Shown here in pieces: positions 1-64,000 of a stretch of 64,000 nt of DNA. This DNA is from Alphaproteobacteria bacterium. Its GTDB lineage: Bacteria; Pseudomonadota; Alphaproteobacteria; MPNO01; UBA830. Made by a program: the position numbers and the translations under genes. The notes beneath the pieces are model-generated. The model made no database searches. It saw only the letters and a program-made list of their open reading frames with translations, and had not been told where the DNA came from. The stretch covers positions 598,994 through 662,993 of the forward strand of contig OZ244055.1 of assembly GCA_965214975.1 (NCBI GenBank). The letters are read 5' to 3'. How positions within the stretch are numbered: the stretch's first letter is position 1; each line of letters begins with the position of its first letter.

Positions 1-414
1 GCGGGCGTTCGCGGTCGGATGGACGAGCAGAAGCGCGTCCATGTCCGCGTCCCTCCACGCCGCCGCCAGCCGCTCGGGCGCCGGCACGGGGCCGTCGGAC
101 CACAGGATGTCGGCGTTCGCCGCGAAGAACGCGTCGCCGCCGAGAAGGTCGAGCGCGTTGGCGATGCCGCCGCCGGTCTCGAGCGGTTCGGTCTCCCGGG
201 AAACCACGATCCGGGGCGCGGCGCGGCCGGCGAGACTCCTCTCGATCCGCTCCGCCAGCCAGTGGACGTTGACGACGGCGGTTCCGACGCCGGCGCGGAC
301 GAGACGGTCGAGAACGCGGTCGAGAAGGGTTCGGCCGCCGACGCGGACGAGGGGTTTGGGCACGCGATCGGTGAGCGGGCGCATGCGCCGGCCGCGGCCG
401 GCCGCGAGAACCAT
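1..414 (-). CDS. Nucleotidyltransferase, MurU-like (N-acetylmuramate-1-P uridylyltransferase family). The 3' end is cut off by the window edge.
   Basis: Manual minus-strand translation starting at ATG 414..412 gives MVLAAGRGRRMRPLTDRVPKPLVRVGGRTLLDRVLDRL..., a typical nucleotidyltransferase N-terminus (GxGxR motif). It lies downstream of the amgK-like gene, as in the conserved tsaE-amgK-murU arrangement. It is absent from the ORF track because it runs off the window. Confidence 0.7.
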   Translation of the reverse strand, partial: MVLAAGRGRRMRPLTDRVPKPLVRVGGRTLLDRVLDRLVRAGVGTAVVNVHWLAERIERSLAGRAAPRIVVSRETEPLETGGGIANALDLLGGDAFFAANADILWSDGPVPAPERLAAAWRDADMDALLLVHPTANAR

Positions 415-437
415 CGCGCGCGCGGGCCGGGAACTGG

Positions 438-1442
438 TCACGACGCCGCGCGCGCCGGCGGCGCGGTCCGGAGCTCCGGGGGCAGATGGGCGTCGAACCA
501 CCCGCGGAGGGCGGCGAGCGCGGGGCGCGCCAGCGCCGCCTCCAGCATCCGCCACAGGCGCGGCACGTGGACGAGATAGCCGGGCTTGCCGTCGCGGTCG
601 CGCAGGCGCGTGAAGATGCCGAGCACCTTGCAGTGGCGCTGGGCCCCGAGCACGAGGCAGGACCGGTCGAAGGCCGCCGCGTCGATTTCGGGGAAGGCCT
701 CCAGATACCGGTCGCGCGCCGCCGCCGCGACTTCGGCGGGCACGTCGCGTCGGGCGTCCTCGACGAGCGAGACGAGGTCGTAGCTCGCCGGCCCGATCGT
801 GGCGTCCTGGAAATCGAGAAGCCCGCAGCGCGCGACGCCGTCGCGGCCGTCGAGCCGCATCAGGTTGTCGACGTGGAAGTCGCGGAGCACCAGCGTCTCC
901 GGAACGCCGCGCGCGTCGGCGAGCGCGGCCCGCCAGAGGTCGCGGTAGGCGCGGCGCGCGGTCTCGGCGGCCGGCCGGCCGGTCGCCGCCGGCAGGTACC
1001 AGCGGACCAGGAGCTCCGCCTCCTCGAGGAAGAGCCGGTCGTGGTAGTCCGGAAGCCCCGCCGCCCCGCCGTCCCTCCGGAAACGCCGGTGGAGGGCGAC
1101 CAGAAGGTCGGTCGCGAGGGCGTAGAGTTCCACGGGATCCGCGCCGCCGTCGAGCAGCCTGGAGAAGGTCCGGTCCCCGAAATCCTCGAGCAGCGCCAGA
1201 CCCGCCTCCGCGTCGGCCGCGAGGATCCTCGGCGCGCTCAGGCCGAGGCCCGAGAGGACGCGGGCGACGTCGACGAACGCCCGGACGTTCTCGCGCTCCG
1301 GGTCGCCCTCCATGCAGACCGCCCGCCGCCCGTCGAGCGCGATCCTGTGGTAGCGGCGGAAGGAGGCGTCCTCGGCGAGCGGCGTCCGCCGGGCGCCGGC
1401 CCAGCCGGCCGCGGCGAGAAACGGCTCGAGCCGGCCGCTCAC
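438..1442 (-). CDS. Aminoglycoside phosphotransferase family protein (AmgK-like anomeric MurNAc/GlcNAc kinase).
   Basis: ORF 438..1649 contains LAAAGWAGA...DASFRRYHRIAL...DFHVDNLM (APH family Brenner motif). I trimmed the start to GTG at 1442..1440, which overlaps the tsaE stop as GTGA. The upstream 69 codons are R/P-rich junk. Confidence 0.75.
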   Translation of the reverse strand: MSGRLEPFLAAAGWAGARRTPLAEDASFRRYHRIALDGRRAVCMEGDPERENVRAFVDVARVLSGLGLSAPRILAADAEAGLALLEDFGDRTFSRLLDGGADPVELYALATDLLVALHRRFRRDGGAAGLPDYHDRLFLEEAELLVRWYLPAATGRPAAETARRAYRDLWRAALADARGVPETLVLRDFHVDNLMRLDGRDGVARCGLLDFQDATIGPASYDLVSLVEDARRDVPAEVAAAARDRYLEAFPEIDAAAFDRSCLVLGAQRHCKVLGIFTRLRDRDGKPGYLVHVPRLWRMLEAALARPALAALRGWFDAHLPPELRTAPPARAAS

Positions 1443-1933
1443 CCGCCCCTCCGGCCGTCGCGCACGTGCGCGACGCGCAGCTCGGGCCGGCTTCCGGTCT
1501 CGAGGCGGATGCGGACGCAGGCGGCCGGCAGGATCTCCTCGATCCGCTCGGCCCACTCGATCACGGACACGCCCTCGGCGAAGGCGTCCTCGACGCCGAG
1601 CTCGAGGGCGTCGCGCGCCGAGCCGATCCTGTAGAGGTCGAAATGCCACAGCGTGAAGCGCGGGAACTCGTAGGGCTGGACCAGGGTGTAGGTCGGGCTC
1701 GGCACCTCGCCGACCTCGGTTCCCGCCGCCGCGCCGAGCGCGCGGACCAGCCCGCGGGCGAACACGGTCTTGCCGCTGCCGAGGCCGCCGGAGAGGGCGA
1801 CCGCGTCGCCCGGGCGCAGGCCGCCGGCGAAGCCGGCGGCGAAGGCCTCGGTGGCCTCGGGGCCGTCGAGCGCGACCGGACCGTCTCCGGGCGCCGTCGG
1901 CGGACCGGCCGGGCCGGAGGTTCCGGCGGTCAG
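1439..1933 (-). CDS. tsaE: tRNA threonylcarbamoyladenosine biosynthesis protein TsaE.
   Basis: The C-terminal 164 aa of ORF 1439..2893 read [25 protein letters not shown]...WHFDLYR (P-loop, TsaE family). The rest of that ORF is antisense read-through of ahcY. The start codon is uncertain; no ATG is present and an alternative start lies near 1933-1950. Confidence 0.65.
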
Positions 1934-3225
1934 TATCTGTAGTGGTCCGGCTTGAACGGGCCCGAGACGTCGAGCCCGAGATAGGCCGCCTGCTCGGCGC
2001 TGAGTCCGGTGACCTCGGCGCCGAGCTTGTCGAGATGGAGCGACGCGACCTTTTCGTCGAGATGCTTGGGCAGCACGTGGACCCTGGTGTCGTAGCGTTC
2101 GGCGCGCCGCCAGAGCTCGATCTGGGCGAGCACCTGGTTGGTGAACGACGCGCTCATCACGAAGCTGGGATGGCCGGTGGCGCAGCCGAGATTGACGAGG
2201 CGGCCCTCGGCCAGCACGATCAGGCGCTTGCCGTCGGGGAACTCGACCTCGTCGACCTGAGGCTTGACGTTCTCCCACTTGAGGTTGCGCAGCGCCCCGA
2301 CCTGGATCTCGCTGTCGAAGTGCCCGATGTTGCAGACGATCGCCCGGTCCTTCATCCGCCGCATGTGGTCGATCGTGATGACGTCGATGTTGCCGGTCGC
2401 GGTGACGAAGATGTCGCCGTTTTCCGCGGCGCGGTCCATGGTGACGACCTCGTAGCCCTCCATCGCGGCCTGGAGGGCGCAGATCGGGTCGATCTCGGTG
2501 ACCAGCACGCGCGCGCCCTGGTTGCGGAGACTGGCGGCCGATCCCTTGCCGACGTCGCCGTAGCCCGCGACGACGGCGGTCTTGCCGGCGATCATGACGT
2601 CGGTGGCGCGCTTGATGCCGTCGACCAGGCTTTCGCGGCAGCCGTAGAGATTGTCGAACTTCGACTTGGTGACGGAATCGTTGACGTTGATCGCCGGCAC
2701 CAGGAGCTCGCCGTTCCGCTCCATCTCGTAGAGCCGGTGGACTCCGGTGGTGGTCTCCTCGGACAGGCCCCTGACGCCCTTGAGGAGTTCGGGGTGCTTC
2801 TCGTGCATCAGCCTGGTCAGGTCGCCGCCGTCGTCGAGGAGCAGGTCGGGAACCCAGCCGCCGGGTCCCCGGACGGTTCGTTCGATGCACCACCAGAACT
2901 CCTCCTCGGTCTCGCCCTTCCAGGCGAAGACCGGGATTCCCGCCGCGGCGATCGCCGCCGCCGCGTGGTCCTGGGTGGAGAAGACGTTGCAGGAACTCCA
3001 GCGCACCGTCGCGCCGAGCGCCAGGAGGGTCTCGATGAGCACCGCCGTCTGCACGGTCATGTGCAGGCAGCCCACGACCCGCGCGCCCTCGAGCGGCCTC
3101 GATCCGCCGAATTCCTCGCGCAGCGCCATCAGGCCGGGCATCTCGGTCTCGGCGATCGTGATTTCCTTGCGTCCCCAGTCCGCAAGGGACGGATCGGCGA
3201 TCCTGTGATCGGCTGCGGCGTTCAT
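1930..3225 (-). CDS. ahcY: Adenosylhomocysteinase.
   Basis: [40 protein letters not shown]...[47 protein letters not shown] (NAD-binding AhcY signature). The internal ATG at 3225 was chosen; the 69 codons upstream in the ORF are R/P-rich. Confidence 0.9.
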
Positions 3226-3842
3226 GAGCGGGTTCCCGTGACGTGGTGAAGCATGCGCCGGAACCGCGGGGGCGGGAGTCCCGCCTGACGCGCCGGCGTC
3301 TCCGGACCGGCCGCTCCTCCGCCCGGAGACGGCTCCGGAGACGCGGACGGTCCGCGGACGGCGGGATCCTCCGCGCGACGCGGCCAGATCCGGAACCCGC
3401 GCCTTATACAACGGGAGACGGCGCGGCGGCAAGCCGCGCCCCGGCGAAGCCGGGAGAAGGGAACCGGGAACGGCACGGGAGCGGTGCGGGGCCCCCGGGG
3501 CGGCGCGTCCGCGATTCCGCTTCCAAGGCGCGCGGGCCTGTGGCAGAAGACGGCGGGAAATTCCCGCGATCGAGAGCGATCGCGCGCAAGGGGTCTTCCG
3601 CCCGGCATGAACCGCTTCCGCACGGCCCCTCTTCCCGCCGCGATCGCCGCCCTCTTCCCCGGCGCGGGATTCCCCGTCGGCGCCGCGCTCCGCGTCGCGG
3701 TCACCTGGGCCGGCTGCCGGAATCCGGACCGGGCGGTCCTCGCCACGCGCGGAGCCCGCGGGGCCGACGGCCCGTTTCCGACGCGTCCGGGAACCGGGGA
3801 ACGCATCCGCCGCCGCGAGACGGCGGACGCCTGCGCCGGCCC

Positions 3843-5129
3843 GTGGGGTTGACGGGATTCGCGCCGCGCGAGCGGGCGGCGGCGGTCCTGCACCAGGTTC
3901 TCGTCCGCCGACGCGCCCTCGACGGCGCGCTGCGCGCGGACGGCGGCCTCGACCGGCTTTCCGTCCGCGACCGCGCCTTCGCGCGCAATCTCGCCGCCAC
4001 CACCCTGCGCCGGCTGGGCCAGATCGATTCGATCGCGGGCTCCCGCCTCGACCGGTCCCTGCCGCCGTCCGGCGCGGGCGCCCGCATGGCGCTGCGTCTC
4101 GGGATCTGCCAGATCCTCTTTCTCGGCGTCGGCGCGCACGCCGCGGTGGACACCTCGGTGGCGCTCGCGCGCCAGAGGGGGCCGGACCGGTTCGCGGGGC
4201 TCGTCAACGCCGTGCTCCGGCGCATCGCCCGCGAACCGCGCGAGGACGTGCTCGCCCGCCACCCGGAGCGGCTCAACGCGCCGGACTGGCTGTTCCGGTC
4301 GTGGAGCGCGGCCTACGGCGAGAGCGTCGCGGCGCGGATCGCGGCGGCTCATCTGGAGTCCCCGCCGCTCGACGTCACCGTCCGCCGCGACCCCGCCCGA
4401 TGGGCCGCCCGTCTCGACGGCGAGCACCTGCGGGCGAACACGGTCCGGCTTGGCGCCGCCGGCGACGTCGCCGGCCTTCCCGGCTACGCCGAGGGCGCGT
4501 GGTGGGTCCAGGACGCCGCGGCGGCGCTGCCCGCGGAAGTTCTGGCCGCGAGCGTCGCCCCGGGCGCCCGGATCTGCGACATGTGCGCGGCGCCCGGGGG
4601 CAAGACGGCGCAGCTGGCCGCGGCCGGCTTCGACGTGACCGCGGTCGACCTGTCGCCCGGGCGGCTGCGCCTGGTCGCCGGCAACCTCGCCCGCCTCGGG
4701 CTTTCGGCACGGCTCGTGGAGGCGGACGCCGCGGCCTGGAAGCCGCCCGAGCCGTTCGACGCCGTGCTTCTCGACGCTCCGTGCAGCGCCACCGGCACGA
4801 TCCGGCGCCATCCGGACATCCCGGTCCTGAGAACCCGCGGGGACGTCGCGCGGCACGCCGGGCGGCAGGCGCGCCTCCTCGGGGCGGCGGCCGGGCTGGT
4901 CGCGCCCGGCGGCACGGTCGTGTACAGCGTGTGCTCTCTCGAGCCCGAGGAAGGGGAACGGGTCGTCGACGCCGCCTGCGGCGGCGGGCTCGCGCGCGAA
5001 CCCGCGGACGCCGCCGGCCTGCCGGCGGAGGCCACCGCCGCGGGCGACCTGCGCACGCTGCCCTGCGCCATGGCGGAACGCGGCGGCATGGACGGCTTCT
5101 TCGTGAGCCGTCTGCGCCGCGCGGCCTGA
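3843..5129 (+). CDS. rsmB: 16S rRNA (cytosine967-C5)-methyltransferase RsmB/Sun family.
   Basis: NusB-like N-terminus ([15 protein letters not shown]...) followed by a SAM-MTase core ([10 protein letters not shown]...[17 protein letters not shown]...). The first 200 codons of ORF 3243..5129 are R/P-rich junk, so I placed the start at GTG 3843; a TTG at 3849 is also possible. Confidence 0.8.
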
Positions 5130-5253
5130 GACCGGCCCGTTCTCCCGCGGCCGGGGCGGCGAACTTGCCGATGCCGACGCAAGCTGATAGAGGGATCCGG
5201 CCCGCTCCGCAGCCGGGGCGGCCCCCGGTCCCGCCCGTCCTGCCGGAGCGTCG

Positions 5254-5916
5254 ATGCAGCCCCTTCGCATAGCGCCCTCCATTCTCGCGGCCGATTTCGC
5301 GGCGCTCGGCAGCGAGGTGCGGGCGGTCACGGACGCCGGCGCCGACTACATCCACATCGACGTCATGGACGGGCATTTCGTGCCCGAGATCACGATCGGT
5401 CCGGCCGTGGTCGGCGCGCTCCGTCCGTGCAGCGACCTGCCCTTCGACGTCCATCTCATGGTCTCGCCGGTCGATCCGCACGTCGAGGCGTTCGCCGAGG
5501 CCGGCGCCGACATCATCACGGTTCATCCGGAGGCGGGGCCGCATCTCCACCGGACGATCCAGCGCATCAAGGCGTGCGGCAGGAAGGCCGGGGTCTCGCT
5601 CAACCCCGCCACGGCGGCGGCGGCGGCCGTGGAAGTCCTCGACGAGGTCGACCTGGTGCTCGTCATGAGCGTCAACCCCGGCTACGGCGGGCAGAGGTTC
5701 ATTCCGTCCGTGACCGGGAAGATCCGGACCCTGCGCGCCGCCATCGACGAGACGGGGCGGCCGATCGATCTCGAGGTCGACGGCGGCATCAACGGCGACA
5801 CGGCCGCCGTCGCGCGCGAGGCCGGCGCCGACGTGCTGGTGGCCGGCACGGCGGTGTTCGGCGGCGGCCCGGGCGCCTACGCGGACAGCATTCGCGCGCT
5901 TCGCGGCCGCGGATGA
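5254..5916 (+). CDS. rpe: Ribulose-phosphate 3-epimerase.
   Basis: [18 protein letters not shown]...[14 protein letters not shown]...DVHLMV...[10 protein letters not shown] is a full-length Rpe match. Confidence 0.9.
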
Positions 5917-7565
5917 GCGCGCGCGCCGGGGGCCGCCGGGCCGCGGGGAGACGGGCGCGCGCGCGCCGCCGGCTGCGAAGCGGCGCGCACGCCGTCGCGA
6001 GGCTGTGGTTCGGGGGGCTGTTCTACCGTCACTCGCTGAAGGGCGCGGTGCCGCGGGCGCTGCCGTTCGTGCCGCGGGAGGAGACGGCCGGAAGCGCCGG
6101 GGAAGGGAGAGCGATCCTCGACGGGCGGGCGCGGTTTCTCGACGCCGCCGCCGCGCCGCGCGTCCGCGGCGCGGCGATGCGGGCGGCGGAGGCGGATCTC
6201 GTCAGGTATCACGGGTTCGACTGGCTGGCCGATCTCGAGGCGGCCGGCGGCGCGGCGGCGCGCGAGCGGGCGGCGGCGCTGATCGCCGCATGGATCGACC
6301 GCAACGCCCGATGGCATCCGGTTTCCTGGCGCCCCGACGTCCTGTCCCGGCGCGTCTGCAACTGGCTCGTGCACGCGACGTTCGCGGCCGGCGGCGGCGG
6401 CGAGGGGTTTCCGCGGCTGTTTCTCGACAGCCTTGCCCGGCAGGTCCGCCATCTCCGCCGCGTGCGGCCGTTCGTCGAGCACGACCTCGGGCGGCTGACG
6501 GCGTCCAAGGCGCTGGTCTACGCGGCGCTCAGCCTGCCCGGCGGCGCGCGCGACGTGCCGGGGCTTCTGCGGCAGCTTCTCGGGAGCTGCTCCGCCCAGC
6601 TTCTTCCCGACGGCGGCCACGTGCGCCGCGACCCGGAAGCGCAGCTCGACGCGCTGCGTCTGCTGGCGGACGTCCGCGACGCCGTCCGGGACGCCGGGCT
6701 GGCCGCGCCCGGCGAGCTTCAGGAGACGATCTCGCGCGTCGCGGCCGTGGCCGGGCTCTTTCGCCACGGCGACGGCGGCCTTGCGGTGTTCGCCGGCTCG
6801 GGCGAGGGCGACCCGGACCGGATCGCGGCGCTTCTCGCGCGCGCCGCCGGCTCCGTGGAGCCGCTGGTGTCCGCGCGGAGCACCGGGTTCGAGCGGGTCG
6901 CGACGCAGCGCGGACTGCTCGTCGTCGACTGCGGACTGCCGCAAGCGCGCGCCGCCGGCACGCTCGCTTTCGAGTTCAGCGTCGGCCCGCAGAGAATCGT
7001 CGTCAACTGCGGCGCCCGGGAGCGCCGCGGCGGCGCCTGGCGGGGGGCGTTCGGCGCCACGGCGGCGCATTCCACTCTCGTCGTCGAGGACACCAACTCC
7101 TCGGTGCTGCGGCCCGACGGATCCCTTGCGCAGGGGCCGGGCCGCGTGACGTGCAGGCGCTCCGAGCGCGACGGGCAGGTCTGGCTCGACACGAGCCACG
7201 ACGGCTACGCCTCGAGGCTTGGCCTCGTCCACCGCCGCCGGTTCCACATGAACAGCGCCGGCACCGAGCTCCGCGGCGAGGACAGCCTGACCGGCAGCGG
7301 CGCGCGCCGGTTCGACATCAGGTTCCATCTGCATCCGACGGTCCGGGCCTCGGCACTCAGGGACGGAACCACGGTTCTGCTCCAGCTTCCGGACCGGGTC
7401 GGATGGCGTCTGCTCTGCCGCGGCGGCACCGCGCGGCTTGAGGAAAGCCTCTACCTGGCGGCGCCCGGGGAGACGCGGCGGTCCGAACAGGTCGTGATTT
7501 CCGGCAGCACGCGCGACGGCGCCGCCGTCGTGAACTGGGCGCTCACCGAACTGTCGCGACGGTAG
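5913..7565 (+). CDS. Heparinase II/III-like family protein (the conserved alphaproteobacterial gene between rpe and purH).
   Basis: The ATG at 5913 overlaps the rpe TGA as ATGA. The 550-aa product ([12 protein letters not shown]...[22 protein letters not shown]...) matches the heparinase II/III-like fold family found at this syntenic position. The 5427 start of the ORF track is rpe antisense-frame junk. Confidence 0.7.
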
Positions 7566-7576
7566 CGTTCCCGCGG

Positions 7577-8866
7577 TCAGATCTGCCAGCGGCGCACGCC
7601 GTTCCCGAGCGTCAGATCCCGCCACATGCCCTTGACGTCGGCGACCAGCCCGTCGGGTTCGACCAGGGCCGCGAGCCCGTCCGCCGACAGGTTCCTGTAG
7701 GCGTCGTGGGCGACGGCGCCGACGACGCAGGCGTGGGGCGCGCCTGCCCCGAGGCAGGGCAGGAGATCGATGCCGAGCAGTTCCCGCGCCTCGCCGGGGT
7801 CGGCGCGGGCGTCGTGCACATCGACCTTGAAGCCGCGCTCGCCGAGCCCGGAGACCAGGCCTGCCACTCCGGTGTTGCGCAGATCGGAGAGGTTCTCCTT
7901 GAACGTCAGGCCGAGCACGAGGATTCGGGAGCCGGCGCCGCGGCCGAGCTTGCCGGCGATGCGCTCCGCGATGCGCTCGCCCATGTTCTCGTTCACGGAC
8001 CGTCCGGCGCGAACGAGCTCCGGCCGGTGCCCGACGCTCTCGGCCGCGTGGACGAGGTAGTAGGGATCGACGCCGATGCAGTGGCCGCCGACGAGGCCGG
8101 GCCGGAAGTCGAGGAAGTTCCACTTGGTCGCGGCGGCGTCGAGGACGTCGTGGGTCGAGATTCCCATCCTGTCGAGGATCGCGGCCATCTCGTTCACGAA
8201 GGCGATGTTGACGTCCCGCTGCACGTTCTCGACGATCTTGGCCGCCTCGGCCGTCCGGATGTCGGCGGCCCGGAAGATCTTCCCCGACGTGACCTTGCCG
8301 TAGATCCGGCACAGCGTGTCGGCGGCCTCGGGGGTCTGCCCCGCGACCACCTTGTCGACCCGCTCCACGCCATGGTCGCGGTCGCCGGGATTGACCCGTT
8401 CCGGGGAGTAGCCGAGAAGGAAGTCGCGGCCGCAGACGAGGCCGGAGGCCCTTTCGAGGAGCGGGCCGCAGAAATCCTCGGTCACGCCGGGGTAGACGGT
8501 GCTCTCGTAGACCACGACCGCGCCTTTTCCGAGCGCCGCGCCCACGGTCAGGCTGGCCGCCTCGACGGCTCCGAGATCGGGCCGCCTGTCGGAGGTGACC
8601 GGCGTCGGGACGGCGACGACGAACACGTCGCTTCCGGAAATCCGCGACGCGTCATCGGCGAACTCCGCGTTCGTCGCCGCGAGGACGTCGGCGTCGACCT
8701 CGCCCGTGCGGTCGCGGCCCTCGCGCAGTTCGGCGATCCGCCTGCGGTCCACGTCGAACCCGACGACTTCGAACGATCGTGCCAGTGCCATCGCCAGCGG
8801 CAGGCCGATGTAGCCCAGACCGACGACCGCGATCCTCGGTTGGTCCGCCACGCGAGTCTTCCCCAA
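7577..8866 (-). CDS. Nucleotide-sugar dehydrogenase (UDP-glucose/GDP-mannose dehydrogenase family, TviB/WbpO-like).
   Basis: N-terminal Rossmann segment [14 protein letters not shown]...VGFDVD; central catalytic [12 protein letters not shown]; C-terminal UDP-binding domain. It is convergent with the heparinase-like gene. Confidence 0.85.
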
Positions 8867-8946
8867 GAGAGGGCTTGTCTTTACTCTGGGGGCACGGACC
8901 CGTCAAACCCGCCCCAGCGGCGGTCCCGCGCTTCGGAGTCAGCGGC

Positions 8947-10500
8947 ATGACCGACCGGAACCGCGCCGTCAGGCGCGCCCTGATCTCCGTGTCCGACAAG
9001 ACCGGGGCGGCGGAGTTCGCGGGCTTTCTCGCGGCGAGGGGGGCGGAGATCCTCTCGACGGGCGGCACCGCCCGGATCCTGCGGGAGGCCGGGATCCATG
9101 TCGTCGACGTGAGCGAGCGCACCGGCTTTCCCGAGATCCTCGACGGCCGCGTCAAGACGCTCCATCCCGCCGTCCACGGCGGCATTCTCGCCCGCCGCGA
9201 CGATGACGCGCATCTCGCGGCGATCGCGGAGCGCGGCATCGCGCCCATCGATCTCGTCGCCGTCGACCTCTACCCCTTCGAGGCGGCCGTCGCCGCGGGG
9301 CGGGGTTTCGCCGACTGCATCGAGAACATCGACGTCGGCGGTCCCGCGCTGATCAGGGCGGCCGCGAAGAACCACGACGGCGTGGCCGTGGTCGTCGACG
9401 TCGAGGACTACGCGGCGGTCGTGGACGAGATCTCCGCCTCCGGCGGCACGGGCCCGGAACTGCGCCGTCGCCTGGCGGCCGTCGCCTACGCGCGGACCGC
9501 CGCCTACGACGCCGCCGTCGCCGACTGGCTCGCCGGGCGCGGGAGCGGCGGATTCCCCCGCCGGCACGTCGTCGCCGGCGCCCGCGTCCGCGAACTGCGC
9601 TACGGCGAGAACCCCCATCAGCGGGCGGCGTTCTACGCCACCGGCGAGGACGGTCCCGCGGTCGCGACGGCGCGGCAGCTTCAGGGCAAGGACCTGTCCT
9701 GGAACAACCTCAACGACGCCGATGCCGCCTTCGCGCTCGCCGCCGAGTTCGACCGGCCCGCGGCCGCGGTCGTCAAGCACGCCAACCCCTGCGGCGCGGC
9801 GATGGGAGACAGCCTCGCCGAAGCCTTCGCGGCGGCGCTGCGCTGCGACCCCGTGAGCGCCTTCGGAGGCATCGTGGCCGTCAACCGCAGGCTCGACGCG
9901 GCCGCCGCCGCCGCGCTGTCGGAGATCTTCCTGGAGGTCGTGGTGGCGCCGGAGATCGACGCGGAGGCCGCGGAAATCCTGTCGGCGAAAAGGAACCTGC
10001 GGGTTCTGGAGACCGGCGGCCTGCCGGATCCGTCGGCTCCGGGCCGCTCGGTCCGGCCGCTCGCGGGAGGGTTTCTCCTGCAGGACCGCGACGCGGCGCG
10101 CGTTTCCCCCGGGGATCTCGAGGTGGTGACCAGGCGCGCGCCGACCGACGCGGAGACGGCCGATCTGCTGTTCGCCTTCGCCGTCGCGAAGCATGTCCGG
10201 TCGAACGCGATCGTCTACGCGCGCGGCGGCGCCACGGTCGGGATCGGCGCCGGCCAGATGAGCCGCGTGGATTCGGCGCGGATCGCCGCATGGAAATTCC
10301 GCGAGACCGGGGCCGGCGCCCCGGTGGTCGCGTCCGACGCGTTCTTCCCCTTCGCCGACGGCCTTGTCGAGGCCGCCGCCGCCGGCGCCAGCGCCGTGAT
10401 CCAGCCCGGGGGGTCGGTTCGCGATCGGGAGGTCGTGGCCGCCGCCGACGAGCGCGGCCTGGCCATGGTGTTCACGGGGGTCCGGCACTTCCGGCACTGA
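8947..10500 (+). CDS. purH: Bifunctional AICAR transformylase / IMP cyclohydrolase.
   Basis: [20 protein letters not shown]...[13 protein letters not shown]...[11 protein letters not shown] is a canonical PurH sequence. I used the ATG at 8947; the 56 codons upstream in ORF 8779 are junk. Confidence 0.9.
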
Positions 10501-10505
10501 GCCCC

Positions 10506-11837
10506 TCAGGCCGGCGCGCGGACCTTCCAGAGCAGAAGCGCGAGGCCGGCCCCGAGAAACGCGAAGATCGTCGCCATGCCGAGGCGCTGCGAGGCCGCGA
10601 GCGCGGTGACCGTGGCGAGGACGAACGGCCCGACATAGGCGGTGGCGCGGCCCGAGAACGCCAGCAGCCCGAACATCTCGGTCCTGCATTCCGCAGGCGC
10701 GAGATGGGCCATCAGCGAACGGCTCGCCGACTGCGCGGGCCCGACGAACAGGCCGAGGGGCACGGCGAAGGCGAGGAACCACGCCATCGATTCGGAGAGC
10801 AGCGCGGGAACGCCGAGCGCGATGAGGCCGGCGAGCGCGAGCGCGATGGCGGTCTTTGGGCCGAGGCGGTCGTCGAGCCAGGCGAAGCCGGCGGCGCCAA
10901 GGCCCGCGGTGACGTTGAGGGCGATCCCGAACAGCAGGATGTCGAGCGTCGACATGCCGAAGGTCTGGCCGGCGTAGACGCCGCCGAAGGCGAAAAGCGT
11001 GTTCATCCCGTCGACGTAGAGCATGCGCGCGCCGAGGAACCAGGCGATGTCGCGGTGCTCGCGGATGCCCCGGACGGTGGAGACCAGCGTCGCGATCCCG
11101 TCGCGCGCCGTCCGCCACCAGCCGAGAGCGCGGGCCCTGCCGTCCGGCACGAAAAGGAACAGCGGCAGGCAGAACAGCGCGAACCAGGCCGCGACGAACG
11201 GCCCCATGGCGCGCTCCGGCTCGAGGCTCTCCCGCGCGAGACCGAGAAGGGGCGCGTCGGGGAGGATCGCCGCGAGCGGCGTCGCGGAGAGGAATTCCGC
11301 AGCGGGCGTCGCGGGCAGGATGAAGCCGAACAGCAGCGCGGTGAGCGCGCACAGTCCGCCGGCGTAGCCGAGGCCCCAGCCCCACCCCGACAGGCGGCCG
11401 TAGCGGTCGCTCGAGGCGATTTCGGGGAGGATCGAGTTGTAGAAGGCCTGGCCCAGCTCGAAGGCCACGTTGGCCACGACGAACAGCGCCAGCACCGCGA
11501 GCGCCGCGGACGGGTCGGGATAGGCGAACCACAGGAACGCGGAGCAGACGACGGTCGCCGCCGTGAAGGCCGCGAGCCACGGCTTGCGGCGTCCGCCGCG
11601 GTCGGCGATCGACCCGCAGACCGGGGCGAGGACCGCGACCAGGACGCCCGAGACCGCCACCGCGTAGCCCCATTGCGCGGTGCCGGAGATGCTGTCGCCG
11701 ACGACGTGCTGCACGAAATAGTGCGGGAACGCGAACGTCACGACGACGGCCGGGAAGGCGGAGTTCGCCCAGTCGAAAAGACACCAGGAGACGCGGGCCG
11801 CGCGCGACCCCCGCTCGGGCGCGGCGAGGTCCGCCAC
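10506..11837 (-). CDS. MFS transporter (UMF1/Atg22-like family).
   Basis: The C-terminal 443 aa of ORF 10506..13511 read WCLFDWANSAF...; I counted about 12 hydrophobic helices. The GTG start at 11837 sits 2-5 nt after the coxL-like stop, so it is the last gene of the cox-like operon. The upstream part of the ORF is the antisense frame of coxL. Confidence 0.7.
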   Translation of the reverse strand: MADLAAPERGSRAARVSWCLFDWANSAFPAVVVTFAFPHYFVQHVVGDSISGTAQWGYAVAVSGVLVAVLAPVCGSIADRGGRRKPWLAAFTAATVVCSAFLWFAYPDPSAALAVLALFVVANVAFELGQAFYNSILPEIASSDRYGRLSGWGWGLGYAGGLCALTALLFGFILPATPAAEFLSATPLAAILPDAPLLGLARESLEPERAMGPFVAAWFALFCLPLFLFVPDGRARALGWWRTARDGIATLVSTVRGIREHRDIAWFLGARMLYVDGMNTLFAFGGVYAGQTFGMSTLDILLFGIALNVTAGLGAAGFAWLDDRLGPKTAIALALAGLIALGVPALLSESMAWFLAFAVPLGLFVGPAQSASRSLMAHLAPAECRTEMFGLLAFSGRATAYVGPFVLATVTALAASQRLGMATIFAFLGAGLALLLWKVRAPA

Positions 11838-11839
11838 CG

Positions 11840-14215
11840 CTACGCTTCCGCGGCGTCGCGCTCGGCCACCAGCCGGAAGATGCGTTCGGGCGTGGCCGGA
11901 AGCGTCGTGATCTCGAGGCCAAGCGCGTCGGACACCGCGTTCGCGACGCAGGCGGGCGCGCCGATGGTGCCGCCCTCGCCGAGGCCGCGGAAGCCGCCGA
12001 GCGTGTCCGGCAGTTCGGCCTCGACGTGGAAGACCCCGATCTCGGGAACCTCGGACGCCGACGGCACGACGTAGTCGACCAGACTCGCGGTCAGAAGCTG
12101 GCCGTCCTCGTCGTGCACCACCTCTTCCAGGAGCGCGACCCCGATGCCCTGGGCGACGCCGCCATGCGCCTGCCCGTCGGCGATCAGCGGGTTGATGATC
12201 CGGCCGCAGTCCTCGGCGACCACGTAGCGCCGGACCGCGACCTGGTAGGTCTCGGGATCCATCTCGATCAGGCACATGTGCGTCGCCGACGTGGTGGTGC
12301 CCAGAAACGGGTCGTAGACGCGGGTGGCCTCCAGGTTGTCGATCTCGTCGCGCAGTTCCTTGGGCACGCGCCCCATGTCGGAATAGAGCGCGCGGGCGAG
12401 ATCCCGGATGCGCATCGACCGGTCGGTGCCCTTGACCCAGACGTCGCCGTCCCCGGTCTCGAGATCCTCCTCCCCGGCCTCCAGAAGATGGCTGGCGACG
12501 CGGAGGATCTTCTCGCGCACCGTCTGCGCGGCGAGCGTTCCGGCGCCCGCGCCGAACACCGCCGCGCGGCTCGCGTAGGTGCCGGTGGTGTGGCTGACCG
12601 CGGCGGTGTCGCCGAGCACGACGTCGACGTCCTCGACCCGCACGCCGAGAGTCTCGGCAACGACCTGGGCGAGCGTGGTCTCGACGCCCTGGCCCTGGCT
12701 CGTGAGCCCGAAGCTCGCCGTGACCGCGCCGGTGGAATCGACGGCCACGGTCGCGGTTTCCGTTCCGGTGTTGATCGGCATGCCGGGAGCGACCGCGATG
12801 CGCGAGCCGACGCCGGTGAGCTCGGCGTAGCAGGCGACGCCGATTCCCGCCCATCTGCCTTCGGCGCGGGCGGCGTCGCGTTCCCGGACCAGCGCGTCGT
12901 AGCCGATCTCGTCCGCGGCCCGCTGCAGGCAGGCCTGGAAGGCCGCCTTGTCCCACACCAGGCCCGACGCCGCCTTGTAGGGAAACTTCTCGACGAGATT
13001 GCGGCGCCGCATCTCGACCGGATCGAGGCCGAGCCTGCGCGCCGCCATGTCCGTCAGCCGTTCCATCACGAACGCGGAGATCGGCCGTCCGACGCCGCGG
13101 TAGGCGGCGCCGAGGGTCTTGTTGGTGGCGACCGAGCGGACCCGCGCCGCGTAGTTGGCGATCCGGTACGGCCCCGGAAGGAAGCTCACCACCTGGACCG
13201 GTTCCATGGAGGCCGTCCAGGGGTAGATCGAGTAGGCGCCGACGTCGCCGACGACGTCGGCCCTGAGGCCCAGGATCCCGCCGTCCGCGGAGACCGCGAG
13301 CTCGGCGTCCACGATCTCGTCGAAGGCATGGCCCGTCGTCATCAGGTCTTCCATGCGGTCGCTGACCCACTTGACCGGACGGCCGAGGTCGCGGGAGGCG
13401 GCGCAGACGACGATCTCTTCCGAATAGAGGGAGGTCTTGGCGCCGAAGCCGCCGCCGACGTCGGGGGCGACGACCCGGACGCGCGGTCCGGGAAGGTCGA
13501 ACAGCTCGCACAGCTTGTCGCGGACGATCCCGGGAATCTGCGTCGTGCTGTGGAGCGTCAGCGTGCGCGTTCCGGGCTCGTGCTCCGCCACGGCGGCGCG
13601 CGCCTCCACGGTCATCGGGGTCGTCCGCGTGAAACGGAACCTCGCCCCGACCACGGCATGGGCGGACGCGAAGGCCTCCTCGACCTCGCCGCGGGCGAAG
13701 GCGCGTTCGGCGAGCACGTTGGACTCGAGATCGTCGTGGAGCCTGGGGGCGCCTTCCTCCGCCGACCGTTCGGGGTCGACGAGCGCCGGCAGGGGCGCGA
13801 GGTCGACCGCGATCCGGGCCGCGGCGTCTTCCGCGAGATAGCGGCTCTCGGCGACGACGGCGGCAACCGCCTCGCCGACGTAGCGGACCTTGCCGACGGC
13901 GACCGGGGGGATGAAGGTCGCCTGGTAGTTCTTCATCCGCGACGTCGCCCGGTACGGCCGGACGAGGCGGCCGATGTCCTCGCCCGCGTAGACCGCGACC
14001 ACGCCCGGGGAGGCGGCGGCCTCCGCCACGTCCACGCCGCGGATCCGGGCATGGGCCCGGTCGCTCCGCCGGAAGGCGACGTGCAGCATGCCGTGGCGCT
14101 TGATGTCGGCGACGTAGCTGCCGGCCCCGGCGAGAAGCCGGGGATCCTCCTTGCGGGTCACCCGCGCCCCGACGAACCGCGGCCGGACGAGGGCGGCGCC
14201 GTCGGACGGCGTCAT
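11840..14215 (-). CDS. Molybdopterin-binding large subunit of a xanthine dehydrogenase / aerobic CO-dehydrogenase family hydroxylase (CoxL-like, AYRGVGR-type).
   Basis: MTPSDGAALVRPRFVGARVTRKEDPRLL...GGGFGAK...AAYRGVGRP... is a full-length 791-aa aldehyde oxidase / XDH a/b hammerhead plus MoCo domain. Its ATG overlaps the coxS-like stop (ATGA). Confidence 0.85.
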   Translation of the reverse strand: MTPSDGAALVRPRFVGARVTRKEDPRLLAGAGSYVADIKRHGMLHVAFRRSDRAHARIRGVDVAEAAASPGVVAVYAGEDIGRLVRPYRATSRMKNYQATFIPPVAVGKVRYVGEAVAAVVAESRYLAEDAAARIAVDLAPLPALVDPERSAEEGAPRLHDDLESNVLAERAFARGEVEEAFASAHAVVGARFRFTRTTPMTVEARAAVAEHEPGTRTLTLHSTTQIPGIVRDKLCELFDLPGPRVRVVAPDVGGGFGAKTSLYSEEIVVCAASRDLGRPVKWVSDRMEDLMTTGHAFDEIVDAELAVSADGGILGLRADVVGDVGAYSIYPWTASMEPVQVVSFLPGPYRIANYAARVRSVATNKTLGAAYRGVGRPISAFVMERLTDMAARRLGLDPVEMRRRNLVEKFPYKAASGLVWDKAAFQACLQRAADEIGYDALVRERDAARAEGRWAGIGVACYAELTGVGSRIAVAPGMPINTGTETATVAVDSTGAVTASFGLTSQGQGVETTLAQVVAETLGVRVEDVDVVLGDTAAVSHTTGTYASRAAVFGAGAGTLAAQTVREKILRVASHLLEAGEEDLETGDGDVWVKGTDRSMRIRDLARALYSDMGRVPKELRDEIDNLEATRVYDPFLGTTTSATHMCLIEMDPETYQVAVRRYVVAEDCGRIINPLIADGQAHGGVAQGIGVALLEEVVHDEDGQLLTASLVDYVVPSASEVPEIGVFHVEAELPDTLGGFRGLGEGGTIGAPACVANAVSDALGLEITTLPATPERIFRLVAERDAAEA

Positions 14216-14691
14216 TTCCGTTCCCTCCGGCCGACGACCTCGCGGACGGCGCGGACGATGTGCCCGTAGCCGGTGCAGCGGCAGATGTTTCCCGAGATGC
14301 CGTCGCGGATCTCGTCGTCGGTGGCGAGCGGGTACTTGCGGAGCAGGTCGGTGACGGTCATCAGCATGCCCGGCGTGCAGAATCCGCATTGCAGCGCGTG
14401 GTGGGCGCGGAACGCCTCCTGCAGCTCGCCGAGCGAATCGACGCTTCCCAGGCTCTCGACGGTCTCGACCTCGGCGCCGTCGGCCTGCACGGCAAGCGTC
14501 AGGCAGGAGCGCACGCTGTCGCCGTTCATCAGGACGGTGCAGGCGCCGCAGACCCCGTGCTCGCAGCCGACATGGGTTCCCGTGAGATCGAGATTCTCGC
14601 GGAGGAAATCCGCCAGCAGCAGGCGCGGCTCGACCTCGGCGGCATGGCGCGCGCCGTTGACGGTGACCGCGACGGGCATCCTCGCGGTCAC
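14212..14691 (-). CDS. (2Fe-2S)-binding small subunit of the molybdenum hydroxylase (CoxS-like).
   Basis: GCEHGVCGACTVLMNG...CGFCTPGM...CRCTGY carries both 2Fe-2S motifs; the product is 159 aa. Confidence 0.9.
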   Translation of the reverse strand: MTARMPVAVTVNGARHAAEVEPRLLLADFLRENLDLTGTHVGCEHGVCGACTVLMNGDSVRSCLTLAVQADGAEVETVESLGSVDSLGELQEAFRAHHALQCGFCTPGMLMTVTDLLRKYPLATDDEIRDGISGNICRCTGYGHIVRAVREVVGRRERK

Positions 14692-15560
14692 GGCGCCGTC
14701 TCCCCGCGGGCCCGCTCGACGGCCGCCCCGAGGGCGCGGCGCGCCAGAACCTCCGCGAGATGGCGCCGGTAGTCGGCCGAGCCGTGAAGGTCGTCCATGG
14801 GTTCCGCGGCGTCCCGCGCGGCGGCGGCGGCGGCGGCGACCGCGTCCGGCTCCGGCGGGTTGCCGGCGAGGAGTCTCTCGGCCTCCGCCGCCCTGAGCGG
14901 CGTGCCGTGGACGCCGAGCAGCGCGAGCCGGGCCATCGACACCGAGCCGCCGTCGAGCGCGACCAGGGCCGCCGCGCCCGCGACCGCGAAGTCGCCCCGC
15001 CGCCGCGCGACCTCCTCGAAGCCCCAGCCGGTGCCCGGCGGCAGGCCCGGCAAGGTCACCGACACCGCCATCTCGTCGTCGCCGAGCGCGTTCGCCAGAG
15101 GGCCGGCGAAGAACCCGCCGGCCTCGAGCGCGCGTCCGCCCGAGGGGCTCGCGGTCTCGATCACGGCGTCGAGGAGAACCGACATGGCCGGCAGTTCGGC
15201 CGCGGGGTCGGCGTGGCAGAGACTGCCGCCGAAGGTGCCCCGGTTGCGGACGGCGAGATGGGCGACGTGGCGCATCGCGGCGGCGACCACCGGAAACCGC
15301 TCGCGGACCGCGTCCGACGTCTCGACCCGGTGATGGCGGGCGAGCGCGCCGATGCGCAGCCCGCCGCCCTCCTCGGCGATGCCGTCGAGCCCCTCGATGC
15401 CGTTGACGTCGACGAAGGTCGCCGCGTCGACGAGACGGAAGTTGAGCATCGGGACCAGGCTCTGGCCGCCGGCCAGGATCCGGGCGCCGCCCCCGGCAAG
15501 GGCGTCCACCGCGTCGCCGACCGTGGCGGCGCGGACGTAGTCGAACGGGGCGGGCTTCAT
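14688..15560 (-). CDS. FAD-binding medium subunit of the molybdenum hydroxylase (CoxM-like).
   Basis: MKPAPFDYVRAATVGDAVDAL...LAGGQSLVPMLNFRL...AVRNRGTFGGSLCHADPAAELPA is the FAD-binding PCMH domain. I chose the internal ATG at 15560, which has a spacing typical of operon genes. Confidence 0.8.
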   Translation of the reverse strand: MKPAPFDYVRAATVGDAVDALAGGGARILAGGQSLVPMLNFRLVDAATFVDVNGIEGLDGIAEEGGGLRIGALARHHRVETSDAVRERFPVVAAAMRHVAHLAVRNRGTFGGSLCHADPAAELPAMSVLLDAVIETASPSGGRALEAGGFFAGPLANALGDDEMAVSVTLPGLPPGTGWGFEEVARRRGDFAVAGAAALVALDGGSVSMARLALLGVHGTPLRAAEAERLLAGNPPEPDAVAAAAAAARDAAEPMDDLHGSADYRRHLAEVLARRALGAAVERARGETAP

Positions 15561-15573
15561 CGGAGGCGGAACG

Positions 15574-16506
15574 TCAGCCGCGCTGGATGCCGTCGTAGAG
15601 CAGCGCCTCGCCCATGCCTTCGGCAAGGCACCATTCGGCGAAGTTCTCCGGAGTCGTTTCCCAGCTCGCCGCCTCCCACTCGTCGTCGACCACGTCGGAA
15701 TCGAAGTCGTACTCCGCGCCGCCGCCGCAGGGGTTGTGGAAGTACCAGAAGTAGCACGACGAGATCGGGTGGCGGCCCGGCCCGAGCATGGTCTTCCAGC
15801 CCTGCCGGGTCATGCGGTTGCCGCCGCCGAACAGCTCGTGGATCGTGCCGAGCTCGAACGCCGCGTGGTGGAAGCCGCGCTTGCCGGAGCCGGGGTCGAG
15901 CAGGAAGAGGTTGTGGTGGTGGTGCGCGGCGCCGCACCGCGCGAAATACCCCCTTCCGGGATACATGTCCGTGACCTTGAAGCCGAGCCGGTCGACGTAG
16001 AACTCCTTCTGGGCCTCGAGCTCGTCGGTCACGTAGACGACATGGGAGATCTCAAGGGGCCGCGCCCTGTCGATTCTGCGGGCCCGCCTGTTCACGCGCG
16101 TCGCCCGGCCGGGCACGTTGATTTCCTGCTCGGGCGGCGCCACCGGGCGGTTCCGGGTGACGCGGAAGCCGAGGCCGAAGCCGAGCGGGTCGGCGGCGTG
16201 GAGGCCGCCCTCGCCGTCCCGGCGCACCTCGCGGTCCGCGGAAAGCGCCTCTTCCAGCGCGTCGAGGTCGCTTTCGGAGCGCACGCCGAACACGGTCTCG
16301 CGGAGCGTGGCGCCGGCGTCCTCGCCCACCGGCGGCGGGAGCGCGGGGTCGTCCGCCGGGCGCAGCTCGACCACGGCGCCGTTGGCGGCGGCGTAGGAGG
16401 GGAGGCCGCCTTCCGCGCGCTCGAGGCCGAAATCCTCCCAGAACCTCGCCCCCTCCGCAGGGTCGCGCACCCCGTAGACCAGCTTGTCGATTCCGGTGTG
16501 GTTCAT
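15574..16506 (-). CDS. Two-domain VOC-family extradiol ring-cleavage dioxygenase (catechol 2,3-dioxygenase-like).
   Basis: The 310-aa product has two glyoxalase/VOC modules; YFARCGAAHHHHNLFLL resembles the extradiol dioxygenase active-site segment. It is the first gene of the operon with coxMSL-like and the MFS gene. Confidence 0.7.
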   Translation of the reverse strand: MNHTGIDKLVYGVRDPAEGARFWEDFGLERAEGGLPSYAAANGAVVELRPADDPALPPPVGEDAGATLRETVFGVRSESDLDALEEALSADREVRRDGEGGLHAADPLGFGLGFRVTRNRPVAPPEQEINVPGRATRVNRRARRIDRARPLEISHVVYVTDELEAQKEFYVDRLGFKVTDMYPGRGYFARCGAAHHHHNLFLLDPGSGKRGFHHAAFELGTIHELFGGGNRMTRQGWKTMLGPGRHPISSCYFWYFHNPCGGGAEYDFDSDVVDDEWEAASWETTPENFAEWCLAEGMGEALLYDGIQRG

Positions 16507-16583
16507 GCCGGTTCCTCCTCTTCCGCCCCGGGCGCCAACCTACCGCGTCGGCGCCCGGGATCCAACGGCCGGCGGGCCGGAGG

Positions 16584-18092
16584 TCACCACAGCGCGGCGA
16601 TGCCGGCGGCGACGGCGGCGGCGCCCGCGATCCACCATGCGCCGCCGCGCCCGGCACGGCGTTCCTCCGGCCCTGCCGGCGGGGTGCGGGCGGGGGTCCG
16701 GCCGGCGTCGCCGGCCGCCGCGCGCTCGAGCCGGGCCGGGAAGCGCTCGAGAGCGTCGAGGAGGCCGTCGACGGTCTCGCGCATGCGCGCCTCCGGCGCG
16801 GTCGCGGAGCGCATCCACGAATCGACGAGCGGCCGCGCGAGCTCCCACATGTTGACCCCCGGGCACAGGCTCCGCCCGACCCCCTCGGCCACGAGCATCG
16901 TCTTCTGCAGGAGCAGGAGCTGGGGCTGGGTCTGCATGTCGAACCGGCGCGTGACGGCGAACAGCTGGCTGAGCAGGCGGGCGAGCGAGATCTCCCCGAG
17001 CGGCAGGCCGAGGATCGGCTCGGCGATCGCCCGCGCGGCCTGCGCGAACTCGGCCGTCGAATGGTGCGCCGGCACGTAGCCGGCGCGCAGGTGGACCCGT
17101 GCGACGCGGTCGTAGTCTCCCGAGAGGAATCCGTGCAGCATCTCGGCGAGATACCGTCGCGTGGACGGGTCGAGCCGGCCCATGATCCCGAAATCCACCG
17201 CATGGACCGTGCCGTCGCCGTCGACGAACAGGTTGCCGGGATGCAGGTCGGCGTGGAAGAAGCCGTCGCGGAACACCTGCAGGAAGAACGTCTGGGCGAG
17301 GCCGGCGACGATCGCCTCGCGGTCGGCGTCCTCGCCGAGCCGGTCGATCGGCGCGGCGTCGATCCAGCGCATGGTGAGCACCCTCCGCCCCGTGCGCTGC
17401 CAGTCGATCGCCGGGACAGAGAAACGCGGCTCGTCGGCGAGGTTGGCCCGAAGCTCGTCGGCCGCGGCCCCCTCGAGGCGGAGGTCGGTCTCCATCTCGA
17501 CCGACCGGGCGATGGTGCGCACGCACTCCACGGGACGCAGGCGACGGGACGCGGGAAGATGGCGCTCGACCAGGCGGGCGAACCAGAGGGCGAGATCGAT
17601 GTCGCGCGCGAACGCCTCCTCGATCCCGGGTCGGAGGATCTTGACCGCGACGTCGGTTCCGTCCGCGGCCGTCGCGCGGTGGACCTGCGCGATCGACGCC
17701 GCCGCGACGGCCTCGTCCCCGAATTCCGCGAACAGCTCTCCGGCCGGCCGGCCGAACTCCCTCTCGATGACGGCGCGCGCCCCGGCGCCCGGGAAGGACG
17801 GCATCTCGTCCTGCAGCGCCGCGAGATCGTCGGCGATGCGCTCGCCCACGAGGTCCGGACGGACCGACAGCGCCTGGCCGATCTTCACGAAACCCGGGCC
17901 GAGCGCCGTCAGGGCCATGCCCAGCCGTTCGCCCGGGCGTCTTCCGGCGACGCCGCGGACGGGCGGAGCGAGCAGCGCCCATGCCGCCGCGCGCAGGAGC
18001 GCGCCCGGCGCGCCGAGCCGCTCGAGCGCGAACGCGGCGTCGTGCCGGGCCAGGGCGCGGAAGACCGCGACCGTCCGCATCAGCTGTCTCAT
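16584..18092 (-). CDS. ubiB: Ubiquinone biosynthesis protein kinase UbiB (AarF/ABC1 family).
   Basis: ASIAQVHRA...VAVKILRPG...HADLHPGNLFV is ABC1 kinase-like; 502 aa, immediately downstream of ubiE. Confidence 0.9.
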   Translation of the reverse strand: MRQLMRTVAVFRALARHDAAFALERLGAPGALLRAAAWALLAPPVRGVAGRRPGERLGMALTALGPGFVKIGQALSVRPDLVGERIADDLAALQDEMPSFPGAGARAVIEREFGRPAGELFAEFGDEAVAAASIAQVHRATAADGTDVAVKILRPGIEEAFARDIDLALWFARLVERHLPASRRLRPVECVRTIARSVEMETDLRLEGAAADELRANLADEPRFSVPAIDWQRTGRRVLTMRWIDAAPIDRLGEDADREAIVAGLAQTFFLQVFRDGFFHADLHPGNLFVDGDGTVHAVDFGIMGRLDPSTRRYLAEMLHGFLSGDYDRVARVHLRAGYVPAHHSTAEFAQAARAIAEPILGLPLGEISLARLLSQLFAVTRRFDMQTQPQLLLLQKTMLVAEGVGRSLCPGVNMWELARPLVDSWMRSATAPEARMRETVDGLLDALERFPARLERAAAGDAGRTPARTPPAGPEERRAGRGGAWWIAGAAAVAAGIAALW

Positions 18093-18141
18093 CGGGCGGC
18101 CCCTCGGCGGCGTCCGCGGGGCGGCGGCGCGCCCGCCGGGC

Positions 18142-18882
18142 CTAGGTCACGCGCCATGCGGAGTGGATGCGGACGATGCCGCCCGAAAGCGGCATGTGGG
18201 TGACGTTGCCGAACCCGGCGTCGCGGAGATCGGCGGCCAGACGCTCCGGTCCCGGAAACGCGCGGACGCTTTCCGCGAGATAGCGGTAGGCGTCGCGGTC
18301 GCCGGCGACGAGGCCGCCGAGTCTCGGCAGCGCGCCGAAGCTGTAGGCGTCGTAGAGCGGCTTGAGAAGCGGCAGCACGGAAGGGCTGAACTCGAGGCAG
18401 AGGAAGTGTCCGCCGACGACCAGGACGCGCCGCGTCTCCGAGAGCGCGTCCGTCCGTCCGGCCACGTTGCGCAGCCCGAAGGAGATGGTGCAGACGTCGG
18501 CGCAGCGGTCGCCGAGCGGCAGGGCCCGCGCGTCGCCGCAGACCCGCGGCGGGCCGTGGAGAACGCCCCGGTCGAGGCGGCGGTCGGCGCCTGTCCGGAG
18601 CATGCGCTCGTTGACGTCGCACAGCACGGCCTCGCCGCCGCGGGCCATGAACGCCGAGGCGACGTCGCCGGTTCCGCCCGCGACGTCGATCAGCCGCCTG
18701 CCGGCGCGGGGGTCGGCGCGGTCGACGAGCACCGACTTCCAGAACCGGTGGAGACCTCCCGACATCAGGTCGTTCATGAGGTCGTAGCGGTCCGCCACGC
18801 TGTCGAACACGCGCCCGACGAGGCCGGCATGCTCCGCCCGGGACACCTCGCGGAATCCGAAACGCGCGCGATCTTCCTCCAT
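18142..18882 (-). CDS. ubiE: Ubiquinone/menaquinone biosynthesis C-methyltransferase UbiE.
   Basis: MEEDRARFGFREV...VFDSVADRYDLMNDLMSGGLHRFWK...LIDVAGGTGD is a UbiE signature. I used the ATG at 18882; the ORF-track N-terminal extension is junk. Confidence 0.85.
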   Translation of the reverse strand: MEEDRARFGFREVSRAEHAGLVGRVFDSVADRYDLMNDLMSGGLHRFWKSVLVDRADPRAGRRLIDVAGGTGDVASAFMARGGEAVLCDVNERMLRTGADRRLDRGVLHGPPRVCGDARALPLGDRCADVCTISFGLRNVAGRTDALSETRRVLVVGGHFLCLEFSPSVLPLLKPLYDAYSFGALPRLGGLVAGDRDAYRYLAESVRAFPGPERLAADLRDAGFGNVTHMPLSGGIVRIHSAWRVT

Positions 18883-19157
18883 GCCGGCGAGGATAGCGCG
18901 GGAGGCGTTCTGCGGCCAGCCCGGAGTTCCCGCGCGGCCGGCGCGCGCGGGAATCCGGAAACCGTCATGTTCCGTGGAATCAACAGGCTGCGGAACGCGG
19001 GGCGGAACGCCTTCCGGCCGCGGCCCGCCGCCGGCGGCGTTCGCGGGAGGCGGCGACCGGCCCGCCAGGCCGGCCTCCGGCCGCATCCGGCCCGAAAACC
19101 TGCTACTCTCCCGCCGGTCGGACGAGCGAACGCGGGACAGGCCGGCGGGGTTGGCGC

Positions 19158-19991
19158 ATGCCCGAACTTCCCGAGGTGGAGACGGTCCGGAGGGGGCTGG
19201 CGGCGGTTCTCGAGGGCCGCCGGATCGAGAGCGTGGAGGTGCGCCGCCGCGATCTCAGGGTTCCGGTCCCGGAAGACTTCGCCGAGCGGCTTCGCGGGCG
19301 GACGCTGACCAGCCTCGGCCGGCGCGCCAAGTACCTCGTGGGCCGGTTCGACGACGACACCGTGCTGCTCGCCCATCTCGGCATGTCCGGCCGCATGCTC
19401 GTCGACCGGACGGGCGAGGGGGCCCGGGGCGGCCATGCCGCCCACGTGCATGTCGTCCTGGAGGCCGGAAACGGCACCACGGTCCGGTTCTCCGATCCGC
19501 GGCGTTTCGGCCTGATGACGCTCACCGACCGTTCCGGGCTTCCGGATCATCCGCTGCTTCGCGGTCTCGGGCCGGAACCTCTGTCGGAGAGCTTCACCGG
19601 GCCCGTGCTGGCGGCCCGGCTCGACGGCCGGCGGAGTTCGGTCAAGGCGGCCCTGCTCGACCAGAAGGTCGTGGCCGGCGTCGGCAACATCTACGCCTGC
19701 GAGGCGTTGCACGTCGCCGGGCTGTCGCCGCGCCGCAGGGCGGCGGGCGTGCGCGGGCGGCGCGCGGACCGTCTGGCGGGCGCCGTCCGCTCCGTTCTGG
19801 AGGACGCGATCGCGGCCGGAGGGTCGTCGCTTCGCGACCACGTGGCGCCGGACGGCGAGCTCGGCTATTTTCAGCACAACTTCAGGGTCTACGGCCGTGA
19901 CGGAAAACCATGCCCCGGCTGCGGCGCCGGCGTCAGGCGCATCACGCAGAGCGGGCGTTCGACGTACCACTGCCCGGCGTGCCAGAGATAG
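19158..19991 (+). CDS. mutM: Formamidopyrimidine-DNA glycosylase.
   Basis: MPELPEVETVRRGL (catalytic Pro2/Glu3), KYLVG..., and a C-terminal zinc finger CPGCG...YHCPACQ. It is divergent from ubiE. Confidence 0.9.
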   Translation: MPELPEVETVRRGLAAVLEGRRIESVEVRRRDLRVPVPEDFAERLRGRTLTSLGRRAKYLVGRFDDDTVLLAHLGMSGRMLVDRTGEGARGGHAAHVHVVLEAGNGTTVRFSDPRRFGLMTLTDRSGLPDHPLLRGLGPEPLSESFTGPVLAARLDGRRSSVKAALLDQKVVAGVGNIYACEALHVAGLSPRRRAAGVRGRRADRLAGAVRSVLEDAIAAGGSSLRDHVAPDGELGYFQHNFRVYGRDGKPCPGCGAGVRRITQSGRSTYHCPACQR

Positions 19992-20358
19992 CCTCGCGGG
20001 GCGGCGGCTCGCGCCGTTCGCGGCGGTCGTCGCGCTGTCGCTGCACGCGTCCCCCGCCCCGGCGCAGACCGTCTTCTTCTCGATGATCGACGATCTCCCC
20101 GTGGCCGAGGGGCTTGCCGAGGATCCGGAGAGGGGGTTCGAGTTCGACAGCGTTCACGGCAGCATCGTCACCGCATGCGCGGGCGGCCGCGTCTCGACCG
20201 CCGACGTCCGCCGTTTCTACAGGCGGGTTCTGCCGGCTCTGGGGTGGCAGCCGCGGGGCGGGGGTTACGGACGCGACGAGGAGCGCCTGGCCATGAGCGT
20301 CGAGAGCCGCGGCGGGCTGGTGACGGCCTGCTTTCGCCTGTCCGCCGGACCGTCGTGA
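19897..20358 (+). CDS. Hypothetical secreted protein; start uncertain.
   Basis: The ORF starts at GTG inside the mutM 3' end. It encodes a signal-peptide-like stretch RRLAPFAAVVALSLHASPAPAQ followed by a small non-repetitive domain. No ATG/GTG/TTG lies between the mutM stop and the hydrophobic segment, so either it overlaps mutM by ~95 nt or the true product is shorter, starting at MIDDLP (~20083). Confidence 0.3.
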   Translation: MTENHAPAAAPASGASRRAGVRRTTARRARDSLAGRRLAPFAAVVALSLHASPAPAQTVFFSMIDDLPVAEGLAEDPERGFEFDSVHGSIVTACAGGRVSTADVRRFYRRVLPALGWQPRGGGYGRDEERLAMSVESRGGLVTACFRLSAGPS

Positions 20359-20392
20359 CGGCCGGCCTCCCGCCGGCCGGAGGGGCGGCCGG

Positions 20393-22030
20393 ATGACTGG
20401 CGCCGCGCGGATGACCGGAGGCGCGGCGATCGTCGACGCGCTCGCGCGGCACGGCGTCGAGGTCGCGTTCGGCATCCCCGGCGTTCAGCTCGACCCCTTG
20501 TTCGCCGCCCTTCACGACGCCCGCGACCGCATCCGGATCGTCCACACGCGCCACGAGCAGGGGGCTGGGTACATGGCGCTCGGCTACGCCATGGCGACGG
20601 GCAGGCCGGGAACCGCGATCGTGGTTCCCGGGCCGGGCCTCCTCAACGCCTCGTCCGCGATCGCCACCGGCTACGCCGTCAACGCGCCGCTTCTGTGCGT
20701 TGCCGGGCAGATCCCCTCGCGCCTGATCGGCAGGGGAACGGGGCAGCTTCACGAGATTCCCGACCAGCTCGCTCTCGCCAGGGGGCTGACCAAGTGGGCC
20801 GCCCGCATGGACGCCCCGGGCGACGCCCCGGCGGTCGTCGGAGAGGCCTTCCGCCGCCTCGCCGGCGGACGCCGCCGTCCGGTGGTCGTCGAGATGGCGA
20901 TGGACGTGATGGCGGCCGAGGGCGAGGTGCGGCCCCTCGACCCCGCGCCGGCGGAGGCGCCTCCGGCGCCGGATCCGGATTCCGTCGAAGCCGCCGCGAG
21001 ACTCCTCGGCTCCGCCGAAAGGCCGCTCATCGTCGCCGGAGGCGGCGCCGTCGATGCCGGCGAGGGACTGGTCCTGCTCGCGGAGATGCTGCAGGCTCCG
21101 GTGGTCCTGACCCGGGGCGCTCTCGGAACGGTGAGCGCCCGCCATCCCCTGGCCTTCACGCCGCCGTTCGGCCATCGGCTGTGGCGGGACGCGGATGCCG
21201 TGCTCGGAGTCGGGACGCGGCTGGTGCCGATGATCCCGGGCTGGGGAGTCGACGACGCGCTGAAGGTGGTCCGTCTCGACATCGATGCGGCGGAGCTGTC
21301 CCGGAACCGCGCGCCGGATGCGGCGATTCACGCCGATGCGGCAGCCGGGCTGGCCGCGCTTCTCGAAACGCTGCCGGCGCACAACGCGGTCCGCGGCTCC
21401 CGCGCCGAGGAGCTTGCGGAGGTCAGGGCCGCCCTCGACGCCGAGTTCGCGAAGCTCGATCCGCAGGTGCCGATCCTCCGCGCCATCCGCCGGGCGCTTC
21501 CCGAGGACGGGATCTTCGTCGAGGAGCTGACGCAGCCGGGGTACGTCGCGAGGCTGGTCTTTCCGGTCTACGAGCCGCGCACCTACATCCATCCCGGATA
21601 CCAGGGGACGCTGGGCTACGCCGCCCCCACCGCGATGGGCGCGAAGGTGGGGCGTCCGGACCGCAAGGTGCTGGCGATTTCGGGGGACGGCGGCTTCATG
21701 TTCAACGTCCAGGAACTGGCGACCGCCGCGCAGCACGGCATCGACGTCGTGCTGGTGGTCTTCAACGACGGCGCCTACGGCAACGTCAAGCGTTTCCAGC
21801 GGCAGCTGTTCGGCGGCAGGGAGATCGCCGTCGATCTGAGGAATCCGGATTTCATGAAACTCGCCGAGGCGTTCGGCATCCAGGGGCTTCGCGCCCGCAC
21901 GCCGGGCGAACTGGAGCGGGCCATCGTCGAGGGCTTCGGCACCGCGGGACCGACGCTGATCGAGTATCCGATCGGGGAGGTTCCGGATCCGTGGCATCTG
22001 GTCCAGCCCGGAAAGGTGCGTGGAACCTGA
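20393..22030 (+). CDS. Thiamine-pyrophosphate-dependent enzyme (acetolactate synthase / benzoylformate decarboxylase family).
   Basis: 545 aa with the N-terminal Pyr domain (AIVDALARHGVEVAFGIPG...), the central domain, and the C-terminal PP domain (LAISGDGGFMFNVQELATA...NDGAYG). Confidence 0.85.
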   Translation: MTGAARMTGGAAIVDALARHGVEVAFGIPGVQLDPLFAALHDARDRIRIVHTRHEQGAGYMALGYAMATGRPGTAIVVPGPGLLNASSAIATGYAVNAPLLCVAGQIPSRLIGRGTGQLHEIPDQLALARGLTKWAARMDAPGDAPAVVGEAFRRLAGGRRRPVVVEMAMDVMAAEGEVRPLDPAPAEAPPAPDPDSVEAAARLLGSAERPLIVAGGGAVDAGEGLVLLAEMLQAPVVLTRGALGTVSARHPLAFTPPFGHRLWRDADAVLGVGTRLVPMIPGWGVDDALKVVRLDIDAAELSRNRAPDAAIHADAAAGLAALLETLPAHNAVRGSRAEELAEVRAALDAEFAKLDPQVPILRAIRRALPEDGIFVEELTQPGYVARLVFPVYEPRTYIHPGYQGTLGYAAPTAMGAKVGRPDRKVLAISGDGGFMFNVQELATAAQHGIDVVLVVFNDGAYGNVKRFQRQLFGGREIAVDLRNPDFMKLAEAFGIQGLRARTPGELERAIVEGFGTAGPTLIEYPIGEVPDPWHLVQPGKVRGT

Positions 22031-22290
22031 TTCCGCCGGGCGGCGGGACGGGGGTCGCCGGAGCCCGGAGCGTCAGGGCGACCGCCGGGCCGCCGCAGCC
22101 GGCGCGGGGCTCGCGGATCCGGGCGCCGCGGGCGGAGTCGGGTTCGACCGCGACAGCTCCGGGACGGCGAGGCGGCCTCGGCAACGCTGCCGCAGAGGGC
22201 GCCGACACCCGGGCGACACCTCCCGTCGATATTCTCTTCCGCGCCGCCCCGCTCACCTGCCCTCGAAAGGATTGAGCAGCTTGACTCATC
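20568..22290. repeat. Direct repeat copy 1 (~1.72 kb), near-identical to 24570-26285.
   Basis: Direct comparison of the two stretches: only a handful of substitutions (giving A/T, V/I, E/G, G/D, K/R protein differences) and one 1-nt indel near 22262. Copy 1 ends at ...gcagcttgac, immediately followed by the AT-richer IS left end. Confidence 0.9.
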
Positions 22291-22477
22291 TTCGACAGTT
22301 CGAGGGCTGACTTGACGCTCCCGGGACGGGGAAGTCCTGCATTTCAGGGCTTTTCCGCCCCGTCCCGGTGCCGGATTCCAGAAAAAGTGGTGCCACCCTG
22401 CGCTTGAAAGATTCGGACAATACACAATTTTAATGCTCCCTTTCGTGAGAACACTTGGCAGGATGAGTGGTGTCCCA

Positions 22478-23361
22478 ATGGAGGCCACCATGTTCTGCCG
22501 CACCAAGGTCAGCGGTTCCAACACGTACCTCCGGATCGTCGAGAACCGCCGCGAGGGCGGGAAAGTCCGCCAGCGCGTCATCGCGACCCTCGGGCGCCTC
22601 GACCATCTCCAGGCCAGCGGCGCCCTCGACCGCCTGCTCCAGTCCGCCTGCCGCTTCTCCGAACAGCTCGTCGCGCTCGCCGCGCGGCCCGGCGACGGCA
22701 ACGGCGAGGACGGTGCCGTCGTACGCCATGTCGGACTCGCGCTGGCGTTCGAAAGCCTGTGGCGTGCCAGCGGCTGCCGGGAGATCGCGCGGGAGCCGCT
22801 TGGCGGGCGGCGCTTCCGGTTCGACGTCGAGCGCGCGGTCTTCGCCAGCGTGCTCCACCGCATCATGGTCTCGGGCTCCGTCCGCGCGGCCCGCGCGTGG
22901 ATGCGCGACCAGGCCATCGACGGGACGGCGGGGCTCGACCTCCAGCACCCGTGCCGGGCGATGGCGTGGCTGGGAGAGGCGCTGCCGGACGCCGGCCAGC
23001 GTCACTCCACCCATGCGCCGCGCTGCGTGAAGGACGTGTTCGAGGAGGCGCTATTCGCGCGCGAGCGGGATCTGTTCACCGGGCTCGACCTGGTGTTCTT
23101 CGACACCACGTCGCCGCACTTCACCGGCCGGGGCGGCGAGACGATCGGACGCCGCGGGCGCTCGAAGGACCGCCGTGCCGCCAGATGGTTCCGGGGCTGG
23201 TGCTGGATCGGGACGGACGTCCGGTCAGGGCGCGAAAAAGAGCTCGATGGCCTCGTCGCCGCCGCCCACAACGCGATGGCCGAGACCATGAACGAAGGCC
23301 CGGCGTGAGCGATTCCTTTGCCGGATTGCGTGAGCACGGCATCCCGACTATCAAGCCATGA
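22478..23361 (+). pseudogene. IS1634-family transposase, frameshifted and 3'-truncated.
   Basis: MEATMFCRTKVSGSNTYLRIVENRREGGKVRQRVIATLGRLD matches the IS1634/ISNCY-type transposase N-terminus. The conserved SKDHRPDLKQ...GL..DRDG.P segment is split between frame 22433 (GRSKDRRAAR) and frame 22759 (QMVPGLVLDRDGRPV), which indicates a frameshift near 23150-23200. The reading frame stops at 23361 at about half the expected length. Confidence 0.7.
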
Positions 23362-23438
23362 CAGTGCGCCTGCCCTTCGGGCGCGACCTTGTCCTGCGGA
23401 CGGCTTCCAGTTTCGAGCCGTGGACCGATGGCGGAGCT

Positions 23439-24323
23439 TCCATGGCTTGGCTGTTCTTCATCGACGAGAGCGGGCACGACCACAAGCACATGCCCTACGA
23501 GGTGCGCGGCGGCTTCGCGATCCATGTGAGCCAACTCTGGCCGTTCGTGCAGGCGATGCAGGATTTGGAGACCGATTGCTTCGGTTGCCGGCTCGGCGAT
23601 GTTGGCAAGGAGATCAAGGGCTCGACCCTGATCGACCGCAAACGCTTTGCGTTTGCGGTCCAAGGCGAGCCGTTTCCCGACCGGGAGCGGCGGGAACTCT
23701 GCCGATCCTTTCTCGCGCAGAGCCGCACCGGAAACACGCCGGGGCGGGACATGTTCACCGCCTACGGCCAGGCCTGCCTGCGCATGGCTCGGGAAATCAT
23801 CGCGCTTCTGAAGCGAAGCGGCGCCGTCCTGATGGCAGCCGCCATCCCGCGCGGCATCGCAAGGCCGCGGGACACCCGGTTCAACGATTATCTACGCAAG
23901 GACGTGGTGTTCCTGTTCGAGCGGTTCTTCTATTTCCTGGAGAGGAAGCGGGAGCACGGCGTGCTGGTCATGGACGAGACCGACAAGCGGGAGGACCGCC
24001 GCTTCGTCGTCAGAATGGAGAGGTATTTCACGCGAACAGCCACGGGACGGTACCGGACGGCGTGGATCGTGCCGACGCCGTTCTTCGTCTCATCTGACAT
24101 GGCCCGCGCCGTGCAGGCAGCGGATCTGTGCATCTACGCCGTCAACTGGGGCTTCCGCTTACCCGGTCGGGGCATGGACGCGCCGCGCCGTGACGAGATC
24201 GCCGAGATGTTCGGGGCGGATCTGGCCGATCTCCAGTATCGCGGCCAGGGTGTCCGCGACGGTCGAGTGTTCGACAGCTATGGGATCATCTATGTCCCCG
24301 ATCCCTACGATTCACGAGCCTGA
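23439..24323 (+). CDS. DUF3800-like protein.
   Basis: MAWLFFIDESGH (the N-terminal h-h-DESG motif) and a C-terminal SSDMARAVQAADLCIYA (the conserved Q..AD motif), in a ~294-aa product. Its GC is lower than neighbouring genes. I chose the internal ATG at 23439 because the protein family begins at the DESG motif. Confidence 0.6.
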   Translation, partial: SMAWLFFIDESGHDHKHMPYEVRGGFAIHVSQLWPFVQAMQDLETDCFGCRLGDVGKEIKGSTLIDRKRFAFAVQGEPFPDRERRELCRSFLAQSRTGNTPGRDMFTAYGQACLRMAREIIALLKRSGAVLMAAAIPRGIARPRDTRFNDYLRKDVVFLFERFFYFLERKREHGVLVMDETDKREDRRFVVRMERYFTRTATGRYRTAWIVPTPFFVSSDMARAVQAADLCIYAVNWGFRLPGRGMDAPRRDEIAEMFGADLADLQYRGQGVRDGRVFDSYGIIYVPDPYDSRA

Positions 24324-24569
24324 TCACCAAAGGCGAAGCGTGAAAAAGGAGGTAACGCCCCGTCGCTCAATCCCGCGCACCGAGGTGGCGAGTTTCATAC
24401 GGGGCCGAACCTCCACGGGCGAATGTGGCCCGCAATCCGGCGAAAGTCAAGCTTCTGTCCTGGTTCAGGACATATGAGTCGGCGGAGGTTCTTCGGCTGT
24501 CAGGTTGGCAAGGTAGTCTGCGGGGGTTCGTCCGCCAAGGGCTTGGTGCGGTCAGAAGGCGTTGAACTC

Positions 24570-26285
24570 GGTACATGGCGCTCGGCTACGCCATGGCGAC
24601 GGGCAGGCCGGGAACCGCGATCGTGGTTCCCGGGCCGGGCCTCCTCAACGCCTCGTCCGCGATCGCCACCGGCTACACGGTCAACGCGCCGCTTCTGTGC
24701 GTTGCCGGGCAGATCCCCTCGCGCCTGATCGGCAGGGGGACGGGACAGCTTCACGAGATTCCCGACCAGCTCGCTCTCGCCAGGGGGCTGACCAAGTGGG
24801 CCGCCCGCATGGACGCCCCGGGCGACGCCCCGGCGATCGTCGGAGAGGCCTTCCGCCGCCTCGCCGGCGGACGCCGCCGTCCGGTGGTCGTCGAGATGGC
24901 GATGGACGTGATGGCGGCCGAGGGCGAGGTGCGGCCCCTCGACCCCGCGCCGGCGGAGGCGCCTCCGGCGCCGGATCCGGATTCCGTCGAAGCCGCCGCG
25001 AGACTCCTCGGCTCCGCCGAAAGGCCGCTCATCGTCGCCGGAGGCGGCGCCGTCGATGCCGGCGAGGGACTGGTCCTGCTCGCGGAGATGCTGCAGGCTC
25101 CGGTGGTCCTGACCCGGGGCGCTCTCGGAACGGTGAGCGCCCGCCATCCCCTGGCCTTCACGCCGCCGTTCGGCCATCGGCTGTGGCGGGACGCGGATGC
25201 CGTGCTCGGAGTCGGGACGCGGCTGGTGCCGATGATCCCGGGCTGGGGAGTCGACGACGCGCTGAAGGTGGTCCGTCTCGACATCGATGCGGCGGAGCTG
25301 TCCCGGAACCGCGCGCCGGATGCGGCGATTCACGCCGATGCGGCGGCCGGGCTGGCCGCGCTTCTCGAAACGCTGCCGGCGCACAACGCGGTCCGCGGCT
25401 CCCGCGCCGGGGAGCTTGCGGAGGTCAGGGCCGCCCTCGACGCCGAGTTCGCGAAGCTCGATCCGCAGGTGCCGATCCTCCGCGCCATCCGCCGGGCGCT
25501 TCCCGAGGACGGGATCTTCGTCGAGGAGCTGACGCAGCCGGGGTACGTCGCGAGGCTGGTCTTTCCGGTCTACGAGCCGCGCACCTACATCCATCCCGGA
25601 TACCAGGGGACGCTGGGCTACGCCGCCCCCACCGCGATGGGCGCGAAGGTGGGGCGTCCGGACCGCAAGGTGCTGGCGATTTCGGGGGACGGCGGCTTCA
25701 TGTTCAACGTCCAGGAGCTGGCGACCGCCGCGCAGCACGGCATCGACGTCGTGCTGGTGGTCTTCAACGACGGCGCCTACGGCAACGTCAAGCGTTTCCA
25801 GCGGCAGCTGTTCGGCGGCAGGGAGATCGCCGTCGATCTGAGGAATCCGGATTTCATGAAACTCGCCGAGGCGTTCGGCATCCAGGGGCTTCGCGCCCGC
25901 ACGCCGGACGAACTCGAGCGGGCCGTCGCCGAGGGTTTCGGAACCGCGGGACCGACGCTGATCGAGTATCCGATCGGGGAGGTTCCGGATCCGTGGCATC
26001 TGGTCCAGCCCGGAAGGGTCCGCGGAACCTGATTCCGCCGGGCGGCGGGACGGGGGTCGCCGGAGCCCGGAGCGTCAGGGCGACCGCCGGGCCGCCGCAG
26101 CCGGCGCGGGGCTCGCGGATCTGGGCGCCGCGGGCGGAGTCGGGTTCGACCGCGACGGCTCCGGGACGGCGAGGCGGCCTCGGCAACGCTGCCGCAGAGG
26201 GCGCCGACACCCGGGCGACACCTCCCGTCGATATTCTCTTCCGCGCCGCCCCGCTCACCGCCCTCGAACGGATTGAGCAGCTTGA
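24570..26285. repeat. Direct repeat copy 2 (~1.72 kb).
   Basis: It starts at ggtacatggcgctcggctacgcc and matches 20568-22290. It ends at ...gcagcttgac, followed by an 18-bp tandem duplication (ttgacatcgagtttccgg twice) and then unique vapC sequence. Confidence 0.9.
24575..26032 (+). pseudogene. N-terminally truncated duplicate of the TPP-dependent enzyme gene (codons 61-545 only).
   Basis: MALGYAMATGRPGTAIVVPG... is identical to residues 61 onward of the 20393..22030 product apart from five substitutions. It lacks the first 60 codons (the start of the Pyr domain) and any native upstream region. An ATG exists at the internal Met, so expression cannot be excluded. Confidence 0.6.
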
Positions 26286-26679
26286 CATCGAGTTTCCGGT
26301 TGACATCGAGTTTCCGGAAGTCCCGAACGTTCCGCGTCGCGACCGTCAACCGGTGGACTCTCGCAGTGGCTGCGATCATGGCGTCCTCGAGCAGGGTATC
26401 CGACTTGCGGTGCTTGAGACGCGCCCACTCCCGGAAAGACGCCGTGTCCATCGCAAGGATGCCGTAGCTGTCGACTATCCGGTCGAGCCAGAACGCGAGT
26501 TCTTCCGCCTTCGCCACGTCCTGCTTGCGCGTCGCTTCGATACCGGCCTGGATTTCGCCGACCGTGACGGCCGACAGGAACAGTCGATCGGCGGGAACCC
26601 CTTCGATCCACTTCAAAACCCTCTTGTGGGGCCGGGGACGGCGGAGCTCCGGGACGACGTTGGTGTCCAACAGGTACAC
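25777..26679 (-). CDS. vapC: PIN-domain toxin VapC, with an aberrant C-terminal read-through. The PIN core is about 26270..26679.
   Basis: MYLLDTNVVPELRRPRPH...LSAVTVGEIQAGIE...TRNVRDFRKLDV is a VapC PIN domain with a GTG start. The expected end KLLNPFEGR* is replaced by RKLDVN-RKLDV (an 18-bp tandem duplication) and a 1-nt indel that removes the stop. The ORF therefore runs ~165 extra codons into the antisense of repeat copy 2. Confidence 0.65.
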   Translation of the reverse strand: MYLLDTNVVPELRRPRPHKRVLKWIEGVPADRLFLSAVTVGEIQAGIEATRKQDVAKAEELAFWLDRIVDSYGILAMDTASFREWARLKHRKSDTLLEDAMIAATARVHRLTVATRNVRDFRKLDVNRKLDVKLLNPFEGGERGGAEENIDGRCRPGVGALCGSVAEAASPSRSRRGRTRLRPRRPDPRAPRRLRRPGGRPDAPGSGDPRPAARRNQVPRTLPGWTRCHGSGTSPIGYSISVGPAVPKPSATARSSSSGVRARSPWMPNASASFMKSGFLRSTAISLPPNSCRWKRLTLP

Positions 26680-26686
26680 CGCCGTC

Positions 26687-26947
26687 CTATTCGAGGGCTG
26701 ATGCCGGACGGGAACGGTGCTGCGAGCGAGGCGGCGCGAGCGCCTCGATGCGGGGTTCCGGCGCGAGCAGCATCTCCTTCAGATCAGGTTGCGCTGTTTC
26801 CCGCAACCTCCGCCACTGCCCGATCGGCAACAGCACCGCCGCCTCGACGCCACGCCTGGTCACGATCTGCGGCCCCTCGTTGATGCTCGCTTCAAGGAAC
26901 TCGCCGAATCGGGCCTTCGCTTCCTGCACCTGCCATGACCTGCCCAT
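26687..26947 (-). CDS. Phd/YefM-type antitoxin (VapB partner).
   Basis: MGRSWQVQEAKARFGEFLEASINEGPQIVTRRGVEAAVLLPIGQWRRL is the Phd/YefM fold, 86 aa, ending 8 nt before the vapC start. An alternative ATG lies at 26980. Confidence 0.7.
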   Translation of the reverse strand: MGRSWQVQEAKARFGEFLEASINEGPQIVTRRGVEAAVLLPIGQWRRLRETAQPDLKEMLLAPEPRIEALAPPRSQHRSRPASALE

Positions 26948-27411
26948 GATTTTCTCCGCGTCAAGGTGCTGACCATTCATACAACCCTCCGGGATCGGGT
27001 GCAAGCCGGCGCCGAATCCGCGGAACCGGGGTGCCCGGTCCGAACGCGCCCCAGACTCTTCATTTCGTGCAACTGCCCGGGTGCCCCATCTCCGGTGACG
27101 GCGTGCCGGCAACTGTCGCCACGGAGGCGGCGTCCGCTCGCCTGTTGGCATTACAGCCTTGAGGGTTCAAGGTTCGCTCCGGTGCGGGACAGGAGTGTCC
27201 CACGCTCCCCGATTGCGGCCGATTCCGGTCGATCCGAGCCGCGTCCGGGCGTCGCGGCTGGCGCGCGACGGTCCGTTTCGCGGGTTCGCGGTCTTCTTTC
27301 GGGGCGGGATTCGGGTTCGGAGGCGCCGGATGCCGCTGCCGGCGGACCGGCGGCGTGGCGGCAGCGCCCCGCCTCCCGGATGGCTCTCGATGCAGACGGA
27401 ATGAGGAGGCA

Positions 27412-28758
27412 TCAGCGCAACCGTCGCCTGGCACAGGTCATGCGGGGGCGCGGTCGGTCTCCCACTCGACCAGGAGCTTCTGGACGCCGCGGAACGTGAG
27501 CGTCGGCAGATAGCGCCAGGGCCTGTCCCTCGACCAGCCTCATGTGCGGCAGACGGCGGGTCAGTTCCTCGAGGATGACGCGCATCTCGAGGCGGGCCAG
27601 AGGCGCTCCCATGCAGAAATGCGCCCCGTTCCCGAAGGCGAGATGCCGCTTGGCGTTGGCGCGCCCGACATCGAACGTCCCGCCGTCGGGAAAAACCGCG
27701 TCGTCGCGGTTTCCCGAACCCAGAAGGAGAAGAATCCGGGAGCCGGCCGGAACCGGCGTGCCGGCGATTTCCGCGTCGCGGGTCGCGATGCGCCGCCAGG
27801 TGAATATCGAAGTGTCGAAGCGCAGGATCTCCTCCACGGCGTTCGGGATCAGCCCGGGGTCGTCGCACAGCCTCTCCCATTGCGCACGGTCGCCCAGAAG
27901 GGCTTTCAGGCCGTTGGCCGAGGCCTGGGTCGTCGTCTCGTGCCCGGCGAACTGCATGAGAAACATGACGTTGCGGAGATAGTTGACCGTGAAACGGGAC
28001 GGCTCCTCGCGATGCAGGCGGACCATGTCCCCGAGATAGTTGTCGCCGGGCTCCTCCAGCGCGGCGTCGACCAGTTCCCTGGTGAACGCCCAATGCGCGC
28101 CCATGTCCTTCATCATCTCGACCTGTTCGTCCTCGTCGGGCCTGCCCCAGTTCACGATCGCCCGCGTCGAGCCGAGGCGCTTGACGAGAACGGCGTCGTC
28201 GTCCCGCGCGCCGAGAAAGATGAAGATCGCGAGCGCGGGCACCTCGTAGAGCATCTGGGACACGAGCTCCGCGTGCCCGTCGTCCGCGAACCGGTCGATG
28301 TAGCGGGTCACGATGGCGCGGATGCGGGGCTCGATCTCGTTGACCCGTCTGGGCGTGAACGCGTCGCCGAAAATCTTCCGGTGGGCCAGGTGGGTTCCCG
28401 GCTCCTCGTCGACCAGGGACGGCTCGATGGCGATGTCGAGGCTGTCCCGAACCGCCTCCGCCGCGGGGCAGAGCGGGGTCACCGGGTGGCGGGCGAGCGC
28501 CGGCGAGAAGGTTTCCGGATCGCGGAAGACCGAGACGATGTCCTCGTGCCGCGCGACGACCCAGTAGCCCGTTTCCGGGCTGTAGAAGACCGGCTCCTCG
28601 CGGCGCGCCCGCTCGAAGAAGGGGTAGGGGTCGTTCAAATAGGTCTCGGAGAACGGATGGAAATCGGCGCCGACGGCGCTGGCGGGGCAGCCGTTCCCGG
28701 CCGGCGCGGCATCGTCCGGACTCGACTGGAACATTCCCAGGGTCGTTCGCTCGGGCAT
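27412..28758 (-). CDS. Cytochrome P450, with an apparent frameshift in the last ~30 codons.
   Basis: EXXR (ETTTQ region), the heme loop FGNGAHFCMGAPLARLE, and LPHMRLVEGQ are all present. The ATG is at 28758. The canonical C-terminus WRYLPTLTFRGVQKLLVEWETDRAPA* lies in the +1 frame and ends at 27438, whereas the annotated frame continues with R/P-rich junk to 27412. Confidence 0.8.
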   Translation of the reverse strand: MPERTTLGMFQSSPDDAAPAGNGCPASAVGADFHPFSETYLNDPYPFFERARREEPVFYSPETGYWVVARHEDIVSVFRDPETFSPALARHPVTPLCPAAEAVRDSLDIAIEPSLVDEEPGTHLAHRKIFGDAFTPRRVNEIEPRIRAIVTRYIDRFADDGHAELVSQMLYEVPALAIFIFLGARDDDAVLVKRLGSTRAIVNWGRPDEDEQVEMMKDMGAHWAFTRELVDAALEEPGDNYLGDMVRLHREEPSRFTVNYLRNVMFLMQFAGHETTTQASANGLKALLGDRAQWERLCDDPGLIPNAVEEILRFDTSIFTWRRIATRDAEIAGTPVPAGSRILLLLGSGNRDDAVFPDGGTFDVGRANAKRHLAFGNGAHFCMGAPLARLEMRVILEELTRRLPHMRLVEGQALALSADAHVPRRPEAPGRVGDRPRPRMTCARRRLR

Positions 28759-28897
28759 CGCCGGAAGCCTCTTTCGGTTGCGCTCTCGGGTCGCCGGGCG
28801 CCGCGCCGGTTGCCCTCGCCAGAGTAACCCACTACACAGGCGCCGCAACCGCGGTGGCGGCGGACGGTCCGGGCCCGCTCCGGAGAGAGGAAGGACG

Positions 28898-30529
28898 ATG
28901 GGCGAAGCGAGGAACGTTCTGTGGATCATGGCCGACCAGCTGCGATGGGACTACCTGTCCTGCTACGGCCATCCGCATCTTCACACGCCGCATCTCGACC
29001 GCCTCGCCGAGCGCGGCGTGCGCTTCACCAACGCCTACGTGCAGTCGCCGTTCTGCGGCCCCTCGCGGATGTCCTCCTACACCGGACGGTACTGCCGTTC
29101 GCACGGCGCCACGTGGAACGGCTTTCCGCTGCGGGTCGGCGAGCCGACGCTCGGCGACCACCTGCGCGGGATTGGCGTCAGGCCGGTGATCGTCGGCAAG
29201 ACCCACATGGTTCCGGACGCCGCGGGCATGGAGCGGCTCGGGATCGACCCGGTCTCGGAGATCGGCGTTCACGTCGCCGAGTGCGGGTTCGAGCCGTTCG
29301 AGCGCGACGACGGGCTCCACCCCTTCGGGCCGATGGACCCGAACCCGGTCTACAACGACTACCTGAGGCAGCGGGGCCTGAACTCGTCGAACCCGTGGGA
29401 GGAGAACGCCAACGCGGGAATCGACGAAAACGGGGATCTCCGCTCCGGGTGGCTCATGAAGCACGCCAACCTGCCGGCGAACGTCCCCGAGGAGCATTCC
29501 GAAACGCCCTACATGACGGGGAGGGCGATCGACTTCATGAAACAGGCCGGCGACGCGCCTTGGCTCTGCCATCTCTCCTACATCAAGCCGCACTGGCCCT
29601 ACATCGTGCCGGCCCCCTACCACGCGATGTACGGCAGCGAGCACGTGCTGGCGCCGGTGCGCTCCGACGAGGAGCGCGAGACCGACCATCCGGTCTTCCG
29701 CGCCTACATCGATTCGAGAATCTGCCGCACCATGTCCCGCGACGAGGTCCGCGCCCGCGTGATCCCGGCCTACATGGGGCTCGTCAAGCAGATCGACGAC
29801 CAGCTCGGCCGCCTGTTCTCGTGGATGGAGGAGGCCGGCCTGATGGACAGCACCCTGATCGCGTTCACGTCCGACCACGGCGACTATCTCGGCGACCACT
29901 GGATGGGCGAGAAGGATCTGTTCCACGACCAGTCCGTCAAGGTGCCGCTGATCGTCTGCGACCCCCGCGCCGAGGCCGACGCGACCCGCGGCCTGGCGCG
30001 GGACGAACTCGTCGAGTGCATCGACCTCGCCCCGACGTTCCTGCGCTATTTCGGCGGTCCGGAACTGCCGCACGTGATGGAGGGCCGGACGCTGGATCCG
30101 CTGCTCCATTCGGCCGGCCGGCCCGCGGACTGGCGGCGTCACGCGATTTCCGAATACGACTACGCCACCCGCGAGGCGCGGCAGCTGATCGGCAACGCGC
30201 AGGAGGACGCGAGGCTGATCATGATCCGCGACGCGCGGTGGAAGTACGTCCATGCCGAGGGCTTCCGCCCGATGCTTTTCGATCTCGAGGCGGATCCCCA
30301 GGAACTGCGCGACCTCGGGGACAGCCCCGATCCGGAGCACGCGCGGGTCCGCGAGGCCCTGCGCGAGGGGATCTTCGCCTGGGCGCGAAGGCATCACAAC
30401 CGGTTCACGCTCGATCCCGCGACCATCGAGAGAATGACCGGAGGGGAACCGCCGGGCGTGCTGATCGGCTTCTGGGACGAGGAGGAGTTCGAGTCCGTCT
30501 TCGGCAAGCCGTTCGCGGAACGCCCCTGA
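28898..30529 (+). CDS. Sulfatase family protein (alkaline phosphatase superfamily; formylglycine-type C-x-P-x-R).
   Basis: WIMADQLRWDY...SPFCGPSRMSSYTGRY is the sulfatase signature with Cys for FGly. The ATG at 28898 has a GAGAGGAAGGA Shine-Dalgarno sequence. The product is 543 aa. Confidence 0.85.
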   Translation: MGEARNVLWIMADQLRWDYLSCYGHPHLHTPHLDRLAERGVRFTNAYVQSPFCGPSRMSSYTGRYCRSHGATWNGFPLRVGEPTLGDHLRGIGVRPVIVGKTHMVPDAAGMERLGIDPVSEIGVHVAECGFEPFERDDGLHPFGPMDPNPVYNDYLRQRGLNSSNPWEENANAGIDENGDLRSGWLMKHANLPANVPEEHSETPYMTGRAIDFMKQAGDAPWLCHLSYIKPHWPYIVPAPYHAMYGSEHVLAPVRSDEERETDHPVFRAYIDSRICRTMSRDEVRARVIPAYMGLVKQIDDQLGRLFSWMEEAGLMDSTLIAFTSDHGDYLGDHWMGEKDLFHDQSVKVPLIVCDPRAEADATRGLARDELVECIDLAPTFLRYFGGPELPHVMEGRTLDPLLHSAGRPADWRRHAISEYDYATREARQLIGNAQEDARLIMIRDARWKYVHAEGFRPMLFDLEADPQELRDLGDSPDPEHARVREALREGIFAWARRHHNRFTLDPATIERMTGGEPPGVLIGFWDEEEFESVFGKPFAERP

Positions 30530-30603
30530 CCGCAACGCCCCTGACCGCAACGCCCCTGACCGCAACGCCCCTGACCGCGGGGCCCCTGACCGCGGGGCCC
30601 CGG
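30524..30603. repeat. 15-bp tandem repeat, about 5.5 units (gcccctgaccgcaac x4, then gcccctgaccgcggg x2).
   Basis: Read directly: cgcccctgaccgcaacgcccctgaccgcaacgcccctgaccgcaacgcccctgaccgcggggcccctgaccgcggggcccc. It spans from the sulfatase stop (which is inside the first unit) to the convergent ligase stop. Confidence 0.9.
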
Positions 30604-32574
30604 TCAGCCGCCGTCCGGCGGGGCGAGCGCGGTCTTGACGATCTTGCGCGTCGGCGTCATCGGCATCCGCTCGACGACCGTCAGCGCTTCCGGCCATTTC
30701 ATCTTGGCCACGCCGTGGCGCCCGAGCCAGGCGCGGATGTCCTCGAGCGTGAGCTCCGTGTCCGGCAGCAGCTGAACGTAGGCCGCGGCCCGCTCCCCGA
30801 GAACCTCGTCGGGGATCGGGGCGATCGCCGAGACGGTCACCGCGGGATGCCGGTCGAGGACCGCCTCGACGTCCGTCGGGTTGATCTTGACGCCGCCCCT
30901 GTTGATGATGTCCTTGAGGCGCCCGGTGAAACGCACGTCGTCGTCGGCGTGCCGCACGGCGAGGTCGCCGGTGCGGAACCAGCCGTCGTCGGTGAAGCTC
31001 TCGCGGTTGGCCTGCTCGTTGCCGAAATACCCCGGGATGACCGAGCATCCGCGGATCTGCAGCTCGCCCTCCTCGCCGTCCGCCGCGGGCGAGCCGTCGG
31101 ACCGCGCGATCCGGACGCCGAAGGTCGGGGTCGGGCCGCCGAGGCTCTCCAGCCGGGGTCCGGCCGGGCCGTCGAAGGGCGTGTGCAGGCCCATGAAGCA
31201 TTCGGTCATGCCCCACATCAGCCCGACCGCGCCGTTGGGCAGCGCGTCGTCGAGGGCGCGGGCCACCTCCGGCGGGCAGGCCGAGCCCGAGATCGTCGCG
31301 ATCCGGAGCGACGACAGGTCGCGCCCCTTCAGAAGGCCCGAGGACAGTGTGGCGGCGACGTGGGCCGGCGCCGCGAACAGCACCGACGGGCGTCCGGTCT
31401 CGATGGTCTCCGCCAGGCCTTCCGGGCTGAACGCCGGCATCAGCAGGTTCGTGGCGCCAGCCATCAGGGCCAGGTTCATCACGCAGATGCCGAAGGCGTG
31501 GGTGAACGGCGGCAGGCCGAGGACGACGTCGTCCGGCGAGAGCGCGTAGAGCCCGGCCGCGTTGCGGTTGTTCGAGAGCATGGTGTGGCAGTTGTGGACC
31601 ACGGCCTTCGGCGCCGCCGACGTTCCCGAGGTGAAGCACAGGATCGCGGGGTCGGCCGCGACCGGCGGGTCGGCGACGGCGGCCGTCGAGCCGCCGTCGC
31701 GCAGCTCGGCCAGCGCCAGCGCCCCGGGCGGCGCGTCGCCGCCGGCGACGATCACGTGATCGAGGGACTCGACGCTCCCGCGCAGTTCCAGCATCGTCTC
31801 CGGCGCGTCGTAGCCGCCGTCGGCGGGACCGCACAGGATGGCGCGGGCCCGGGCGTGACGGAGCAGGGGGGCCATCTCTCCGCCCCGGTAGGGCATGTGC
31901 ATGGTCGAGACGACGGCGCCGATCGTCGCGGCCGCGAAATAGAAGACCGCGAAGTCCGGAACGTTCGGAAGCTGGACCGCCACCACGTCGCCCTTGCGGA
32001 TGCCGAGCTCGAGAAGCCCGTTGGCGACGCGCAGGGCGCGCTCGAACGCCTCGCCGTAGCCGATCTCGCCGCCGCCGTGGCGCAGGGCCGCCGTTTCGGG
32101 CGCCCGCTCGGCGCGGGCGGCGAGCCAGGAGGCGACGGTGTCCGCGTTCCAGCGGCCCTCGCGCAGGTACCGGGCGGCGTCCGCCGGCGGGAAGGACAGC
32201 GCGCCGCGGAGCTCCATGGCCGCGGGGCTGAACGCGAAACGGTCCTCGTGCGGGGTGAAGCGCTCGGCGCGGAACCGGCGGCCGCCGCCGAGCTCGTAGA
32301 GCCGCGCGTAGCGCCGGCGATCGAAGCGGCGGTGCTCGGCGATGACGCGGATGTAGGTCACCTGCTCGCGGGTCAGGCCGATCCTGCGCGCGATCTCGGG
32401 GTCGGAGAGGCCGGCGCCCTCGCGCTGGCGCTCGATCTCGTCCCAGTCGAGCTCGCGGACCGGGTCGCCGCGGCGGACCTGCAGGTTGTGGCTGAGCTCG
32501 AGGACGGCGTCGCTCCAGGTCCGGACGAGGGCTTCGGTGACGCCGGTCTGTCCGCGCCTCAGCCCGCGGGTCAT
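30604..32574 (-). CDS. AMP-dependent synthetase/ligase (acyl-CoA synthetase family) with a ~130-aa N-terminal extension containing an HTH-like segment.
   Basis: The adenylation core has FTSGTSAAPKAV (AMP motif), GYFGNEQANRESF...GWFRTGDL, and GRLKDIINRGGVKINPTDVE. The N-terminal extension MTRGLRRGQ...GLSDPEIARRIGLTREQVTYIRV resembles a sigma70-r4/LuxR-type HTH. The ATG at 32574 overlaps the upstream Fe-S gene stop (ATGA). An alternative internal start is at 32217 (MELRGALSF). Confidence 0.75.
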   Translation of the reverse strand: MTRGLRRGQTGVTEALVRTWSDAVLELSHNLQVRRGDPVRELDWDEIERQREGAGLSDPEIARRIGLTREQVTYIRVIAEHRRFDRRRYARLYELGGGRRFRAERFTPHEDRFAFSPAAMELRGALSFPPADAARYLREGRWNADTVASWLAARAERAPETAALRHGGGEIGYGEAFERALRVANGLLELGIRKGDVVAVQLPNVPDFAVFYFAAATIGAVVSTMHMPYRGGEMAPLLRHARARAILCGPADGGYDAPETMLELRGSVESLDHVIVAGGDAPPGALALAELRDGGSTAAVADPPVAADPAILCFTSGTSAAPKAVVHNCHTMLSNNRNAAGLYALSPDDVVLGLPPFTHAFGICVMNLALMAGATNLLMPAFSPEGLAETIETGRPSVLFAAPAHVAATLSSGLLKGRDLSSLRIATISGSACPPEVARALDDALPNGAVGLMWGMTECFMGLHTPFDGPAGPRLESLGGPTPTFGVRIARSDGSPAADGEEGELQIRGCSVIPGYFGNEQANRESFTDDGWFRTGDLAVRHADDDVRFTGRLKDIINRGGVKINPTDVEAVLDRHPAVTVSAIAPIPDEVLGERAAAYVQLLPDTELTLEDIRAWLGRHGVAKMKWPEALTVVERMPMTPTRKIVKTALAPPDGG

Positions 32575-33488
32575 GGGGCGGTCTTGCCGGCGTTGCGGGC
32601 GCGGCGGCGGCGGATCGGGTCGGAGAGCGGCGCCTGGGTCGCGATCGGGCACACGCGCATGCACTCGAAGCACTGGGCGAGCAGCCCGCCGGACCCCACG
32701 GACATCTTGTACCAGAGCATCTTGTTGTCGGGGCCGAACAGCATGTCCTCCCGCTCGGCCTCGTCGTCGAGCTCGATCGCGGCCTGGAACATGTCCGGCA
32801 GGGTCTCGTACTGCTGCGTCATCTCCGCGCAGGCGGCCATGTCGTAGCGCATCTCGCGCTGCCTGCCGTTCTCGTCGATGTCTCCGGAAAGGCACTGCAC
32901 CGGGCAGAACTTCATGCAGGGCGTCTGGCCGCTCTTGCGGAACAGGTCGACGCAGGACGGCGTCGGGCAGGGGTTCTCGGCCATGGGCCGGTCCGGCGGC
33001 AGCTCGAGCTCGGTGAACACCGAGGCGTAGTACATGTAGCCGAACTCGGGGTGCAGCAGGATGTCGCCCGCGAGCGACCGCGCGCCGATGCCGGCGATCT
33101 CGGCGTGGAGCTTGAGGCTCTGGAAGGGGGTGCGCGGCCCGGCCTCCGGATCCATGTCGGGCGGGCAGTAGATCGCGCGCTTGCCGTAGGCGTTCTCGAT
33201 GAAGAACGCGCAGCCGTAGGCCACCGTGTAGGCCCGGGTCTCGGTCGAGCCGAAATACCCCAGCGCCCGCGCCGGAACGCTCCAGGCGCCCTGGGTCTGG
33301 CCGCCGACGCCGATCGCGACGATGGAGCGCGCCCGCGGCCACAGGTCGCTCGGCCGGTGGCCTTCCGGCGCGATCCGTTCCACCACGTCGATGTCGGCGA
33401 CGCCCGCCGCCAGCGCCCCCTTTCGCAGGCAGTAGCCGAGGATGCTCTCCTTCGCTTCCTCCGGGTCGATCTCCGGCTCTGGGGCCAT
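32571..33488 (-). CDS. Cys-rich Fe-S cluster-binding protein (ferredoxin-type C-x2-C-x3-C-P motif); family not recognised.
   Basis: 305 aa containing CPTPSCVDLFRKSGQTPCMKFCPVQC and AQCFECMRVCPIA. Start ATG at 33488. It is translationally coupled to the ligase gene downstream. Confidence 0.55.
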   Translation of the reverse strand: MAPEPEIDPEEAKESILGYCLRKGALAAGVADIDVVERIAPEGHRPSDLWPRARSIVAIGVGGQTQGAWSVPARALGYFGSTETRAYTVAYGCAFFIENAYGKRAIYCPPDMDPEAGPRTPFQSLKLHAEIAGIGARSLAGDILLHPEFGYMYYASVFTELELPPDRPMAENPCPTPSCVDLFRKSGQTPCMKFCPVQCLSGDIDENGRQREMRYDMAACAEMTQQYETLPDMFQAAIELDDEAEREDMLFGPDNKMLWYKMSVGSGGLLAQCFECMRVCPIATQAPLSDPIRRRRARNAGKTAP

Positions 33489-33632
33489 GCGGCGGCTCCC
33501 GTGCTGCGGCGCGTCGCGCTCTCTCCAGACCTCTAGACGAACGGCGCCGGCTGCGCAAACCCGCGCGACGGACTTGATCCCGCGCGGCCGCGGCGGGATA
33601 ACCGTTCGCCCGGGACGCGGGGAGGGAGCGCG

Positions 33633-33800
33633 ATGAACAGGCCTCTGGCGGTCGGCGCGGCCGCGGCCGCCGTCGTCGTGGCGGCGATCGCGTCGACGTT
33701 CTTCATCGACCGGAAACCCGATTCCCCGGTCCCGCCGCCGGCGGCGGAACCGCCCCCGCGCCCCGGCGCCGGCCGGCCGCCCCCCGCGGTTCCGGGATGA
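33633..33800 (+). CDS. Small ORF (55 aa): an N-terminal hydrophobic helix followed by a Pro-rich tail.
   Basis: ATG at 33633 preceded by GGGGAGGGAG 6 nt upstream. It encodes MNRPLAVGAAAAAVVVAAIASTFFIDRKPDSPVPPPAAEPPPRPGAGRPPPAVPG*. It is not in the ORF track (below the size cut-off) and sits 55 nt upstream of the PhtD-like gene. Confidence 0.35.
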   Translation: MNRPLAVGAAAAAVVVAAIASTFFIDRKPDSPVPPPAAEPPPRPGAGRPPPAVPG

Positions 33801-33854
33801 CCCCGGCGCGGCGGGCTGGTATGGTCGCCGGCGCGACGCCCACCGGAGAGCGGC

Positions 33855-34853
33855 ATGGACAACGACATCCCCCTGACGATGGCCACGTGGGACTACGACC
33901 ACGTGCGCGACATCGCGTCGGGCGAGGTCAGGCCGAAGGGCGTCAGGATCACCCATCTCCAGATGGAGGTGGAAGAGATCTTCTACCGCTTCGCGAAGTC
34001 CCTGGAATGGGACGTCTCGGAACTGTCCTTCGCCAAGTACTGCTCCATCCTGTCCCGGGACGATCCGCCGATCACCGGGATCCCGGTGTTCGTGAGCCGC
34101 GTGTTCCGCCATTCGGCCTTCTACGTCCGCGGAGACGGCAGGATCCTCGGGCCGGAGGATCTGCGGGGAGGGCGGATCGGGATTCCCGAATGGTCGCAGA
34201 CGGCGACCGTCTACGCGCGGGGCTGGCTTCAGCACCAGGGCGGCGTGGGGCTCGACGAGGTCGAGTGGATCCAGGCCGGCGTCAACGCCCCCGGCCGCGT
34301 CGAGATGGCCGAGCTCAGGCTTCCGGACGGCGTCCGCTGCGTCCCGGTTCCGGACCGGTCGCTGTCGGACATGCTGCTCGCGGGCGAGATCGACTGCATG
34401 ATCTCGGCGCATCCGCCGGCCGTCTTCGAGGACGGGCACCCGGACGTGACGCGGCTGTTTCCGGATTTCCGGGAGGTCGAGGAGAGGTATTTCGAAGAAA
34501 CCGGCATCTACCCGATCATGCACACGATCGCGATCCGCCGCGACGTCTACGAACGCAACCGCTGGATCGCCCGCAACCTGATGACGGCGTTCGAGGAGGC
34601 GCGGGACCGTTCGGTCGCGCGGCTGACGAGCGTGACGGCCTCGCGGATTCCCGTGCCCTGGGGCTACGAGAACGCCGTTCGCGTCGGCCGGCGGGTTTTC
34701 GGCGGGAACGGGCTCTGGCCCTACGGCATCGAGGCCAACCGCGCGACCATCGAGGCGTTTCTCGGGTATTGCCACGAACAGGGCGTCTGCCATCGCAGGC
34801 TGGCGCCCGAGGAACTCTTCGCGCCCGAATCTCTCAGCGAGTTCGTGATATGA
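33855..34853 (+). CDS. PhtD-like (4,5-dihydroxyphthalate decarboxylase family; NMT1/THI5-like fold) protein.
   Basis: TMATWDYDHVRDIASGEVRPKGV...FHRAF-like EEIFYRFAKSLEWDVSELSFAKY...GIPVFVSRVFRHSAFYVR. The length and motifs match the PhtD family. Confidence 0.7.
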   Translation: MDNDIPLTMATWDYDHVRDIASGEVRPKGVRITHLQMEVEEIFYRFAKSLEWDVSELSFAKYCSILSRDDPPITGIPVFVSRVFRHSAFYVRGDGRILGPEDLRGGRIGIPEWSQTATVYARGWLQHQGGVGLDEVEWIQAGVNAPGRVEMAELRLPDGVRCVPVPDRSLSDMLLAGEIDCMISAHPPAVFEDGHPDVTRLFPDFREVEERYFEETGIYPIMHTIAIRRDVYERNRWIARNLMTAFEEARDRSVARLTSVTASRIPVPWGYENAVRVGRRVFGGNGLWPYGIEANRATIEAFLGYCHEQGVCHRRLAPEELFAPESLSEFVI

Positions 34854-35425
34854 TCGACCGACCGCCCTTTCTCCCGAAGCTTCTGCTCGCCGCCGCAACC
34901 GGGATCGCCGTCATGGCCACCAGCCCCGCCGCGCGCGCTGCGGACGCCGAGAACACCCTCCATCTCGATCTCAGGTACGGGCGGGTCGTCATCGAGCTCC
35001 TGCCCGGCCTCGCGCCGAACCATGTCCGGCGGATCAAGGAACTCGCGCGCGAGAAATTCTACGACGGCCTCAAGTTCCACCGCGTCATCGACGGCTTCAT
35101 GGTGCAGACCGGGGATCCCCGGGGGAACGGCACGGGCGGTTCGGACAAGCCGGATCTCGAGGCGGAGTTCTCCGCCGAGAGCCATGTGCGCGGGATCGCG
35201 TCGATGGCGCGGGCGCGGGATCCGGACAGCGCCAACAGCCAGTTCTTCATCGTGCTGGCCGATTCGACCTTCCTCGACCGCAAGTACACGGTCTGGGGGC
35301 GCGTCGTTTCCGGCATGGAGTTCGTGGACAGGATCCGCAAGGGCGACCGGGCGCGCAACGGCATGGTGGACGACCCGGACGTCATCGAGACCCTGCGCGT
35401 GGCGGCGGACGCGGAGGGCCGCTGA
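34850..35425 (+). CDS. Peptidyl-prolyl cis-trans isomerase, cyclophilin type, with a signal peptide.
   Basis: The ATG overlaps the PhtD-like stop (ATGA). The product has a signal peptide (LLLAAATGIAVMATSPAARA) and the cyclophilin core FHRVIDGFMVQTGDP...SMAR...NSQFFI. Confidence 0.85.
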   Translation: MIDRPPFLPKLLLAAATGIAVMATSPAARAADAENTLHLDLRYGRVVIELLPGLAPNHVRRIKELAREKFYDGLKFHRVIDGFMVQTGDPRGNGTGGSDKPDLEAEFSAESHVRGIASMARARDPDSANSQFFIVLADSTFLDRKYTVWGRVVSGMEFVDRIRKGDRARNGMVDDPDVIETLRVAADAEGR

Positions 35426-36065
35426 CCGTTCGCCGGCACGGGCGCGCGAAATCCGCCCGCGCCCGCTCGACCCTCTCCCGCGCGAAGCATCCGGCGGCGT
35501 GGTCGTTGACGAGGCCCATGGCCTGCATGAAGGAATACGCCGTGGTCGGGCCGACGAACGTCCAGCCGCGCCGCTTGAGTTCCCGCGACAGCGCCGTCGA
35601 TTCCGGGCTCGCGGAAGGGGGCGGGTGACCGCCGGGCGCCGTCCGCGCGGCCGGATCGGGCTCCCACCGCCAGAAGAACGCGGCGAGCGACCCGAATTCC
35701 CCGGCCATCTCGCAGGCGCGGCGGGCGTTGCTGACGGTCGCCTCGATCTTGCCGCGGTGGCGGACGATGCCGGCGTCCTCGAGAAGCGCGGAGATCTCGG
35801 CCGGCCCGAACGCGGCGACCGCCTCGAAGTCGAAGCCGGAGAAGGCGCGGCGGAAGTTCTCACGCTTGCGGAGAATGGTGAGCCACGACAGGCCCGACTG
35901 GAAGCCCTCGAGGCAGATCTTCTCGAACAGGCGGCGGTCGTCCGCCGCGGGCATGCCCCACTCCAGGTCGTGATAGGCCAGGTAGCCGGGATCCTCTCCC
36001 GGCCATGCGCACCGGACCCGGCCGTCGCGGCCCCGGGCCAGCCCGTCTGCGGCGTCTGCGGACAT
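35382..36065 (-). CDS. tag: DNA-3-methyladenine glycosylase I.
   Basis: CAWPGEDPGYLAYHDLEWGMP...GFQSGLSWLTILRKRENFRRAF... is a Tag family sequence. The 3' end overlaps the PPIase gene end convergently because no earlier stop is present. Confidence 0.8.
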   Translation of the reverse strand: MSADAADGLARGRDGRVRCAWPGEDPGYLAYHDLEWGMPAADDRRLFEKICLEGFQSGLSWLTILRKRENFRRAFSGFDFEAVAAFGPAEISALLEDAGIVRHRGKIEATVSNARRACEMAGEFGSLAAFFWRWEPDPAARTAPGGHPPPSASPESTALSRELKRRGWTFVGPTTAYSFMQAMGLVNDHAAGCFARERVERARADFARPCRRTVSGPPRPPPRAGSR

Positions 36066-36138
36066 CGCGGCGCCCCCTCTTCCGGCGATCGGTAGGCCGC
36101 GGGCATCCTATCATGCGCCCGCGCCGTCTCCCGGCCCG

Positions 36139-37449
36139 ATGAACCGCGCGAGCCACCTGCGGGTCTGGCGCGTCGCCGGCCCCATCATGGCGTCCAACGT
36201 CTCGGTGCCGCTGCTCGGCGCGGTGGACACGTTCGTGATGGGCCATCTTCCCGACCCCGCGTTCCTCGGGGCGGTGGCGGTCGGGGCGATGATCTTCACG
36301 TTCCTGTACTGGGGTTTCGGGTTTCTCAGGATGGGGACGGGCGGCCTCACGGCCCAGGCCTACGGCGCGCGCGACGGCGACGAGGTGCGCGCCTGCCTCG
36401 CGCGGGCCGCGCTGGTCGCGCTGCCGGTGTCGCTGGTCCTGATCGCGGTCCAGGGTCCGGTCTCGTTCGTCGCCCTGGAGCTGGTGGACGCCTCCGCTCG
36501 GGTGGAGGAGCTGGCGGCGGACTACTTCCGCGTCCGCATCTGGGGGGCGCCGGCGACCCTGGCCAACTTCGCGCTTCTCGGCTGGTTCATCGGCTGCCGC
36601 CGGGCGCGCACGGCGCTGTGGCACCAGCTCTGGCTCAACGGCGTCAACATCCTGCTCGACCTGGTCTTCGTTCTCGGCTTCGGCTGGGGCGTCGCGGGGG
36701 TCGCCGCGGCGACGGTCGTCGCCGAGTTCGCGGCCGCGGCGTTCGGGCTGCGGCTGGCGCGCCCGGTTCTGCGCGGTCTCGGCGGCGCCTTCGTCCGCGG
36801 GCGCATCCTCGACGGCGCGCGGATGCGGCGCACGGTCGCGCTGAGCGCCGACATCTTCGTGCGCACCGTCTGCCTGGTGTTCGCCTTCGCGTACTTCACC
36901 GCGAGAGGCGCCGCGTTCGGCGACGTGGTGCTGGCGGCCAACGCGATTCTGCTCAACTTCCAGACGTTCATGGCGCACGCGCTCGACGGGTTCGCGCATG
37001 CGGCCGAGGCTCTGGGCGGCAACGCCGTGGGCGCGCGCGACCGGCGCCGGTTCCGCGACGCCGTCCATGCCTCGACGCTGTGGGCGGTGATCGTCGCGGC
37101 GGGATTCTCCGCGGTCTATGTCGCCGCCGGAGCGCACGTGATCGACCTTCTGACCGGGATCCCGGAGGTGCGCGCCGCGGCCCGGGACTTCCTGGCGTGG
37201 TCGCAGGTTCTGCCGCTGCTGTCGGTGCTGCCGTTCGTGCTCGACGGGATCTTCCTCGGCGCCACCCGCGGGCGCGCGATGCGCAACGCGATGGCGCTCT
37301 CGCTCGCGGCCTATCTGGGGGCCTGCTTCTGGCTGGTTCCGCTCTGGGGCAATCACGGGCTGTGGGCGGCGCTCGCGATTTTCATGGCCGCGCGCGGGGT
37401 GACGCTCGGCGTGCTCTATCCGGGGCTGGAGCGGTCGGTCGGGCGGTGA
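36139..37449 (+). CDS. MATE family efflux transporter (DinF-like).
   Basis: 436 aa with 12 predicted TM helices and MATE-typical repeats (GAVDTFVMGHL..., second half LDGFAHAAEALGG). Confidence 0.85.
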   Translation: MNRASHLRVWRVAGPIMASNVSVPLLGAVDTFVMGHLPDPAFLGAVAVGAMIFTFLYWGFGFLRMGTGGLTAQAYGARDGDEVRACLARAALVALPVSLVLIAVQGPVSFVALELVDASARVEELAADYFRVRIWGAPATLANFALLGWFIGCRRARTALWHQLWLNGVNILLDLVFVLGFGWGVAGVAAATVVAEFAAAAFGLRLARPVLRGLGGAFVRGRILDGARMRRTVALSADIFVRTVCLVFAFAYFTARGAAFGDVVLAANAILLNFQTFMAHALDGFAHAAEALGGNAVGARDRRRFRDAVHASTLWAVIVAAGFSAVYVAAGAHVIDLLTGIPEVRAAARDFLAWSQVLPLLSVLPFVLDGIFLGATRGRAMRNAMALSLAAYLGACFWLVPLWGNHGLWAALAIFMAARGVTLGVLYPGLERSVGR

Positions 37450-37471
37450 GCGCGCGGTGCCGGGGTTCCGG

Positions 37472-38227
37472 CTACTCCCGGTACCCGATGCCGTTGATGA
37501 AGTCGACCACCGCCGGCGCGATCGGGTCGGTCATCTCCTCGCGGACGTGCGCGATCAGCCCGGCCGCCCGGCCGACGGCGGCCACCGAGCGCATGACCTC
37601 GACCGGGAACTCGATCTCGTTCAGGACCGCGCCGAGGGCTCCGGTGACGTTGAGGGTGAGCGGCTTGCCGCGGGCCTTCTCGATCTCCTCGCCGACCAGC
37701 CCGGCCAGCGCGATGTAGCCGCCCTCGCATCCGGCCTCCTCGGCGATCCCGAAGATCCGGTCGGCGCGCGGATCGGTGGGGAAGTAGTAGGGATGGCCGT
37801 ATCCGGGGATGAACGCCTTGCGTTCGCGGAAACGCCGGACGGCGCCGGCCGCCCACTCGCGCTTGTCGCCCTCGGCGTCGGCGCCCTCCCGGAACAGCGC
37901 CCCGGCCCCGGCCATGGTGCCGGCGAACTTGCCGCCCACCATCATGGCGCCGGCGACCATCGGCAGCTGCACGTCGTCGGGCAGCGAGTCGTGCACCATG
38001 CGCGCGACGAGCGCGGTCGGCGTCAGCCCGTGGTCCATCAGGACGACCATGCAGGCGTCGAAGACGCGAACCCTTTCCGGGGCGAGCTCGCGTCCGGTGA
38101 CGATGAAGTAGAAGGCCTCGGAGAAGGACTTCTCCCCGACGATCTCGCTCAGCACGTCCTTGCCCCGCATGCGGAAGCGCCCGGTGTCCGAGGGGGGCGT
38201 GCCGATGCGGGTGCCGGGTTCCGTCAT
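37472..38227 (-). CDS. Citrate synthase-like small protein (citryl-CoA lyase family).
   Basis: 251 aa with FIPGYGHPYY (the citrate synthase HPYY-like active-site region) and GLIAH. Confidence 0.6.
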   Translation of the reverse strand: MTEPGTRIGTPPSDTGRFRMRGKDVLSEIVGEKSFSEAFYFIVTGRELAPERVRVFDACMVVLMDHGLTPTALVARMVHDSLPDDVQLPMVAGAMMVGGKFAGTMAGAGALFREGADAEGDKREWAAGAVRRFRERKAFIPGYGHPYYFPTDPRADRIFGIAEEAGCEGGYIALAGLVGEEIEKARGKPLTLNVTGALGAVLNEIEFPVEVMRSVAAVGRAAGLIAHVREEMTDPIAPAVVDFINGIGYRE

Positions 38228-38278
38228 CCGTCGTCTCCTGCCGCCTCCGGCCCCCGCCGGCCGCGGGCTGCCGGACGT

Positions 38279-39577
38279 TCAGCCCGCCGAGGCGTTCAGC
38301 GCCTGGTCGAGATCCGCGACGATGTCGTCGACGTGCTCGATGCCGATCGACAGGCGGACGTAGCCGGGGGTCACGCCGGTCTGCAGCTGCTCCTCCTCGC
38401 TGAGCTGGGAGTGGGTGGTCGTGGCCGGGTGAATGGCGAGGCTCCGCGCGTCGCCGATGTTGGCGACATGGTAGAGAAGCTTGAGCGAATCGATGAACTT
38501 CCGTCCCGCCTCCCTGCCGCCCCTGAGCTCGCAGCCGACGAGGGCGCCGTAGCCTCCCGACAGGTACCTGTCGGCCCGCTCGCGCATCAGGCCGCTCTGG
38601 AGGCTCGGATGGATCACGCTGTCGACCGCATCGTGGCGGTCGAGGAATTCGGCGACCGCCGCGGCGTTTTCCGCATGGGCGCGCATGCGCAGCGGGAGCG
38701 TCTCGAGGCCCTGCAGGGTCAGGAACGAGTTGAACGGGCTCGGGGCCGAACCGAGGTCGCGTAGCATCGTCACGCGCGCCTTGAGGATGTAGGCGATCGG
38801 GCCGAGCGGCTTCACCGCTTCCGTCCACACCGCGCCGTGATAGTTGGGATCGGGCCGGTTGAGCAGCGGCTGGCGCTCGGCATGGGCCTCCCAGTCGAAA
38901 TTGCCGCCGTCCACGAGTGCGCCGCCGATGCAGGTTCCGTGGCCGCCGATGTACTTGGTGGTCGAGTGGACGACCACCGCCGCGCCGTGGTCGAGCGGAC
39001 GGCACAGGACCGGGGTCGCGGTGTTGTCCACGACCAGCGGAATCCCGAACTCCCTTCCGATGTCCGCGACCTCGCGGATGGGAAAGACGTTGAGCTTGGG
39101 GTTGGGCAGCGTCTCCGCGTAGTAGGCGCGCGTCCGGTCGTCCGTCAGCCTGCGGAACTCCTCGGGGTCTTCGGGGTCGGCGAACCGGACGTCGAGCCCC
39201 TGCTGGCGCAGGGCGTTGTTGAAGAGGTTCCAGGTGCCGCCGTAAAGGTCGGTGGAACTCACCACGTTGTCGCCGGCGACGGCGAGATTCTGCAGCGCGA
39301 ACGCCGACGCGGCCTGCCCCGACGACAGCGCCAGCGCCGCCGCGCCGCCTTCGAGCGCGGCGAGCCGCTTCTCCAGCACGTCCGTCGTCGGGTTCATGAT
39401 CCGCGTGTAGATGTTGCCCAGTTCCTTCAGGGCGAAGAGGTTCTCCGCATGCTGCGTGTTCTCGAACTGGTAGGACGTGGTCTGGTAGATCGGAACCGCC
39501 ACCGAGCCGGTGACCGGATCCGCCCGGTACCCTTCGTGGAGAACGATGGTTTCCGGATGCCGTCGGTTGTCGCTCAT
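38279..39577 (-). CDS. metY: O-acetylhomoserine aminocarboxypropyltransferase (O-acetylhomoserine sulfhydrylase).
   Basis: PIYQTTSYQF...NPTTDVLEKR...HSTTKYIGGHG (PLP-lysine), full length 432 aa. Confidence 0.9.
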   Translation of the reverse strand: MSDNRRHPETIVLHEGYRADPVTGSVAVPIYQTTSYQFENTQHAENLFALKELGNIYTRIMNPTTDVLEKRLAALEGGAAALALSSGQAASAFALQNLAVAGDNVVSSTDLYGGTWNLFNNALRQQGLDVRFADPEDPEEFRRLTDDRTRAYYAETLPNPKLNVFPIREVADIGREFGIPLVVDNTATPVLCRPLDHGAAVVVHSTTKYIGGHGTCIGGALVDGGNFDWEAHAERQPLLNRPDPNYHGAVWTEAVKPLGPIAYILKARVTMLRDLGSAPSPFNSFLTLQGLETLPLRMRAHAENAAAVAEFLDRHDAVDSVIHPSLQSGLMRERADRYLSGGYGALVGCELRGGREAGRKFIDSLKLLYHVANIGDARSLAIHPATTTHSQLSEEEQLQTGVTPGYVRLSIGIEHVDDIVADLDQALNASAG

Positions 39578-39735
39578 GAAACTTCCTTCCGGCCGGAGCC
39601 GCGAGTGGTTGCCGCCCGAGGTTCGAGGGCCGCGCGCCGGGCCGGTGCGCCGGGGCGGTGCCGTCGACGTTCGCGCTTATATGTCACCGCGGCCGCCGCA
39701 AGGCAAGGCCGTTCCTCGCGCGGAACGCGCGGCGA

Positions 39736-42066
39736 TCACCTGCGGAAGACGTAGATGGGGCTGGACCATGCCTGGTGCCCGTCCATCTGCGTGACGCGGA
39801 CGTAGGGCCGGGTGTCGCCCCCGGACCGGATCCCGATCTCGCGGTCGAGCGCGGCGGCGCGGCGGTCCCCCTCGACGGCGCCGATCGAGACCCGCGTGTC
39901 GATCCCCTCGAACGTCGCGACGCGCTCGGCGGTCCCCCTCATGTCGAATCCCGCCTCTCCGTGTTCGGAAACGAAGCGCAGCTTCCCGGCGCCGGCCTCG
40001 GCGCAGGTCAGGTCCAGCCCCTGGAGGTTGCCCGCCGTCAGCCCCTTGAAGGAGACCCGCTCCGGTCCCGACCGCGCCGGCTGGTCGTCGGGGGACCAGA
40101 AATTCACGGCCGTGAAGGTCTCGATGGCGTTGCCCTCGGCCGAGACCTCGCCGGTCCACTGCATGTTGCGGCCCCGGCCGCGGTAGCGGGCGCCCTGCCA
40201 GACCACCCGGAACCGCCGGCCCGCCGCCGACCGGGGCGCGTTCGGGCGGACGGTCTCCAGAAGGTCCGGCCCGTCGAACAGGTCGATCCGCTCGATCGGC
40301 GCGGAGCCGGTCACGTCGACCGACAGGCGGAAGCTCGCGACGGCGTCGCCGACGCCCACGATGTCGCCCATGGTGGCGGTCCGCGCGCCGTCGGAATCCG
40401 CTTCCGGACCGAAGGCGTCGGGGTCGCGCCGGTACACCCGCACGTCTTCGCCGAAATCCGCCCGGACCGAGAGGTAGAGCCGCGCGCCGGTCGTGGCGTA
40501 GTGGTGCCGACGGCGCATCGCCTCGAAAAGCCGGTCGCGGTCGAGTCCGGGCATCTCGAAGCAGGTGAGGCCGCCCATGGAGGCGAAGAAGGAGCCGCCG
40601 GGGTAGCTGGCGCCCGGCCGCCCCTTGTGACCGTCGCTGTTGGCGACGATGCCGACCCGGTAGCCCTGCTCGAACGCGTCGCGGAGGATCCACTCGAAAG
40701 TGCCCCATGCCGAATGGATCTCGACCGCGTTCTCGATCCGGCCGTCATGGGCGAGGACGATGTCGGCGTGACGCCCGCCGCAATGGGCGGCGACCGCCGC
40801 GTCCTCGTTCCCGCGCGCCAGCGCCTCGAACAGCGCCTCGGCGGTGTGGCAGTCGGTGCCGGACGCGGCGTCCGGGACGAGGGCGCGGTGCGCCCGGCGA
40901 ATCGGGCGGTTCTCGCTTCGGAACCACACGTTGCGGTCGCCCCCGACCCGGGTGTTGCCCGACCATTCGTAGCCGGGAACCGCGAGGAAGCGGCCCGGCT
41001 CGTCGAATTCGGCGGTGAGCCTGTTGAGTTCGGCCCAGAACGCGTCGGAGATCTGGAAATCGTTGCCCTGGTGGCCGGACACGTCGAGGAAGGCCTTGTC
41101 GCGGGCGAACTCGAAGTAGCGCCGCGCGCTGTTGGTGCCGATCGTCTCCTCGGTCTGGCCGTGCAGGTCTCCCCAGAAGTGGCGCCGCCCGTCCCCGGCG
41201 GCGACGCGGAGCGGATTGGTCGAGCAGAGGGGCGCCCCCGCGTCGTCGAGGACGTCGACAACGAGCTCGGTCTCCTCGGCGACCGACAGATTCCCGGCGA
41301 CGGCGCTGAAGGCGCCGGGCGCGAGGCGGAGCCGGTCGGGCAGTCCGGTCACCGGAACCCCGGCCCGGAGCCGCAGGGTCCGGTCGGCGCGGTCGCTCGG
41401 GTTGCCCCATCTGTCCTCGCACTTGACGCCGAGCCGGAACGGCTCGCCGGGCGTCCGGAGGGTCGGCAGCACGGCGACCCATCGATGTTCCGGGCCCGGC
41501 CCGATCTCGATCGAGGGCGTTTCCGGAAGCTCGAAGAACTGCTGGGACGAGAACGGGTTGACGAGCGCGCGGAACTTGAAGCTGTCCTGGCAGTGGGTCT
41601 GGAGGCGGAAGCCGGGGCCGCCCCCGCTCCGGTCGCCGAGCGTCACGAGGATCTCGTCGCCCGGGGAGAGGCCGCCCTGCGTCAGATGCGCCTCCAGCGT
41701 GTTGAACCACGGCCGTTCGTGGAGAAACGGGCTCCACGAGACCTCGACCGGCAGCCCGGTCGAGGTTCGCGCGGTGACGTAGCCCGGTTCCCGGGGTTCG
41801 TCCGTCTGCGGCGTCGAATAGTCCTTCGCCCCGTGGAACACGAACCGCACGGAGCCCTTGTCGTCCATGCCGAGCGATCCCACCCTGACGGCGAGAACGA
41901 AGGTCTCGAACGAGGCGACCTCGAAGGAACCGGAGGGCGCCACCGAGAAGGAGCCGAGCTGGTCGTCCGTGAAAGGCGCTTTCACCGCGTTTCCTGCCGT
42001 GCGGGACGGGCGGGGTTTCCCTCCGCCGGGCGGCAGGATACCCGGTCGCCGTCGGCTCGTCACCAT
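39736..42066 (-). CDS. DUF3604 domain protein (PHP-like metal-dependent phosphoesterase fold).
   Basis: HFWGDLHGQTEETIGTNSARRYFEFARDKAFLDVSGHQGNDFQI (the DUF3604 DLH..T motif). The coding sequence is long and non-repetitive. The start is uncertain: ATG 42066 is chosen, ATG 41868 is the alternative, and the first ~147 codons of ORF 39736..42507 are R/P-rich junk. Confidence 0.65.
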   Translation of the reverse strand: MVTSRRRPGILPPGGGKPRPSRTAGNAVKAPFTDDQLGSFSVAPSGSFEVASFETFVLAVRVGSLGMDDKGSVRFVFHGAKDYSTPQTDEPREPGYVTARTSTGLPVEVSWSPFLHERPWFNTLEAHLTQGGLSPGDEILVTLGDRSGGGPGFRLQTHCQDSFKFRALVNPFSSQQFFELPETPSIEIGPGPEHRWVAVLPTLRTPGEPFRLGVKCEDRWGNPSDRADRTLRLRAGVPVTGLPDRLRLAPGAFSAVAGNLSVAEETELVVDVLDDAGAPLCSTNPLRVAAGDGRRHFWGDLHGQTEETIGTNSARRYFEFARDKAFLDVSGHQGNDFQISDAFWAELNRLTAEFDEPGRFLAVPGYEWSGNTRVGGDRNVWFRSENRPIRRAHRALVPDAASGTDCHTAEALFEALARGNEDAAVAAHCGGRHADIVLAHDGRIENAVEIHSAWGTFEWILRDAFEQGYRVGIVANSDGHKGRPGASYPGGSFFASMGGLTCFEMPGLDRDRLFEAMRRRHHYATTGARLYLSVRADFGEDVRVYRRDPDAFGPEADSDGARTATMGDIVGVGDAVASFRLSVDVTGSAPIERIDLFDGPDLLETVRPNAPRSAAGRRFRVVWQGARYRGRGRNMQWTGEVSAEGNAIETFTAVNFWSPDDQPARSGPERVSFKGLTAGNLQGLDLTCAEAGAGKLRFVSEHGEAGFDMRGTAERVATFEGIDTRVSIGAVEGDRRAAALDREIGIRSGGDTRPYVRVTQMDGHQAWSSPIYVFRR

Positions 42067-42559
42067 CCGCGGGGGCCGTTCCCGGGCCTGTCCCGCGCCC
42101 GGTTCCCGGCGAGGCCGGTCGCGCTTCGCTCCGGCCGTTCGCCGCCGATGCGGTCGAGGGCGGCGGCGCGGGCCACCGGGCGGACGAGGGGACGCGGCAG
42201 CGCCGTCCCGGGCCGTTCCCCGCCCTTGCGCAAGCGGTCGCCGAATCCCGCGGCACGCCGGCGACCTCGCCGTCCCGCGCGCCGTCGCGGCCACCGCGCG
42301 AGAGCGGGGCCGGAACGCTGTCGGAACCCCGGTCCGACGCAACCGGCTCCGCGACCGCGCGCCCGGAATCCGCCGTCGCCGGACCGAATCGCCGCAATCC
42401 CCCGCGTCCCGACGCCCGGAGAGACCGGGCCCGGACAGTTGTCCGGAAGCGAGGCCGTCCGGAGACTCCGGGATCCCTTCGAACCGCGAGCCGGCAGCAG
42501 CCGCCACGGGCGCTTCTCCGCCCCGCTCCGCCGCCGCGGCGGCCTCCCGGCACTCCCGC

Positions 42560-43354
42560 TCAAAACCTGCCCGTGGTCACGGCCCAGAGCATCGCCAGCT
42601 GTCTTGCCGTCCGGCTCGGCTCGAGGCCGGGCGCGTCGATCTCTTCGTCCGCCCGTTCGAGACGCCGGAGGTACTGGCGTGCGACAGGCAGGTATCCGAC
42701 GACGGCCCTGCCGGGCCTGTCCAGCCGGCCGAGGCCCGCCCTTCCGGAGACCAGCAGGTCGCGGGCGGACACCGCGACCGCGGCCCGGACCGCCGAATGC
42801 CCGGAACGGCCCGTCAGGCCGTTCGGCACGACGGCCGCCCGCGGATTCCGCGCCCGGAACGACGCCATCCTGAGAAGTCCCGCAAGCCCCCACGCCGTGC
42901 CGGCATCCTCCAGCGCTTCCGGCGGACGGGATCCCCCGAAACAGGCCCGCCAGGCCAGCCCGGCGAGCGTTCCGGCGGTGTTCCGGGCGTAGGCCTCGAG
43001 CGCGGCCGCGCTGCATTCCGCCGCATCGTCGAAATCGCGTGATCGGGCGCCGATCAGCCGTTCCAGCTCGCCTGGGGGGAGGACATGCAGGATCCTCGCC
43101 AGTTCCGCGACCACGGCATGGCGGGGCGTCAGCCCCTCCCGCGCCTCCGCGAGAGCGTCGCGCCACCATTGCAGCCGGATCTCGCCAAGCGGCGCCTCGC
43201 TGACGAGATCGCCGACCGACGCGAGTTCCAGATTGAAGGCGTACAGCGCGATCAGGCCTCTGCACGCGCCGGCGGGGGCCAGCAGGCTCGCGAAGTAGCG
43301 GTCGTAGTCGTGGGTCCGCACCCGCTTCATGCAGTACCGCCGATCAGGCTCCAT
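42560..43354 (-). CDS. Squalene/phytoene synthase family protein (HpnD/CrtB-like, short form).
   Basis: THDYDRYFASLLAP...ALYAFNLELASVGD...LQWWRDAL is the trans-isoprenyl diphosphate synthase head-to-head fold family. Product 264 aa. Confidence 0.65.
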   Translation of the reverse strand: MEPDRRYCMKRVRTHDYDRYFASLLAPAGACRGLIALYAFNLELASVGDLVSEAPLGEIRLQWWRDALAEAREGLTPRHAVVAELARILHVLPPGELERLIGARSRDFDDAAECSAAALEAYARNTAGTLAGLAWRACFGGSRPPEALEDAGTAWGLAGLLRMASFRARNPRAAVVPNGLTGRSGHSAVRAAVAVSARDLLVSGRAGLGRLDRPGRAVVGYLPVARQYLRRLERADEEIDAPGLEPSRTARQLAMLWAVTTGRF

Positions 43355-43464
43355 TTCCGCACCTTCCCCGGCCGGAGGGAATCGCCCCGTGATTGCGCGA
43401 CGGGAGCATAGTCGCTAACGTTCGCGCCACGGATGGACGAGGAGTCAACGAAAGGAGTTCGGCG

Positions 43465-44073
43465 ATGGCCAAGATTCTCTCCGACCTGACCAGCACCGTC
43501 ATTGCGGGCATCGTGCTTGCTGTCGTTCTGGTCGTCGTTATCTCGTGGTGGCACGGTGCGGGGTTGATGCTCGACAACTCGTGGTGGGCGTTTCTCTTCA
43601 GGTGGCTTCACGTCCTGAGCGGCGTGATGTGGATCGGACTCCTGTGGTACTTCAATTTCGTGCAGATCCCGAACATGGGCAAGATACCCGACGAGCAGAA
43701 GCCCGCCGTGACGGGCGTCATCGCCCCCGCCGCCCTGTTCTGGTTCCGCTGGGGCGCGATGGCGACGATCGTCACCGGCCTCATCCTCGCCTGGCTCAAC
43801 GGCTATCTCGGCCAGGCGATCCTCATCGGCCTCACCGAGGACGGCGTCGACAAGCACTCGATGATCGGCATCGGCATGTGGCTCGGAACCATCATGTGGT
43901 TCAACGTCTGGTTCGTGATCTGGCCGAACCAGAAGAAGGCGCTTGGAATCGTCGAGGTCGGCGCCGACGAGAAGGCGAAGGCGGGCCGCACCGCGATGCT
44001 TTTCTCGCGGACCAACACGATGCTCTCGATCCCGATGCTGTACGCGATGGTGTCCGCCCAGAACCTGTTCTGA
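43465..44073 (+). CDS. Hypothetical integral membrane protein (5-6 TM helices, Trp-rich).
   Basis: ATG at 43465 preceded by AAAGGAG. The product reads MAKILSDLTSTVIAGIVLAVVLVVV...WWAFLFRWLHVLSGVMWIGLLWYFNFVQIPN... The family is not recognised with confidence. Confidence 0.55.
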   Translation: MAKILSDLTSTVIAGIVLAVVLVVVISWWHGAGLMLDNSWWAFLFRWLHVLSGVMWIGLLWYFNFVQIPNMGKIPDEQKPAVTGVIAPAALFWFRWGAMATIVTGLILAWLNGYLGQAILIGLTEDGVDKHSMIGIGMWLGTIMWFNVWFVIWPNQKKALGIVEVGADEKAKAGRTAMLFSRTNTMLSIPMLYAMVSAQNLF

Positions 44074-44090
44074 TCGGACCGGCGGAAGTT

Positions 44091-44125
44091 CGCGAAAGGG
44101 GGCCCCTCCGGGGCCCCCTTTTCAC
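44091..44125. terminator. Bidirectional rho-independent terminator.
   Basis: aaagggggcccctccggggccccctttt is a perfect 9-bp GC stem flanked by an A-run and a T-run. It lies between the convergent membrane-protein gene and secF. Confidence 0.7.
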
Positions 44126-44166
44126 GGGGAGGAGGCGCGAGCTTCCGGGGTCGGGCCGCCGTCGCG

Positions 44167-45114
44167 TCAGCCGGACGCGCTCTCGCCGGGAAGATCGCTT
44201 TCCTCGTCCCCCGCGAGCAGCCCGGTCCGGCGCAGATTCATGTAGACCAGCAGCGGAACCGCGACGAAGATCGAGGAGTAGGTTCCCACCAGCACGCCCC
44301 AGATCATCGCGAAGCTGAAGCCCTTGATCACCTCCCCGCCGAGAAGGAACAGGACGCCGAGCGCGATCAGCGTGGTCACGCTGGTCAGAAGCGTGCGGGA
44401 CAGGGTTCCGTTGAGCGACAGGTTGAGCAGCTCGGTCCGCGGCATCTGCTTGTACTTTCGAAGGTTCTCCCGCACCCGGTCGTATATGACCACGGTGTCG
44501 TTTATCGAATAGCCGGCGATCGTCAGGATCGCGGCCACCGTGGACAGGTTGAATTCAAGCCCGATCAGGGAAAACACGCCGACGGTCAGAAGCACGTCGT
44601 GCAGGAGCGCGATGACCGCTCCGATGCCGAACTGCCACTCGAAACGGAACCAGATGTAGACCAGCATGGCCGCGAGCGCGACGAGAACCGCGGTCACGCC
44701 GGCCTCGATGAGTTCGGCGCCGACCTTGGGGCCGACGAACTCGGTCCGGCGGTAGTCGACCCCGTCCCCCAGCGCCTTCTTGGCGGTCTCGACGGCTTCG
44801 AGCTGCGCCTTCTCCCCTCCGGCCTGGCGCTCGATCCGGATCAGGACGTCGGTGTCGCGGCCGAATTCCTGCAGCTGGATCTCCCCCAGCCCGAGGCCGC
44901 CGAGCGTCCGGCGCAGTTCCGAGAGGTTCGCGGGTTGCGGGGTCCGGATCTCGAGCAGGATGCCGCCCCTGAAATCGATCCCGTAGTTCAGCCCCTTGGC
45001 GAAGAACAGGCCGATCGAGACCAGGCACAGCGCGACGGAGAGAACGCCGGCCAGCCGCCGGAGCCGCAGGAAATCGATCCGCGTTCCGACAGGCACGAAT
45101 TGAACCAGGCGCAT
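44167..45114 (-). CDS. secF: Protein translocase subunit SecF.
   Basis: GIDFRGGILLEIRT...INDTVVIYDRVREN, 315 aa. Confidence 0.9.
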   Translation of the reverse strand: MRLVQFVPVGTRIDFLRLRRLAGVLSVALCLVSIGLFFAKGLNYGIDFRGGILLEIRTPQPANLSELRRTLGGLGLGEIQLQEFGRDTDVLIRIERQAGGEKAQLEAVETAKKALGDGVDYRRTEFVGPKVGAELIEAGVTAVLVALAAMLVYIWFRFEWQFGIGAVIALLHDVLLTVGVFSLIGLEFNLSTVAAILTIAGYSINDTVVIYDRVRENLRKYKQMPRTELLNLSLNGTLSRTLLTSVTTLIALGVLFLLGGEVIKGFSFAMIWGVLVGTYSSIFVAVPLLVYMNLRRTGLLAGDEESDLPGESASG

Positions 45115-45127
45115 CGGCTTCTCTCTT

Positions 45128-46708
45128 CTAGATCGGCAGGGCCGACGGGCGCCGCCGGACCAGCCAGGTGACCACCATGAGGCGCGTGACCATGATGGCG
45201 GTGAACATCGAGGTCATCAGCCCGATCGCCAGCGTGACGGCGAACCCCCGGACCGGCCCCGACCCGAACACGTACAGGAGAACCGCCGCGATCAAGGTCG
45301 TGAGGTTGGCGTCGATGATCGTGGTCAGCGCCCGCTGGTAGCCGGCGCTCACCGCCGACATCGGCGTCCGCCCGTTGCGCGTCTCCTCCCGTATTCGCTC
45401 GAAGACGAGGACGTTGGCGTCGACCGCCATGCCGATGGTCAGCACGATGCCCGCGATTCCCGGAAGCGTCAGGGTCGCCTGGAGCATCGACAGCACCGCG
45501 GCCAGCAGGATCATGTTCAGAATCAGCGCGACGTTCGCCATCAGGCCGAACATGCCGTAGGCGACGGCTATGAAGACGATGACAAGCACGACCGCAAGCA
45601 CGCTCGCGATCTTGCCGGCCGCGACCGAGTCGGCCCCGAGTTCCGCGCCGACGGTGCGCTCCTCGAGCACCGTGAGCGGTGCCGGAAGCGCTCCGGCGCG
45701 AAGCAGAAGCGCCAGATCCTGCGCCGACTGGACGGTGAAATTCCCCGATATGACGCCGCTGCCGCCAAGGATGGGCTCGCGGATCACCGGCGCGCTGATG
45801 ACCTTGCGGTCGAGCACGATGGCGAACGGGTGGCCGACGTTCCTGCGGGTCACGTCGCCGAACCGGCGGGCGCCGACCGCGTCGAACCGGAAGGACACGA
45901 CCGGCTGGGCGTCCTGGAAGGTGCCCTGCGCGTCGACCAGGGTGTCGCCGCTCACCATCACCCGGCGCTTCACCAGATACTGTATCGGCGCGCCGTTGAC
46001 GTCGCGGTCGCTGTCCGAGGGAAGGCACATCGTCCCGGCCGGCGGGCGGCGGCCCGGGGCGCAGACGGTCGCCGCGCTGGAACCGCGCTCGAGCAGGTGG
46101 AAGGTCAGTTTCGCGGTCTTGCCGATCAGCCGTTTCACGCGTTCGGGATCCTTGACGCCGGGCAGCTGCACGAGAATCCGCTCGGTGCCCTGGCGCTGTA
46201 TCGTCGGTTCCCGGGTTCCGCTCTCGTCGATCCGCCGCCGCACGATCTCGATCGACTGTCCGACCGCCGAAGCGCGGACCTCGGCCCGTTCGCTGTCCGA
46301 CATGCAGATCCTGAACCGCATGCCTTCGACGGAGACGTTTTCGGACAGATCCTCGATGGCCTCGCGGGCGCGCGCGATGTCGCCCTCGTCCCTCAGGTCG
46401 AACCCGGCGCACCGGTCGTGAACGCCGAGACGGGTGTAGCCGATGCGCGGCGTGGCCCGGCGAAGCGCGGTCCGGACCGCGTCGACCATGCCCTCCTGGC
46501 GCTCGCGGAACACCGACGCGACGTCGACCTCCAGCAGGAGATGCGAGCCGCCCTGGAGGTCGAGGCCGAGATTGATCTTCTGATGGGGGAGCCACGACGG
46601 GACGTCCTGCAGGCTCTCGTCGTCGAGAAGGTTGGGAAACGCGAAGCCGATCCCGAGCGCGCAGACGACGGCGACGAGGATCTTCTTCCAGGCGGCGAAG
46701 TAGATCAT
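45128..46708 (-). CDS. secD: Protein translocase subunit SecD.
   Basis: LGLDLQGGSHLLLEVD...a large periplasmic domain...C-terminal TM bundle, 526 aa. Confidence 0.9.
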   Translation of the reverse strand: MIYFAAWKKILVAVVCALGIGFAFPNLLDDESLQDVPSWLPHQKINLGLDLQGGSHLLLEVDVASVFRERQEGMVDAVRTALRRATPRIGYTRLGVHDRCAGFDLRDEGDIARAREAIEDLSENVSVEGMRFRICMSDSERAEVRASAVGQSIEIVRRRIDESGTREPTIQRQGTERILVQLPGVKDPERVKRLIGKTAKLTFHLLERGSSAATVCAPGRRPPAGTMCLPSDSDRDVNGAPIQYLVKRRVMVSGDTLVDAQGTFQDAQPVVSFRFDAVGARRFGDVTRRNVGHPFAIVLDRKVISAPVIREPILGGSGVISGNFTVQSAQDLALLLRAGALPAPLTVLEERTVGAELGADSVAAGKIASVLAVVLVIVFIAVAYGMFGLMANVALILNMILLAAVLSMLQATLTLPGIAGIVLTIGMAVDANVLVFERIREETRNGRTPMSAVSAGYQRALTTIIDANLTTLIAAVLLYVFGSGPVRGFAVTLAIGLMTSMFTAIMVTRLMVVTWLVRRRPSALPI

Positions 46709-46762
46709 GCGGCGCGGCCCGCGGCCGGCGGCCCCCCGCGAGAGACGCGGGAAACCTCCGGA

Positions 46763-47155
46763 TCACTCGCTCTTGTCGGCAATCTTCTTCTCGTCGCCCT
46801 TGGCGGAATCCCCGTCCGCTTCGCGCTCCCGCCCGTCTCCCGCGGGCTCGTCCCCGGCGAGGGTTTCGGCGATCATGCCCCGCATGACGCGCACCTTGGT
46901 GTTGTCGGCGACCTCGACGATCAGTTCACGCTCGTTGGGAACCCGGCTGATGGTGCCGATGAGCCCGCCATTGGTCACGATCCGGTCCCCGCGGCGCAGG
47001 TTGCCGATCATCTCGCGATGGGCCTTCGCCTTCTTCTGCTGCGGCCGGATCAGCAGGAACCAGAACACCACGAATATCAGAACGAGCGGCAGGAGCTGTT
47101 CCATGCCTCCGAAACCGCCCCCCGAGTCCTGTGCCCAAGCCGGGGAAATCCACAT
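46763..47155 (-). CDS. yajC: Preprotein translocase subunit YajC.
   Basis: MWISPAWAQDSGGG...LLPLVLIFVVFWFLLIRPQQKK...GDRIVTNGGLIGTI. I chose the internal ATG at 47155; the upstream ORF part is junk. Confidence 0.85.
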   Translation of the reverse strand: MWISPAWAQDSGGGFGGMEQLLPLVLIFVVFWFLLIRPQQKKAKAHREMIGNLRRGDRIVTNGGLIGTISRVPNERELIVEVADNTKVRVMRGMIAETLAGDEPAGDGREREADGDSAKGDEKKIADKSE

Positions 47156-47666
47156 GCGACTCTCCGCATCAGCCGTTTGCAGCAGCGCGGAATATAGCGG
47201 CATGGCCGCGACTTGCAACCGTCGGCGGAGCCTTCGCGGGACTGTCCCCGCCACGATCCCGTACCGGGACCGGCGCCCCGGATGACGGGCTCCGGACGGG
47301 ATCCGCCCCGTCGGCGGCGTCCTCGGAGCCCGGAGACCGTCGCGACCGCGCGGACGGGACCGCCCCGACCCGCCCGGAGCGGAGGCCCGGCCGGCGCGGG
47401 ATGGTCCCGGACGCCTCCGAGGCGCGCTTTCCGGGCGGGATCGGTCCGGGAAGCGGACGTTCCGCCGTCGGGTCCGTCGCCCGAGGGTCTCCGGGGGTTC
47501 GGAACAGAAGGGATCCGTGCTACACTCCGTTCGCGTCGGCAGGACGCTCCGGCGGCGACGGCCTTTCGCGGTTCGGGGCGCGGTGCCGGCACCGAAGCCC
47601 CGACGGCCTCCGTGGCGCGGGAGACCCGCGTCCGCCGTTCCCGATCCGCTGCACCGAGTCTTCCTG

Positions 47667-48524
47667 ATGGGCAGCCACGAGACCCGGGCGCTTCTCGCCC
47701 GCATCGCCGACGCGCTTGACCGCCTCTCTCCGCCGTCCGGCGACGAGCCGCTCGACGACGGCTGCGAAGCCTACGTCTGGCGTCCCGAAGCGGCGCGGCT
47801 CGCGCCCGTGCGCGAGGTCAGTCGCGTCGATATCGGGCTTCTCGTCGGCATCGACAGGATCCGGGATTCCCTGCTCGAGAACACGCGCTGGTTCGCGCGG
47901 GGCCTGCCGGCCAACAACGTCCTCCTCTGGGGCGCGCGCGGCATGGGCAAGAGCTCCCTTGTCAAGGCCGTTCACGGCAAGGTCGCGAAGGAGGCCGGCG
48001 GCACGCTGGCGCTGGTGGAGATCCACCGCGAGGATCTGCCGTCGCTGGCGGCGCTTCTGGACCGGCTTCGCGGTTGTCCGCGGAATTTCATCCTGTTCTG
48101 CGACGATCTGTCCTTCGACGCCGGGGACGCCACCTACAAGTCGCTCAAGGCGATGCTCGAGGGCGGCATCGAGGGCCGTCCCCGCAACGTGGTGTTCTAC
48201 GCGACGTCGAACCGCCGCCACCTGATGCCGCGCGAGATGATCGAGAACGAGCGCTCCACCGGGATCAACCCCGGCGAGGCGACGCAGGAGAAAGTTTCGC
48301 TCTCGGACCGTTTCGGCCTGTGGCTGGGTTTCCACCACTGCGACCAGGACACCTTTCTCGCCATCGTCGACCGCTATGCGGAACACTTCGGAATCGGCGT
48401 CGACCGCTCCGTCCTCCATGCCGAGGCGACGGAGTGGTCGATCACCCGGGGCGCCCGCTCGGGGCGCGTCGCCTGGCAGTTCGTGCAGCACCTCGCGGGC
48501 AGGACGGGCACGAGACTCTCCTGA
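47667..48524 (+). CDS. DUF815-type ATP-binding protein (AAA-like).
   Basis: NNVLLWGARGMGKSSLVKAV (Walker A)...ILFCDDLSF (Walker B). This family is commonly found next to yajC-secDF in alphaproteobacteria. ATG at 47667. Confidence 0.75.
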   Translation: MGSHETRALLARIADALDRLSPPSGDEPLDDGCEAYVWRPEAARLAPVREVSRVDIGLLVGIDRIRDSLLENTRWFARGLPANNVLLWGARGMGKSSLVKAVHGKVAKEAGGTLALVEIHREDLPSLAALLDRLRGCPRNFILFCDDLSFDAGDATYKSLKAMLEGGIEGRPRNVVFYATSNRRHLMPREMIENERSTGINPGEATQEKVSLSDRFGLWLGFHHCDQDTFLAIVDRYAEHFGIGVDRSVLHAEATEWSITRGARSGRVAWQFVQHLAGRTGTRLS

Positions 48525-49312
48525 AACGCCGACGGGCCGGACGCGATCGACTCGCGGAGATAGCGTTCAGGGTCGACCGGCTCGTTCCGTTTCCGGAGCT
48601 CGAAATGGAGCTGCGGAGCGGTCACGTTGCCGCTCGCGCCGACCCGCGCGACCACCTGTCCCTGCCGCACGTTCTGCCCCTGCCGCACGAGCGTCGTCTC
48701 GTTGTGCGCGTAGGCCGAAACCCAGACGCCGTCGTGGCGGATCAGCAGCAGGTTCCCGAACCCCGGGATCTCGTTTCCGACATAGGCGACGACGCCGCCT
48801 CCGACCGCCCGCACGGGGCTTCCCCGTGGCGCGCCGATGTTGATGCCGTCGTTGTAGAGACCCTTGCCGATGCGGCCGTAGCGCGAGATCACGGGGCCCT
48901 TGAGCGGCCAGATGAAGCGGTTGCCCCCCGCTTTCGGCGGCGTCGGCGCAGGCGGACGCCGTTCCTCCCGGGGCGGCAGGGCGGCGGTCTTCGTGCCGTC
49001 GCTTCCGCGGGCACTCCCGCCGTCCCAGCGGCCGCCGCCGGCTGTCCGCGCAGGCCGGGCCGGCTCCCCGGGCAACGTCAGAAGCTGTCCGGGGCGGATG
49101 ACGTAGGGGGGGGCCGCGCCGTTGGCGTCGATCAGGGCGCGCAGGCCCACGCCGTGCCGGCGGGCGATCTTGTAGAGCGTGTCGCCCGGGCGCACGACGG
49201 CCTTGCCGTCCTTGCTGCCCTGCACGACCGGCGCCGGGGTCGACGAACAGGCGGCCAGAACCGCAGCCAGCACCGGAACCGCCCAGGAAAAGTCTTTCGC
49301 CGACCGGGGCAT
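48374..49312 (-). CDS. LysM-domain M23 family peptidoglycan metalloendopeptidase (lipoprotein).
   Basis: Lipobox LAAC; LysM (VRPGDTLYKIARRHG); M23 core (HDGVWVSAYAHN...GASGNVTAPQLHFELR). The reading frame lacks a stop for ~50 codons past the usual family end and overlaps the convergent DUF815 gene by ~150 nt, so the 3' end is uncertain. Confidence 0.7.
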   Translation of the reverse strand: MPRSAKDFSWAVPVLAAVLAACSSTPAPVVQGSKDGKAVVRPGDTLYKIARRHGVGLRALIDANGAAPPYVIRPGQLLTLPGEPARPARTAGGGRWDGGSARGSDGTKTAALPPREERRPPAPTPPKAGGNRFIWPLKGPVISRYGRIGKGLYNDGINIGAPRGSPVRAVGGGVVAYVGNEIPGFGNLLLIRHDGVWVSAYAHNETTLVRQGQNVRQGQVVARVGASGNVTAPQLHFELRKRNEPVDPERYLRESIASGPSAFQESLVPVLPARCCTNCQATRPERAPRVIDHSVASAWRTERSTPIPKCSA

Positions 49313-49947
49313 GGCGCCGAGTCCCGTCTCCCGTCCGCCGAACGGGCTCGATCCGTTCGCGGTTCCGCTCCGGCTTCCGCGTCGTCCCGCCCGTCTCGGA
49401 GCCGGTTTTCCCGGCCCCCGGGCACGTTCTCCGATGGTGTATCAGCGTGGACGGGATATCAAGCGCCTTCACGTGAGGCGCGCGGTCCGCTTCCTGTCCG
49501 GCAACCGGTGCACCGGCCTGTCCGGCGGGTCGTTCGGAAGCGCGTTTCTCCCTCCGCGTGCCGGTTCGGACCCGACGGAGCCGCCCCGATCGCGCGGCGG
49601 GCGGTTCCACGCCCGCCGCCGGCACTCGGTCACGACAGGCACGGGCCTTCCCGGGCGAAGGGCGCCGGTTCGGTGCCGCGGATCGCAATGGTCTCGATGC
49701 GGCGCCGGCGACGGAACAGCCGGACGAGCGTGTCGACGGAGTTCGTCGCCCCAGGCCGGCCGGGCGGGGCGCCGAGGCCGGAGGGGCGGTCGGGAAGGCG
49801 GGGCGGGCCGAAGCCAGTGCGCGACGGGAAGTCCGGTCGCGTTCCCGATATCCTCGACCGTGGCGACCGCGGCAACCCTCCCGCCGCCGGCGACGCCGTC
49901 ACCGACCCGGATCCGGACGACGTGCCGGCCGGTCGGGGGGGCTCCTC

Positions 49948-52323
49948 TCAGATCCTGCCGAGCGCCTCGAGCACGATCTCGGGGGTCATCGGCTGTTCGG
50001 TGACCCGCCCCTTCGCGATCGGGCGGATGGCGTCGTTCACGGCGTTCATGACCACGCCCGGGGCGGCGCCGGTTCCGGATTCCCCGGCGCCCTTGGCGCC
50101 GAGTTCGGATTCGCTGGTCGGCGTCTCGACATGGGCGACGCCGATGTCGGGCATCTCTCCGGCCATCGGCGTGATGTAGTCGGCCATGGTGCCGTTGGTC
50201 AGCTGGCCGTGCGCGTCGTAGACGCAGCGCTCGTAGAGCGCTCCGCCGAGACCCTGGACCGTGCCGCCGCGCACTTGCTCGTCGGCGAGCTGCGGGTTGA
50301 TGATGCGTCCGCAGTCCTCGACCACCCAATGCGCGAGGTGGCGGATCCATCCGGTGTCCGCGTCCACCTCGACCCAGGCGCCGTGGATGCCGTTGGTGAA
50401 GATGTAGGGCAGATCCCGCAGCCGGTAGCGCCGGGTGTGGGACAGGACCGGCTGGTAGTCGTCGGGCAGTTCCCCGAGCTGGAAGTGGCCGATTCTCCCG
50501 ATTTCGTCGAGGGGGATCCGCGGCGTTCCCGAACCGGCGGCGACGACGTCTCCGTCGACGATGTCGAGGGTGTCCGGGGCGGCCTGCAGCAGATGTCCGG
50601 CCATTTCCAGGATCTCCCCGCGCAGGTCGAGCGCGGCCTGGTAGGCGGCCTCGCCGCCGATCGCGGTGGCCCGGGAGGCGTAGGTTCCGCCGCCGTAGGG
50701 CACGGCGTCGGTGTCGCCGGAGATCGCCCGCACCCGTTCCGCGGGAACGCCGATCGCCGCTGCGGCGATCTGCTCCATGACCGTGTCCACGCCCTGTCCC
50801 TGGTCGGTCACGCCGAGATGCACGAGAACGCCACCCGAGGGCTCGAGCTTGACGGTGGCGGCGTCCTGGGCCGCGATGCGGGCGCCGCCCGCGCCGTAGT
50901 AGCCGACGGGGCTTGGCGCCGTGCCCTTGATGAAGCCCGCGATCCCGATGCCGCGCCAGATTCCCCGTTCGCGCAGCGCCGCCTGCTCCGCCCGGAGCTC
51001 GTCGTATTTCATCAGCTCGAGGAGCTTCTCGAGGCACGCCTGGTGGGACAGATCCTTCATCGTGATGCCGGCGCCGATCTCGCGCGGGTAGGAATCGTCC
51101 TCCATCACGTTGCGGCGCCGGACCTCCGCGGGATCCAGGCCCGTCGCTTCGGCCGCCAGATCCATCATCGCCTCCCCGACCGAGATCCCGATCGGGTGTC
51201 CGACCGCGCGGTACTGCGACGTCGGCACGGCGTTGAGATAGGCCACCCGCGCCCTGGCCCGGTAGTTCGGGTGCTTGTAGGGGCCGAAGGTGACGTTGAG
51301 AATCTGGTTGGCCTCGAAAACGCTGGTCCGCGGGTACTGGGAATAGGCGCCGATGCCGGCCAGCACGTCGATCTCCGCCGCCGTCATCGTGCCGTCGTTC
51401 ATGACCGCGATCCGGGCCCGGACGCGGTTCTCCCGGGCGTGGATGTCCGAGACGAACGATTCCAGGCGGTCGGCGACGAACTTGACCGGACGCCCGAGCC
51501 TGACAGCGGCCGCGGCCGCGGCCACCTCGTCGCCGAAGGTGTGGATCTTGAGGCCGAAGGAGCCGCCGACATCGGGCGCGACGACCCGGACGTTGTGCTC
51601 GTCGATCCCCAGGGTCCGCGCGAAGACGGTCTGCATCATGTGCGGGCACTGGCTCGAGGCATGAAGCGTCAGCCGCCCGGTTCCCGGGTCGTGCTCGGCG
51701 ACGAGCGTGCGGGGTTCCAGGCTGACCGCGGTGTGCCTTCCGAACCGGAACGTCTCCTCGATCACGTGGTCGGCGCCGCGGAACGCGGCGTCGACGTCGC
51801 CCGAGCCGGTCTCCTTCTCCCAGGCCAGGTTGTCGCCGAGCTCGGGGTGGATGGGCGCGTCGCCGAGCGCCGTTTCCTTGTCGATGACGACAGGGAGCTC
51901 CTCGTAGGCGATCTCGACCAGCTCGGCGGCGTCCTCGGCCTCGGCGCGCGTGTCGGCGACGACCATGACCACCGGTTCGCCGTGCCAGCAGGCGCGGTCC
52001 ACGGCCATCGGGTGCTGGGGCGCCGCCTTCATCCCCGGAAACACCGTCAGCGTGCCGATCCAGGGGCCGGTGCACGTTTCCGCGAGCTCGCGGCCGGTCA
52101 CGACCAGCTTGACGCCGTGCGCCGACCTCGCCCTTCCGGTGTCGATCGAGAGGATGCGGGCGTGGGCGTGGGGGCTGCGCACGAAGGCCGCATGCAGCGC
52201 GCGGGGCGGGGCGATGTCGTCCGCGTAGCGCGCGCGGCCGGCGACGGCGCGCCGGGCCCGGGCGCGGGAAAGGCTGCGGCCGATGTAGGAGTTGGGCCGT
52301 TCGTAGGGGTGGACGGCGGTCAT
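49948..52323 (-). CDS. Molybdopterin-binding large subunit of a second CoxL-like molybdenum hydroxylase (AYRAVG-type).
   Basis: MTAVHPYERPNSYIGRSLSRARARRAVAGRARYADDIAPP...GGSFGLK...QYRAVGHP..., 791 aa. The ATG overlaps the coxS-like stop (ATGA). It is a paralogue of 11840..14215. Confidence 0.85.
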   Translation of the reverse strand: MTAVHPYERPNSYIGRSLSRARARRAVAGRARYADDIAPPRALHAAFVRSPHAHARILSIDTGRARSAHGVKLVVTGRELAETCTGPWIGTLTVFPGMKAAPQHPMAVDRACWHGEPVVMVVADTRAEAEDAAELVEIAYEELPVVIDKETALGDAPIHPELGDNLAWEKETGSGDVDAAFRGADHVIEETFRFGRHTAVSLEPRTLVAEHDPGTGRLTLHASSQCPHMMQTVFARTLGIDEHNVRVVAPDVGGSFGLKIHTFGDEVAAAAAAVRLGRPVKFVADRLESFVSDIHARENRVRARIAVMNDGTMTAAEIDVLAGIGAYSQYPRTSVFEANQILNVTFGPYKHPNYRARARVAYLNAVPTSQYRAVGHPIGISVGEAMMDLAAEATGLDPAEVRRRNVMEDDSYPREIGAGITMKDLSHQACLEKLLELMKYDELRAEQAALRERGIWRGIGIAGFIKGTAPSPVGYYGAGGARIAAQDAATVKLEPSGGVLVHLGVTDQGQGVDTVMEQIAAAAIGVPAERVRAISGDTDAVPYGGGTYASRATAIGGEAAYQAALDLRGEILEMAGHLLQAAPDTLDIVDGDVVAAGSGTPRIPLDEIGRIGHFQLGELPDDYQPVLSHTRRYRLRDLPYIFTNGIHGAWVEVDADTGWIRHLAHWVVEDCGRIINPQLADEQVRGGTVQGLGGALYERCVYDAHGQLTNGTMADYITPMAGEMPDIGVAHVETPTSESELGAKGAGESGTGAAPGVVMNAVNDAIRPIAKGRVTEQPMTPEIVLEALGRI

Positions 52324-52823
52324 CGCGCGCTCCGTTCGCCGCCCGCGGCGCGGCGCGCGGCGCCGACGGTTTCGATGGCGTCGACGATCGCGTGGTAGCC
52401 GGTGCACCGGCAGTAGTTGCCGGACATGAACTCGCGGATGTCCTCGCGGCTTCGCTGCCGGTTCCCGGCCAGCAGTTCCGCCGCGGTCATCAGCATCCCG
52501 GGCGTGCAGTATCCGCACTGCAGCGCGTTCCGCTCCACGAACGCGTCCTGCAGGTCCGCGATCTCCCCGGACTCGCTCAGCCCCTCGATCGTCGTGATCT
52601 CGGAGCCGTCGCACTGCACCGCCAGCATCAGGCAGCCCCTGACCACGGCGCCGTCGACGCGCAGCGAGCAGGCGCCGCACACCCCGTGTTCGCAGCCGAG
52701 ATGCGAACCGGTCAGCCCGAGTTCGGAGCGCAGGAAATCCACCAGGTGCCGGCGCACGGGAACGCTCCGGGTCACCGGCTCGCCGTTGACCGTCATCGAG
52801 ACCGTCGCCGTCTCCTCGTTCAT
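52320..52823 (-). CDS. (2Fe-2S)-binding small subunit (CoxS-like), second copy.
   Basis: GCEHGVCGACSLRVDG...CGYCTPGM...CRCTGY, 167 aa. ATG at 52823. Confidence 0.9.
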   Translation of the reverse strand: MNEETATVSMTVNGEPVTRSVPVRRHLVDFLRSELGLTGSHLGCEHGVCGACSLRVDGAVVRGCLMLAVQCDGSEITTIEGLSESGEIADLQDAFVERNALQCGYCTPGMLMTAAELLAGNRQRSREDIREFMSGNYCRCTGYHAIVDAIETVGAARRAAGGERSAR

Positions 52824-53692
52824 GCCTTGCCCCCGGCGCGGGCGACGGCGGCGTCCAGGGCGCGCCCGCTCAGCACTTTCTGGAGATGCATCTTCATCGC
52901 CGGGCTTCCGGCCAGATTGTCCATCGGATCGAGGTCGTCCTCGAGCGCGGTCTCGACGGCCCGTCTCGTCTCGTCCGACCATTCGCGCCCCGCCAGCGCC
53001 GCCGCGGCGCGGACGCCGACGACCGGCCGGTCCTCGCTCGCGAAATAGACCAGCCGCATCTCGTTGACCGTCCGTCCCGAGAGGCTGCCGCAGGCCGCGA
53101 CCCCCGCGACGGCGAAGTCCCCCCTTCGCCGCGCGAGTTCCATGAAGACCGAGACGTTCTCCGCCCTCTGCGCCGGAAGGCGGACCTCGACGAGGAGCTC
53201 GTCGTCGCGGCGGGCGGTCTCGTAGAGGCCCAGGAAATAGTCGTCGGCCGCGACCTCGCGCGTCCCAGAGACGCTGCGCAGCACGATCGTGCCGCCGAGC
53301 GCGAGAACGCAGGCCGGCAGTTCCGCGGCCGGGTCGGCGAGCGCGACGCTGCCGCCGAAGGTTCCCCGGTTGCGCACCGCGACATGGGCGACGTGCGGCA
53401 TCGCCTCGGCGACCAGCGGCAGGCGTTCGGCGACGATTCCGGATCCCATGACCTCGGCGTGGCGGGCCAGCGCGCCGATGCGCACGGTGTCGCCGTCGAC
53501 GGAGATGCCCCCGAGCTCGTCGAGGCGGTTGATGTCGACGAGAAGCCTGGGCCTCGAGAGGCGCATGTTGAGCGTCGGCATGAGACTCTGGCCGCCCGCG
53601 AGGACGCGGGCGTCGTCCCCGTGCTCTTCGAGGAGACCGAGGGCGTGGGGCACGCTCTCGGCACGCACGTATCCGAACTTCGGCGCCTTCAC
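52820..53692 (-). CDS. FAD-binding medium subunit (CoxM-like), second copy.
   Basis: MKAPKFGYVRAESVPHALGLLEEHGDDARVLAGGQSLMPTLNMRL...AVRNRGTFGGS, 290 aa. Its stop overlaps the coxS-like start. Confidence 0.8.
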   Translation of the reverse strand: MKAPKFGYVRAESVPHALGLLEEHGDDARVLAGGQSLMPTLNMRLSRPRLLVDINRLDELGGISVDGDTVRIGALARHAEVMGSGIVAERLPLVAEAMPHVAHVAVRNRGTFGGSVALADPAAELPACVLALGGTIVLRSVSGTREVAADDYFLGLYETARRDDELLVEVRLPAQRAENVSVFMELARRRGDFAVAGVAACGSLSGRTVNEMRLVYFASEDRPVVGVRAAAALAGREWSDETRRAVETALEDDLDPMDNLAGSPAMKMHLQKVLSGRALDAAVARAGGKA

Positions 53693-53817
53693 GCTGGCCT
53701 CCCGTTCCCGGAGTTTCGCGGACCGGACAGGATTCCACCGGCGCGACGGCGGCGCAAGTGGCTTTTGCGGTCGGGGGCGAGGGGATATGCTGTCGTCCTC
53801 CGCGCGGGGGAGACACC

Positions 53818-54711
53818 GTGAAACTGCGCACCCATGACCGCTACGACTACTCCCCGATCGTCGACCGGCCCGACTACGACTGGCCCGGCGGACGCAGGCT
53901 TGCGGTGTATTTCGGACTGAACATCGAGCATTTCAGCTTCGGCGAGGGGCTCGGCCACACGCCGACGGCGCCCGGCGCCGAACCCGACGTTCGCAACTAC
54001 GCCTGGCGGGACTACGGGCTTCGGGTCGGGATCTGGCGCATCTTCGATCTGTTCGAGGAGTTCGGCCTGCCGCTGTGCCATCTCATGAACACGGCGGTCT
54101 ACGACCACGCGCTCCGGATTCCGGAGCGCATCCGCGAGCGCGGGGACGAGTTCATCGGGCACGGGCGCACCAATTCGGAGGCCCAGGGCGGACTCTCGGA
54201 GGACGAGGAACGGAAGCTCGTCGAGGAGGCGACGGAGGCGTTCCGGCGCCACGAGGGCGAGGCCCCGGGAGGCTGGATGGGGCCGTGGATCTCGGAGAGC
54301 CGTGCCACGCCGGACCTTCTCAAGGAGGCCGGCTACAGCTACGTCATGGACTGGTCGGCGGACGACCAGCCGTTCTGGATGCGCACCCGCGCGGGGCCGC
54401 TCCTCGCGATCCCCTACCACATCGAGATCAACGATTCGCCGGCCCAGCTCACCCGGCGCCACACCGCGGACGACTTCACCCGCATCGTGATGCGGCATTT
54501 CGACGAGCAGGTTCGCCAGAGCGCCGGGCAGCCGCTGGTGTTCAGCCTGGCGCTGCACACTTTCGTCGTCGGGCAACCCTACCGGCTCGCGGGCCTTCGC
54601 GACATCCTGCGGCACATGACCGGCCACCCGGAAGCGCACCGCGTGTGGTTCACGCGGCCTCGGGACATCTACGCGCATGTCTCGGCGCTGCCGGCGGGGA
54701 CGGTGCCCTGA
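53818..54711 (+). CDS. Polysaccharide deacetylase family protein (PuuE-allantoinase-like / NodB fold).
   Basis: KLRTHDRYDYSPIVDRPDYDWPGGRRLAVYFGLNIEHFSFGEG...HGRTN... is a NodB-homology domain similar in architecture to PuuE. GTG at 53818 has a GGGGGAGA RBS; an alternative ATG is at 53758. It is divergent from the second cox-like operon. Confidence 0.65.
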   Translation: MKLRTHDRYDYSPIVDRPDYDWPGGRRLAVYFGLNIEHFSFGEGLGHTPTAPGAEPDVRNYAWRDYGLRVGIWRIFDLFEEFGLPLCHLMNTAVYDHALRIPERIRERGDEFIGHGRTNSEAQGGLSEDEERKLVEEATEAFRRHEGEAPGGWMGPWISESRATPDLLKEAGYSYVMDWSADDQPFWMRTRAGPLLAIPYHIEINDSPAQLTRRHTADDFTRIVMRHFDEQVRQSAGQPLVFSLALHTFVVGQPYRLAGLRDILRHMTGHPEAHRVWFTRPRDIYAHVSALPAGTVP

Positions 54712-55044
54712 CGCTGGTCGGCAAGGCGGCGGTGCGGCGACAGCGTTCGGCGTCCCGGGAAGCGGTCGGCCCGGCGCCGACGGGAACGGCGGTCTTCAGG
54801 GGGTCGGCCCGTGCCGCGGCGGCCTCTCTCTCTCCGGCCAGCGGCCCCGCGGGCCGGTTCGATGCCGCCTGCGCGGCGCCCGGGGCGGTGCGGAGGCTGT
54901 CGTCGCGGAAAGCGGCGACCGCGACCGTGCCGGTCCGGGGCAAGACCCGGTTGCGGCGAAGCGCGGAGGTCGCGGACGGGCGCGTCGTCCAGCCATTGCG
55001 CGTCGGATCCCGCGTGAGCGGGGCCAGCGCTCCCGGCCACGGCG

Positions 55045-57135
55045 TCATCTTCCCGCCACCGGAGCCGAGGCCGGGGTGACCGCCTTGACCCGGTTGCCGG
55101 CCGCGTCCGTGTAGAGGACGTGCGCCCGCAGACGGTGGCCGACGTCGGCTTCGGACACGATGTACCGAAAGCTTTCGCCGCAAAGGCCGTCATTCGGGAA
55201 CCGGCTCCATCCCGCCTTGTCATTGCCGCGCTCGAATCGCCACGTTCCGCGGTCCGTGACGCCGGCCGTTCTCGTCGCGTCCGACAGGCGGACGACGAAC
55301 TCCTCGCCCACGGCGGCGCTGCCGTCGCCGACGATGACGGCGGCGACCGTGACGGGACTCGCAAGGCGCCCGTTCACGGACTCCCTGTCGGAGAACGCCG
55401 CGAAGCTCTCGCGCACCCACCGGCGGTCCGCGTCGAAAGGCATCCACAGGCCGGAACCGACCCGAACGGCATAGGGCGCCACGCCGAGGGCCTCGGCTTC
55501 ACTGGAAGCTGCCGGGAAGACTTCGTGGAAGCGGACCCCGCGCTCGTCGAGATATCCGGGTGGCACGCAACGGTCGTGCGCCATGCTCCGTTGGCTGTTG
55601 GGCCGCGAGACCGGATGGCGCGCGATCGTCGCGTCGGTCAATCCGTGGGTGTCGATAACCTTCAGGTCCGGAATATAGAATGAAAAAACGCCTATGTCGC
55701 CTCGGGCCGTCACGGCATCATCGGGGAGCGCGCCGCGTTCCATGCTCTCGTACGGCCGAAATCGGCGAAGCCGCCATTCGACGAATTCGCCATGGTCCGC
55801 GAATCTGTTCCCCACGTTCTGCCGATTGAGATTCCGGCGCAGATCGCTGGCGACCGCGTTGATCGTTTCCATCCCCGGCGCCGCGAGCAGCCACCCCGCG
55901 TCCCGCTCGTCGAGCTCGGGAAGACTCTCGTGAAGACTCTTGCCGCTCCTGGCGGACTCGAACAGCAGCGCGCCCTGCATGGCCCCGGCGTAGAACAGCA
56001 CGGGCGCGAACAGGACCAGGGCGCATGTCCGGGTTCCCGGCCACCGGAACCGGGGGGGGACTCCCCACCATTTTGAAAGGGCTTGGAACGCGCGCGGGTA
56101 CGCGCGATTCGCGGCCCCGGCGCCCAGGCGGGCGATGCCGGCGGCGGCGGGGACGGCCAGCAGCGGCCAGTAGAAGTCCAGAGGACGCCACTCGAAGTGG
56201 TCGCCGCCGATCCGGGCGACGTAGGCCGCGTGAACGGCGACGCAGGCCAGGGCCAGCGCGCAGGTTCCGTCCCGCGCCGTTCGCCAGCGCGCCCACAGCC
56301 CCGCCAGCGCCAGCGGCGCCAGCAGGTACAGCCCGGTCTCCAGAGCGGCCGCCCAGAGATAGCGGAAGCCCGCCTCGTACCACGGCCGCACGTGCTTGGC
56401 GTGGTAGGTGTTGGGCAGCCACTCGCCGTAGTAGCCGTAGCGGAACAGGTAGTGCGCCACGACGACCGCGGCGAACGGCGCGCCCAGGCTCGCGAGGTCG
56501 CGCCAGTCCGGCCGCCAGCGGCCGGTGTCGGCCCGTCGCTGGAAGGCGAACCAGCCGAAACAGCACGCGGCGACCAGCGGTCCCTCGGGCCGGGTCAGCG
56601 CCGCCAGCGCCAGGCACAGCGAAGCGGCCAGAAGCCCCGGGCGGCGGTCCCGGTGAAGGCCCAGGCACACCACGGCCAGGACGACGAGGAACGTGAACTG
56701 CCGCGTTTCCAGCCCGCCGCCGGAAGTCCACACCGCGAAGGTGGCGCTGCCGCACACGAGCCCCATCGCCATCCAGGCGACCAGCCACCGGTGGGGCAGC
56801 GCGGGCCAACGCGCCACCCACCACAGCATCGCGGCGAGCGTGGCGGCGGTGAAGACCGTCGACAGCCACGGGGCGGCGTGCTCGGGACGCAGGCCGAACG
56901 CGCCCCAGAGCGCCGCCAGCTCCAGCACCCACAGGAAGTTGGAGTACCCCTCGACCCGCTCGCCCGGGTTGAAGACCAGGCCGTGCCCTTCCAGCAGGTT
57001 GCGGGCGTAGCGGAAGCTGATGAAGGCGTCGTCGGTCAGGAACCAGGACGCCTCGGCCATCCAGCCCAGCAACGCCAGCCACGGCAGGAACAGCGGCAAC
57101 CCCAGCAGAACGTGAACCCGTCTGATGCGCGACAT
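55045..57135 (-). CDS. Integral-membrane GT-C-fold glycosyltransferase (GT39/GT83-like) with a C-terminal soluble domain.
   Basis: N-terminal [35 protein letters not shown] (a conserved GT-C motif region) followed by ~12 TM helices, 696 aa. Confidence 0.7.
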
Positions 57136-57402
57136 GCGAGGTCAATTCGACTTCGTGGACATCCGCCCCGCGATGCAGGAACGGTTCTCAGTCGTGGCCG
57201 AGGCCCCGGACCGGGCGAGACCGCTCGTTGCCGAGTCCCGCCAAACCCCCGGCCCGCCGGTTGCCGGACTCTTTCGCCGGACGACACCCTGCACCCTACA
57301 CCCTGTACCGGTTGATGACACCCGGGGTTGGCAGTTCGCCGATGGACAGGATCTTCACCGTGGGCTGCGTTTTCGGGGAAGGGGCACGTGGCCGATGTCG
57401 CA

Positions 57403-58638
57403 TCATGCCGACTTTCGGAACATGATCCGGGCGTACGCCTCGGCGGCCCGCTCCACGGTGAACACCATTGCCCGCTGGCGCAGCGGTTCCCGTGGCGGCG
57501 GGTCGTCCAGGGTGGTGACGATGGCCGCTGCCAGCGCCGCGTCGTCACCGACAGGCAAGAGGTTCTCCCCCCTGAGAATCTCGGACGGGCCGATGCAGTC
57601 GGTGCTGACCACCGGGCAGCCGCACGCCAGCGCCTCGATGAGAGCCGCCGACAGCGACTCGGACTTCGACGACAGGACGAACACACCGGCGCGGGACATC
57701 CAGGCGAAGGGGTTGGGGACGAAGCCCGGCATCGCCACGTCCTGCGTGACGCCCAGCGCCGCCGCCATCGCCTCCAGTTCGCCGCGCCGGTCGCCCTCGC
57801 CGAGAATCGCCAGCCGCGCCGGTCTCTGTCGGCGGACGCGGGCGAAGGCGCGAATCAGCGTCGGGAAGTCCTTGTCGTCCACCAGCCGGCCGACGCCGAG
57901 GATCACCGGCGGGGCGCCCGGGCGGAACCATGGATGTTCGGGCGGGGAGGAGGGCGCCGCCGCCAGTTCGGAGCCGACGACGGGATTGTGGATGACGACG
58001 ATGCGTTCCCGCGGGATGCGGAGGGTGCGGGCCAGGTCGTCGCCCGCCGCTTCCGACACGGCCACGATCGCGTCGGCCTCGAGGAAGGCGCGGCCCATCA
58101 GTCCCGCCGCGCGGCGCGTGCGCCACCCACCCACCTGTGCGGCGTGCATGCGAAGGCGCGCCGTCGCGAGACTGTGATGGGAAATCACGACCCGGGTTCC
58201 GGCGCCGGCGATGCGCCGCGCCAGCAACGCAAGCAGGTTGGACCAGTCCCCGGCGGAGCAGACGACGGCCGGCCGACCGCGCCGCAGATACCGCACCAGA
58301 GCAAGGAGAGCCAGCGTTCCCCGTAGAATTCCCAATGCGCTCGAACGCGGTTGAGCGATCGGCCGCGCCATCAGCAAGCAGCTCCAGAGCAACGCCCTCA
58401 GGCCGCTCGGATGGAGCATGAGAAAACGGGCCAATCGCCAAGGACTGCGTTCGGTCCGCAGGTCGACGATATTGACGGCGGACGGCACCTGGTCCGGATT
58501 GGGGCCCGGAGAGGTCCAAAACAGGAAGTCGACCTGATGCCCGGGGCGGGCAAGGGCGCCTGCCAGGTTGGCGACGACCCTTGCCTGCCCTCCACCGGAC
58601 AGTTCGTGATTGAGCATGGCGATCCTGGTTGATGCCAT
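57403..58638 (-). CDS. Glycosyltransferase family 4 (GT-B).
   Basis: MASTRIAMLNHELSGGGQARVV...EALACGCPVVSTD (the GT4 E-x7-E region). ATG at 58638; the upstream ORF part is junk. Confidence 0.8.
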   Translation of the reverse strand: MASTRIAMLNHELSGGGQARVVANLAGALARPGHQVDFLFWTSPGPNPDQVPSAVNIVDLRTERSPWRLARFLMLHPSGLRALLWSCLLMARPIAQPRSSALGILRGTLALLALVRYLRRGRPAVVCSAGDWSNLLALLARRIAGAGTRVVISHHSLATARLRMHAAQVGGWRTRRAAGLMGRAFLEADAIVAVSEAAGDDLARTLRIPRERIVVIHNPVVGSELAAAPSSPPEHPWFRPGAPPVILGVGRLVDDKDFPTLIRAFARVRRQRPARLAILGEGDRRGELEAMAAALGVTQDVAMPGFVPNPFAWMSRAGVFVLSSKSESLSAALIEALACGCPVVSTDCIGPSEILRGENLLPVGDDAALAAAIVTTLDDPPPREPLRQRAMVFTVERAAEAYARIMFRKSA

Positions 58639-58953
58639 CGCGATCTCACACATCGCCGGATCGGCAGCGGTCCATCTCTGTGTCAGCCCGAGTTCGACGG
58701 TTTGGGGGTCGCGCGTCCGGCTGTCCCGGCTGCGACAAGCCCGCTTTCGCGACGTCGGTCTCTTGCAGGCGCGTTCGAGCGGTCGCCAATTCCTCGGCAT
58801 GTCTGGTCGCACGGAGACTCGATCGGCTCCGGTCTTGTATCCGGTCCGGGACATCCGGCGAATGCACGTCGGTATCGCGCACCGCACACTCCTCGGAGGG
58901 AGACGAGCGGCTTTCCGAGCCTCCATGATCCGACTTGGAATCTGCACCCATCT

Positions 58954-59712
58954 CTAGAATCTGCTTTTTTTGTACTCGTTCAACACCTCGTCAATGGGTC
59001 CGCAGGCCTTGACTCTTCCCGCGTCGAGCAGAATGCCGGAGGAGCAGGTTCGCTGGAGAAGATCGGTGTCTTGTGACGCGAGCACCAGGATTCCGGCCCG
59101 TTTCACGAATCCCTGGAGGCGGTGCTGGGCTTTTTCGGCAAAGCTGCGGTCGCCCATGCTGAACCACTCGTCCATCAACAGGATCTCGGGCTCGAAGCAG
59201 GTGCAGACCGCAAAGGCCAGCCGCAGCCTCATGCCTGCCGAATAGGTGCGCACCGGCATCGCCAGATAATCGCCAAGCTCGGTGAATTCAACGATTTCGT
59301 CCGTGCGCTCGTGCAGCTGTTTCGGTGACAATCCGAGGAAGAGTCCACGGGTGACGATGTTCTCGTAGCCCGTTGCCTCCCAATCGATGCCGAACATCAT
59401 GCTAAGCAGCGATGCCGTGCGGCCGTGCCGCTCGACGCGGCCGCGCTGAGGTTCGTAGACGCCCGCAAGCACGCGCAGCAGTGTCGTCTTGCCCGCACCG
59501 TTGGGTCCGACGAGACCGACCCGGTCGCCGTGCTTGAACGCGAGGCTTACATCTTCAAGCCCGCGCACCGACATCCGTCTGCCGATGCCCCGCGCGATGC
59601 GACCGCCCGTGCCGTGATGCAGCAACCGGTTCCGCAGCGAGCGCGTGTCGATGTTGTAGATGGGGAAGTCGACGGTGACTGCTTCGAGCCGGATGCGGAC
59701 CAGGGCGCTCAT
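58954..59712 (-). CDS. ABC transporter ATP-binding protein, polysaccharide-export type (Wzt/KpsT/TagH-like).
   Basis: GLVGPNGAGKTTLL (Walker A), YSAGMRLRLAFA (ABC signature), ILLMDEW (Walker B). Local GC is ~60%. ATG at 59712. Confidence 0.85.
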   Translation of the reverse strand: MSALVRIRLEAVTVDFPIYNIDTRSLRNRLLHHGTGGRIARGIGRRMSVRGLEDVSLAFKHGDRVGLVGPNGAGKTTLLRVLAGVYEPQRGRVERHGRTASLLSMMFGIDWEATGYENIVTRGLFLGLSPKQLHERTDEIVEFTELGDYLAMPVRTYSAGMRLRLAFAVCTCFEPEILLMDEWFSMGDRSFAEKAQHRLQGFVKRAGILVLASQDTDLLQRTCSSGILLDAGRVKACGPIDEVLNEYKKSRF

Positions 59713-59716
59713 GCAC

Positions 59717-60664
59717 TCATACCCAGTAGGCGATCTGCCGTCGATAACGGCGGAAGAGCGCAAACGTCATGAGCCACCCGCCGATCGTCAAGCCCAGCAC
59801 CGCGATCCAGGAGGAAAGCCCCGGAAGCTCTCCCAGCAGCGGGGCCCGCACCACCTCGACCATATGGTAAAAGGGATTGAATTCCAGCACTATGGCGCGT
59901 TCCGGCAGGGCCTCCGGCATCCAGATGACCGGAGTCACGAAGAAGCAGATGCGCGTGACGCTCGCCACGATCGGCGGAACGTCGCGAAAGCGAGCCGAGA
60001 TCATGCCGAGCAGAATGGCCGCCCACAGGCCGTTGAGGCAAAGGAGCGCGAGGCCCGGCAGGGCGACAAGGCCGGTCCAGCCCGGCCACACGCCAAAAAC
60101 GGCGGCCACGACAACGAAGATCGCGGCATTGTGACAGAGGATGAGGAGGTTGCGCCAGAGCAGGCGATACACGTGGATGGAAAGCGGCAACCCCACCTGC
60201 ATGATGATGTTCTCCGCCTTGACGAACACTTGGCAACCGTCGGTGATGACATCGGCGATCAGCGTCCACACGATGAAGCCGAGCGCGAGGTGCGGCACGT
60301 AAATTGCGCTCTCCACCTTGAACAACAGGCCGTAGAGCGTGCCCAACGTCCCCACAAGCACGCCCGTGCTAAGGGTGAGCCAGAACGGCCCAAGCACGGA
60401 GCGTCGATACTTTTGCTTGATGTCCCGCTTGCCGAGCGTGTACCAGAGGTGATACGCCCGCAGGCCTTGCCGAAGATCGAGAAGGGCCAGCGTTGCCTGC
60501 GAAGATGCGGGATACGTGTCCGATTCCGTGGTCTCGAAGGTCACGGTCGTCCCATCCTCGCCCGTTGCCGCCAGACGGCGTGGTTTCCTCGGATCTCTCT
60601 GCGTGCCGCCGTCGCGCTTGCGGGGTATGGCAGGGTGCGGCAGGGTGCGCAGCGGCTCGTCCAT
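59717..60664 (-). CDS. ABC-2 type polysaccharide export permease (Wzm/KpsM-like).
   Basis: YRRSVLGPFWLTLSTGVLVGTL... with 6 TM helices. Its stop is 4 nt before the wzt-like start. The start is uncertain; ATG 60664 gives ~50 extra N-terminal residues. Confidence 0.7.
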   Translation of the reverse strand: MDEPLRTLPHPAIPRKRDGGTQRDPRKPRRLAATGEDGTTVTFETTESDTYPASSQATLALLDLRQGLRAYHLWYTLGKRDIKQKYRRSVLGPFWLTLSTGVLVGTLGTLYGLLFKVESAIYVPHLALGFIVWTLIADVITDGCQVFVKAENIIMQVGLPLSIHVYRLLWRNLLILCHNAAIFVVVAAVFGVWPGWTGLVALPGLALLCLNGLWAAILLGMISARFRDVPPIVASVTRICFFVTPVIWMPEALPERAIVLEFNPFYHMVEVVRAPLLGELPGLSSWIAVLGLTIGGWLMTFALFRRYRRQIAYWV

Positions 60665-61502
60665 TGCGTTCGCGGGCGGACCGTTCCTGTGGCGCGGCGG
60701 TCCGGACGAGAACTGCGCGCCAGTCAGGACGGGATTCCCGACGGTGAAGACGGGACATGATTGCAGGCGCGGCCATGGATTGCAAGTCCCGTCGCCGGTC
60801 AATCAGGACTGTCCCACGCTGGCCGGACCTCCGCTCCCGGCGGGCCGGGGCGCTCCCGTCCAGGCCGTCACCACGGTCTGCGGGTTCCGCGGGCGTCCCC
60901 GATCGGCCGGATCCGGCCCCGATCCTGTCATCCGGGCGATCGAATGGGTTCTGGGCCGCAGCGTGGGATCGCTCTGCCGGTCAATTGTCGCGGCGCGACG
61001 CGCGAACGGCTTGTCGCCCGCTGCCGGTTCGGGCGGCCGGCGTGCCGTCGCGTCGGGGGATTGCGGCCGGCTGGCGCCGGGAGCCGGATCGTGGCCCTGG
61101 ACGTCCGGCGGTGCGGACCGGCGTCGCCGTGCTTCCGGCGCCCGGCGGCCGCGGCGCAGGAGCCCTGGCGGTGTTCTCACCATCCCCGGCGGCGGCCCTG
61201 GCGTCCGCCTCGGCCCCGCCTCCAGGGCCGCCCCGTCCTCCCCGACCCGGGCCAGGCGCTTCTGCCCGCGGGCCGCCCGGGACGGCATCCCGTCACCGCG
61301 CCGTTTGATGCCCAGCGCCTCGTCCCCGGTCGCATCCGACCGTTCCGCGCGCCCCGGCCGGGCCGCTGTTCCGGGCTCCGGGACGGTCTCGCCGGCGGCC
61401 GTCCGGCAACGGTTCGTCGCCGCGCGTCCGGACGCGCGGGCCTTGACCGGGTGCCGTCCAGTGCGGCAGGGCCGTGCCGGACCCGCTCCGCGGCGCAGCT
61501 TC

Positions 61503-63347
61503 CTAGTCGACGATGTGGTGGACGGGGGCCTTCTCCATGGCCCATTCCCCGGATTCCCGGTCGTAGCGGGACAAGGTGAAGCAATGCCAGTCGGCGTCAT
61601 CCAGCTTCGGGTGATCGGCCCGATAGTAGTATCCCGGCCACCGCGTTTCCGTCCTGAACATCGTGTGATGCGTCACGGACTCCGAGGCCAGGATCCGATG
61701 GTGGAGTTCCCACGCCCGCTGGAGCTGGTGAAGGTCTTCGGCCCCGAGACTGGCGAGATCCTCCTTCAGCATGGTCAGCAGCTCCAGCCCGCGCGTGAGC
61801 ATGGGTTCGTTCGTGACGTAAGCCGAGCTGATGCCGCCGACATATTCGTCCATGATCTTCTCGAGACGCTGGAGACCGTGAAGCGGCAACATGTAGCTCG
61901 GCGAGACGGTTCCCGCGACGATCTCGTTGCGCCCGACCCGGTAGGTCTCCAGAGGCTGGAACACGGCCCTCTTGAGGGCCTCGCACTCCCGCTCGCTCAC
62001 CTGGGGCCGGTCGCTCTTCAGGTCGTTGACGTAGTTGACCGCCGCCTTTCCGGCTATCCGCCCTTCCGTGAAGGAGCCCGAGGAGAACTTGTGGGCGGCC
62101 CCGCCGATGGCGTCGCCGGCGCCGAACAGCCCCTCGACGGTCGTCATGCGGTTGTATCCCCACTGGTAGTCCGCCGGCGCGCAGTCCTCGGGACCGCTCG
62201 CCCAGGCGCCCGAGCACGTGGCATGCGATCCCAGGACGTAGGGCTCGGACGTGGTCAGCTCCGGATTGGTGTGCTTGGGGTCGATGTTCTGGGACGCCCA
62301 GACAACCGCCTGTCCGACCGTCATGCCGAGGAAGTTCTCCCAGCCGATCCGCTCCAGGCGGGGGTCGGCGAAGGCCTTCTTCGTCACCATGCGGATCGGA
62401 CCCCCGCCGGCCTTGACCTCCTCCAGAAAGGCGTGGTTGCGCAGGCAGGTGGGTACCGGATGCCGGTCGATGTAGTCCCCGACCAGCTCCTTGGTGCGGT
62501 CGTACCATTTGGACTCGTAGTCCTCTCCGTAGGCGTTCTCGGTGTGCGTCTTGAGATGGAGGAAATAGGCGCCGACCGGACCGTAGCCGTCCTTGAAGCG
62601 GGTGAGGACGACCCGGTTCTCCATCTGGGTCATCTTGGCGCCGACGAGGAGCGGCAGCGCATAGGCCGACGCGCTGCTCCAGGGGGCGTACCAGGTTCGC
62701 CCCATGCCCTCGCCCACCGCCCGGGGCTTGAAGATGTGCGACGCGCCGCCGGCGGACACGATGACGGCTTTCGCGCGGAAGACGTGGAAGTTGCCGCTGC
62801 GGACGTTGAACCCGACGGCGCCGGCGACGCGGTTGGGCTTCGTCGGGTCCGTCAGCAGGTGGGTGACCATGATCCGGTTATGGACTTCGGTGGCCGCCTT
62901 GCGGGCGGCCTCCGCGACGATGGGCTTGTAGCTCTCGCCGTGGATCATGATCTGCCACTGGCCCTCGCGCTGATAGCGTCCGGTTTCCGGATCCTTCATG
63001 ATGGGAAGGCCCCACTCCTCGAACTTGTGCACCGCGGAGTCGACATGCCGGGCGATGTCGAAGCCGAGGTCCTCCCGCACCAGGCCCATGAGGTCGTTCC
63101 GGGCGTAGCGGACATGGTCCTCGGGCCGGTTCTCGTTCCACCGCATGCCCATGTAGCAGTTGATTGCGTACAGGCCCTGGGCCGCTGCGCCGCTGCGCTC
63201 GATGTTCGCCTTCTCGACGCAGACCACTTTCAGGTCGCGTCCCCAGTAGCCGGCCTCGTACGTGGCGCCGCAGCCGGCCATGCCGCCGCCAACGACCAGG
63301 ATGTCCGCATCCACGAAAACCGTTTTCCGGCGAGCGAACAGACTCAC
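61503..63347 (-). CDS. aprA: Adenylylsulfate (APS) reductase alpha subunit.
   Basis: ILVVGGGMAGCGATYEA...KVVCVEKANIERSGAAAQGLYAINCYMG...C-terminal ...RWPGYYYRADHPKLDDADWHCF. The GTG start overlaps the aprB stop (GTGA). Confidence 0.85.
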   Translation of the reverse strand: MSLFARRKTVFVDADILVVGGGMAGCGATYEAGYWGRDLKVVCVEKANIERSGAAAQGLYAINCYMGMRWNENRPEDHVRYARNDLMGLVREDLGFDIARHVDSAVHKFEEWGLPIMKDPETGRYQREGQWQIMIHGESYKPIVAEAARKAATEVHNRIMVTHLLTDPTKPNRVAGAVGFNVRSGNFHVFRAKAVIVSAGGASHIFKPRAVGEGMGRTWYAPWSSASAYALPLLVGAKMTQMENRVVLTRFKDGYGPVGAYFLHLKTHTENAYGEDYESKWYDRTKELVGDYIDRHPVPTCLRNHAFLEEVKAGGGPIRMVTKKAFADPRLERIGWENFLGMTVGQAVVWASQNIDPKHTNPELTTSEPYVLGSHATCSGAWASGPEDCAPADYQWGYNRMTTVEGLFGAGDAIGGAAHKFSSGSFTEGRIAGKAAVNYVNDLKSDRPQVSERECEALKRAVFQPLETYRVGRNEIVAGTVSPSYMLPLHGLQRLEKIMDEYVGGISSAYVTNEPMLTRGLELLTMLKEDLASLGAEDLHQLQRAWELHHRILASESVTHHTMFRTETRWPGYYYRADHPKLDDADWHCFTLSRYDRESGEWAMEKAPVHHIVD

Positions 63348-63808
63348 TGGAGGCCTTCCTCGCCGGCCCGGTCCGGCCGCAACGCGGGCAGTGTCTTGAC
63401 GTGGAGCGCGTCCGGCTCGTGTGCGAGTTCCTGGGACTTCATCGCTTCGGGAGTGGGCGCCTCGTAGTCGGCCGGGGGCCTGATCGACCCCCAGGGCGTG
63501 GTCCGGATCGGCGAAACGAAGTTCTTTTCCCGGCCGTCCCGGAACCTGATCCTCCAGGAAACGACCCCCTTCGCCTCTTCCCTCAGCACCCGGACGCTGT
63601 GTCCCAGGGGCGCGAAGTCGGCGTAGCCGCGACAGTCGATGGCGTTCTGCGGACACGCTTTGACGCAGGCGTAGCACTCCCAGCACATGTTGGGCTCGAT
63701 GTTGTAGGCGCGCCGGGTGACGCTGTCGATGTGCATGATGTCCGAGGGACAGATATCGACGCAATATCCGCATCCGTCGCAGTCTGCCATGTACACGAAT
63801 GTCGGCAT
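63344..63808 (-). CDS. aprB: Adenylylsulfate reductase beta subunit (two [4Fe-4S] clusters).
   Basis: MPTFVYMADCDGCGYCVDICPSDIMHID...CWECYACVKACPQNAI is the canonical AprB. Confidence 0.85.
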   Translation of the reverse strand: MPTFVYMADCDGCGYCVDICPSDIMHIDSVTRRAYNIEPNMCWECYACVKACPQNAIDCRGYADFAPLGHSVRVLREEAKGVVSWRIRFRDGREKNFVSPIRTTPWGSIRPPADYEAPTPEAMKSQELAHEPDALHVKTLPALRPDRAGEEGLQ

Positions 63809-63844
63809 GCGGCTCCGTTACCTCCCGAATCGAAGACCGGCAAC

Positions 63845-64000
63845 GGGCCGATCAGTAGTGGCGGGGTCTTTCGCGCGCACTGCCGAACGTTTCGGGCTTG
63901 CCGGAAGGGGCCGGCAGGTTGCGCCTCGCGCCGGTCGCCTCGGACACCCGTTTCTCCAACGCCGCCGCGGGCTTGTAGAACATGTGCGCGAACTTGGACC
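63845..64000 (-). CDS. Unidentified CDS; only the 3' end falls inside the window.
   Basis: Minus-strand translation ...FAHMFYKPAAALEKRVSEATGARRNLPAPSGKPETFGSARERPRHY* ends with TGA at 63845. The composition is protein-like, but the family is not recognisable from 50 residues. Confidence 0.3.

Follow-up and report, generated by a model that had tools for sequence, protein, structure and literature searches.

The window, a 64,000 nt stretch of an alphaproteobacterial contig (OZ244055.1), contains between positions 10506 and 16506 five tightly packed minus-strand genes. They encode a VOC dioxygenase, a molybdenum hydroxylase in three subunits (M, S and L) and an MFS transporter. The preliminary description had placed five co-directional genes here, and its limits are exactly the first start and the last stop of the run; the ATGA overlap that it reported between S and L is present in the sequence, the short gap it saw between L and the MFS gene is one of 2 nt, and the AYRGVGR loop it pointed out in the large subunit occupies residues 371-377 of L. 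The features are as follows.

16526..16560, minus strand: hairpin with a 14-bp stem in the ubiB-VOC spacer (RNA fold)
16506..15574, minus strand: VOC extradiol-type dioxygenase gene, 310 aa, first in the cassette; ATG start with GGAGGA upstream
15560..14688, minus strand: M, FAD-binding medium subunit (CoxM/QorM-like), 290 aa; starts 13 nt past the VOC stop
14691..14212, minus strand: S, small subunit (CoxS/QorS-like), 159 aa; GTGA overlap with M
14215..11840, minus strand: L, molybdopterin-binding large subunit, 791 aa; ATGA overlap with S
11837..10506, minus strand: MFS transporter gene, Atg22/UMF1-type, 443 aa; GTG start 2 nt past the L stop

All five genes have a strong codon-position signal (GC3 0.90-0.93, GC2 0.47-0.58), as expected for DNA with the 72-74% GC of this locus, and the GTG of the MFS gene is the sole in-frame start 5' of the conserved WCLFDWANS motif.

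The M, S and L proteins carry all the domains and motifs of the three-subunit (CoxMSL/QorMSL) type of the xanthine dehydrogenase/molybdenum hydroxylase family and are assigned to it on that basis. L contains Ald_Xan_dh_C (PF01315), MoCoBD_1 (PF02738, 9e-72) and MoCoBD_2 (PF20256, 9e-78) domains, with E-values that range from 5e-23 to 9e-78, together with a conserved glutamine (Q226), GGGFG at 254, a catalytic glutamate (E747) and an active-site loop, AAYRGVGRP, that is free of Cys. S is made up of Fer2 and Fer2_2 (1.8e-29) and its eight cysteines (43, 48, 51, 63, 102, 105, 137 and 139) are predicted to carry two [2Fe-2S] clusters, and M is made up of FAD_binding_5 (1.6e-41) and CO_deh_flav_C (1.1e-25) with an AGGQSL motif at residue 30. 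Enzymes of the 4-hydroxybenzoyl-CoA reductase type have an FAD subunit with a Cys-rich [4Fe-4S] insertion; the 290 aa of M include a single Cys and thus no such insertion, which rules this type out, and the scores of TIGR03194 and TIGR03195 are far under their cut-offs.

Amongst solved structures the best relative of L is the quinoline 2-oxidoreductase subunit QorL (1t3q_B; 573 bits, 41.6% identity, full length), followed by M. smegmatis CoxL (483 bits), KdhL (427 bits), the archaeal aldehyde oxidoreductase structure 4zoh (349 bits) and XDH (~156 bits). The resemblance to QorMSL of Pseudomonas putida 86 (PDB 1T3Q) takes in the M-S-L architecture, the AYRGVG loop, the conserved Gln, GGGFG and the catalytic Glu; however, identity is ~42% and L does not group specifically with QorL in a neighbour-joining tree, the sampling of which comprised three solved structures and uncharacterised relatives. 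In the known quinoline pathway Qor is followed by a Rieske-type 8-monooxygenase that acts on 2-oxo-1,2-dihydroquinoline, with no adjacent VOC dioxygenase known, and the window ORFs that were scanned include no Rieske oxygenase. The L subunits linked to the VOC gene form one clade in the tree, and the nearest relatives outside it share 57-64% identity with L. These belong to orphan M-S-L clusters on Agrobacterium, Sinorhizobium and Aminobacter plasmids (57-58% for Agrobacterium and Aminobacter) and at an environmental locus, L006 (64%), that have the same YRGVGRP loop but differ in having no VOC gene, in carrying genes for a CoA ligase, an enoyl-CoA hydratase, a short-chain dehydrogenase and CoxG, and in the insertion of a metallo-beta-lactamase-fold gene between S and L.

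Few genes in marine and soil metagenomes are mis-annotated as often as orphan CoxL-like genes, whose usual label there is "CO dehydrogenase", and the homologues of L are indeed labelled "carbon-monoxide dehydrogenase large subunit" by public pipelines. The protein family and the three-subunit set are those of the form I/II CO dehydrogenases (CoxMSL/CoxSLM), yet it is extremely improbable that the cassette encodes either an aerobic CO dehydrogenase of form II type or a xanthine dehydrogenase. L is below every NCBIfam cut-off, including those of TIGR02416 for form I aerobic CO dehydrogenase (518.7 bits against 991), NF040766 for CODH group 5 (597 against 950), XdhA (417 against 780), XdhB (244 against 850) and PucD (290 against 784); it is separate from M. 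smegmatis CoxL in the neighbour-joining tree; and genes for CoxD/E/F/G or XdhC were not found among the window ORFs scanned. Form II enzymes reportedly have the gene order coxS-L-M (King and Weber, 2007), in contrast to the M-S-L order found here. The loop of form I enzymes is (A/S)YRCS(F/L)R, the Cys of which binds Cu, and that of form II enzymes is AYRGAGR (PMC13240472). L has no Cys for a Cu site, and Val replaces the second Ala of the form II loop. The loop motif, the HMM scores under their curated cut-offs and the position in the tree together rule out both identities for L. The earlier view of L as an orphan hydroxylase, distinct from bona fide enzymes of these two kinds, therefore stands; its term "form II-like" is imprecise, as the AYRGVGR loop is present but is Qor-like (AYRGVGF).

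The first gene of the cassette encodes a Glyoxalase/VOC protein (Pfam, 1.9e-17), and its AF2 model (pLDDT 83, pTM 0.86) has a two-domain VOC fold that Foldseek matches to BphC, LapB, HPCD and HsaC with a probability of 1.00 and TM of 0.64-0.72. Its C-terminal domain has a 2-His-1-carboxylate metal site (H155, H213, E265) and the catalytic residues H198, H246 and Y255; all six are invariant in 23 homologues, and the spacings of 15, 9 and 10 residues are those of BphC. With the catalytic set complete, the protein is predicted from sequence and model to be a type I extradiol ring-cleavage dioxygenase. Whilst the fold, metal ligands and second-sphere His, His and Tyr are shared with BphC, XylE/LapB and homoprotocatechuate 2,3-dioxygenase, identity to solved members is 17-24% and the equivalog scores, 28-57 bits against cut-offs of 320-366, are very low (catechol 2,3-dioxygenase, 48.9 against 320; homoprotocatechuate 2,3-dioxygenase (HpaD), 57.5 against 321; 2,3-dihydroxybiphenyl 1,2-dioxygenase (BphC), 28 against 366). 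The type I extradiol relatives also include 3B59, an uncharacterised Mn(II)-bound "glyoxalase" from Novosphingobium aromaticivorans. By these comparisons the protein is a member of a small, distinct and separate subfamily, which numbers 105 representatives at E<=1e-30 out of 1.84 billion. The gene for a TPP enzyme lies near the cassette, and one adjoins a distant VOC homologue; the two are 28% identical only, and a link between them was rejected.

The VOC, M, S and L genes are contiguous in every cassette locus examined, at least 20 loci that are all from uncultured Alphaproteobacteria and were drawn from 18 GTDB species-representative loci and four ENA loci, L001-L004, the last of which shares a contig with one of the 18. 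Every relative comes from a metagenome-assembled genome. The four genes stay together at all loci where the VOC protein is 66% or more identical, in no fewer than three unrelated genomic neighbourhoods. Complete assemblies with the cassette are OZ251539, OZ219791 and OZ244893. The pairing of a molybdenum hydroxylase with a ring-cleavage dioxygenase that had been read from the single locus is thus real and conserved, and it is this conservation that makes a functional link between the two enzymes very likely. The conserved unit is of four genes, not five, and no description of it was found in the literature searched. Catabolic genes flank the cassette in most of the genomes that have it, coding for UbiD, a luciferase-like monooxygenase, an amidase, an amidohydrolase, HpaB, a metallo-beta-lactamase-fold protein (10 of 20 cassette loci) and CoA ligases; genes for two types of CoA ligase are found no more than 6 kb from the cassette at 9 or more of the 19 other loci. 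The window has none of the accessory genes seen beside the cassette in other genomes, be it CobW, the luciferase-like monooxygenase, UbiD, the metallo-beta-lactamase fold or HpaB, nor homologues of the amidase, amidohydrolase, ADH, GST, cupin and CMD genes of other flanks. In the clade with 87% identity to which it belongs, together with L001, L008 and L021, the four genes alone are kept.

The fifth gene encodes a protein classed as an Atg22/UMF1-type transporter on its match to ATG22 (PF11700; 1.1e-32, 113.8 bits against a cut-off of 24.1, residues 45-437) as well as to MFS_1. The preliminary description counted this transporter as part of the unit, a claim that the comparison with other genomes does not bear out. 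If all five genes made up one dedicated operon, with the MFS protein serving for uptake of the substrate or release of the product, then the 2 nt between the L stop and the MFS start, with no terminator between, would be in keeping with it, as would the same L-MFS junction in a near-identical strain; but the MFS gene is missing from all 19 other cassette loci and, conversely, M, S and L are all missing upstream of the MFS homologues at the 47 loci where 3 kb or more of sequence is available on that side. Furthermore, of 62 testable loci 26 have the MFS orthologue convergent on purH, the rsmB-rpe-heparinase-purH/MFS block recurs as a conserved unit in unrelated contigs, and in the sister genomes L008 and L021 the orthologue of the MFS gene (78% identity) is located past purH on the opposite strand, ~6 kb from L. 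A five-gene operon is thereby rendered highly improbable. Given its position and orientation in the sister genomes, the MFS gene would appear to be a resident of the rsmB-rpe-purH block that a lineage-specific inversion of the rsmB..MFS block put behind L; it is, by this comparison of loci, not a conserved member of the cassette nor a dedicated pathway transporter, although with the 2-nt spacing it is now probably co-transcribed with the cassette. Tight spacing, even of 2 nt, can therefore stem from a recent inversion and need not signal a conserved functional operon.

What the four genes do together can be proposed with less certainty. The cassette probably degrades an aromatic or N-heteroaromatic compound, and the explanation that we favour, whilst holding it tentatively, is that 11840-16506 (minus strand) would be a self-contained, horizontally mobile four-gene catabolic cassette, in which a molybdenum hydroxylase and a type I extradiol dioxygenase carry out water-dependent (hetero)aromatic hydroxylation and then meta-cleavage, the MFS gene having been brought in by inversion. 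We infer both the order of the steps, hydroxylation before cleavage, and the nature of the substrate. The substrate would be an aromatic or N-heteroaromatic compound that already bears oxygen, and the molybdenum enzyme would hydroxylate one of its electron-poor carbons with water, with electrons passing from Mo through two [2Fe-2S] clusters to FAD and on to an acceptor; the VOC dioxygenase, with Fe(II)/Mn(II), would then use O2 to open the resulting vicinal diol or its lactam tautomer, and the ring-opened product would be handled by enzymes encoded elsewhere. This proposal is favoured by QorL, the closest solved relative of L, being an N-heteroaromatic hydroxylase, and by the distant relatives of the VOC protein, which sit in classical aromatic clusters (LigAB/LigI/LigC neighbours in 30 of 52 loci, and also a Rieske/hydrolase/IclR cluster). 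The catabolic flanks of other cassettes also count towards it, and the amidases among them are enzymes that ring-opened N-heterocycles would require. A partial analogue may be seen in the lumichrome/riboflavin pathway of Nocardioides simplex, where LumJ, a xanthine-oxidase-like quinoxaline oxidase, and LumE, an extradiol dioxygenase, act in one N-heterocycle pathway that also has amidases and a LigI-like pyrone hydrolase; that pathway, however, has a Rieske dioxygenase between the two steps and a cluster of ~25 genes (PMC12746152), and the comparison is by analogy only. Counting against the proposal are the absence of accessory catabolic genes in the window, the lack of XdhC, CoxD/E/F/G and cytidylyltransferase genes among its ORFs scanned, and the nearest clades of L (57-64%), which sit with a CoA ligase and an enoyl-CoA hydratase.

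In the reverse order of steps a catechol-type substrate would first be cleaved by the dioxygenase, giving a muconate-semialdehyde-type product, the aldehyde of which the molybdenum enzyme would oxidise to the acid in place of the NAD-dependent XylG/LigC-type dehydrogenases. Aldehydes are classical substrates of the molybdenum hydroxylase family, and the highest curated models for the three subunits are archaeal glyceraldehyde dehydrogenase alpha, beta and gamma (614, 246 and 211 bits); the top NCBIfam model of L being an aldehyde-oxidising enzyme, an aldehyde may yet be the substrate. All three models nevertheless score below their cut-offs, and 4zoh scores well under QorL (349 against 573 bits). 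The VOC gene does head the cassette, and VOC homologues that lack M-S-L have a LigC-like gene nearby in 19 of 52 loci and an aldehyde dehydrogenase gene in 15 of 52, with neither being found at cassette loci, which speaks for this order; the presence of those genes at the non-cassette loci is, however, explained by the adjacent LigAB pathway. To our knowledge there is no precedent for a molybdenum enzyme that oxidises a ring-fission semialdehyde, and on balance it would seem unlikely that the dioxygenase acts first. The position of its gene at the head of the cassette is in itself uninformative on the order of steps.

A CoA thioester is hinted at by the CoA ligase and enoyl-CoA hydratase genes that accompany all of the sister clades of L, by the two types of CoA ligase gene close to at least 9 of 19 other cassettes, and by the frequency of the metallo-beta-lactamase-fold gene. 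The molybdenum enzyme would in this case hydroxylate a (hetero)aroyl-CoA, for which 2-furoyl-CoA dehydrogenase (HmfABC) could serve as a functional model, with the CoA ligase encoded elsewhere in the genome and the VOC dioxygenase acting on an intermediate further along that is no longer esterified. The part of the window around the cassette, however, has no homologue of the CoA ligase, hydratase or metallo-beta-lactamase-fold genes, the sole AMP-binding gene being ~16 kb away with 26-29% identity; the retention of only four genes in the 87%-identity clade and the single Cys of M, which is not that of a 4-hydroxybenzoyl-CoA-reductase-type enzyme, add to the doubt, and we regard a thioester substrate as distinctly unlikely.

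Returning to hydroxylation followed by cleavage, a bolder form of the proposal is that the cassette would be a portable, previously undescribed two-enzyme module that hydroxylates with water and cleaves with O2, confined to uncultured, mostly marine, Rhodospirillaceae-like Alphaproteobacteria, with a new extradiol subfamily, and that it opens a natural N-heteroaromatic or pyrone-type compound that has no known catabolic route; taken as a whole this is rather doubtful. Knowing a partner enzyme from a firm genomic link helps to narrow down what orphan CoxL-like genes do, and one clade of these is here fixed to an extradiol dioxygenase in ~20 uncultured alphaproteobacterial species, which offers two concrete proteins to express and to screen against substrates. 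Beyond this the significance is modest, both kinds of enzyme being well known and those of the cassette being a new, uncharacterised member of each.

Finally, the co-directional run extends beyond these five genes, as ubiE (19086..18142) and ubiB (18092..16584) lie upstream on the same strand. A scan for consensus promoters and terminators gave no usable signal in this 73% GC DNA, the L-MFS junction and the ubiB-VOC spacer included, and Rfam gave zero matches at E<=1 over 10000-19500, so no Moco or other riboswitch was seen before or within the cluster and the hairpin itself was unmatched. The spacer between ubiB and the VOC gene is 77 nt long and contains the hairpin, and an RNA fold over 91 nt at this point has an energy of -50.9 kcal/mol (z-score -2.64); the hairpin may be the ubiB terminator or a boundary of the cassette transcript.

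The GC content of the window is 65-76% throughout, and raw ORF lists are therefore crowded with shadow ORFs. A codon-position GC filter picked out five minus-strand genes in 10506-16506 (GC3 0.90-0.93), the boundaries of which were taken by reading the sequence directly and all of which receive an unambiguous family assignment from Pfam:

16506..15574, minus strand: VOC, extradiol-type dioxygenase, 310 aa; ATG preceded by GGAGGA
15560..14688, minus strand: M, FAD subunit, 290 aa; 13 nt after the VOC stop
14691..14212, minus strand: S, 2x[2Fe-2S] subunit, 159 aa; M/S overlap GTGA
14215..11840, minus strand: L, molybdopterin subunit, 791 aa; S/L overlap ATGA
11837..10506, minus strand: MFS, Atg22/UMF1-type transporter, 443 aa; GTG start, 2 nt after the L stop

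The preliminary description of this stretch was accurate, with boundaries, overlaps, Pfam families and the motif AYRGVGR (L residues 371-377) all agreeing. The purH gene is convergent with the MFS gene, with 5 nt from stop to stop. No Rfam family, the Moco riboswitch included, was matched in 10000-19500, and consensus scans for transcription signals were uninformative here. A hairpin rich in GC, its stem 14 bp long (16526-16560, minus strand; z -2.6 against shuffles), occupies part of the 77 nt that separate the ubiB stop from the VOC start; it has neither a T-run nor an Rfam match and may divide the ubiB and VOC transcripts.

L has the hammerhead domain and both molybdopterin-binding domains by Pfam, with Q226, GGGFG at 254 and E747 present, S has eight cysteines, as for two [2Fe-2S] clusters, and M has a FAD domain with AGGQSL and a single cysteine. 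None of the three reaches an equivalog cut-off among the NCBI curated models, in keeping with their having been called an orphan hydroxylase; L scores 614 bits against the glyceraldehyde dehydrogenase alpha model (cut-off 790), 597 against CODH group 5 (950), 519 against form I CoxL (991), 417 against XdhA (780) and 390 against 4-hydroxybenzoyl-CoA reductase alpha (995). The top-scoring solved structure is quinoline 2-oxidoreductase QorL (1t3q; 573 bits, 41.6% identity across 783 columns), which has the same AYRGVG loop; scores for other structures are 483 bits for M. smegmatis CoxL, 427 for KdhL, 413 for O. carboxidovorans CoxL, 349 for the archaeal aldehyde oxidoreductase 4zoh, 277 for HcrA and 156 for XDH. 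The loop of form I CO dehydrogenases is (A/S)YRCS(F/L)R and that of form II is AYRGAGR (PMC13240472); the cysteine of the former is missing from L, and the latter differs from its AYRGVGR. With these scores and this loop L does not cluster firmly with CO or xanthine dehydrogenases, the outcome that would have contradicted the preliminary description.

The VOC protein matches the HpaD, catechol 2,3-dioxygenase and BphC models weakly (28-57 bits against cut-offs above 320), and its top solved relative is the uncharacterised 'glyoxalase' 3b59 from Novosphingobium, which has Mn(II) bound. In an alignment of 23 homologues (56-81% identity) H155, H198, H213, H246, Y255 and E265 are invariant, and they are spaced as in BphC, where the corresponding residues are the metal ligands and the catalytic His, His and Tyr. 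The AlphaFold model (pLDDT 83, pTM 0.86) can be superposed on extradiol dioxygenases of the two-domain type with TM 0.64-0.72. The subfamily is small, with just 105 of 1.84 billion cluster representatives at E<=1e-30; L homologues number in the thousands.

A search of the VOC alignment against one genome per GTDB species gave 133 relatives, and the window proteins were mapped onto the best 80 of these. M-S-L lies directly downstream of VOC in 18 loci, which are all those of the 80 with VOC identity of at least 66%, and is missing from 58/58 loci in which VOC identity does not exceed 63%; one more locus stops 69 nt past the VOC gene. The proposed link between hydroxylase and dioxygenase is thereby borne out. 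The VOC-M-S-L order is repeated in loci whose L is 76-87% identical, and the L subunits linked to VOC form one clade in a neighbour-joining tree. In the window and its closest cassette relatives L001, L008 and L021 (L 87% identical) the cassette has ubiE-ubiB on one side and housekeeping genes on the other; within the clade at 73-79% a catabolic island surrounds it. Counts of flanking genes over 20 loci are CobW 14, luciferase-like monooxygenase 11, metallo-beta-lactamase-fold protein 10, UbiD 9, Zn-ADH 8, HpaB 6 and amidase 6, none of which has a homologue within the 64-kb window, where the remaining genes are housekeeping and xdhC and coxDEFG were not found among the ORFs scanned. Because the order recurs in differing neighbourhoods and these accessory genes are absent from the window, the unit under selection is the four genes VOC-M-S-L. 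The carriers are all Alphaproteobacteria assembled from metagenomes, with labels such as Rhodospirillaceae-like and UBA830, and the cassette is so far confined to uncultured members of this class. The enzyme families are well known and this member of them is uncharacterised; the cassette is unsurprising to a specialist, and useful as a target for substrate discovery.

The CobW/COG0523 metallochaperone gene is directly upstream of VOC in those 14 of the 20 loci (L002, L010, L011, L013-L016, L018-L020 and L023-L025 among them), and its product may supply metal to the dioxygenase.

The transporter had been proposed as a pathway member, which is not upheld: the MFS gene is found in no other cassette locus, and a metagenome scan with its protein gave 80 loci (45-56% identity). 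M, S and L are absent from all 47 of these that extend 3 kb or more upstream, and in 26/62 with at least 1 kb downstream purH is convergent just 3' of the homologue. The sister genomes L008 and L021 both read VOC-M-S-L-rsmB-rpe-heparinase II/III-purH, and purH there faces an MFS orthologue (78% identical) in convergent orientation; in the window and the near-identical strain L176, L is followed by MFS, beyond which the opposite strand carries purH, heparinase, rpe and then rsmB. From these two orders we infer an inversion of the rsmB..MFS block. The block, rsmB-rpe-heparinase II/III-(UDP-glucose dehydrogenase)-purH/MFS, occupies window 3849-11837 and is inverted relative to the three closest relatives; the C-terminal residues of L (...RLVAERDAAEA in the window, ...RLVEEAR in the sisters) stop matching precisely where the junction falls. 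As the block is intact in the unrelated alphaproteobacterial contigs L119, L142 and L143 it is an old housekeeping neighbourhood, and the L-MFS adjacency is lineage-specific whichever orientation is ancestral in this small clade. The 2-nt spacing makes co-transcription of L and MFS likely, but it is no evidence for a dedicated transporter.

Clues to the chemistry come from relatives outside the cassette. Across 52 loci with such VOC homologues (50-63% identity), LigB is adjacent in 30, LigA in 24, a LigI-like amidohydrolase in 20, a LigC-like dehydrogenase in 19 and an aldehyde dehydrogenase in 15, and a relative at 46% identity lies within a cluster of Rieske/VanA, hydrolase, IclR and reductase genes. 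These neighbours support a ring-cleavage role for the VOC protein in aromatic catabolism. The favoured order is that the molybdenum enzyme would hydroxylate the substrate, with meta-cleavage by the VOC dioxygenase following, since the best characterised relative hydroxylates N-heteroaromatics, molybdenum hydroxylases act on electron-poor carbons adjoining ring N or O, and in many genomes amidase and amidohydrolase genes are found with the cassette. The reverse, in which the molybdenum enzyme oxidises a ring-fission aldehyde, is less likely. A CoA-thioester substrate is less likely too, though hinted at by the L clades nearest outside the cassette, which adjoin CoA ligase and enoyl-CoA hydratase, and by CoA-ligase genes within 6 kb of the cassette in at least 9/19 other cassette loci. 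A published precedent for the two kinds of enzyme in one N-heterocycle route is the lumichrome pathway, whose extradiol dioxygenase and xanthine-oxidase-like enzyme are, however, separated by a Rieske step (PMC12746152).

Gammaproteobacterial VOC homologues are often directly 3' of modB-modC with xdhC nearby. Among L036-L087, loci from Gammaproteobacteria and Terriglobia MAGs whose VOC homologues lack M-S-L, the arrangement is often modB-modC-VOC-ligA-ligB (e.g. locus L090, 8181-12288), with xdhC a few kb upstream in 14-16/52; the link of the subfamily to molybdenum genes thus holds with no molybdenum enzyme inside 10 kb.

The L relatives outside the cassette include locus L006, at 64% identity, and others at 57-58% on plasmids of Agrobacterium, Sinorhizobium and Aminobacter; on the plasmids a metallo-beta-lactamase-fold gene separates S from L. 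The nearest named ones, in cultured Rhizobiales, are L172 (Agrobacterium tumefaciens plasmid NZ_CP139999, 8917-14400) and L173 (Aminobacter plasmid pANY103b), with the order coxG-enoyl-CoA hydratase-M-S-('AHL lactonase')-L-SDR-CoA ligase-Fe-ADH-thioesterase-succinate-semialdehyde dehydrogenase, which looks like an uncharacterised CoA-dependent route for a lactone or heterocycle.

Finally, the window has a second complete M-S-L operon (49948-53692, minus strand), with 4-nt overlaps at every junction:

53692..52820, minus strand: M2
52823..52320, minus strand: S2
52323..49948, minus strand: L2

L2 shares just 38% identity with L, and its loop reads QYRAVGH. It clusters with an orphan L encoded on plasmid pDSHI05 of Dinoroseobacter shibae; adjoining the operon is a divergent ORF of 317 aa (53758-54711) without a Pfam match. 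A direct duplication of ~1.7 kb (20565-22260 and 24567-26262; 98-100% identity, offset 4002 nt) takes in the greater part of a gene for a thiamine-diphosphate enzyme (20393-22030; second copy 24575-26032, protein 98.6% identical). Two ORFs lie in the 2.3 kb that separate the copies, the one scanned having no Pfam match. Either an insertion that duplicated its target or an artefact of assembly could explain the arrangement; GC falls to about 0.68 between 22 kb and 30 kb.

What the first reader, a model, noticed from the sequence alone, without database searches (positions are those of the whole stretch)
20568..26320. 1.72-kb near-identical direct repeats bracket an IS1634-remnant + DUF3800 insertion, duplicating most of a TPP-enzyme gene and the tail of vapC
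20568-22290 and 24570-26285 are >99% identical. Each runs from codon 61 of the TPP-enzyme gene to the last ~9 codons of the convergent vapC. Copy 1 is a complete gene with an intact vapC tail (KLLNPFEGR*) but is separated from the vapC body by the insertion. Copy 2 lacks the TPP N-terminus and abuts the vapC body. IS1634-family elements are known for unusually long, variable target-site duplications (tens to several hundred bp). A 1.7-kb duplication would be beyond the reported range, so this is either an extreme case, a duplication-insertion by another route, or an assembly artefact of a repeated region. The low divergence (five amino-acid changes and one indel) argues for a recent event.
Basis: partly seen in the sequence, partly recalled or inferred. 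Interest (0 to 1): 0.8.

Follow-up and report, generated by a model that had tools for sequence, protein, structure and literature searches.

The report
Gene duplication bridged by transposon debris
A 1.7-kb piece of an enzyme gene is present twice in this alphaproteobacterial chromosome, the copies joined by 2.3 kb of broken mobile-element DNA; it looks like an ordinary recombination scar between two strain variants, not a record-length target-site duplication.

Summary
The repeat is real: 20568-22285 and 24570-26286 align over about 1720 bp with 21 mismatches and one indel. That is 98.7% identity, not >99%. The 2.28-kb insert is three fused fragments, not one IS:
- the 5' 940 bp of an IS1634-family element, whose genuine left inverted repeat abuts the vapC tail at 22284
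- a 1.2-kb DUF3800 module that lies beside a MarR-HpaB operon in related genomes
- the last 111 bp of an IS481-family element, cut internally where copy 2 begins

There is no IS1634 right end, so the giant target-site-duplication idea fails. Two sister contigs show single-copy states: TPP-vapC uninterrupted (L082), and TPP with no vapBC at all (L081). The two copies differ from each other about as much as each differs from those other strains. Seven of the 22 differences are polymorphisms shared with one or other sister. The differences are clustered, and pN/pS is 0.26. The copies are therefore different population alleles, not a fresh in-situ duplicate.

The best reading is that two allelic versions of the locus were joined by one homologous and one illegitimate (GGT microhomology) crossover, one version already carrying vapC::IS1634 debris. 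Assembly error cannot be excluded without reads. Interest is low to moderate.

The parts
20393..22030 (+). Complete ThDP/TPP-dependent enzyme gene (545 aa, PRK08266 subfamily). Residues 1-60, including the HEQGAGY motif, are unique to this copy.
   Evidence: Pfam TPP_enzyme_N/M/C and NCBIfam NF006122 at 730 bits. 100% match to P0001 on a 3.8-Mb contig.
20568..22285 (.). Repeat copy 1 (A): TPP codons about 59-545, the 228-bp spacer, and the last 8 codons plus stop of vapC.
   Evidence: Alignments.
22259..22285 (-). Orphan vapC tail (VKLLNPFEGR*) with a stop codon, cut off from the vapC body by the insert.
   Evidence: Sequence. Four-way alignment: the T at 22258 is unique to copy 1.
22284..23226 (+). 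5' remnant (about 940 of about 2045 bp) of an IS1634-family element. The IRL ACTCATCTTCGACAGTT starts at 22284 (+/- 4 bp). Only the N-terminal third of the transposase is present.
   Evidence: 82-83% identity to full-length copies L088 2795-4838 and L089 2796-4842, whose two ends carry the same IR. 94.7% to L090. NF033559 positions 1-161 of 483. Plasmid IS1634 hits.
23229..24455 (+). DUF3800 module with an intact 293-aa gene at 23442-24323. In relatives it lies at the edge of an island next to MarR-HpaB.
   Evidence: Pfam PF12686. 92% DNA identity to L083-L086, L091 and L092, and 95% to L087.
24456..24566 (-). Terminal 111 bp of an IS481-family element: the IS end plus the last about 31 codons (FNAF*PHQALGGRTPADYL...HMS*) with an in-frame TGA. 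It is truncated internally at the junction with copy 2.
   Evidence: 13 JGI metagenome loci share the terminus, and homology runs 24456-24566. The homologous ORF in L103 hits rve_3 at 4.5e-15 and IS481 NF033577 at 2.6e-14. Weak direct hit to rve_3 at E 0.013.
24570..26286 (.). Repeat copy 2 (A'), contiguous with the vapC body exactly as in sister contig L082.
24575..26032 (+). Truncated TPP ORF (485 aa, from Met61). It is still open but lacks the N-terminal 60 residues.
   Evidence: Present as called protein P0121 in the source genome.
26255..26679 (-). vapC (PIN domain). Because of the missing T, the ORF has no stop here and continues to 25777 (300 aa).
   Evidence: Pfam PIN at 5.5e-17. ORF list. 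Same allele in L082.
26282..26317 (.). Perfect 18-bp tandem duplication (TTGACATCGAGTTTCCGG x2) inside vapC. It begins at the TTGAC where the IS1634 IRL abuts in copy 1.
   Evidence: TRF. Sequence. Also present in L082 (0 gaps).
26687..26950 (-). vapB antitoxin (Phd/YefM family).
   Evidence: Pfam PF02604 at 1.6e-14; TIGR01552.

Best explanation
This is a real, strain-specific duplication-insertion scar made by recombination. It is not a transposition target-site duplication.

Shown:
- The ancestral locus was TPP gene -> <- vapC-vapB, as in sister contig L082.
- An IS1634-family element had transposed into the 3' end of vapC, leaving its left inverted repeat against the vapC tail at 22284.
- That element is now only a 940-bp stump fused to a DUF3800 module, and the module is followed by the last 111 bp of an IS481-family element.
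- This debris is joined at an internal, non-terminal point to codon about 59-61 of a second TPP allele. Only a 3-bp GGT (or CT.GGT) overlap marks the junction.
- The outer junctions (N-terminus to copy 1, and copy 2 to the vapC body) are seamless.
- The two copies carry different population alleles.

Inferred: two allelic versions of the locus were joined by one homologous crossover and one illegitimate, microhomology-mediated crossover. One version was intact TPP-vapBC. The other was already disrupted as TPP-vapC'::IS1634-stump-DUF3800-IS481. This resembles homology-facilitated illegitimate recombination of DNA from a closely related strain. Which version was resident and which was incoming is unresolved.

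Consequence: copy 1 remains a complete enzyme gene. Copy 2 is a 5'-truncated, probably dead gene. vapC keeps its body but has no proper stop codon.
For: - Repeat and gene content.
- The IS1634 IRL sits exactly at the A|insert junction, defined against two full-length relatives with matching IRs at both ends.
- The right junction lies inside an IS481-family terminus, with GGT microhomology.
- The IS1634-stump|DUF3800 fusion point recurs in L087 from another sample, where it continues into the MarR side. The debris was therefore assembled elsewhere or earlier.
- Single-copy ancestral states: L082 is N-A-V uninterrupted; L081 is TPP followed directly by the P450 gene.
- Allelic nature of the copies: site patterns c1c2|L081L082 = 9, c1L081|c2L082 = 5, c1L082|c2L081 = 2. 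By my count from the same table, c1-c2 distance is 22 against about 18-23 to the other strains.
- pN/pS = 0.26, with fewer nonsynonymous changes than neutral expectation (binomial p = 0.006), although copy 2 lacks its N-terminus.
- Differences are clustered (9 in 116 bp, p about 2e-4).
- By my count from the positions, divergence from L081 is 0.27% just upstream (17.2-20.5 kb), 1.2% in copy 1 and 2.3% downstream, i.e. mosaic ancestry along the locus.
- The mechanism class is documented: one homologous end plus one illegitimate end (PMC3240628 abstract).
Against: - No donor-type contig (TPP-vapC tail-IS1634 stump without copy 2) was found, and L087 ends 58 bp into the IS.
- Nine sites where both copies share a state against L081 and L082 show the copies are each other's closest relatives overall. 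This also fits an in-situ duplication later overwritten in tracts by recombination.
- Only two sister sequences were available.
- L087 is only 95% identical in the DUF3800 module, so it may come from a different species.
- No reads were available, so the physical reality of the structure is assumed from the 3.8-Mb contig length.
Confidence: 0.55

Rival explanations
1. In-situ origin. A large tandem duplication formed by illegitimate recombination between an IS481 copy somewhere downstream and TPP codon about 60 on sister chromosomes. An IS1634 then inserted into the vapC of the first copy. Homologous recombination between that IS1634 and an IS1634 stump next to DUF3800 deleted most of the first copy, leaving A-debris-A'. 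The sequence differences arose later through gene conversion or imports from other strains.
For: Nine sites unite the two copies against both sister strains. The right junction is a microhomology join of the kind that founds tandem duplications. Another IS1634 copy exists in the same genome (P0364), giving a substrate for IS-IS recombination. The population is visibly recombinogenic: mismatches against L081 are mosaic and clustered.
Against: It needs at least three structural events plus several later allelic imports. No second DUF3800/IS481/IS1634 copy lies within the 37 kb downstream that the window covers. It also does not by itself predict pN/pS of 0.26 for a truncated copy.
Confidence: 0.15
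2. Assembly artefact. Two co-existing strain variants of the locus, one intact and one rearranged, were threaded in series through shared or IS sequence, so no single molecule carries both copies.
For: The copies look like two strain alleles. All sister material found is metagenomic. IS1634 is multi-copy.
Against: Both novel junctions (vapC tail|IRL and IS481 fragment|TPP codon about 60) must exist in real molecules. The vapC tail left of the IRL already implies part of the duplication on one molecule. The contig is 3.8 Mb, which suggests long reads that would span a 6-kb structure. No Ns or breaks occur in the region.
Confidence: 0.12
3. Campbell-type integration. A circular intermediate carrying the debris plus one copy of segment A (for example an excised or IS-generated circle from a related cell) integrated by a single homologous crossover within A, which automatically produces A-insert-A'.
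For: The topology (direct repeats of the homologous segment, seamless outer junctions) is exactly what single-crossover integration produces. The allelic difference between the copies fits a foreign circle.
Against: No replication, integrase or circle-forming function lies in the 2.28-kb insert: the IS1634 and IS481 pieces are both dead stumps and DUF3800 has no such annotation. The circle would still need the same illegitimate IS481|TPP junction to have formed first. A single crossover would leave each copy a donor/recipient chimera around one switch point, whereas the site patterns conflict in several separate blocks.
Confidence: 0.08
4. One reading: an IS1634-family element inserted with staggered cuts at least 1.7 kb apart, creating a giant target-site duplication, and then decayed.
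For: A genuine IS1634-family IRL lies exactly at the end of copy 1. Two members of the family (IS1549, IS1634) are reported to make variable direct repeats of 8-514 bp by an unknown mechanism (PMC2266710).
Against: - There is no IRR at the other boundary, which is an internal point of an IS481-family fragment.
- The IS is fused to a DUF3800 module at a point shared with a contig from another sample that has a different right-hand context.
- 1718 bp is more than 3 times the reported maximum, and the family norm is 5-6 bp (6 bp in Geobacillus).
- Two full-length relatives of this very element show no long flanking repeat.
- The copies differ by pre-existing population polymorphisms, not new mutations.
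Confidence: 0.04

Closest known systems
Homology-facilitated illegitimate recombination (one-sided homologous integration of related DNA; Acinetobacter, S. pneumoniae, P. stutzeri, E. coli conjugation)
   Same: One side is joined seamlessly through homology. The other is joined at a 3-5 bp microhomology between unrelated sequences (IS481 fragment vs TPP codon about 60). The two homologous segments carry different alleles, and the extra DNA is brought in as a passenger.
   Different: The outcome here duplicates 1.7 kb of the anchor region rather than replacing or deleting recipient DNA. No donor genome was identified, and DNA uptake in this uncultured alphaproteobacterium is unknown. Direction (which allele was resident) is unresolved.
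Long variable target-site duplications of IS1634 / IS1549 (8-514 bp)
   Same: An IS1634-family left end sits precisely at the inner edge of one copy of a direct repeat.
   Different: No right end. The 'element' is a three-part mosaic. The repeat is more than 3 times the longest reported, and the copies are allelic rather than identical by descent in situ.
Campbell-type (single-crossover) insertion-duplication
   Same: The A-insert-A topology with intact outer junctions.
   Different: No evidence for a circular, replicating or integrating entity, and the insert consists of dead IS stumps plus one DUF3800 gene.
IS-mediated tandem amplification (unequal crossover between flanking IS copies)
   Same: IS sequence lies between two direct copies of a chromosomal segment.
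   Different: That mechanism leaves the same IS at the outer borders as well. Here both outer borders are IS-free and continuous with the unique gene sequence.

Membership tests
IS1634-type target-site duplication | Left inverted repeat of the IS directly abuts one copy of the repeat | tested here: met
   The IRL ACTCATCTTCGACAGTT at 22284 aligns with both ends of the full-length relatives L088 and L089.
IS1634-type target-site duplication | Right inverted repeat of the same IS directly abuts the other copy | tested here: not met
   The reverse complement of 24548-24566 matches the IR at 6 of 19 positions (my count from the sequences). The sequence there is an internal part of an IS481-family terminus.
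IS1634-type target-site duplication | DNA between the repeats is one contiguous element | tested here: not met
   There are three unrelated segments, with breakpoints at about 23226/23229 and 24455/24456.
IS1634-type target-site duplication | Repeat length within the family's range (5-6 bp typical; 8-514 bp for IS1549/IS1634) | tested here: not met
   1718 bp against the range in PMC2266710. The relatives L088 and L089 have no long flanking repeats.
IS1634-type target-site duplication | Copies identical at birth, so differences should be scattered new mutations unique to one copy | tested here: not met
   7 of 22 differences are shared with other strains. Differences are clustered. pN/pS is 0.26.
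IS1634 family element (the stump itself) | Transposase homologous to the IS1634 family; terminal IRs shared with full-length copies | tested here: met
   NF033559 at E 1.2e-17, positions 1-161 of 483; the score is below the full-length cutoff because the ORF is truncated. Plasmid IS1634 transposase hits. 82-95% DNA identity to full-length copies with DDE_Tnp_1.
IS481 family element (right-hand stump) | rve-type DDE transposase C-terminus followed by the element terminus | tested here: met
   The direct hit is weak (rve_3 E 0.013). The 111 bp is homologous end-to-end to 13 metagenomic copies, and the L103 ORF scores rve_3 at 4.5e-15 and IS481 at 2.6e-14. Only the last about 31 codons are present.
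Homology-facilitated illegitimate recombination | One seamless homologous junction plus one junction at short microhomology between non-homologous DNA | tested here: met
   N-A and A'-vapC are continuous, as in L081 and L082. The IS481|TPP join shares only GGT (CT.GGT).
Homology-facilitated illegitimate recombination | Incoming DNA derives from a different (related) genome | tested here: inconclusive
   The copies carry different population alleles. However, they also share 9 states against both sisters, and no donor contig was found.
Homology-facilitated illegitimate recombination | DNA uptake/transfer route (competence, conjugation, GTA) | not testable with these tools
   Only 64 kb of the genome is available, and this is an experimental question.
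IS-flanked tandem amplification / composite transposon | Copies of the same IS at both outer borders of the duplicated unit | tested here: not met
   No IS lies at 20565 or 26287, and the window contains no other copy of either IS.
VapBC type II toxin-antitoxin | PIN-domain toxin immediately downstream of a small antitoxin gene | tested here: met
   PIN at 5.5e-17 and PhdYeFM at 1.6e-14, adjacent on the minus strand. The toxin ORF lacks its normal stop. Activity was not tested.
ThDP-dependent enzyme (PRK08266 subfamily) | All three TPP_enzyme domains (N/PYR, M, C/PP) | tested here: met
   Copy 1 has all three. Copy 2 retains only profile positions 54-118 of the N domain and starts after the HEQGAGY motif, so it fails this criterion.

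The most novel reading that the evidence does not exclude
An IS1634-family element really did generate a kilobase-scale (at least 1.7 kb) target duplication. That would be more than three times the 514-bp record for this family, whose long-repeat mechanism is unexplained. Its 3' part and right end were later replaced by DUF3800/IS481 debris, and the two copies were subsequently overwritten in tracts by recombination with other strains.
Probability: 0.04. Interest if true: 0.6.

Novelty: new member of a known kind. Interest (0 to 1): 0.25.

Why it matters
It matters mainly as a cautionary, well-resolved example. A direct repeat that ends exactly at an IS inverted repeat looks like a giant target-site duplication, but comparison with sister strains shows a layered recombination scar joining two alleles.

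For annotation, the second TPP ORF (called as a 485-aa protein in the source genome) is a truncated relic. The vapC next to it has lost its stop codon.

For population genomics, the locus shows that the vapBC cassette, the IS insertions and the 4-kb duplication are all segregating variants in this uncultured alphaproteobacterial lineage. It also gives a candidate natural example of one-sided homologous integration that duplicates rather than replaces DNA. It does not bear on any long-standing open question.

Tried and rejected
- Exact-sequence look-ups of the window's own TPP and DUF3800 ORFs and of P0001 returned nothing. The source contig is not in that index.
- The genome-contig scan with the TPP protein found no species-level relative. 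The best was L063 at 83% aa, syntenic only up to the end of the TPP gene.
- The metagenome scan for the vapC-tail 25-mer gave 0 hits.
- DNA and tblastn searches of PLSDB with the 111-bp fragment or its peptide gave nothing useful. Direct Pfam/NCBIfam hits were only marginal. Its identity was settled only through the metagenomic copies.
- PADLOC found nothing for DUF3800 or vapC.
- I looked for target-site duplications around the full-length IS1634 relatives: no long repeats and no convincing short ones.
- I considered whether the 18-bp tandem duplication in vapC is an excision footprint of the IS. Rejected, because the IRL in copy 1 abuts the start of the first unit, not the end, and the duplication is also present in L082.
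- I considered a cryptic IS1634 right end at the end of copy 2. About 9 of 19 positions match by eye, which is not convincing.
- I considered unequal crossover between flanking IS copies and a composite transposon. Rejected because the outer borders are IS-free.
- tblastx of the MarR-HpaB context (L091) against the window showed no synteny, so the native DUF3800 neighbourhood is not within these 64 kb.

Full report
**Observation**

The two segments are real direct repeats. A local alignment pairs 20565-22285 with 24567-26286: 1720 aligned positions, 21 mismatches and one 1-bp indel. A self-BLAST of the whole window reports 98.72% identity over 1721 columns and finds no other long near-identical repeat. 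Uninterrupted identity starts at 20568/24570 (GGTACATGG) and ends at 22285/26286 (…GCAGCTTGAC). The period is 4002 bp.

- A complete ThDP-dependent enzyme gene at 20393-22030 (all three TPP_enzyme domains; NCBIfam PRK08266, 730 bits).
- A 5'-truncated copy at 24575-26032, beginning at Met61.
- An IS1634 transposase N-terminal third.
- A DUF3800 ORF.
- A convergent PIN-domain vapC with a Phd/YefM vapB.

- Identity is 98.7-98.8%, not >99%.
- The reading frames differ at 16 codons with 7 amino-acid changes, not five.
- The vapC stop codon (EGR*) is present only in the orphan tail of copy 1. The tail attached to the vapC body lacks one T, so that ORF runs on for 300 aa.

**Anatomy of the 2.28-kb insert**

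The insert is three unrelated pieces.

1. 22284-~23226 is the 5' 940 bp of an IS1634-family element.
 - Two full-length relatives (L088 2795-4838 and L089 2796-4842, about 2045 bp, 82-83% identical to the window) define the ends. Both carry the inverted repeat ACTYRTCTTCGACAGTTTG at each end.
 - The window's ACTCATCTTCGACAGTT begins at 22284, exactly where the repeat ends. A few bases (TTGAC) are shared between the IS end and vapC, so the boundary is good to about ±4 bp.
 - A 94.7%-identical full-length copy exists in a sister sample (L090). Another copy exists in the source genome itself (P0364).
2. 23229-24455 is a DUF3800 module with an intact 293-aa gene.
 - In six other contigs it lies at the edge of a variable island immediately upstream of a MarR-HpaB aromatic-degradation operon, at 92% DNA identity.
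 - Contig L087 (95% identical) carries the same IS1634-stump|DUF3800 fusion point: its first 58 bp correspond to window 23171-23228. It then continues into the MarR side. That fusion was therefore not made at the TPP locus in the event that created the duplication.
3. 24456-24566, on the minus strand, is the last 111 bp of an IS481-family element.
 - Thirteen JGI metagenome loci share the terminus, and their homology to the window runs from 24456 up to the junction at 24566.
 - The corresponding ORF in L103 scores rve_3 at 4.5e-15 and IS481 NF033577 at 2.6e-14.
 - The window's peptide FNAF*PHQALGGRTPADYL…HMS* has an in-frame stop.
 - The junction with copy 2 therefore lies inside an IS, not at an IS end. 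The only overlap with the TPP sequence is GGT, or CT.GGT.

**Sister genomes**

The 90% cluster of the TPP protein contains the full and truncated copies from one 3.8-Mb contig, plus two other full-length proteins.
- Contig L081 (GCA_964347355.1) is 99.3% identical to window 12979-22160. It then jumps, after 107 bp, to window 27437 (the P450 gene). It has no vapBC, no insert and one TPP gene.
- Contig L082 (ERZ21849000) runs without interruption from the TPP N-terminus through segment A into the vapC body (to window 26448). It has the same 18-bp tandem duplication and the same missing-T allele as copy 2.

Relatives carry one TPP gene, not two paralogues. The vapBC cassette is itself an indel polymorphism. 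A more distant relative (L063, 83% aa) is syntenic only up to the end of the TPP gene.

**The copies are different alleles**

A four-way alignment of segment A gives these parsimony-informative site patterns:

| Grouping | Sites |
|---|---|
| c1+c2 vs L081+L082 | 9 |
| c1+L081 vs c2+L082 | 5 (a block at 21715-21934 plus 20743) |
| c1+L082 vs c2+L081 | 2 |

- Seven of the 22 differences between the copies are therefore polymorphisms that also segregate among other strains.
- By my count from the table, the c1-c2 distance (22) is about the same as each copy's distance to L081 or L082 (about 18-23).
- The differences are clustered: nine lie within 116 bp at 21906-22021. In a simulated scan, p is about 2e-4, with the window width chosen post hoc. 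There is also a 509-bp stretch with none (p about 0.012).
- Within the reading frame there are 10 synonymous and 7 nonsynonymous differences. pN/pS is 0.26, and a binomial test gives p = 0.006 for a nonsynonymous deficit.
- Copy 2 starts just after the HEQGAGY motif. By general knowledge of ThDP enzymes, that motif holds the cofactor-activating glutamate, so copy 2 should not be under such constraint.
- By my count from the positions, divergence from L081 changes along the locus: 0.27% at 17.2-20.5 kb, 1.2% in copy 1 and 2.3% in the P450 flank.

Together these say most differences arose while both sequences were parts of working genes in different genomes, or were imported from such genes. They are not post-duplication decay, so the 'recent event' inference does not hold.

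**Mechanism**

The topology A-insert-A' with seamless outer junctions excludes unequal crossover between flanking IS copies and composite transposition. It leaves four routes: a staggered-cut target duplication, Campbell-type integration, tandem duplication with later editing, or a one-homologous/one-illegitimate recombination.

The target-duplication model fails four of five defining tests:
- There is no IRR at the right boundary.
- The insert is a mosaic, not one element.
- The length is more than 3 times the 514-bp maximum, against a family norm of 5-6 bp (PMC2266710; 6 bp in Geobacillus, PMC8024623).
- The copies differ by population alleles, not by new mutations.

In addition, full-length relatives of this element show no long flanking repeats.

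The most economical account has two steps.
- In one lineage, an IS1634 element inserted into the vapC 3' end. Through IS-IS recombination or deletion it became linked to the DUF3800 module and an IS481 copy.
- DNA of that version and DNA of an intact TPP-vapBC version were then joined by a homologous crossover on one side and a microhomology join (IS481 interior to TPP codon about 60) on the other.

This pattern is described as homology-facilitated illegitimate recombination (PMC3240628). I cannot tell which version was resident. The junction anatomy, the single-copy sisters and the allelic nature of the copies are shown. The donor and the transfer step are inferred (confidence about 0.55).

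Rival explanations:
- In-situ large tandem duplication later collapsed through IS1634 copies and overwritten by imports (0.15). The nine c1=c2 sites favour it; the number of events needed counts against it.
- Assembly chimera of two strains (0.12). This is unlikely for a 3.8-Mb contig, and both novel junctions must be physically real, but it cannot be tested without reads.
- Campbell integration of a circle (0.08).
- Decayed giant TSD (0.04).

**Comparison with known systems, and novelty**

The parts are ordinary: an IS1634-family stump, an IS481-family stump, a DUF3800 gene of unknown function (no PADLOC hit), a VapBC cassette and a PRK08266-type ThDP enzyme. The event class, IS insertion plus homologous and illegitimate recombination giving a segmental duplication, is known. 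This is a new instance, not a new kind.

Its modest interest has two sources. It mimics a record-length IS1634 target duplication, and it may be a natural case of one-sided homologous integration that duplicates the anchor region. Interest score: 0.25.

Noticed in passing
window 22258 vs 26259/26260; ORF 26679->25777 (minus strand): The vapC that still has its body lacks the T that creates the stop codon, and sister contig L082 has the same allele. Its ORF therefore reads 300 aa antisense through the spacer and the TPP 3' end. Only the orphan tail in copy 1 ends properly (…NPFEGR*).
   Followed up: partly
window 26282-26317: A perfect 18-bp tandem duplication (TTGACATCGAGTTTCCGG x2) lies inside vapC and adds six residues (RKLDVN/RKLDVK). 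It is also present in L082. It begins with the same TTGAC at which the IS1634 inverted repeat abuts the vapC tail in copy 1.
   Followed up: partly
window 27195-27275; L090 2010-2090: An 81-bp segment upstream of vapB is 96% identical to the DNA that directly follows the right end of a full-length IS1634 copy in a sister-sample contig. The sequence on either side is unrelated. It may be a small repeated or target element, or a relic of another IS-mediated join.
   Followed up: no
window 22161-27436 vs L081 9192-9297: The whole vapBC cassette (about 1.27 kb without the duplication) is absent from sister MAG contig L081, which has 107 bp of unrelated sequence there. The toxin-antitoxin pair is therefore itself a segregating insertion between the TPP and P450 genes.
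   Followed up: partly
window 20566 and 24568: Copy 1 has T at 20566 where both sister strains have C. The same T occurs at the equivalent position of copy 2, which is probably IS481-derived sequence just outside the uninterrupted repeat. This may be a trace of conversion across the junction, or chance.
   Followed up: no
window 12015-15495 vs 50118-53621: A second, diverged (67-72% DNA identity) copy of part of the gene cluster upstream of ubiB is present about 38 kb away; in sister contig L081 the region aligned to both stretches carries Fer2 and FAD_binding_5 genes. This looks like an old paralogous cluster.
   Followed up: no
L083-L086, L091 (DUF3800 loci): In several long-read metagenome contigs the conserved 293-295-aa DUF3800 gene sits at the boundary between a variable island (RelE/HTH, SSB, YAcAr, IS3-family insertions) and a MarR-HpaB operon. 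This suggests it marks the edge of an integrative element.
   Followed up: no
L088, L089, L090: All three full-length relatives of this IS1634-family element encode the transposase as two consecutive ORFs (372+191, 373+191 and 257+327 aa) rather than one of about 550 aa. These may be frameshifted copies or a genuine two-ORF organisation.
   Followed up: no

What the first reader, a model, noticed from the sequence alone, without database searches (positions are those of the whole stretch)
23439..24323. Intact DUF3800-family gene carried as passenger inside the decayed IS element
The transposase is frameshifted and truncated, yet the adjacent 294-aa ORF is intact. It has the N-terminal FIDESG motif and the C-terminal Q..AD motif that define DUF3800, a family with no assigned biochemical function that is often found on mobile or accessory DNA. 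A passenger that is retained while its vehicle decays, with lower GC than the host, is consistent with selection. Given its position next to a toxin-antitoxin pair, it could be a stress or defence module.
Basis: partly seen in the sequence, partly recalled or inferred. Interest (0 to 1): 0.65.

Follow-up and report, generated by a model that had tools for sequence, protein, structure and literature searches.

The report
DUF3800 gene with partner RNA
The intact gene is a real DUF3800 family member. It is followed by a conserved structured RNA that accompanies this gene across many bacterial phyla and matches no Rfam family, so it is a two-part protein-plus-RNA module of unknown function wedged between two broken insertion sequences.

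Summary
An intact 293-aa DUF3800 gene lies at 23442-24323 (Pfam E=6e-14). It keeps all family-invariant residues, has dN/dS of 0.1-0.2, and has lower GC than its surroundings.

Right after the stop codon, at 24342-24456, is a ~110-nt structured RNA motif:
- It follows the gene in 83 hits across 85 related loci from more than 10 phyla.
- In a metagenome scan seeded on the RNA alone, 69 of 76 assessable loci had DUF3800 directly upstream.
- Its helices covary.
- It matches no Rfam family.

DUF3800 genes are already known to pair with 11 unrelated RNA motifs, so this is a further member of a known but unexplained kind.

"Passenger inside a decayed IS" is only partly right. A 1227-bp gene+RNA block sits between the left 45% of an IS1634-family element and a short remnant resembling an rve-type transposase. 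The whole 2.28-kb insert is bracketed by a 1.72-kb direct repeat of a host TPP-enzyme gene. VapBC adjacency is incidental.

No defence-database hit was found, but about 8% of homologues are embedded in type I R-M operons.

My best guess, inferred and untested, is an RNA-partnered nuclease acting as an addiction or defence module.

The parts
23442..24323 (+). DUF3800 coding sequence (293 aa plus stop), intact
   Evidence: Pfam PF12686 E=6.4e-14. Full length against 22 close and 29 distant homologues with all invariant residues kept. dN/dS 0.10-0.20. AF2 model pLDDT 83, pTM 0.85.
24342..24456 (+). Conserved structured RNA motif in the 3' UTR of the DUF3800 gene. P1 GGAGGU/ACCUCC is at 24348-24353 / 24409-24414. 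P1b GCCCCGU/ACGGGGC is at 24357-24363 / 24399-24405. There is an apical stem. The 3' domain ends in AAAGUCAAG, with GUCAAG at 24446-24451.
   Evidence: Covariance model R1 gives 59 bits, E=2.6e-14, the only hit in the 64-kb window (the window copy was in the seed). The same motif lies directly 3' of the gene in 83 hits over 85 loci. Covariation in P1/P1b/P2. The MFE fold reproduces P1/P1b, -44.8 kcal/mol, z=-1.84. No Rfam 15 match.
23229..23441 (+). 213 nt inherited together with the gene. It holds the last 26 codons and stop (23229-23308) of an unrelated upstream gene (380-aa or 118-aa ORF in relatives) plus the intergenic leader, with GGAG 8 nt before the ATG.
   Evidence: 82% identity (175/213) to L081 over these 213 nt, as part of the 92%-identical 1227-bp block shared with L081-L084. 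Homology starts exactly at 23229.
22284..23226 (+). Left ~45% of an IS1634-family insertion sequence. Terminal inverted repeat at ~22284-22300. Transposase ATG at 22490, frameshift near 23176, truncated at residue 248.
   Evidence: NCBIfam NF033559 E=1.2e-17, profile positions 1-161 of 483. tblastn with 372-503-aa relatives. 82-83% DNA identity to a 2047-bp element in L086/L087, and a 20-nt inverted match to that element's other end.
24456..24567 (-). Probable remnant of a second IS. It encodes the C-terminal ~35 codons of an rve-type (IS3/IS481-like) transposase with an in-frame stop. Its terminus, TGTCCTGG..., abuts the end of the RNA.
   Evidence: Minus-strand translation ..EFNAF*PHQALGGRTPADYLANLTAEEPPPTHMS*. 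Pfam rve_3 E=3e-4, 20.9 bits, profile positions 51-67 of 67, below the 26.5-bit cut-off. Homology to L081-L085 stops exactly at 24455. This is suggestive only.
20568..22285 (+). Direct repeat copy R1. It covers most of an intact TPP-dependent enzyme gene (20393-22030), the intergenic DNA, and the last codons of vapC. It ends exactly at the IS1634 left end.
   Evidence: Ungapped identity at offset 4002, about 98.7%. Pfam TPP_enzyme_N/M/C and NCBIfam PRK08266.
24570..26286 (+). Direct repeat copy R2. It holds a 5'-truncated TPP-enzyme gene copy (ORF 24575-26032) and continues into vapC.
26282..26950 (-). VapC (PIN domain) and Phd/YefM antitoxin pair. These are host neighbours and not part of the module.
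   Evidence: Pfam PIN E=4.4e-17 and PhdYeFM_antitox E=1.6e-14.

Best explanation
The ORF is a functional DUF3800 gene that forms a self-contained two-part module with a structured RNA of about 100-115 nt encoded right after its stop codon. The RNA is most probably made as the 3' end of the same transcript.

Shown: the protein and the RNA travel together across more than 10 phyla and on plasmids, with no other conserved partner gene. Conservation begins at the ATG and ends at the RNA's GUCAAG tail.

Inferred: the protein is a metal-dependent nuclease with the RNase H-like fold proposed in the literature, with candidate catalytic carboxylates D8/E9, D178 and D228. It binds, and possibly processes, its own 3' RNA. 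The pair would then act as an addictive or defensive protein-RNA module, like a toxin-antitoxin system in which one partner holds the other in check. Which partner is harmful is not known. An accessory DUF3800 gene that scored as essential in Legionella Tn-seq hints that the protein may be the protective partner.

An addictive or selected module would explain why both parts remain intact while the IS elements on either side and the neighbouring duplicated gene have decayed.
For: Anatomy, shown:
- Model R1 finds the RNA directly 3' of the gene on the same strand in 83 hits over 85 loci.
- A search seeded on the RNA pattern alone in metagenomes returned 80 loci. Of these, 69 have DUF3800 immediately upstream, 4 have too little upstream sequence, and 7 do not.
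- Plasmid homologues at 37-40% identity, including Phaeobacter pGal_E78, still carry a diverged short form of the motif at the stop codon.
- In P1/P1b/P2 of the short form, 90.7% of cells are paired against 33-54% when partners are slid. There are 51 compensatory cells against 19.4 in shuffles, 0 of 500 shuffles reaching the observed value. The long form gives the same picture.
- The stop-to-RNA distance is usually 3-24 nt, and no terminator is predicted between gene and RNA in the window.
- No conserved neighbouring protein cluster.
- Homology between 1063 locus pairs starts at the ATG (median 0) and ends within or at the RNA.

Selection:
- dN/dS 0.10-0.20 and all invariant residues kept.

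Function, circumstantial:
- 6 of 75 downstream neighbours are type I HsdR. HsdM lies upstream in 7 loci, and HsdS matches occur among the immediate upstream neighbours (2 by Pfam, 3 by PADLOC).
- Other immediate neighbours hit type III methyltransferase, MADS, Hma and PD-T4-6 models.
- The plasmid copy lies directly after repC.
- Literature: RNase H-like fold predictions, DUF3800 as a retron type VII effector, and DUF3800 as an accessory of type V and subtype VI-F CRISPR loci (PMC10910872, PMC7736814, PMC13594972, PMC12669027). Eleven RNA motifs are associated with DUF3800 genes (PMC5737381). A strain-specific DUF3800 gene scored essential and was discussed alongside antitoxins (10.1101/2020.10.01.323287).
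Against: - No experiment bears on function.
- PADLOC, NCBIfam and PHROGs give no functional hit.
- The layout differs from known type III TA systems, which have tandem RNA repeats upstream of the toxin.
- Most neighbours are housekeeping genes, so the defence-island signal is modest.
- This clade was not found in phages or viral contigs.
- The 3' half of the RNA has no consistent helix (mean z=-0.49).
- Transcription of the RNA is inferred, not shown.
- The Legionella DUF3800 gene may belong to another clade.
Confidence: 0.45

Rival explanations
1. The downstream element is only a cis-acting 3' UTR signal for the DUF3800 mRNA, controlling stability, 3'-end formation or autoregulation of translation. 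The protein would have an unrelated nucleic-acid housekeeping or repair role. There would be no trans-acting RNA partner and no addiction or defence function.
For: The RNA is always on the same strand, 3-24 nt after the stop codon. Most neighbours are housekeeping genes. No defence-database hit.
Against: - About 100 nt are conserved across phyla with invariant internal-loop nucleotides, which is far more than typical 3' stabilisers.
- L012 has a second, inverted orphan copy upstream of the gene.
- In L032 and L158 a 502-aa ORF lies between gene and RNA, yet the RNA is still conserved.
- L102, L110 and L114 carry the RNA with no DUF3800 detected upstream.
- Weinberg et al. report other DUF3800 motifs on either side of the gene and in either orientation.
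- The gene is sporadic, in about 478 of 185,579 species genomes, which fits an accessory role.
Confidence: 0.2
2. The gene+RNA is itself a mobile element whose RNase H-like protein uses the RNA for its own mobility. This would be analogous to TnpB/IscB with omega RNA at the element's 3' end, or to IS110 with bridge RNA.
For: - The literature proposes an RNase H/RuvC-like fold.
- The RNA abuts the 3' limit of conservation, and flanks diverge immediately after GUCAAG.
- The module occurs in unrelated contexts in many phyla.
- The 1227-bp block is the only sequence the window shares with L082/L083.
Against: - No conserved left end: homology starts at the ATG.
- No terminal repeats and no evidence of multiple copies per genome.
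- The RNA has no hypervariable guide-like segment beyond a 5-7-nt linker.
- At 293 aa the protein has no second (transposase or recombinase) domain by Pfam.
- In the window, both block boundaries are explained by IS junctions.
- Sharp boundaries between distant loci are expected from selection on the functional parts alone.
Confidence: 0.07
3. The conserved downstream element acts as DNA rather than RNA, for example as a folded single-strand recombination site like an integron attC. That would make the promoterless ORF a gene cassette.
For: The layout is cassette-like: conservation runs from the ATG to a structured 3' element, no conserved promoter, varied contexts.
Against: - Sequence is highly conserved and specific to one gene family, unlike attC sites.
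- Neighbours are not cassette arrays, and no integrase is among the recurrent neighbour families.
- There is no GTTRRRY core.
- A few G-U pairs are kept in the helices.
Confidence: 0.05
4. The gene is a leftover that is intact only by chance or because it arrived recently, and it has no current function in this genome.
For: It sits in a heavily rearranged junkyard of two broken IS elements, a duplicated truncated gene and an altered vapC 3' end. No sigma-70-like promoter is predicted upstream.
Against: - The 882-nt ORF and the 115-nt RNA both keep all conserved positions.
- Both flanking deletions or insertions stop just outside them, 213 nt upstream and 4 nt downstream.
- Window-specific substitutions are conservative.
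- dN/dS is 0.2, though this cannot isolate the terminal branch.
Confidence: 0.1

Closest known systems
DUF3800-associated RNA motifs DUF3800-I to DUF3800-XI (Weinberg et al. 2017, PMC5737381; Rfam holds at least RF02969 DUF3800-I and RF02968 DUF3800-IX)
   Same: A conserved, covariation-supported structured RNA encoded next to a DUF3800 gene. It is found in several phyla and has no known function.
   Different: No Rfam 15 model matches this RNA even at E<=10 on a 201-nt query. It therefore appears to be a further, separate motif. It is strictly 3' of the gene on the same strand.
Type III toxin-antitoxin systems (ToxIN, CptIN, TenpIN)
   Same: A single protein gene plus a cis-encoded structured RNA. 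These are accessory, horizontally spread and found on plasmids. A nuclease that may process its own RNA partner.
   Different: In those systems the RNA antitoxin is a tandem repeat array upstream of the toxin, with a terminator in between, and the toxin has a ToxN/Kid-like fold. Here there is a single RNA copy downstream and a predicted RNase H-like protein. Toxicity is untested.
Retron type VII (RT plus DUF3800 effector; Mestre et al. 2020, PMC7736814)
   Same: A DUF3800 protein working with a structured non-coding nucleic acid in a presumed defence context.
   Different: No reverse transcriptase is adjacent in the window or among the recurrent neighbour clusters and the 25 most frequent neighbour Pfam families. 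According to that paper, retron-linked DUF3800 lacks the Q of QxxD. This protein has QAAD.
TPR-DUF3800 accessory proteins of Cas12a2/Cas12a3 and subtype VI-F CRISPR loci (PMC10910872, PMC13594972, PMC12669027)
   Same: The same domain family. A predicted RNase H-fold nuclease placed next to RNA-guided abortive-infection effectors.
   Different: No TPR domain, no cas genes and no CRISPR array here. This is a stand-alone 293-aa protein.
PrrC/RloC-type genes embedded in type I restriction-modification operons (from my own knowledge)
   Same: In 7 of 80 homologous loci the gene+RNA lies in the type I R-M region, with hsdM 1.3-2.9 kb upstream on the same strand. In 5 of these, hsdR follows within about 350 nt.
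   Different: No sequence or domain relation to PrrC or RloC. The window copy is not in an R-M operon.

Membership tests
DUF3800 (Pfam PF12686) | Profile HMM match above the curated gathering score over the whole domain | tested here: met
   E=6.4e-14, 53.3 bits against a 21-bit cut-off, profile positions 1-148 of 149.
DUF3800 (Pfam PF12686) | N-terminal D-E motif and C-terminal QxxD motif | tested here: met
   FIDESG has D8/E9 and QAAD has Q225/D228. E9 and D228 are invariant and D8 is >=90% conserved in 30-50%-identical relatives.
RNase H-like nuclease superfamily | RNase H-like fold (central mixed beta-sheet flanked by helices) recognisable by structure comparison | tested here: inconclusive
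RNase H-like nuclease superfamily | Conserved carboxylates at the end of strand 1, at the end of a later strand, and on a C-terminal helix | tested here: met
   In the model's secondary structure, D8/E9 lie at the end of the first strand, D178 at the end of strand 173-178, and D228 on helix 219-238. All are conserved. I could not check their 3-D proximity.
RNase H-like nuclease superfamily | Detectable sequence or profile similarity to RNase HI/HII | tested here: not met
   Profile searches against PDB sequences gave no relevant hit.
Known DUF3800-associated RNA motifs in Rfam (DUF3800-I, -IX and others) | Covariance-model match to an existing Rfam family | tested here: not met
   No hit at gathering or at E<=10 for the window, and none at gathering for 11 loci, E<=10 for one further stretch, or E<=0.1 for two plasmid loci.
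DUF3800-associated RNA motifs as a kind | Structured RNA with covariation, consistently adjacent to DUF3800 genes | tested here: met
Type III toxin-antitoxin system | Tandem repeats of the antitoxin RNA upstream of the toxin gene, separated by a terminator | tested here: not met
   There is one RNA copy downstream of the gene, no tandem repeats, and no terminator between them.
Type III toxin-antitoxin system | Protein toxic on its own and neutralised by the RNA | not testable with these tools
   This needs expression experiments.
Passenger gene of a single IS, or a composite transposon | Gene lies between the two ends of one IS, or between two complete IS copies with outward-facing ends | tested here: not met
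   Only the IS1634 left end and left 45% are present, and no right end. The right-hand rve-type remnant is about 110 nt with its terminus facing the gene.
Catalogued anti-phage defence systems (PADLOC-DB 2.0) | HMM match to a defence-system component | tested here: not met
   No family at E<=0.1.
Retron type VII | Adjacent retron reverse transcriptase and msr/msd ncRNA | tested here: not met
   In the window the flanking ORFs are the IS1634 transposase fragment and the TPP-enzyme gene copy. No RT is among the recurrent neighbour clusters or the 25 most frequent neighbour Pfam families. No retron RNA family was hit in Rfam.
CRISPR-associated TPR-DUF3800 | TPR domain fused to DUF3800 and neighbouring cas12/cas13 genes | tested here: not met
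   Pfam finds only DUF3800 in a 293-aa protein, and the neighbours are a transposase fragment and a TPP-enzyme gene.

The most novel reading that the evidence does not exclude
This DUF3800 clade and its 3' RNA could be a new class of protein-RNA addiction or defence system in which an RNase H-like nuclease and a structured RNA control each other. One version is an RNA toxin kept in check by the nuclease. Two observations fit that version: the RNA's invariant GGAG/CUCC helix has the sequence of a Shine-Dalgarno/anti-Shine-Dalgarno duplex, and an accessory DUF3800 gene scored as essential in Legionella. If so, the eleven other unexplained DUF3800 RNA motifs would be variants of the same system.
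Probability: 0.25. Interest if true: 0.8.

Novelty: new member of a known kind. Interest (0 to 1): 0.55.

Why it matters
DUF3800 proteins keep turning up beside retrons, CRISPR effectors and a dozen unrelated structured RNAs, yet nobody knows what the protein-RNA pair does. This clade gives a compact and very widespread example:
- One 293-aa gene plus one ~100-nt RNA, with no other conserved partner.
- Clear covariation in the RNA helices.
- Copies in cultivable bacteria, for example directly after repC on Phaeobacter gallaeciensis plasmid pGal_E78.

That makes the question open to simple expression, binding and plasmid-stability experiments. For genome annotation, it shows that a "hypothetical DUF3800 gene" should be annotated together with its downstream RNA.

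Tried and rejected
Searches that found nothing:
- Rfam, both gathering and permissive, on the window and on related loci.
- PADLOC and NCBIfam gave nothing for the protein. PHROGs gave one weak hit to a family of unknown function.
- Foldseek against PDB gave nothing significant. BFVD returned only a phage DUF3800 protein.
- Profile searches against PDB sequences, and hhalign against RNase HII.
- tRNA scan of the region.
- This clade in phage genomes and IMG/VR viral contigs.
- The window's DUF3800 protein and P0121 are not on record in the contig index, so I did not name the source organism.

Ideas considered and dropped:
- A small ORF starting at the AUG inside GGAGGCAAUGCC. Many copies have ACG there, the spacing to GGAGG is 2 nt, and substitutions follow base-pairing rather than codons.
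- A conserved hairpin in the RNA's 3' domain. Per-sequence folding gives a mean z of only -0.49.
- RNAalifold recovered only P1 and three pairs of P1b. I proposed P2 and the extended P1b by eye and then tested them by pair counting.
- A conserved upstream partner gene or promoter. Upstream DNA is conserved only among close relatives.
- A functional link to VapBC, which rests on adjacency produced by rearrangement.
- Reading the sharp module boundaries as evidence of self-mobility. Between distant loci they are what selection on the ORF and RNA alone would produce.
Full report
**Observation.**
The ORF is real, but its true start is the ATG at 23442; 23439 is the preceding Ser codon. The product is 293 aa, ending with the stop at 24321-24323. 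Pfam PF12686 matches at E=6.4e-14 over the whole profile. A search of 5.8 billion proteins found 2179 relatives; the best 120 listed are 279-348 aa, mostly 292-295. A search of 1.84 billion cluster representatives found 727 at E<=1e-3.

In an alignment with 29 relatives of 30-50% identity, E9, G11, K59, P213, D228, Y232 and R239 are invariant. D8, S10, R152, D154 and D178 are at least 90% conserved. The window protein keeps all of them.

dN/dS is 0.20 against the nearest relatives and about 0.10 against 81-83%-identical ones. GC is 0.62-0.65 against 0.72-0.75 in the flanks. The gene is intact, foreign in composition, and belongs to a lineage under purifying selection.

The DNA just downstream of the stop codon is conserved across most of 80 loci fetched by protein similarity from species genomes. 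These include Alpha- and Gammaproteobacteria, Planctomycetota, Acidobacteriota, Binatia, Nitrospirota, Cyanobacteria and Bacteroidia.

The consensus is:
AAAAAGGAGGCAAYGCC - [inner stem-loop, short or long form] - GGCCGAGCCUCCA - N5-7 - A(G)UAU.. - variable ~20 nt - AAAGUCAAG.

Helix P1 (GGAGGC/GCCUCC) covaries: GGAGGU/ACCUCC in the window, GGAGAU/AUCUCC and GGAGAC/GUCUCC elsewhere. On 40 short-form sequences, 14 pairs in P1/P1b/P2 gave these counts:
- 90.7% of cells form standard pairs, against 33-54% when partners are slid.
- 7 pairs show changes on both sides.
- 51 cells are compensatory, against 19.4 +/- 3.2 in shuffles (0 of 500 reach the observed value).

The 25 long-form sequences, which include the window, give the same picture for P1 and a 7-bp P1b. 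The window copy folds into P1, P1b and an apical stem at -44.8 kcal/mol, z=-1.84.

A covariance model (R1) finds one hit in the 64-kb window, at 24342-24456 (59 bits, E=2.6e-14; the window sequence was in the seed). It finds 83 hits in 85 loci. All but two lie directly 3' of the DUF3800 gene on the same strand; the exceptions are L032 and an extra inverted copy in L012.

The reverse test was a metagenome scan with a pattern taken from the RNA alone. It returned 80 loci:
- 69 have DUF3800 directly upstream.
- 4 have too little upstream sequence.
- Of the 7 exceptions, 2 are chance matches, 1 has a DUF3800 remnant, and 1 has a 502-aa ORF inserted between gene and RNA.

Plasmid homologues at only 37-40% identity still carry a shortened version at the stop codon. 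In Phaeobacter pGal_E78 it scores 24 bits, E=2e-4; in a Sphingomonas plasmid it scores 15 bits.

No Rfam 15 family matches, even at E<=10 on a 201-nt query. Rfam contains at least DUF3800-I and DUF3800-IX. The 3' half of the RNA shows conserved sequence blocks but no consistent helix. A coding reading was rejected (see Tried and rejected).

**Surroundings.**
The region is a patchwork.
- A 1.72-kb direct repeat (20568-22285 and 24570-26286, about 98.7% identical, offset 4002) duplicates most of a TPP-dependent enzyme gene and the last codons of vapC.
- The 2.28-kb insert between the copies begins exactly with the left inverted repeat of an IS1634-family element. Comparison with a 2047-bp element in L086/L087 shows that only its first ~945 bp remain. 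The transposase is frameshifted near 23176 and cut at residue 248, at 23226.
- From 23229 to 24455, a 1227-bp block is 92% identical to loci L081-L084. There it lies at the edge of an island with SSB and RelE/HTH genes next to a MarR-HpaB operon, and no IS1634 is present.
- The block comprises the last 26 codons of an unrelated upstream gene, the DUF3800 gene and the RNA. It is the only sequence the whole window shares with those loci.
- A short contig from another sample (L085) has the same IS1634|block junction but the MarR-side right flank. The IS junction therefore predates the window-specific rearrangement.
- Homology stops 4 nt after GUCAAG. The next 112 nt encode, on the minus strand, what looks like the C-terminus of an rve-type transposase with an in-frame stop (rve_3 E=3e-4, below cut-off).

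The gene is therefore trapped between remnants of two different IS elements and was probably moved by them. It is not cargo inside one IS. The VapC/Phd pair belongs to the host side of the repeat, and its proximity is incidental.

**Context elsewhere.**
Among 80 loci no neighbouring protein cluster is shared by more than 9 loci. Most neighbours are ordinary metabolic or informational genes.

The one recurrent theme is type I restriction-modification:
- HsdR is the immediate downstream neighbour in 6 of 75 loci.
- In 7 loci hsdM lies 1.3-2.9 kb upstream on the same strand. In 5 of these, hsdR follows within about 350 nt.

PADLOC on immediate neighbours adds type I specificity subunits (3), MADS mad5 (3), type III methyltransferases (2), Hma (2) and PD-T4-6 (1). 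My rough expectation, which I did not measure, is that defence genes make up one to two percent of a genome; against that this is an enrichment, but a modest one. On Phaeobacter plasmids the gene follows repC directly. This clade was not found in phage genomes or in 2.9 million viral contigs.

**The protein.**
AlphaFold2 gives a confident model (pLDDT 83.3, pTM 0.85). D8/E9 are at the end of the first strand, D178 is at the end of a later strand, and D228 is on a C-terminal helix. That arrangement fits the RNase H-like fold reported by others (PMC10910872, PMC7736814, PMC12669027).

My own comparisons were inconclusive. Foldseek against PDB found nothing at E<=1e-3, and the only thematic hint was weak RNase HI, NurA and hexokinase matches. 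BFVD returned only a phage DUF3800 protein. Sequence-profile searches found nothing. The more sensitive structure libraries were unavailable.

**Mechanism.**
Shown: a protein gene and a structured RNA are inherited together as a unit that runs from the ATG to GUCAAG, with no other conserved component.

Inferred: the RNA is the 3' part of the gene's transcript. The protein is a nuclease that binds or processes it. The pair behaves as an addiction or defence module. The supporting points are:
- Its accessory and sporadic distribution.
- Its R-M and plasmid-replicon neighbourhoods.
- The roles of other DUF3800 proteins as retron effectors and CRISPR accessories.
- Its survival here while everything around it decayed.
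- A Legionella Tn-seq study in which a strain-specific DUF3800 gene scored as essential and was discussed alongside antitoxin genes.

That last result hints that the protein could be the protective partner, but it concerns a possibly different clade. I put about 0.45 on the addiction/defence reading and about 0.95 on the gene+RNA anatomy. The rivals are a purely cis-acting 3' UTR element, a self-mobile RNA-dependent element, a DNA-level recombination site, and a functionless leftover. Each is listed above with its evidence.

**Comparison and novelty.**
The gene is a plain member of DUF3800. It fails the tests for type III TA architecture, retron type VII, TPR-DUF3800/CRISPR association, PADLOC systems, and IS passenger status in the strict sense.

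Weinberg et al. (2017) already described eleven unrelated RNA motifs next to DUF3800 genes and could not explain them. The motif here matches none of those held in Rfam, so it looks like a further member of that set. I could not read that paper's supplementary files, so I cannot exclude that it equals a published motif absent from Rfam.

I therefore rate the finding as a new member of a known, still unexplained kind. The tightly linked, widely distributed RNA raises the interest to moderate.

Noticed in passing
window 20568-22285 and 24570-26286: A 1.72-kb direct repeat, about 98.7% identical with clustered mismatches, duplicates most of a TPP-dependent enzyme gene. The second copy lacks its first ~59 codons. 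The repeat brackets the 2.28-kb IS/DUF3800 insert. Possible origins are an unusually long IS1634-type target duplication, Campbell-type integration of a circle carrying R plus the insert, or an assembly artefact. I did not resolve this.
   Followed up: partly
window 26282-26317 (minus-strand vapC 3' end): An 18-nt unit, ttgacatcgagtttccgg, is tandemly duplicated, giving ..RKLDVNRKLDVK.. in VapC. The vapC frame then has no stop until 25777, a 300-aa ORF. The IS1634 left end in copy R1 is joined right after the same ttgac, so the duplication may be a footprint of IS activity.
   Followed up: no
window 22433-23308: The 291-aa ORF upstream of DUF3800 is a chimera. It joins the IS1634 transposase N-terminus, a frameshifted stretch, and the last 26 codons of an unrelated gene. 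In relatives L082/L083 that gene is a 380-aa protein with no Pfam match.
   Followed up: partly
L012 5771-5884 (minus strand), with the regular copy at 6884-6997: One locus has a second, inverted copy of the RNA motif (53 bits) upstream of the DUF3800 gene, about 85% identical by eye to the downstream copy. The gene is therefore flanked by inverted RNA copies.
   Followed up: no
L032 1928-3433 and L158: In two loci a 502-aa ORF with no Pfam hit sits between the DUF3800 stop codon and the RNA motif, and the motif remains conserved. It may be an insertion element that targets this junction.
   Followed up: no
L035, L046, L060, L062, L070, L075, L080: These loci have hsdM 1.3-2.9 kb upstream of the DUF3800+RNA module on the same strand. 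In L035, L046, L062, L070 and L080, hsdR follows within 88-260 nt. In L075 it is 3.2 kb downstream. In L060, hsdR and the RNA motif were not detected.
   Followed up: partly
L088 (Phaeobacter gallaeciensis DSM 26640 plasmid pGal_E78) 1855-2813: A 39%-identical DUF3800 gene lies directly after repC and carries a shortened version of the RNA motif at its stop codon. This is a cultivable system for experiments.
   Followed up: partly
window 24445-24452 and 23445-23452: The RNA's 3' tail AGUCAAGC is complementary, with one G-U pair, to GCUUGGCU at codons 2-4 of the DUF3800 ORF (A-W-L). The Trp codon cannot vary, so covariation cannot test this, and it may be chance.
   Followed up: no
L102, L110, L114: These metagenome contigs carry a good copy of the RNA motif with no DUF3800 detected upstream (tblastn E<=1e-5). 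They may be orphan RNAs or have partners too diverged to detect.
   Followed up: partly
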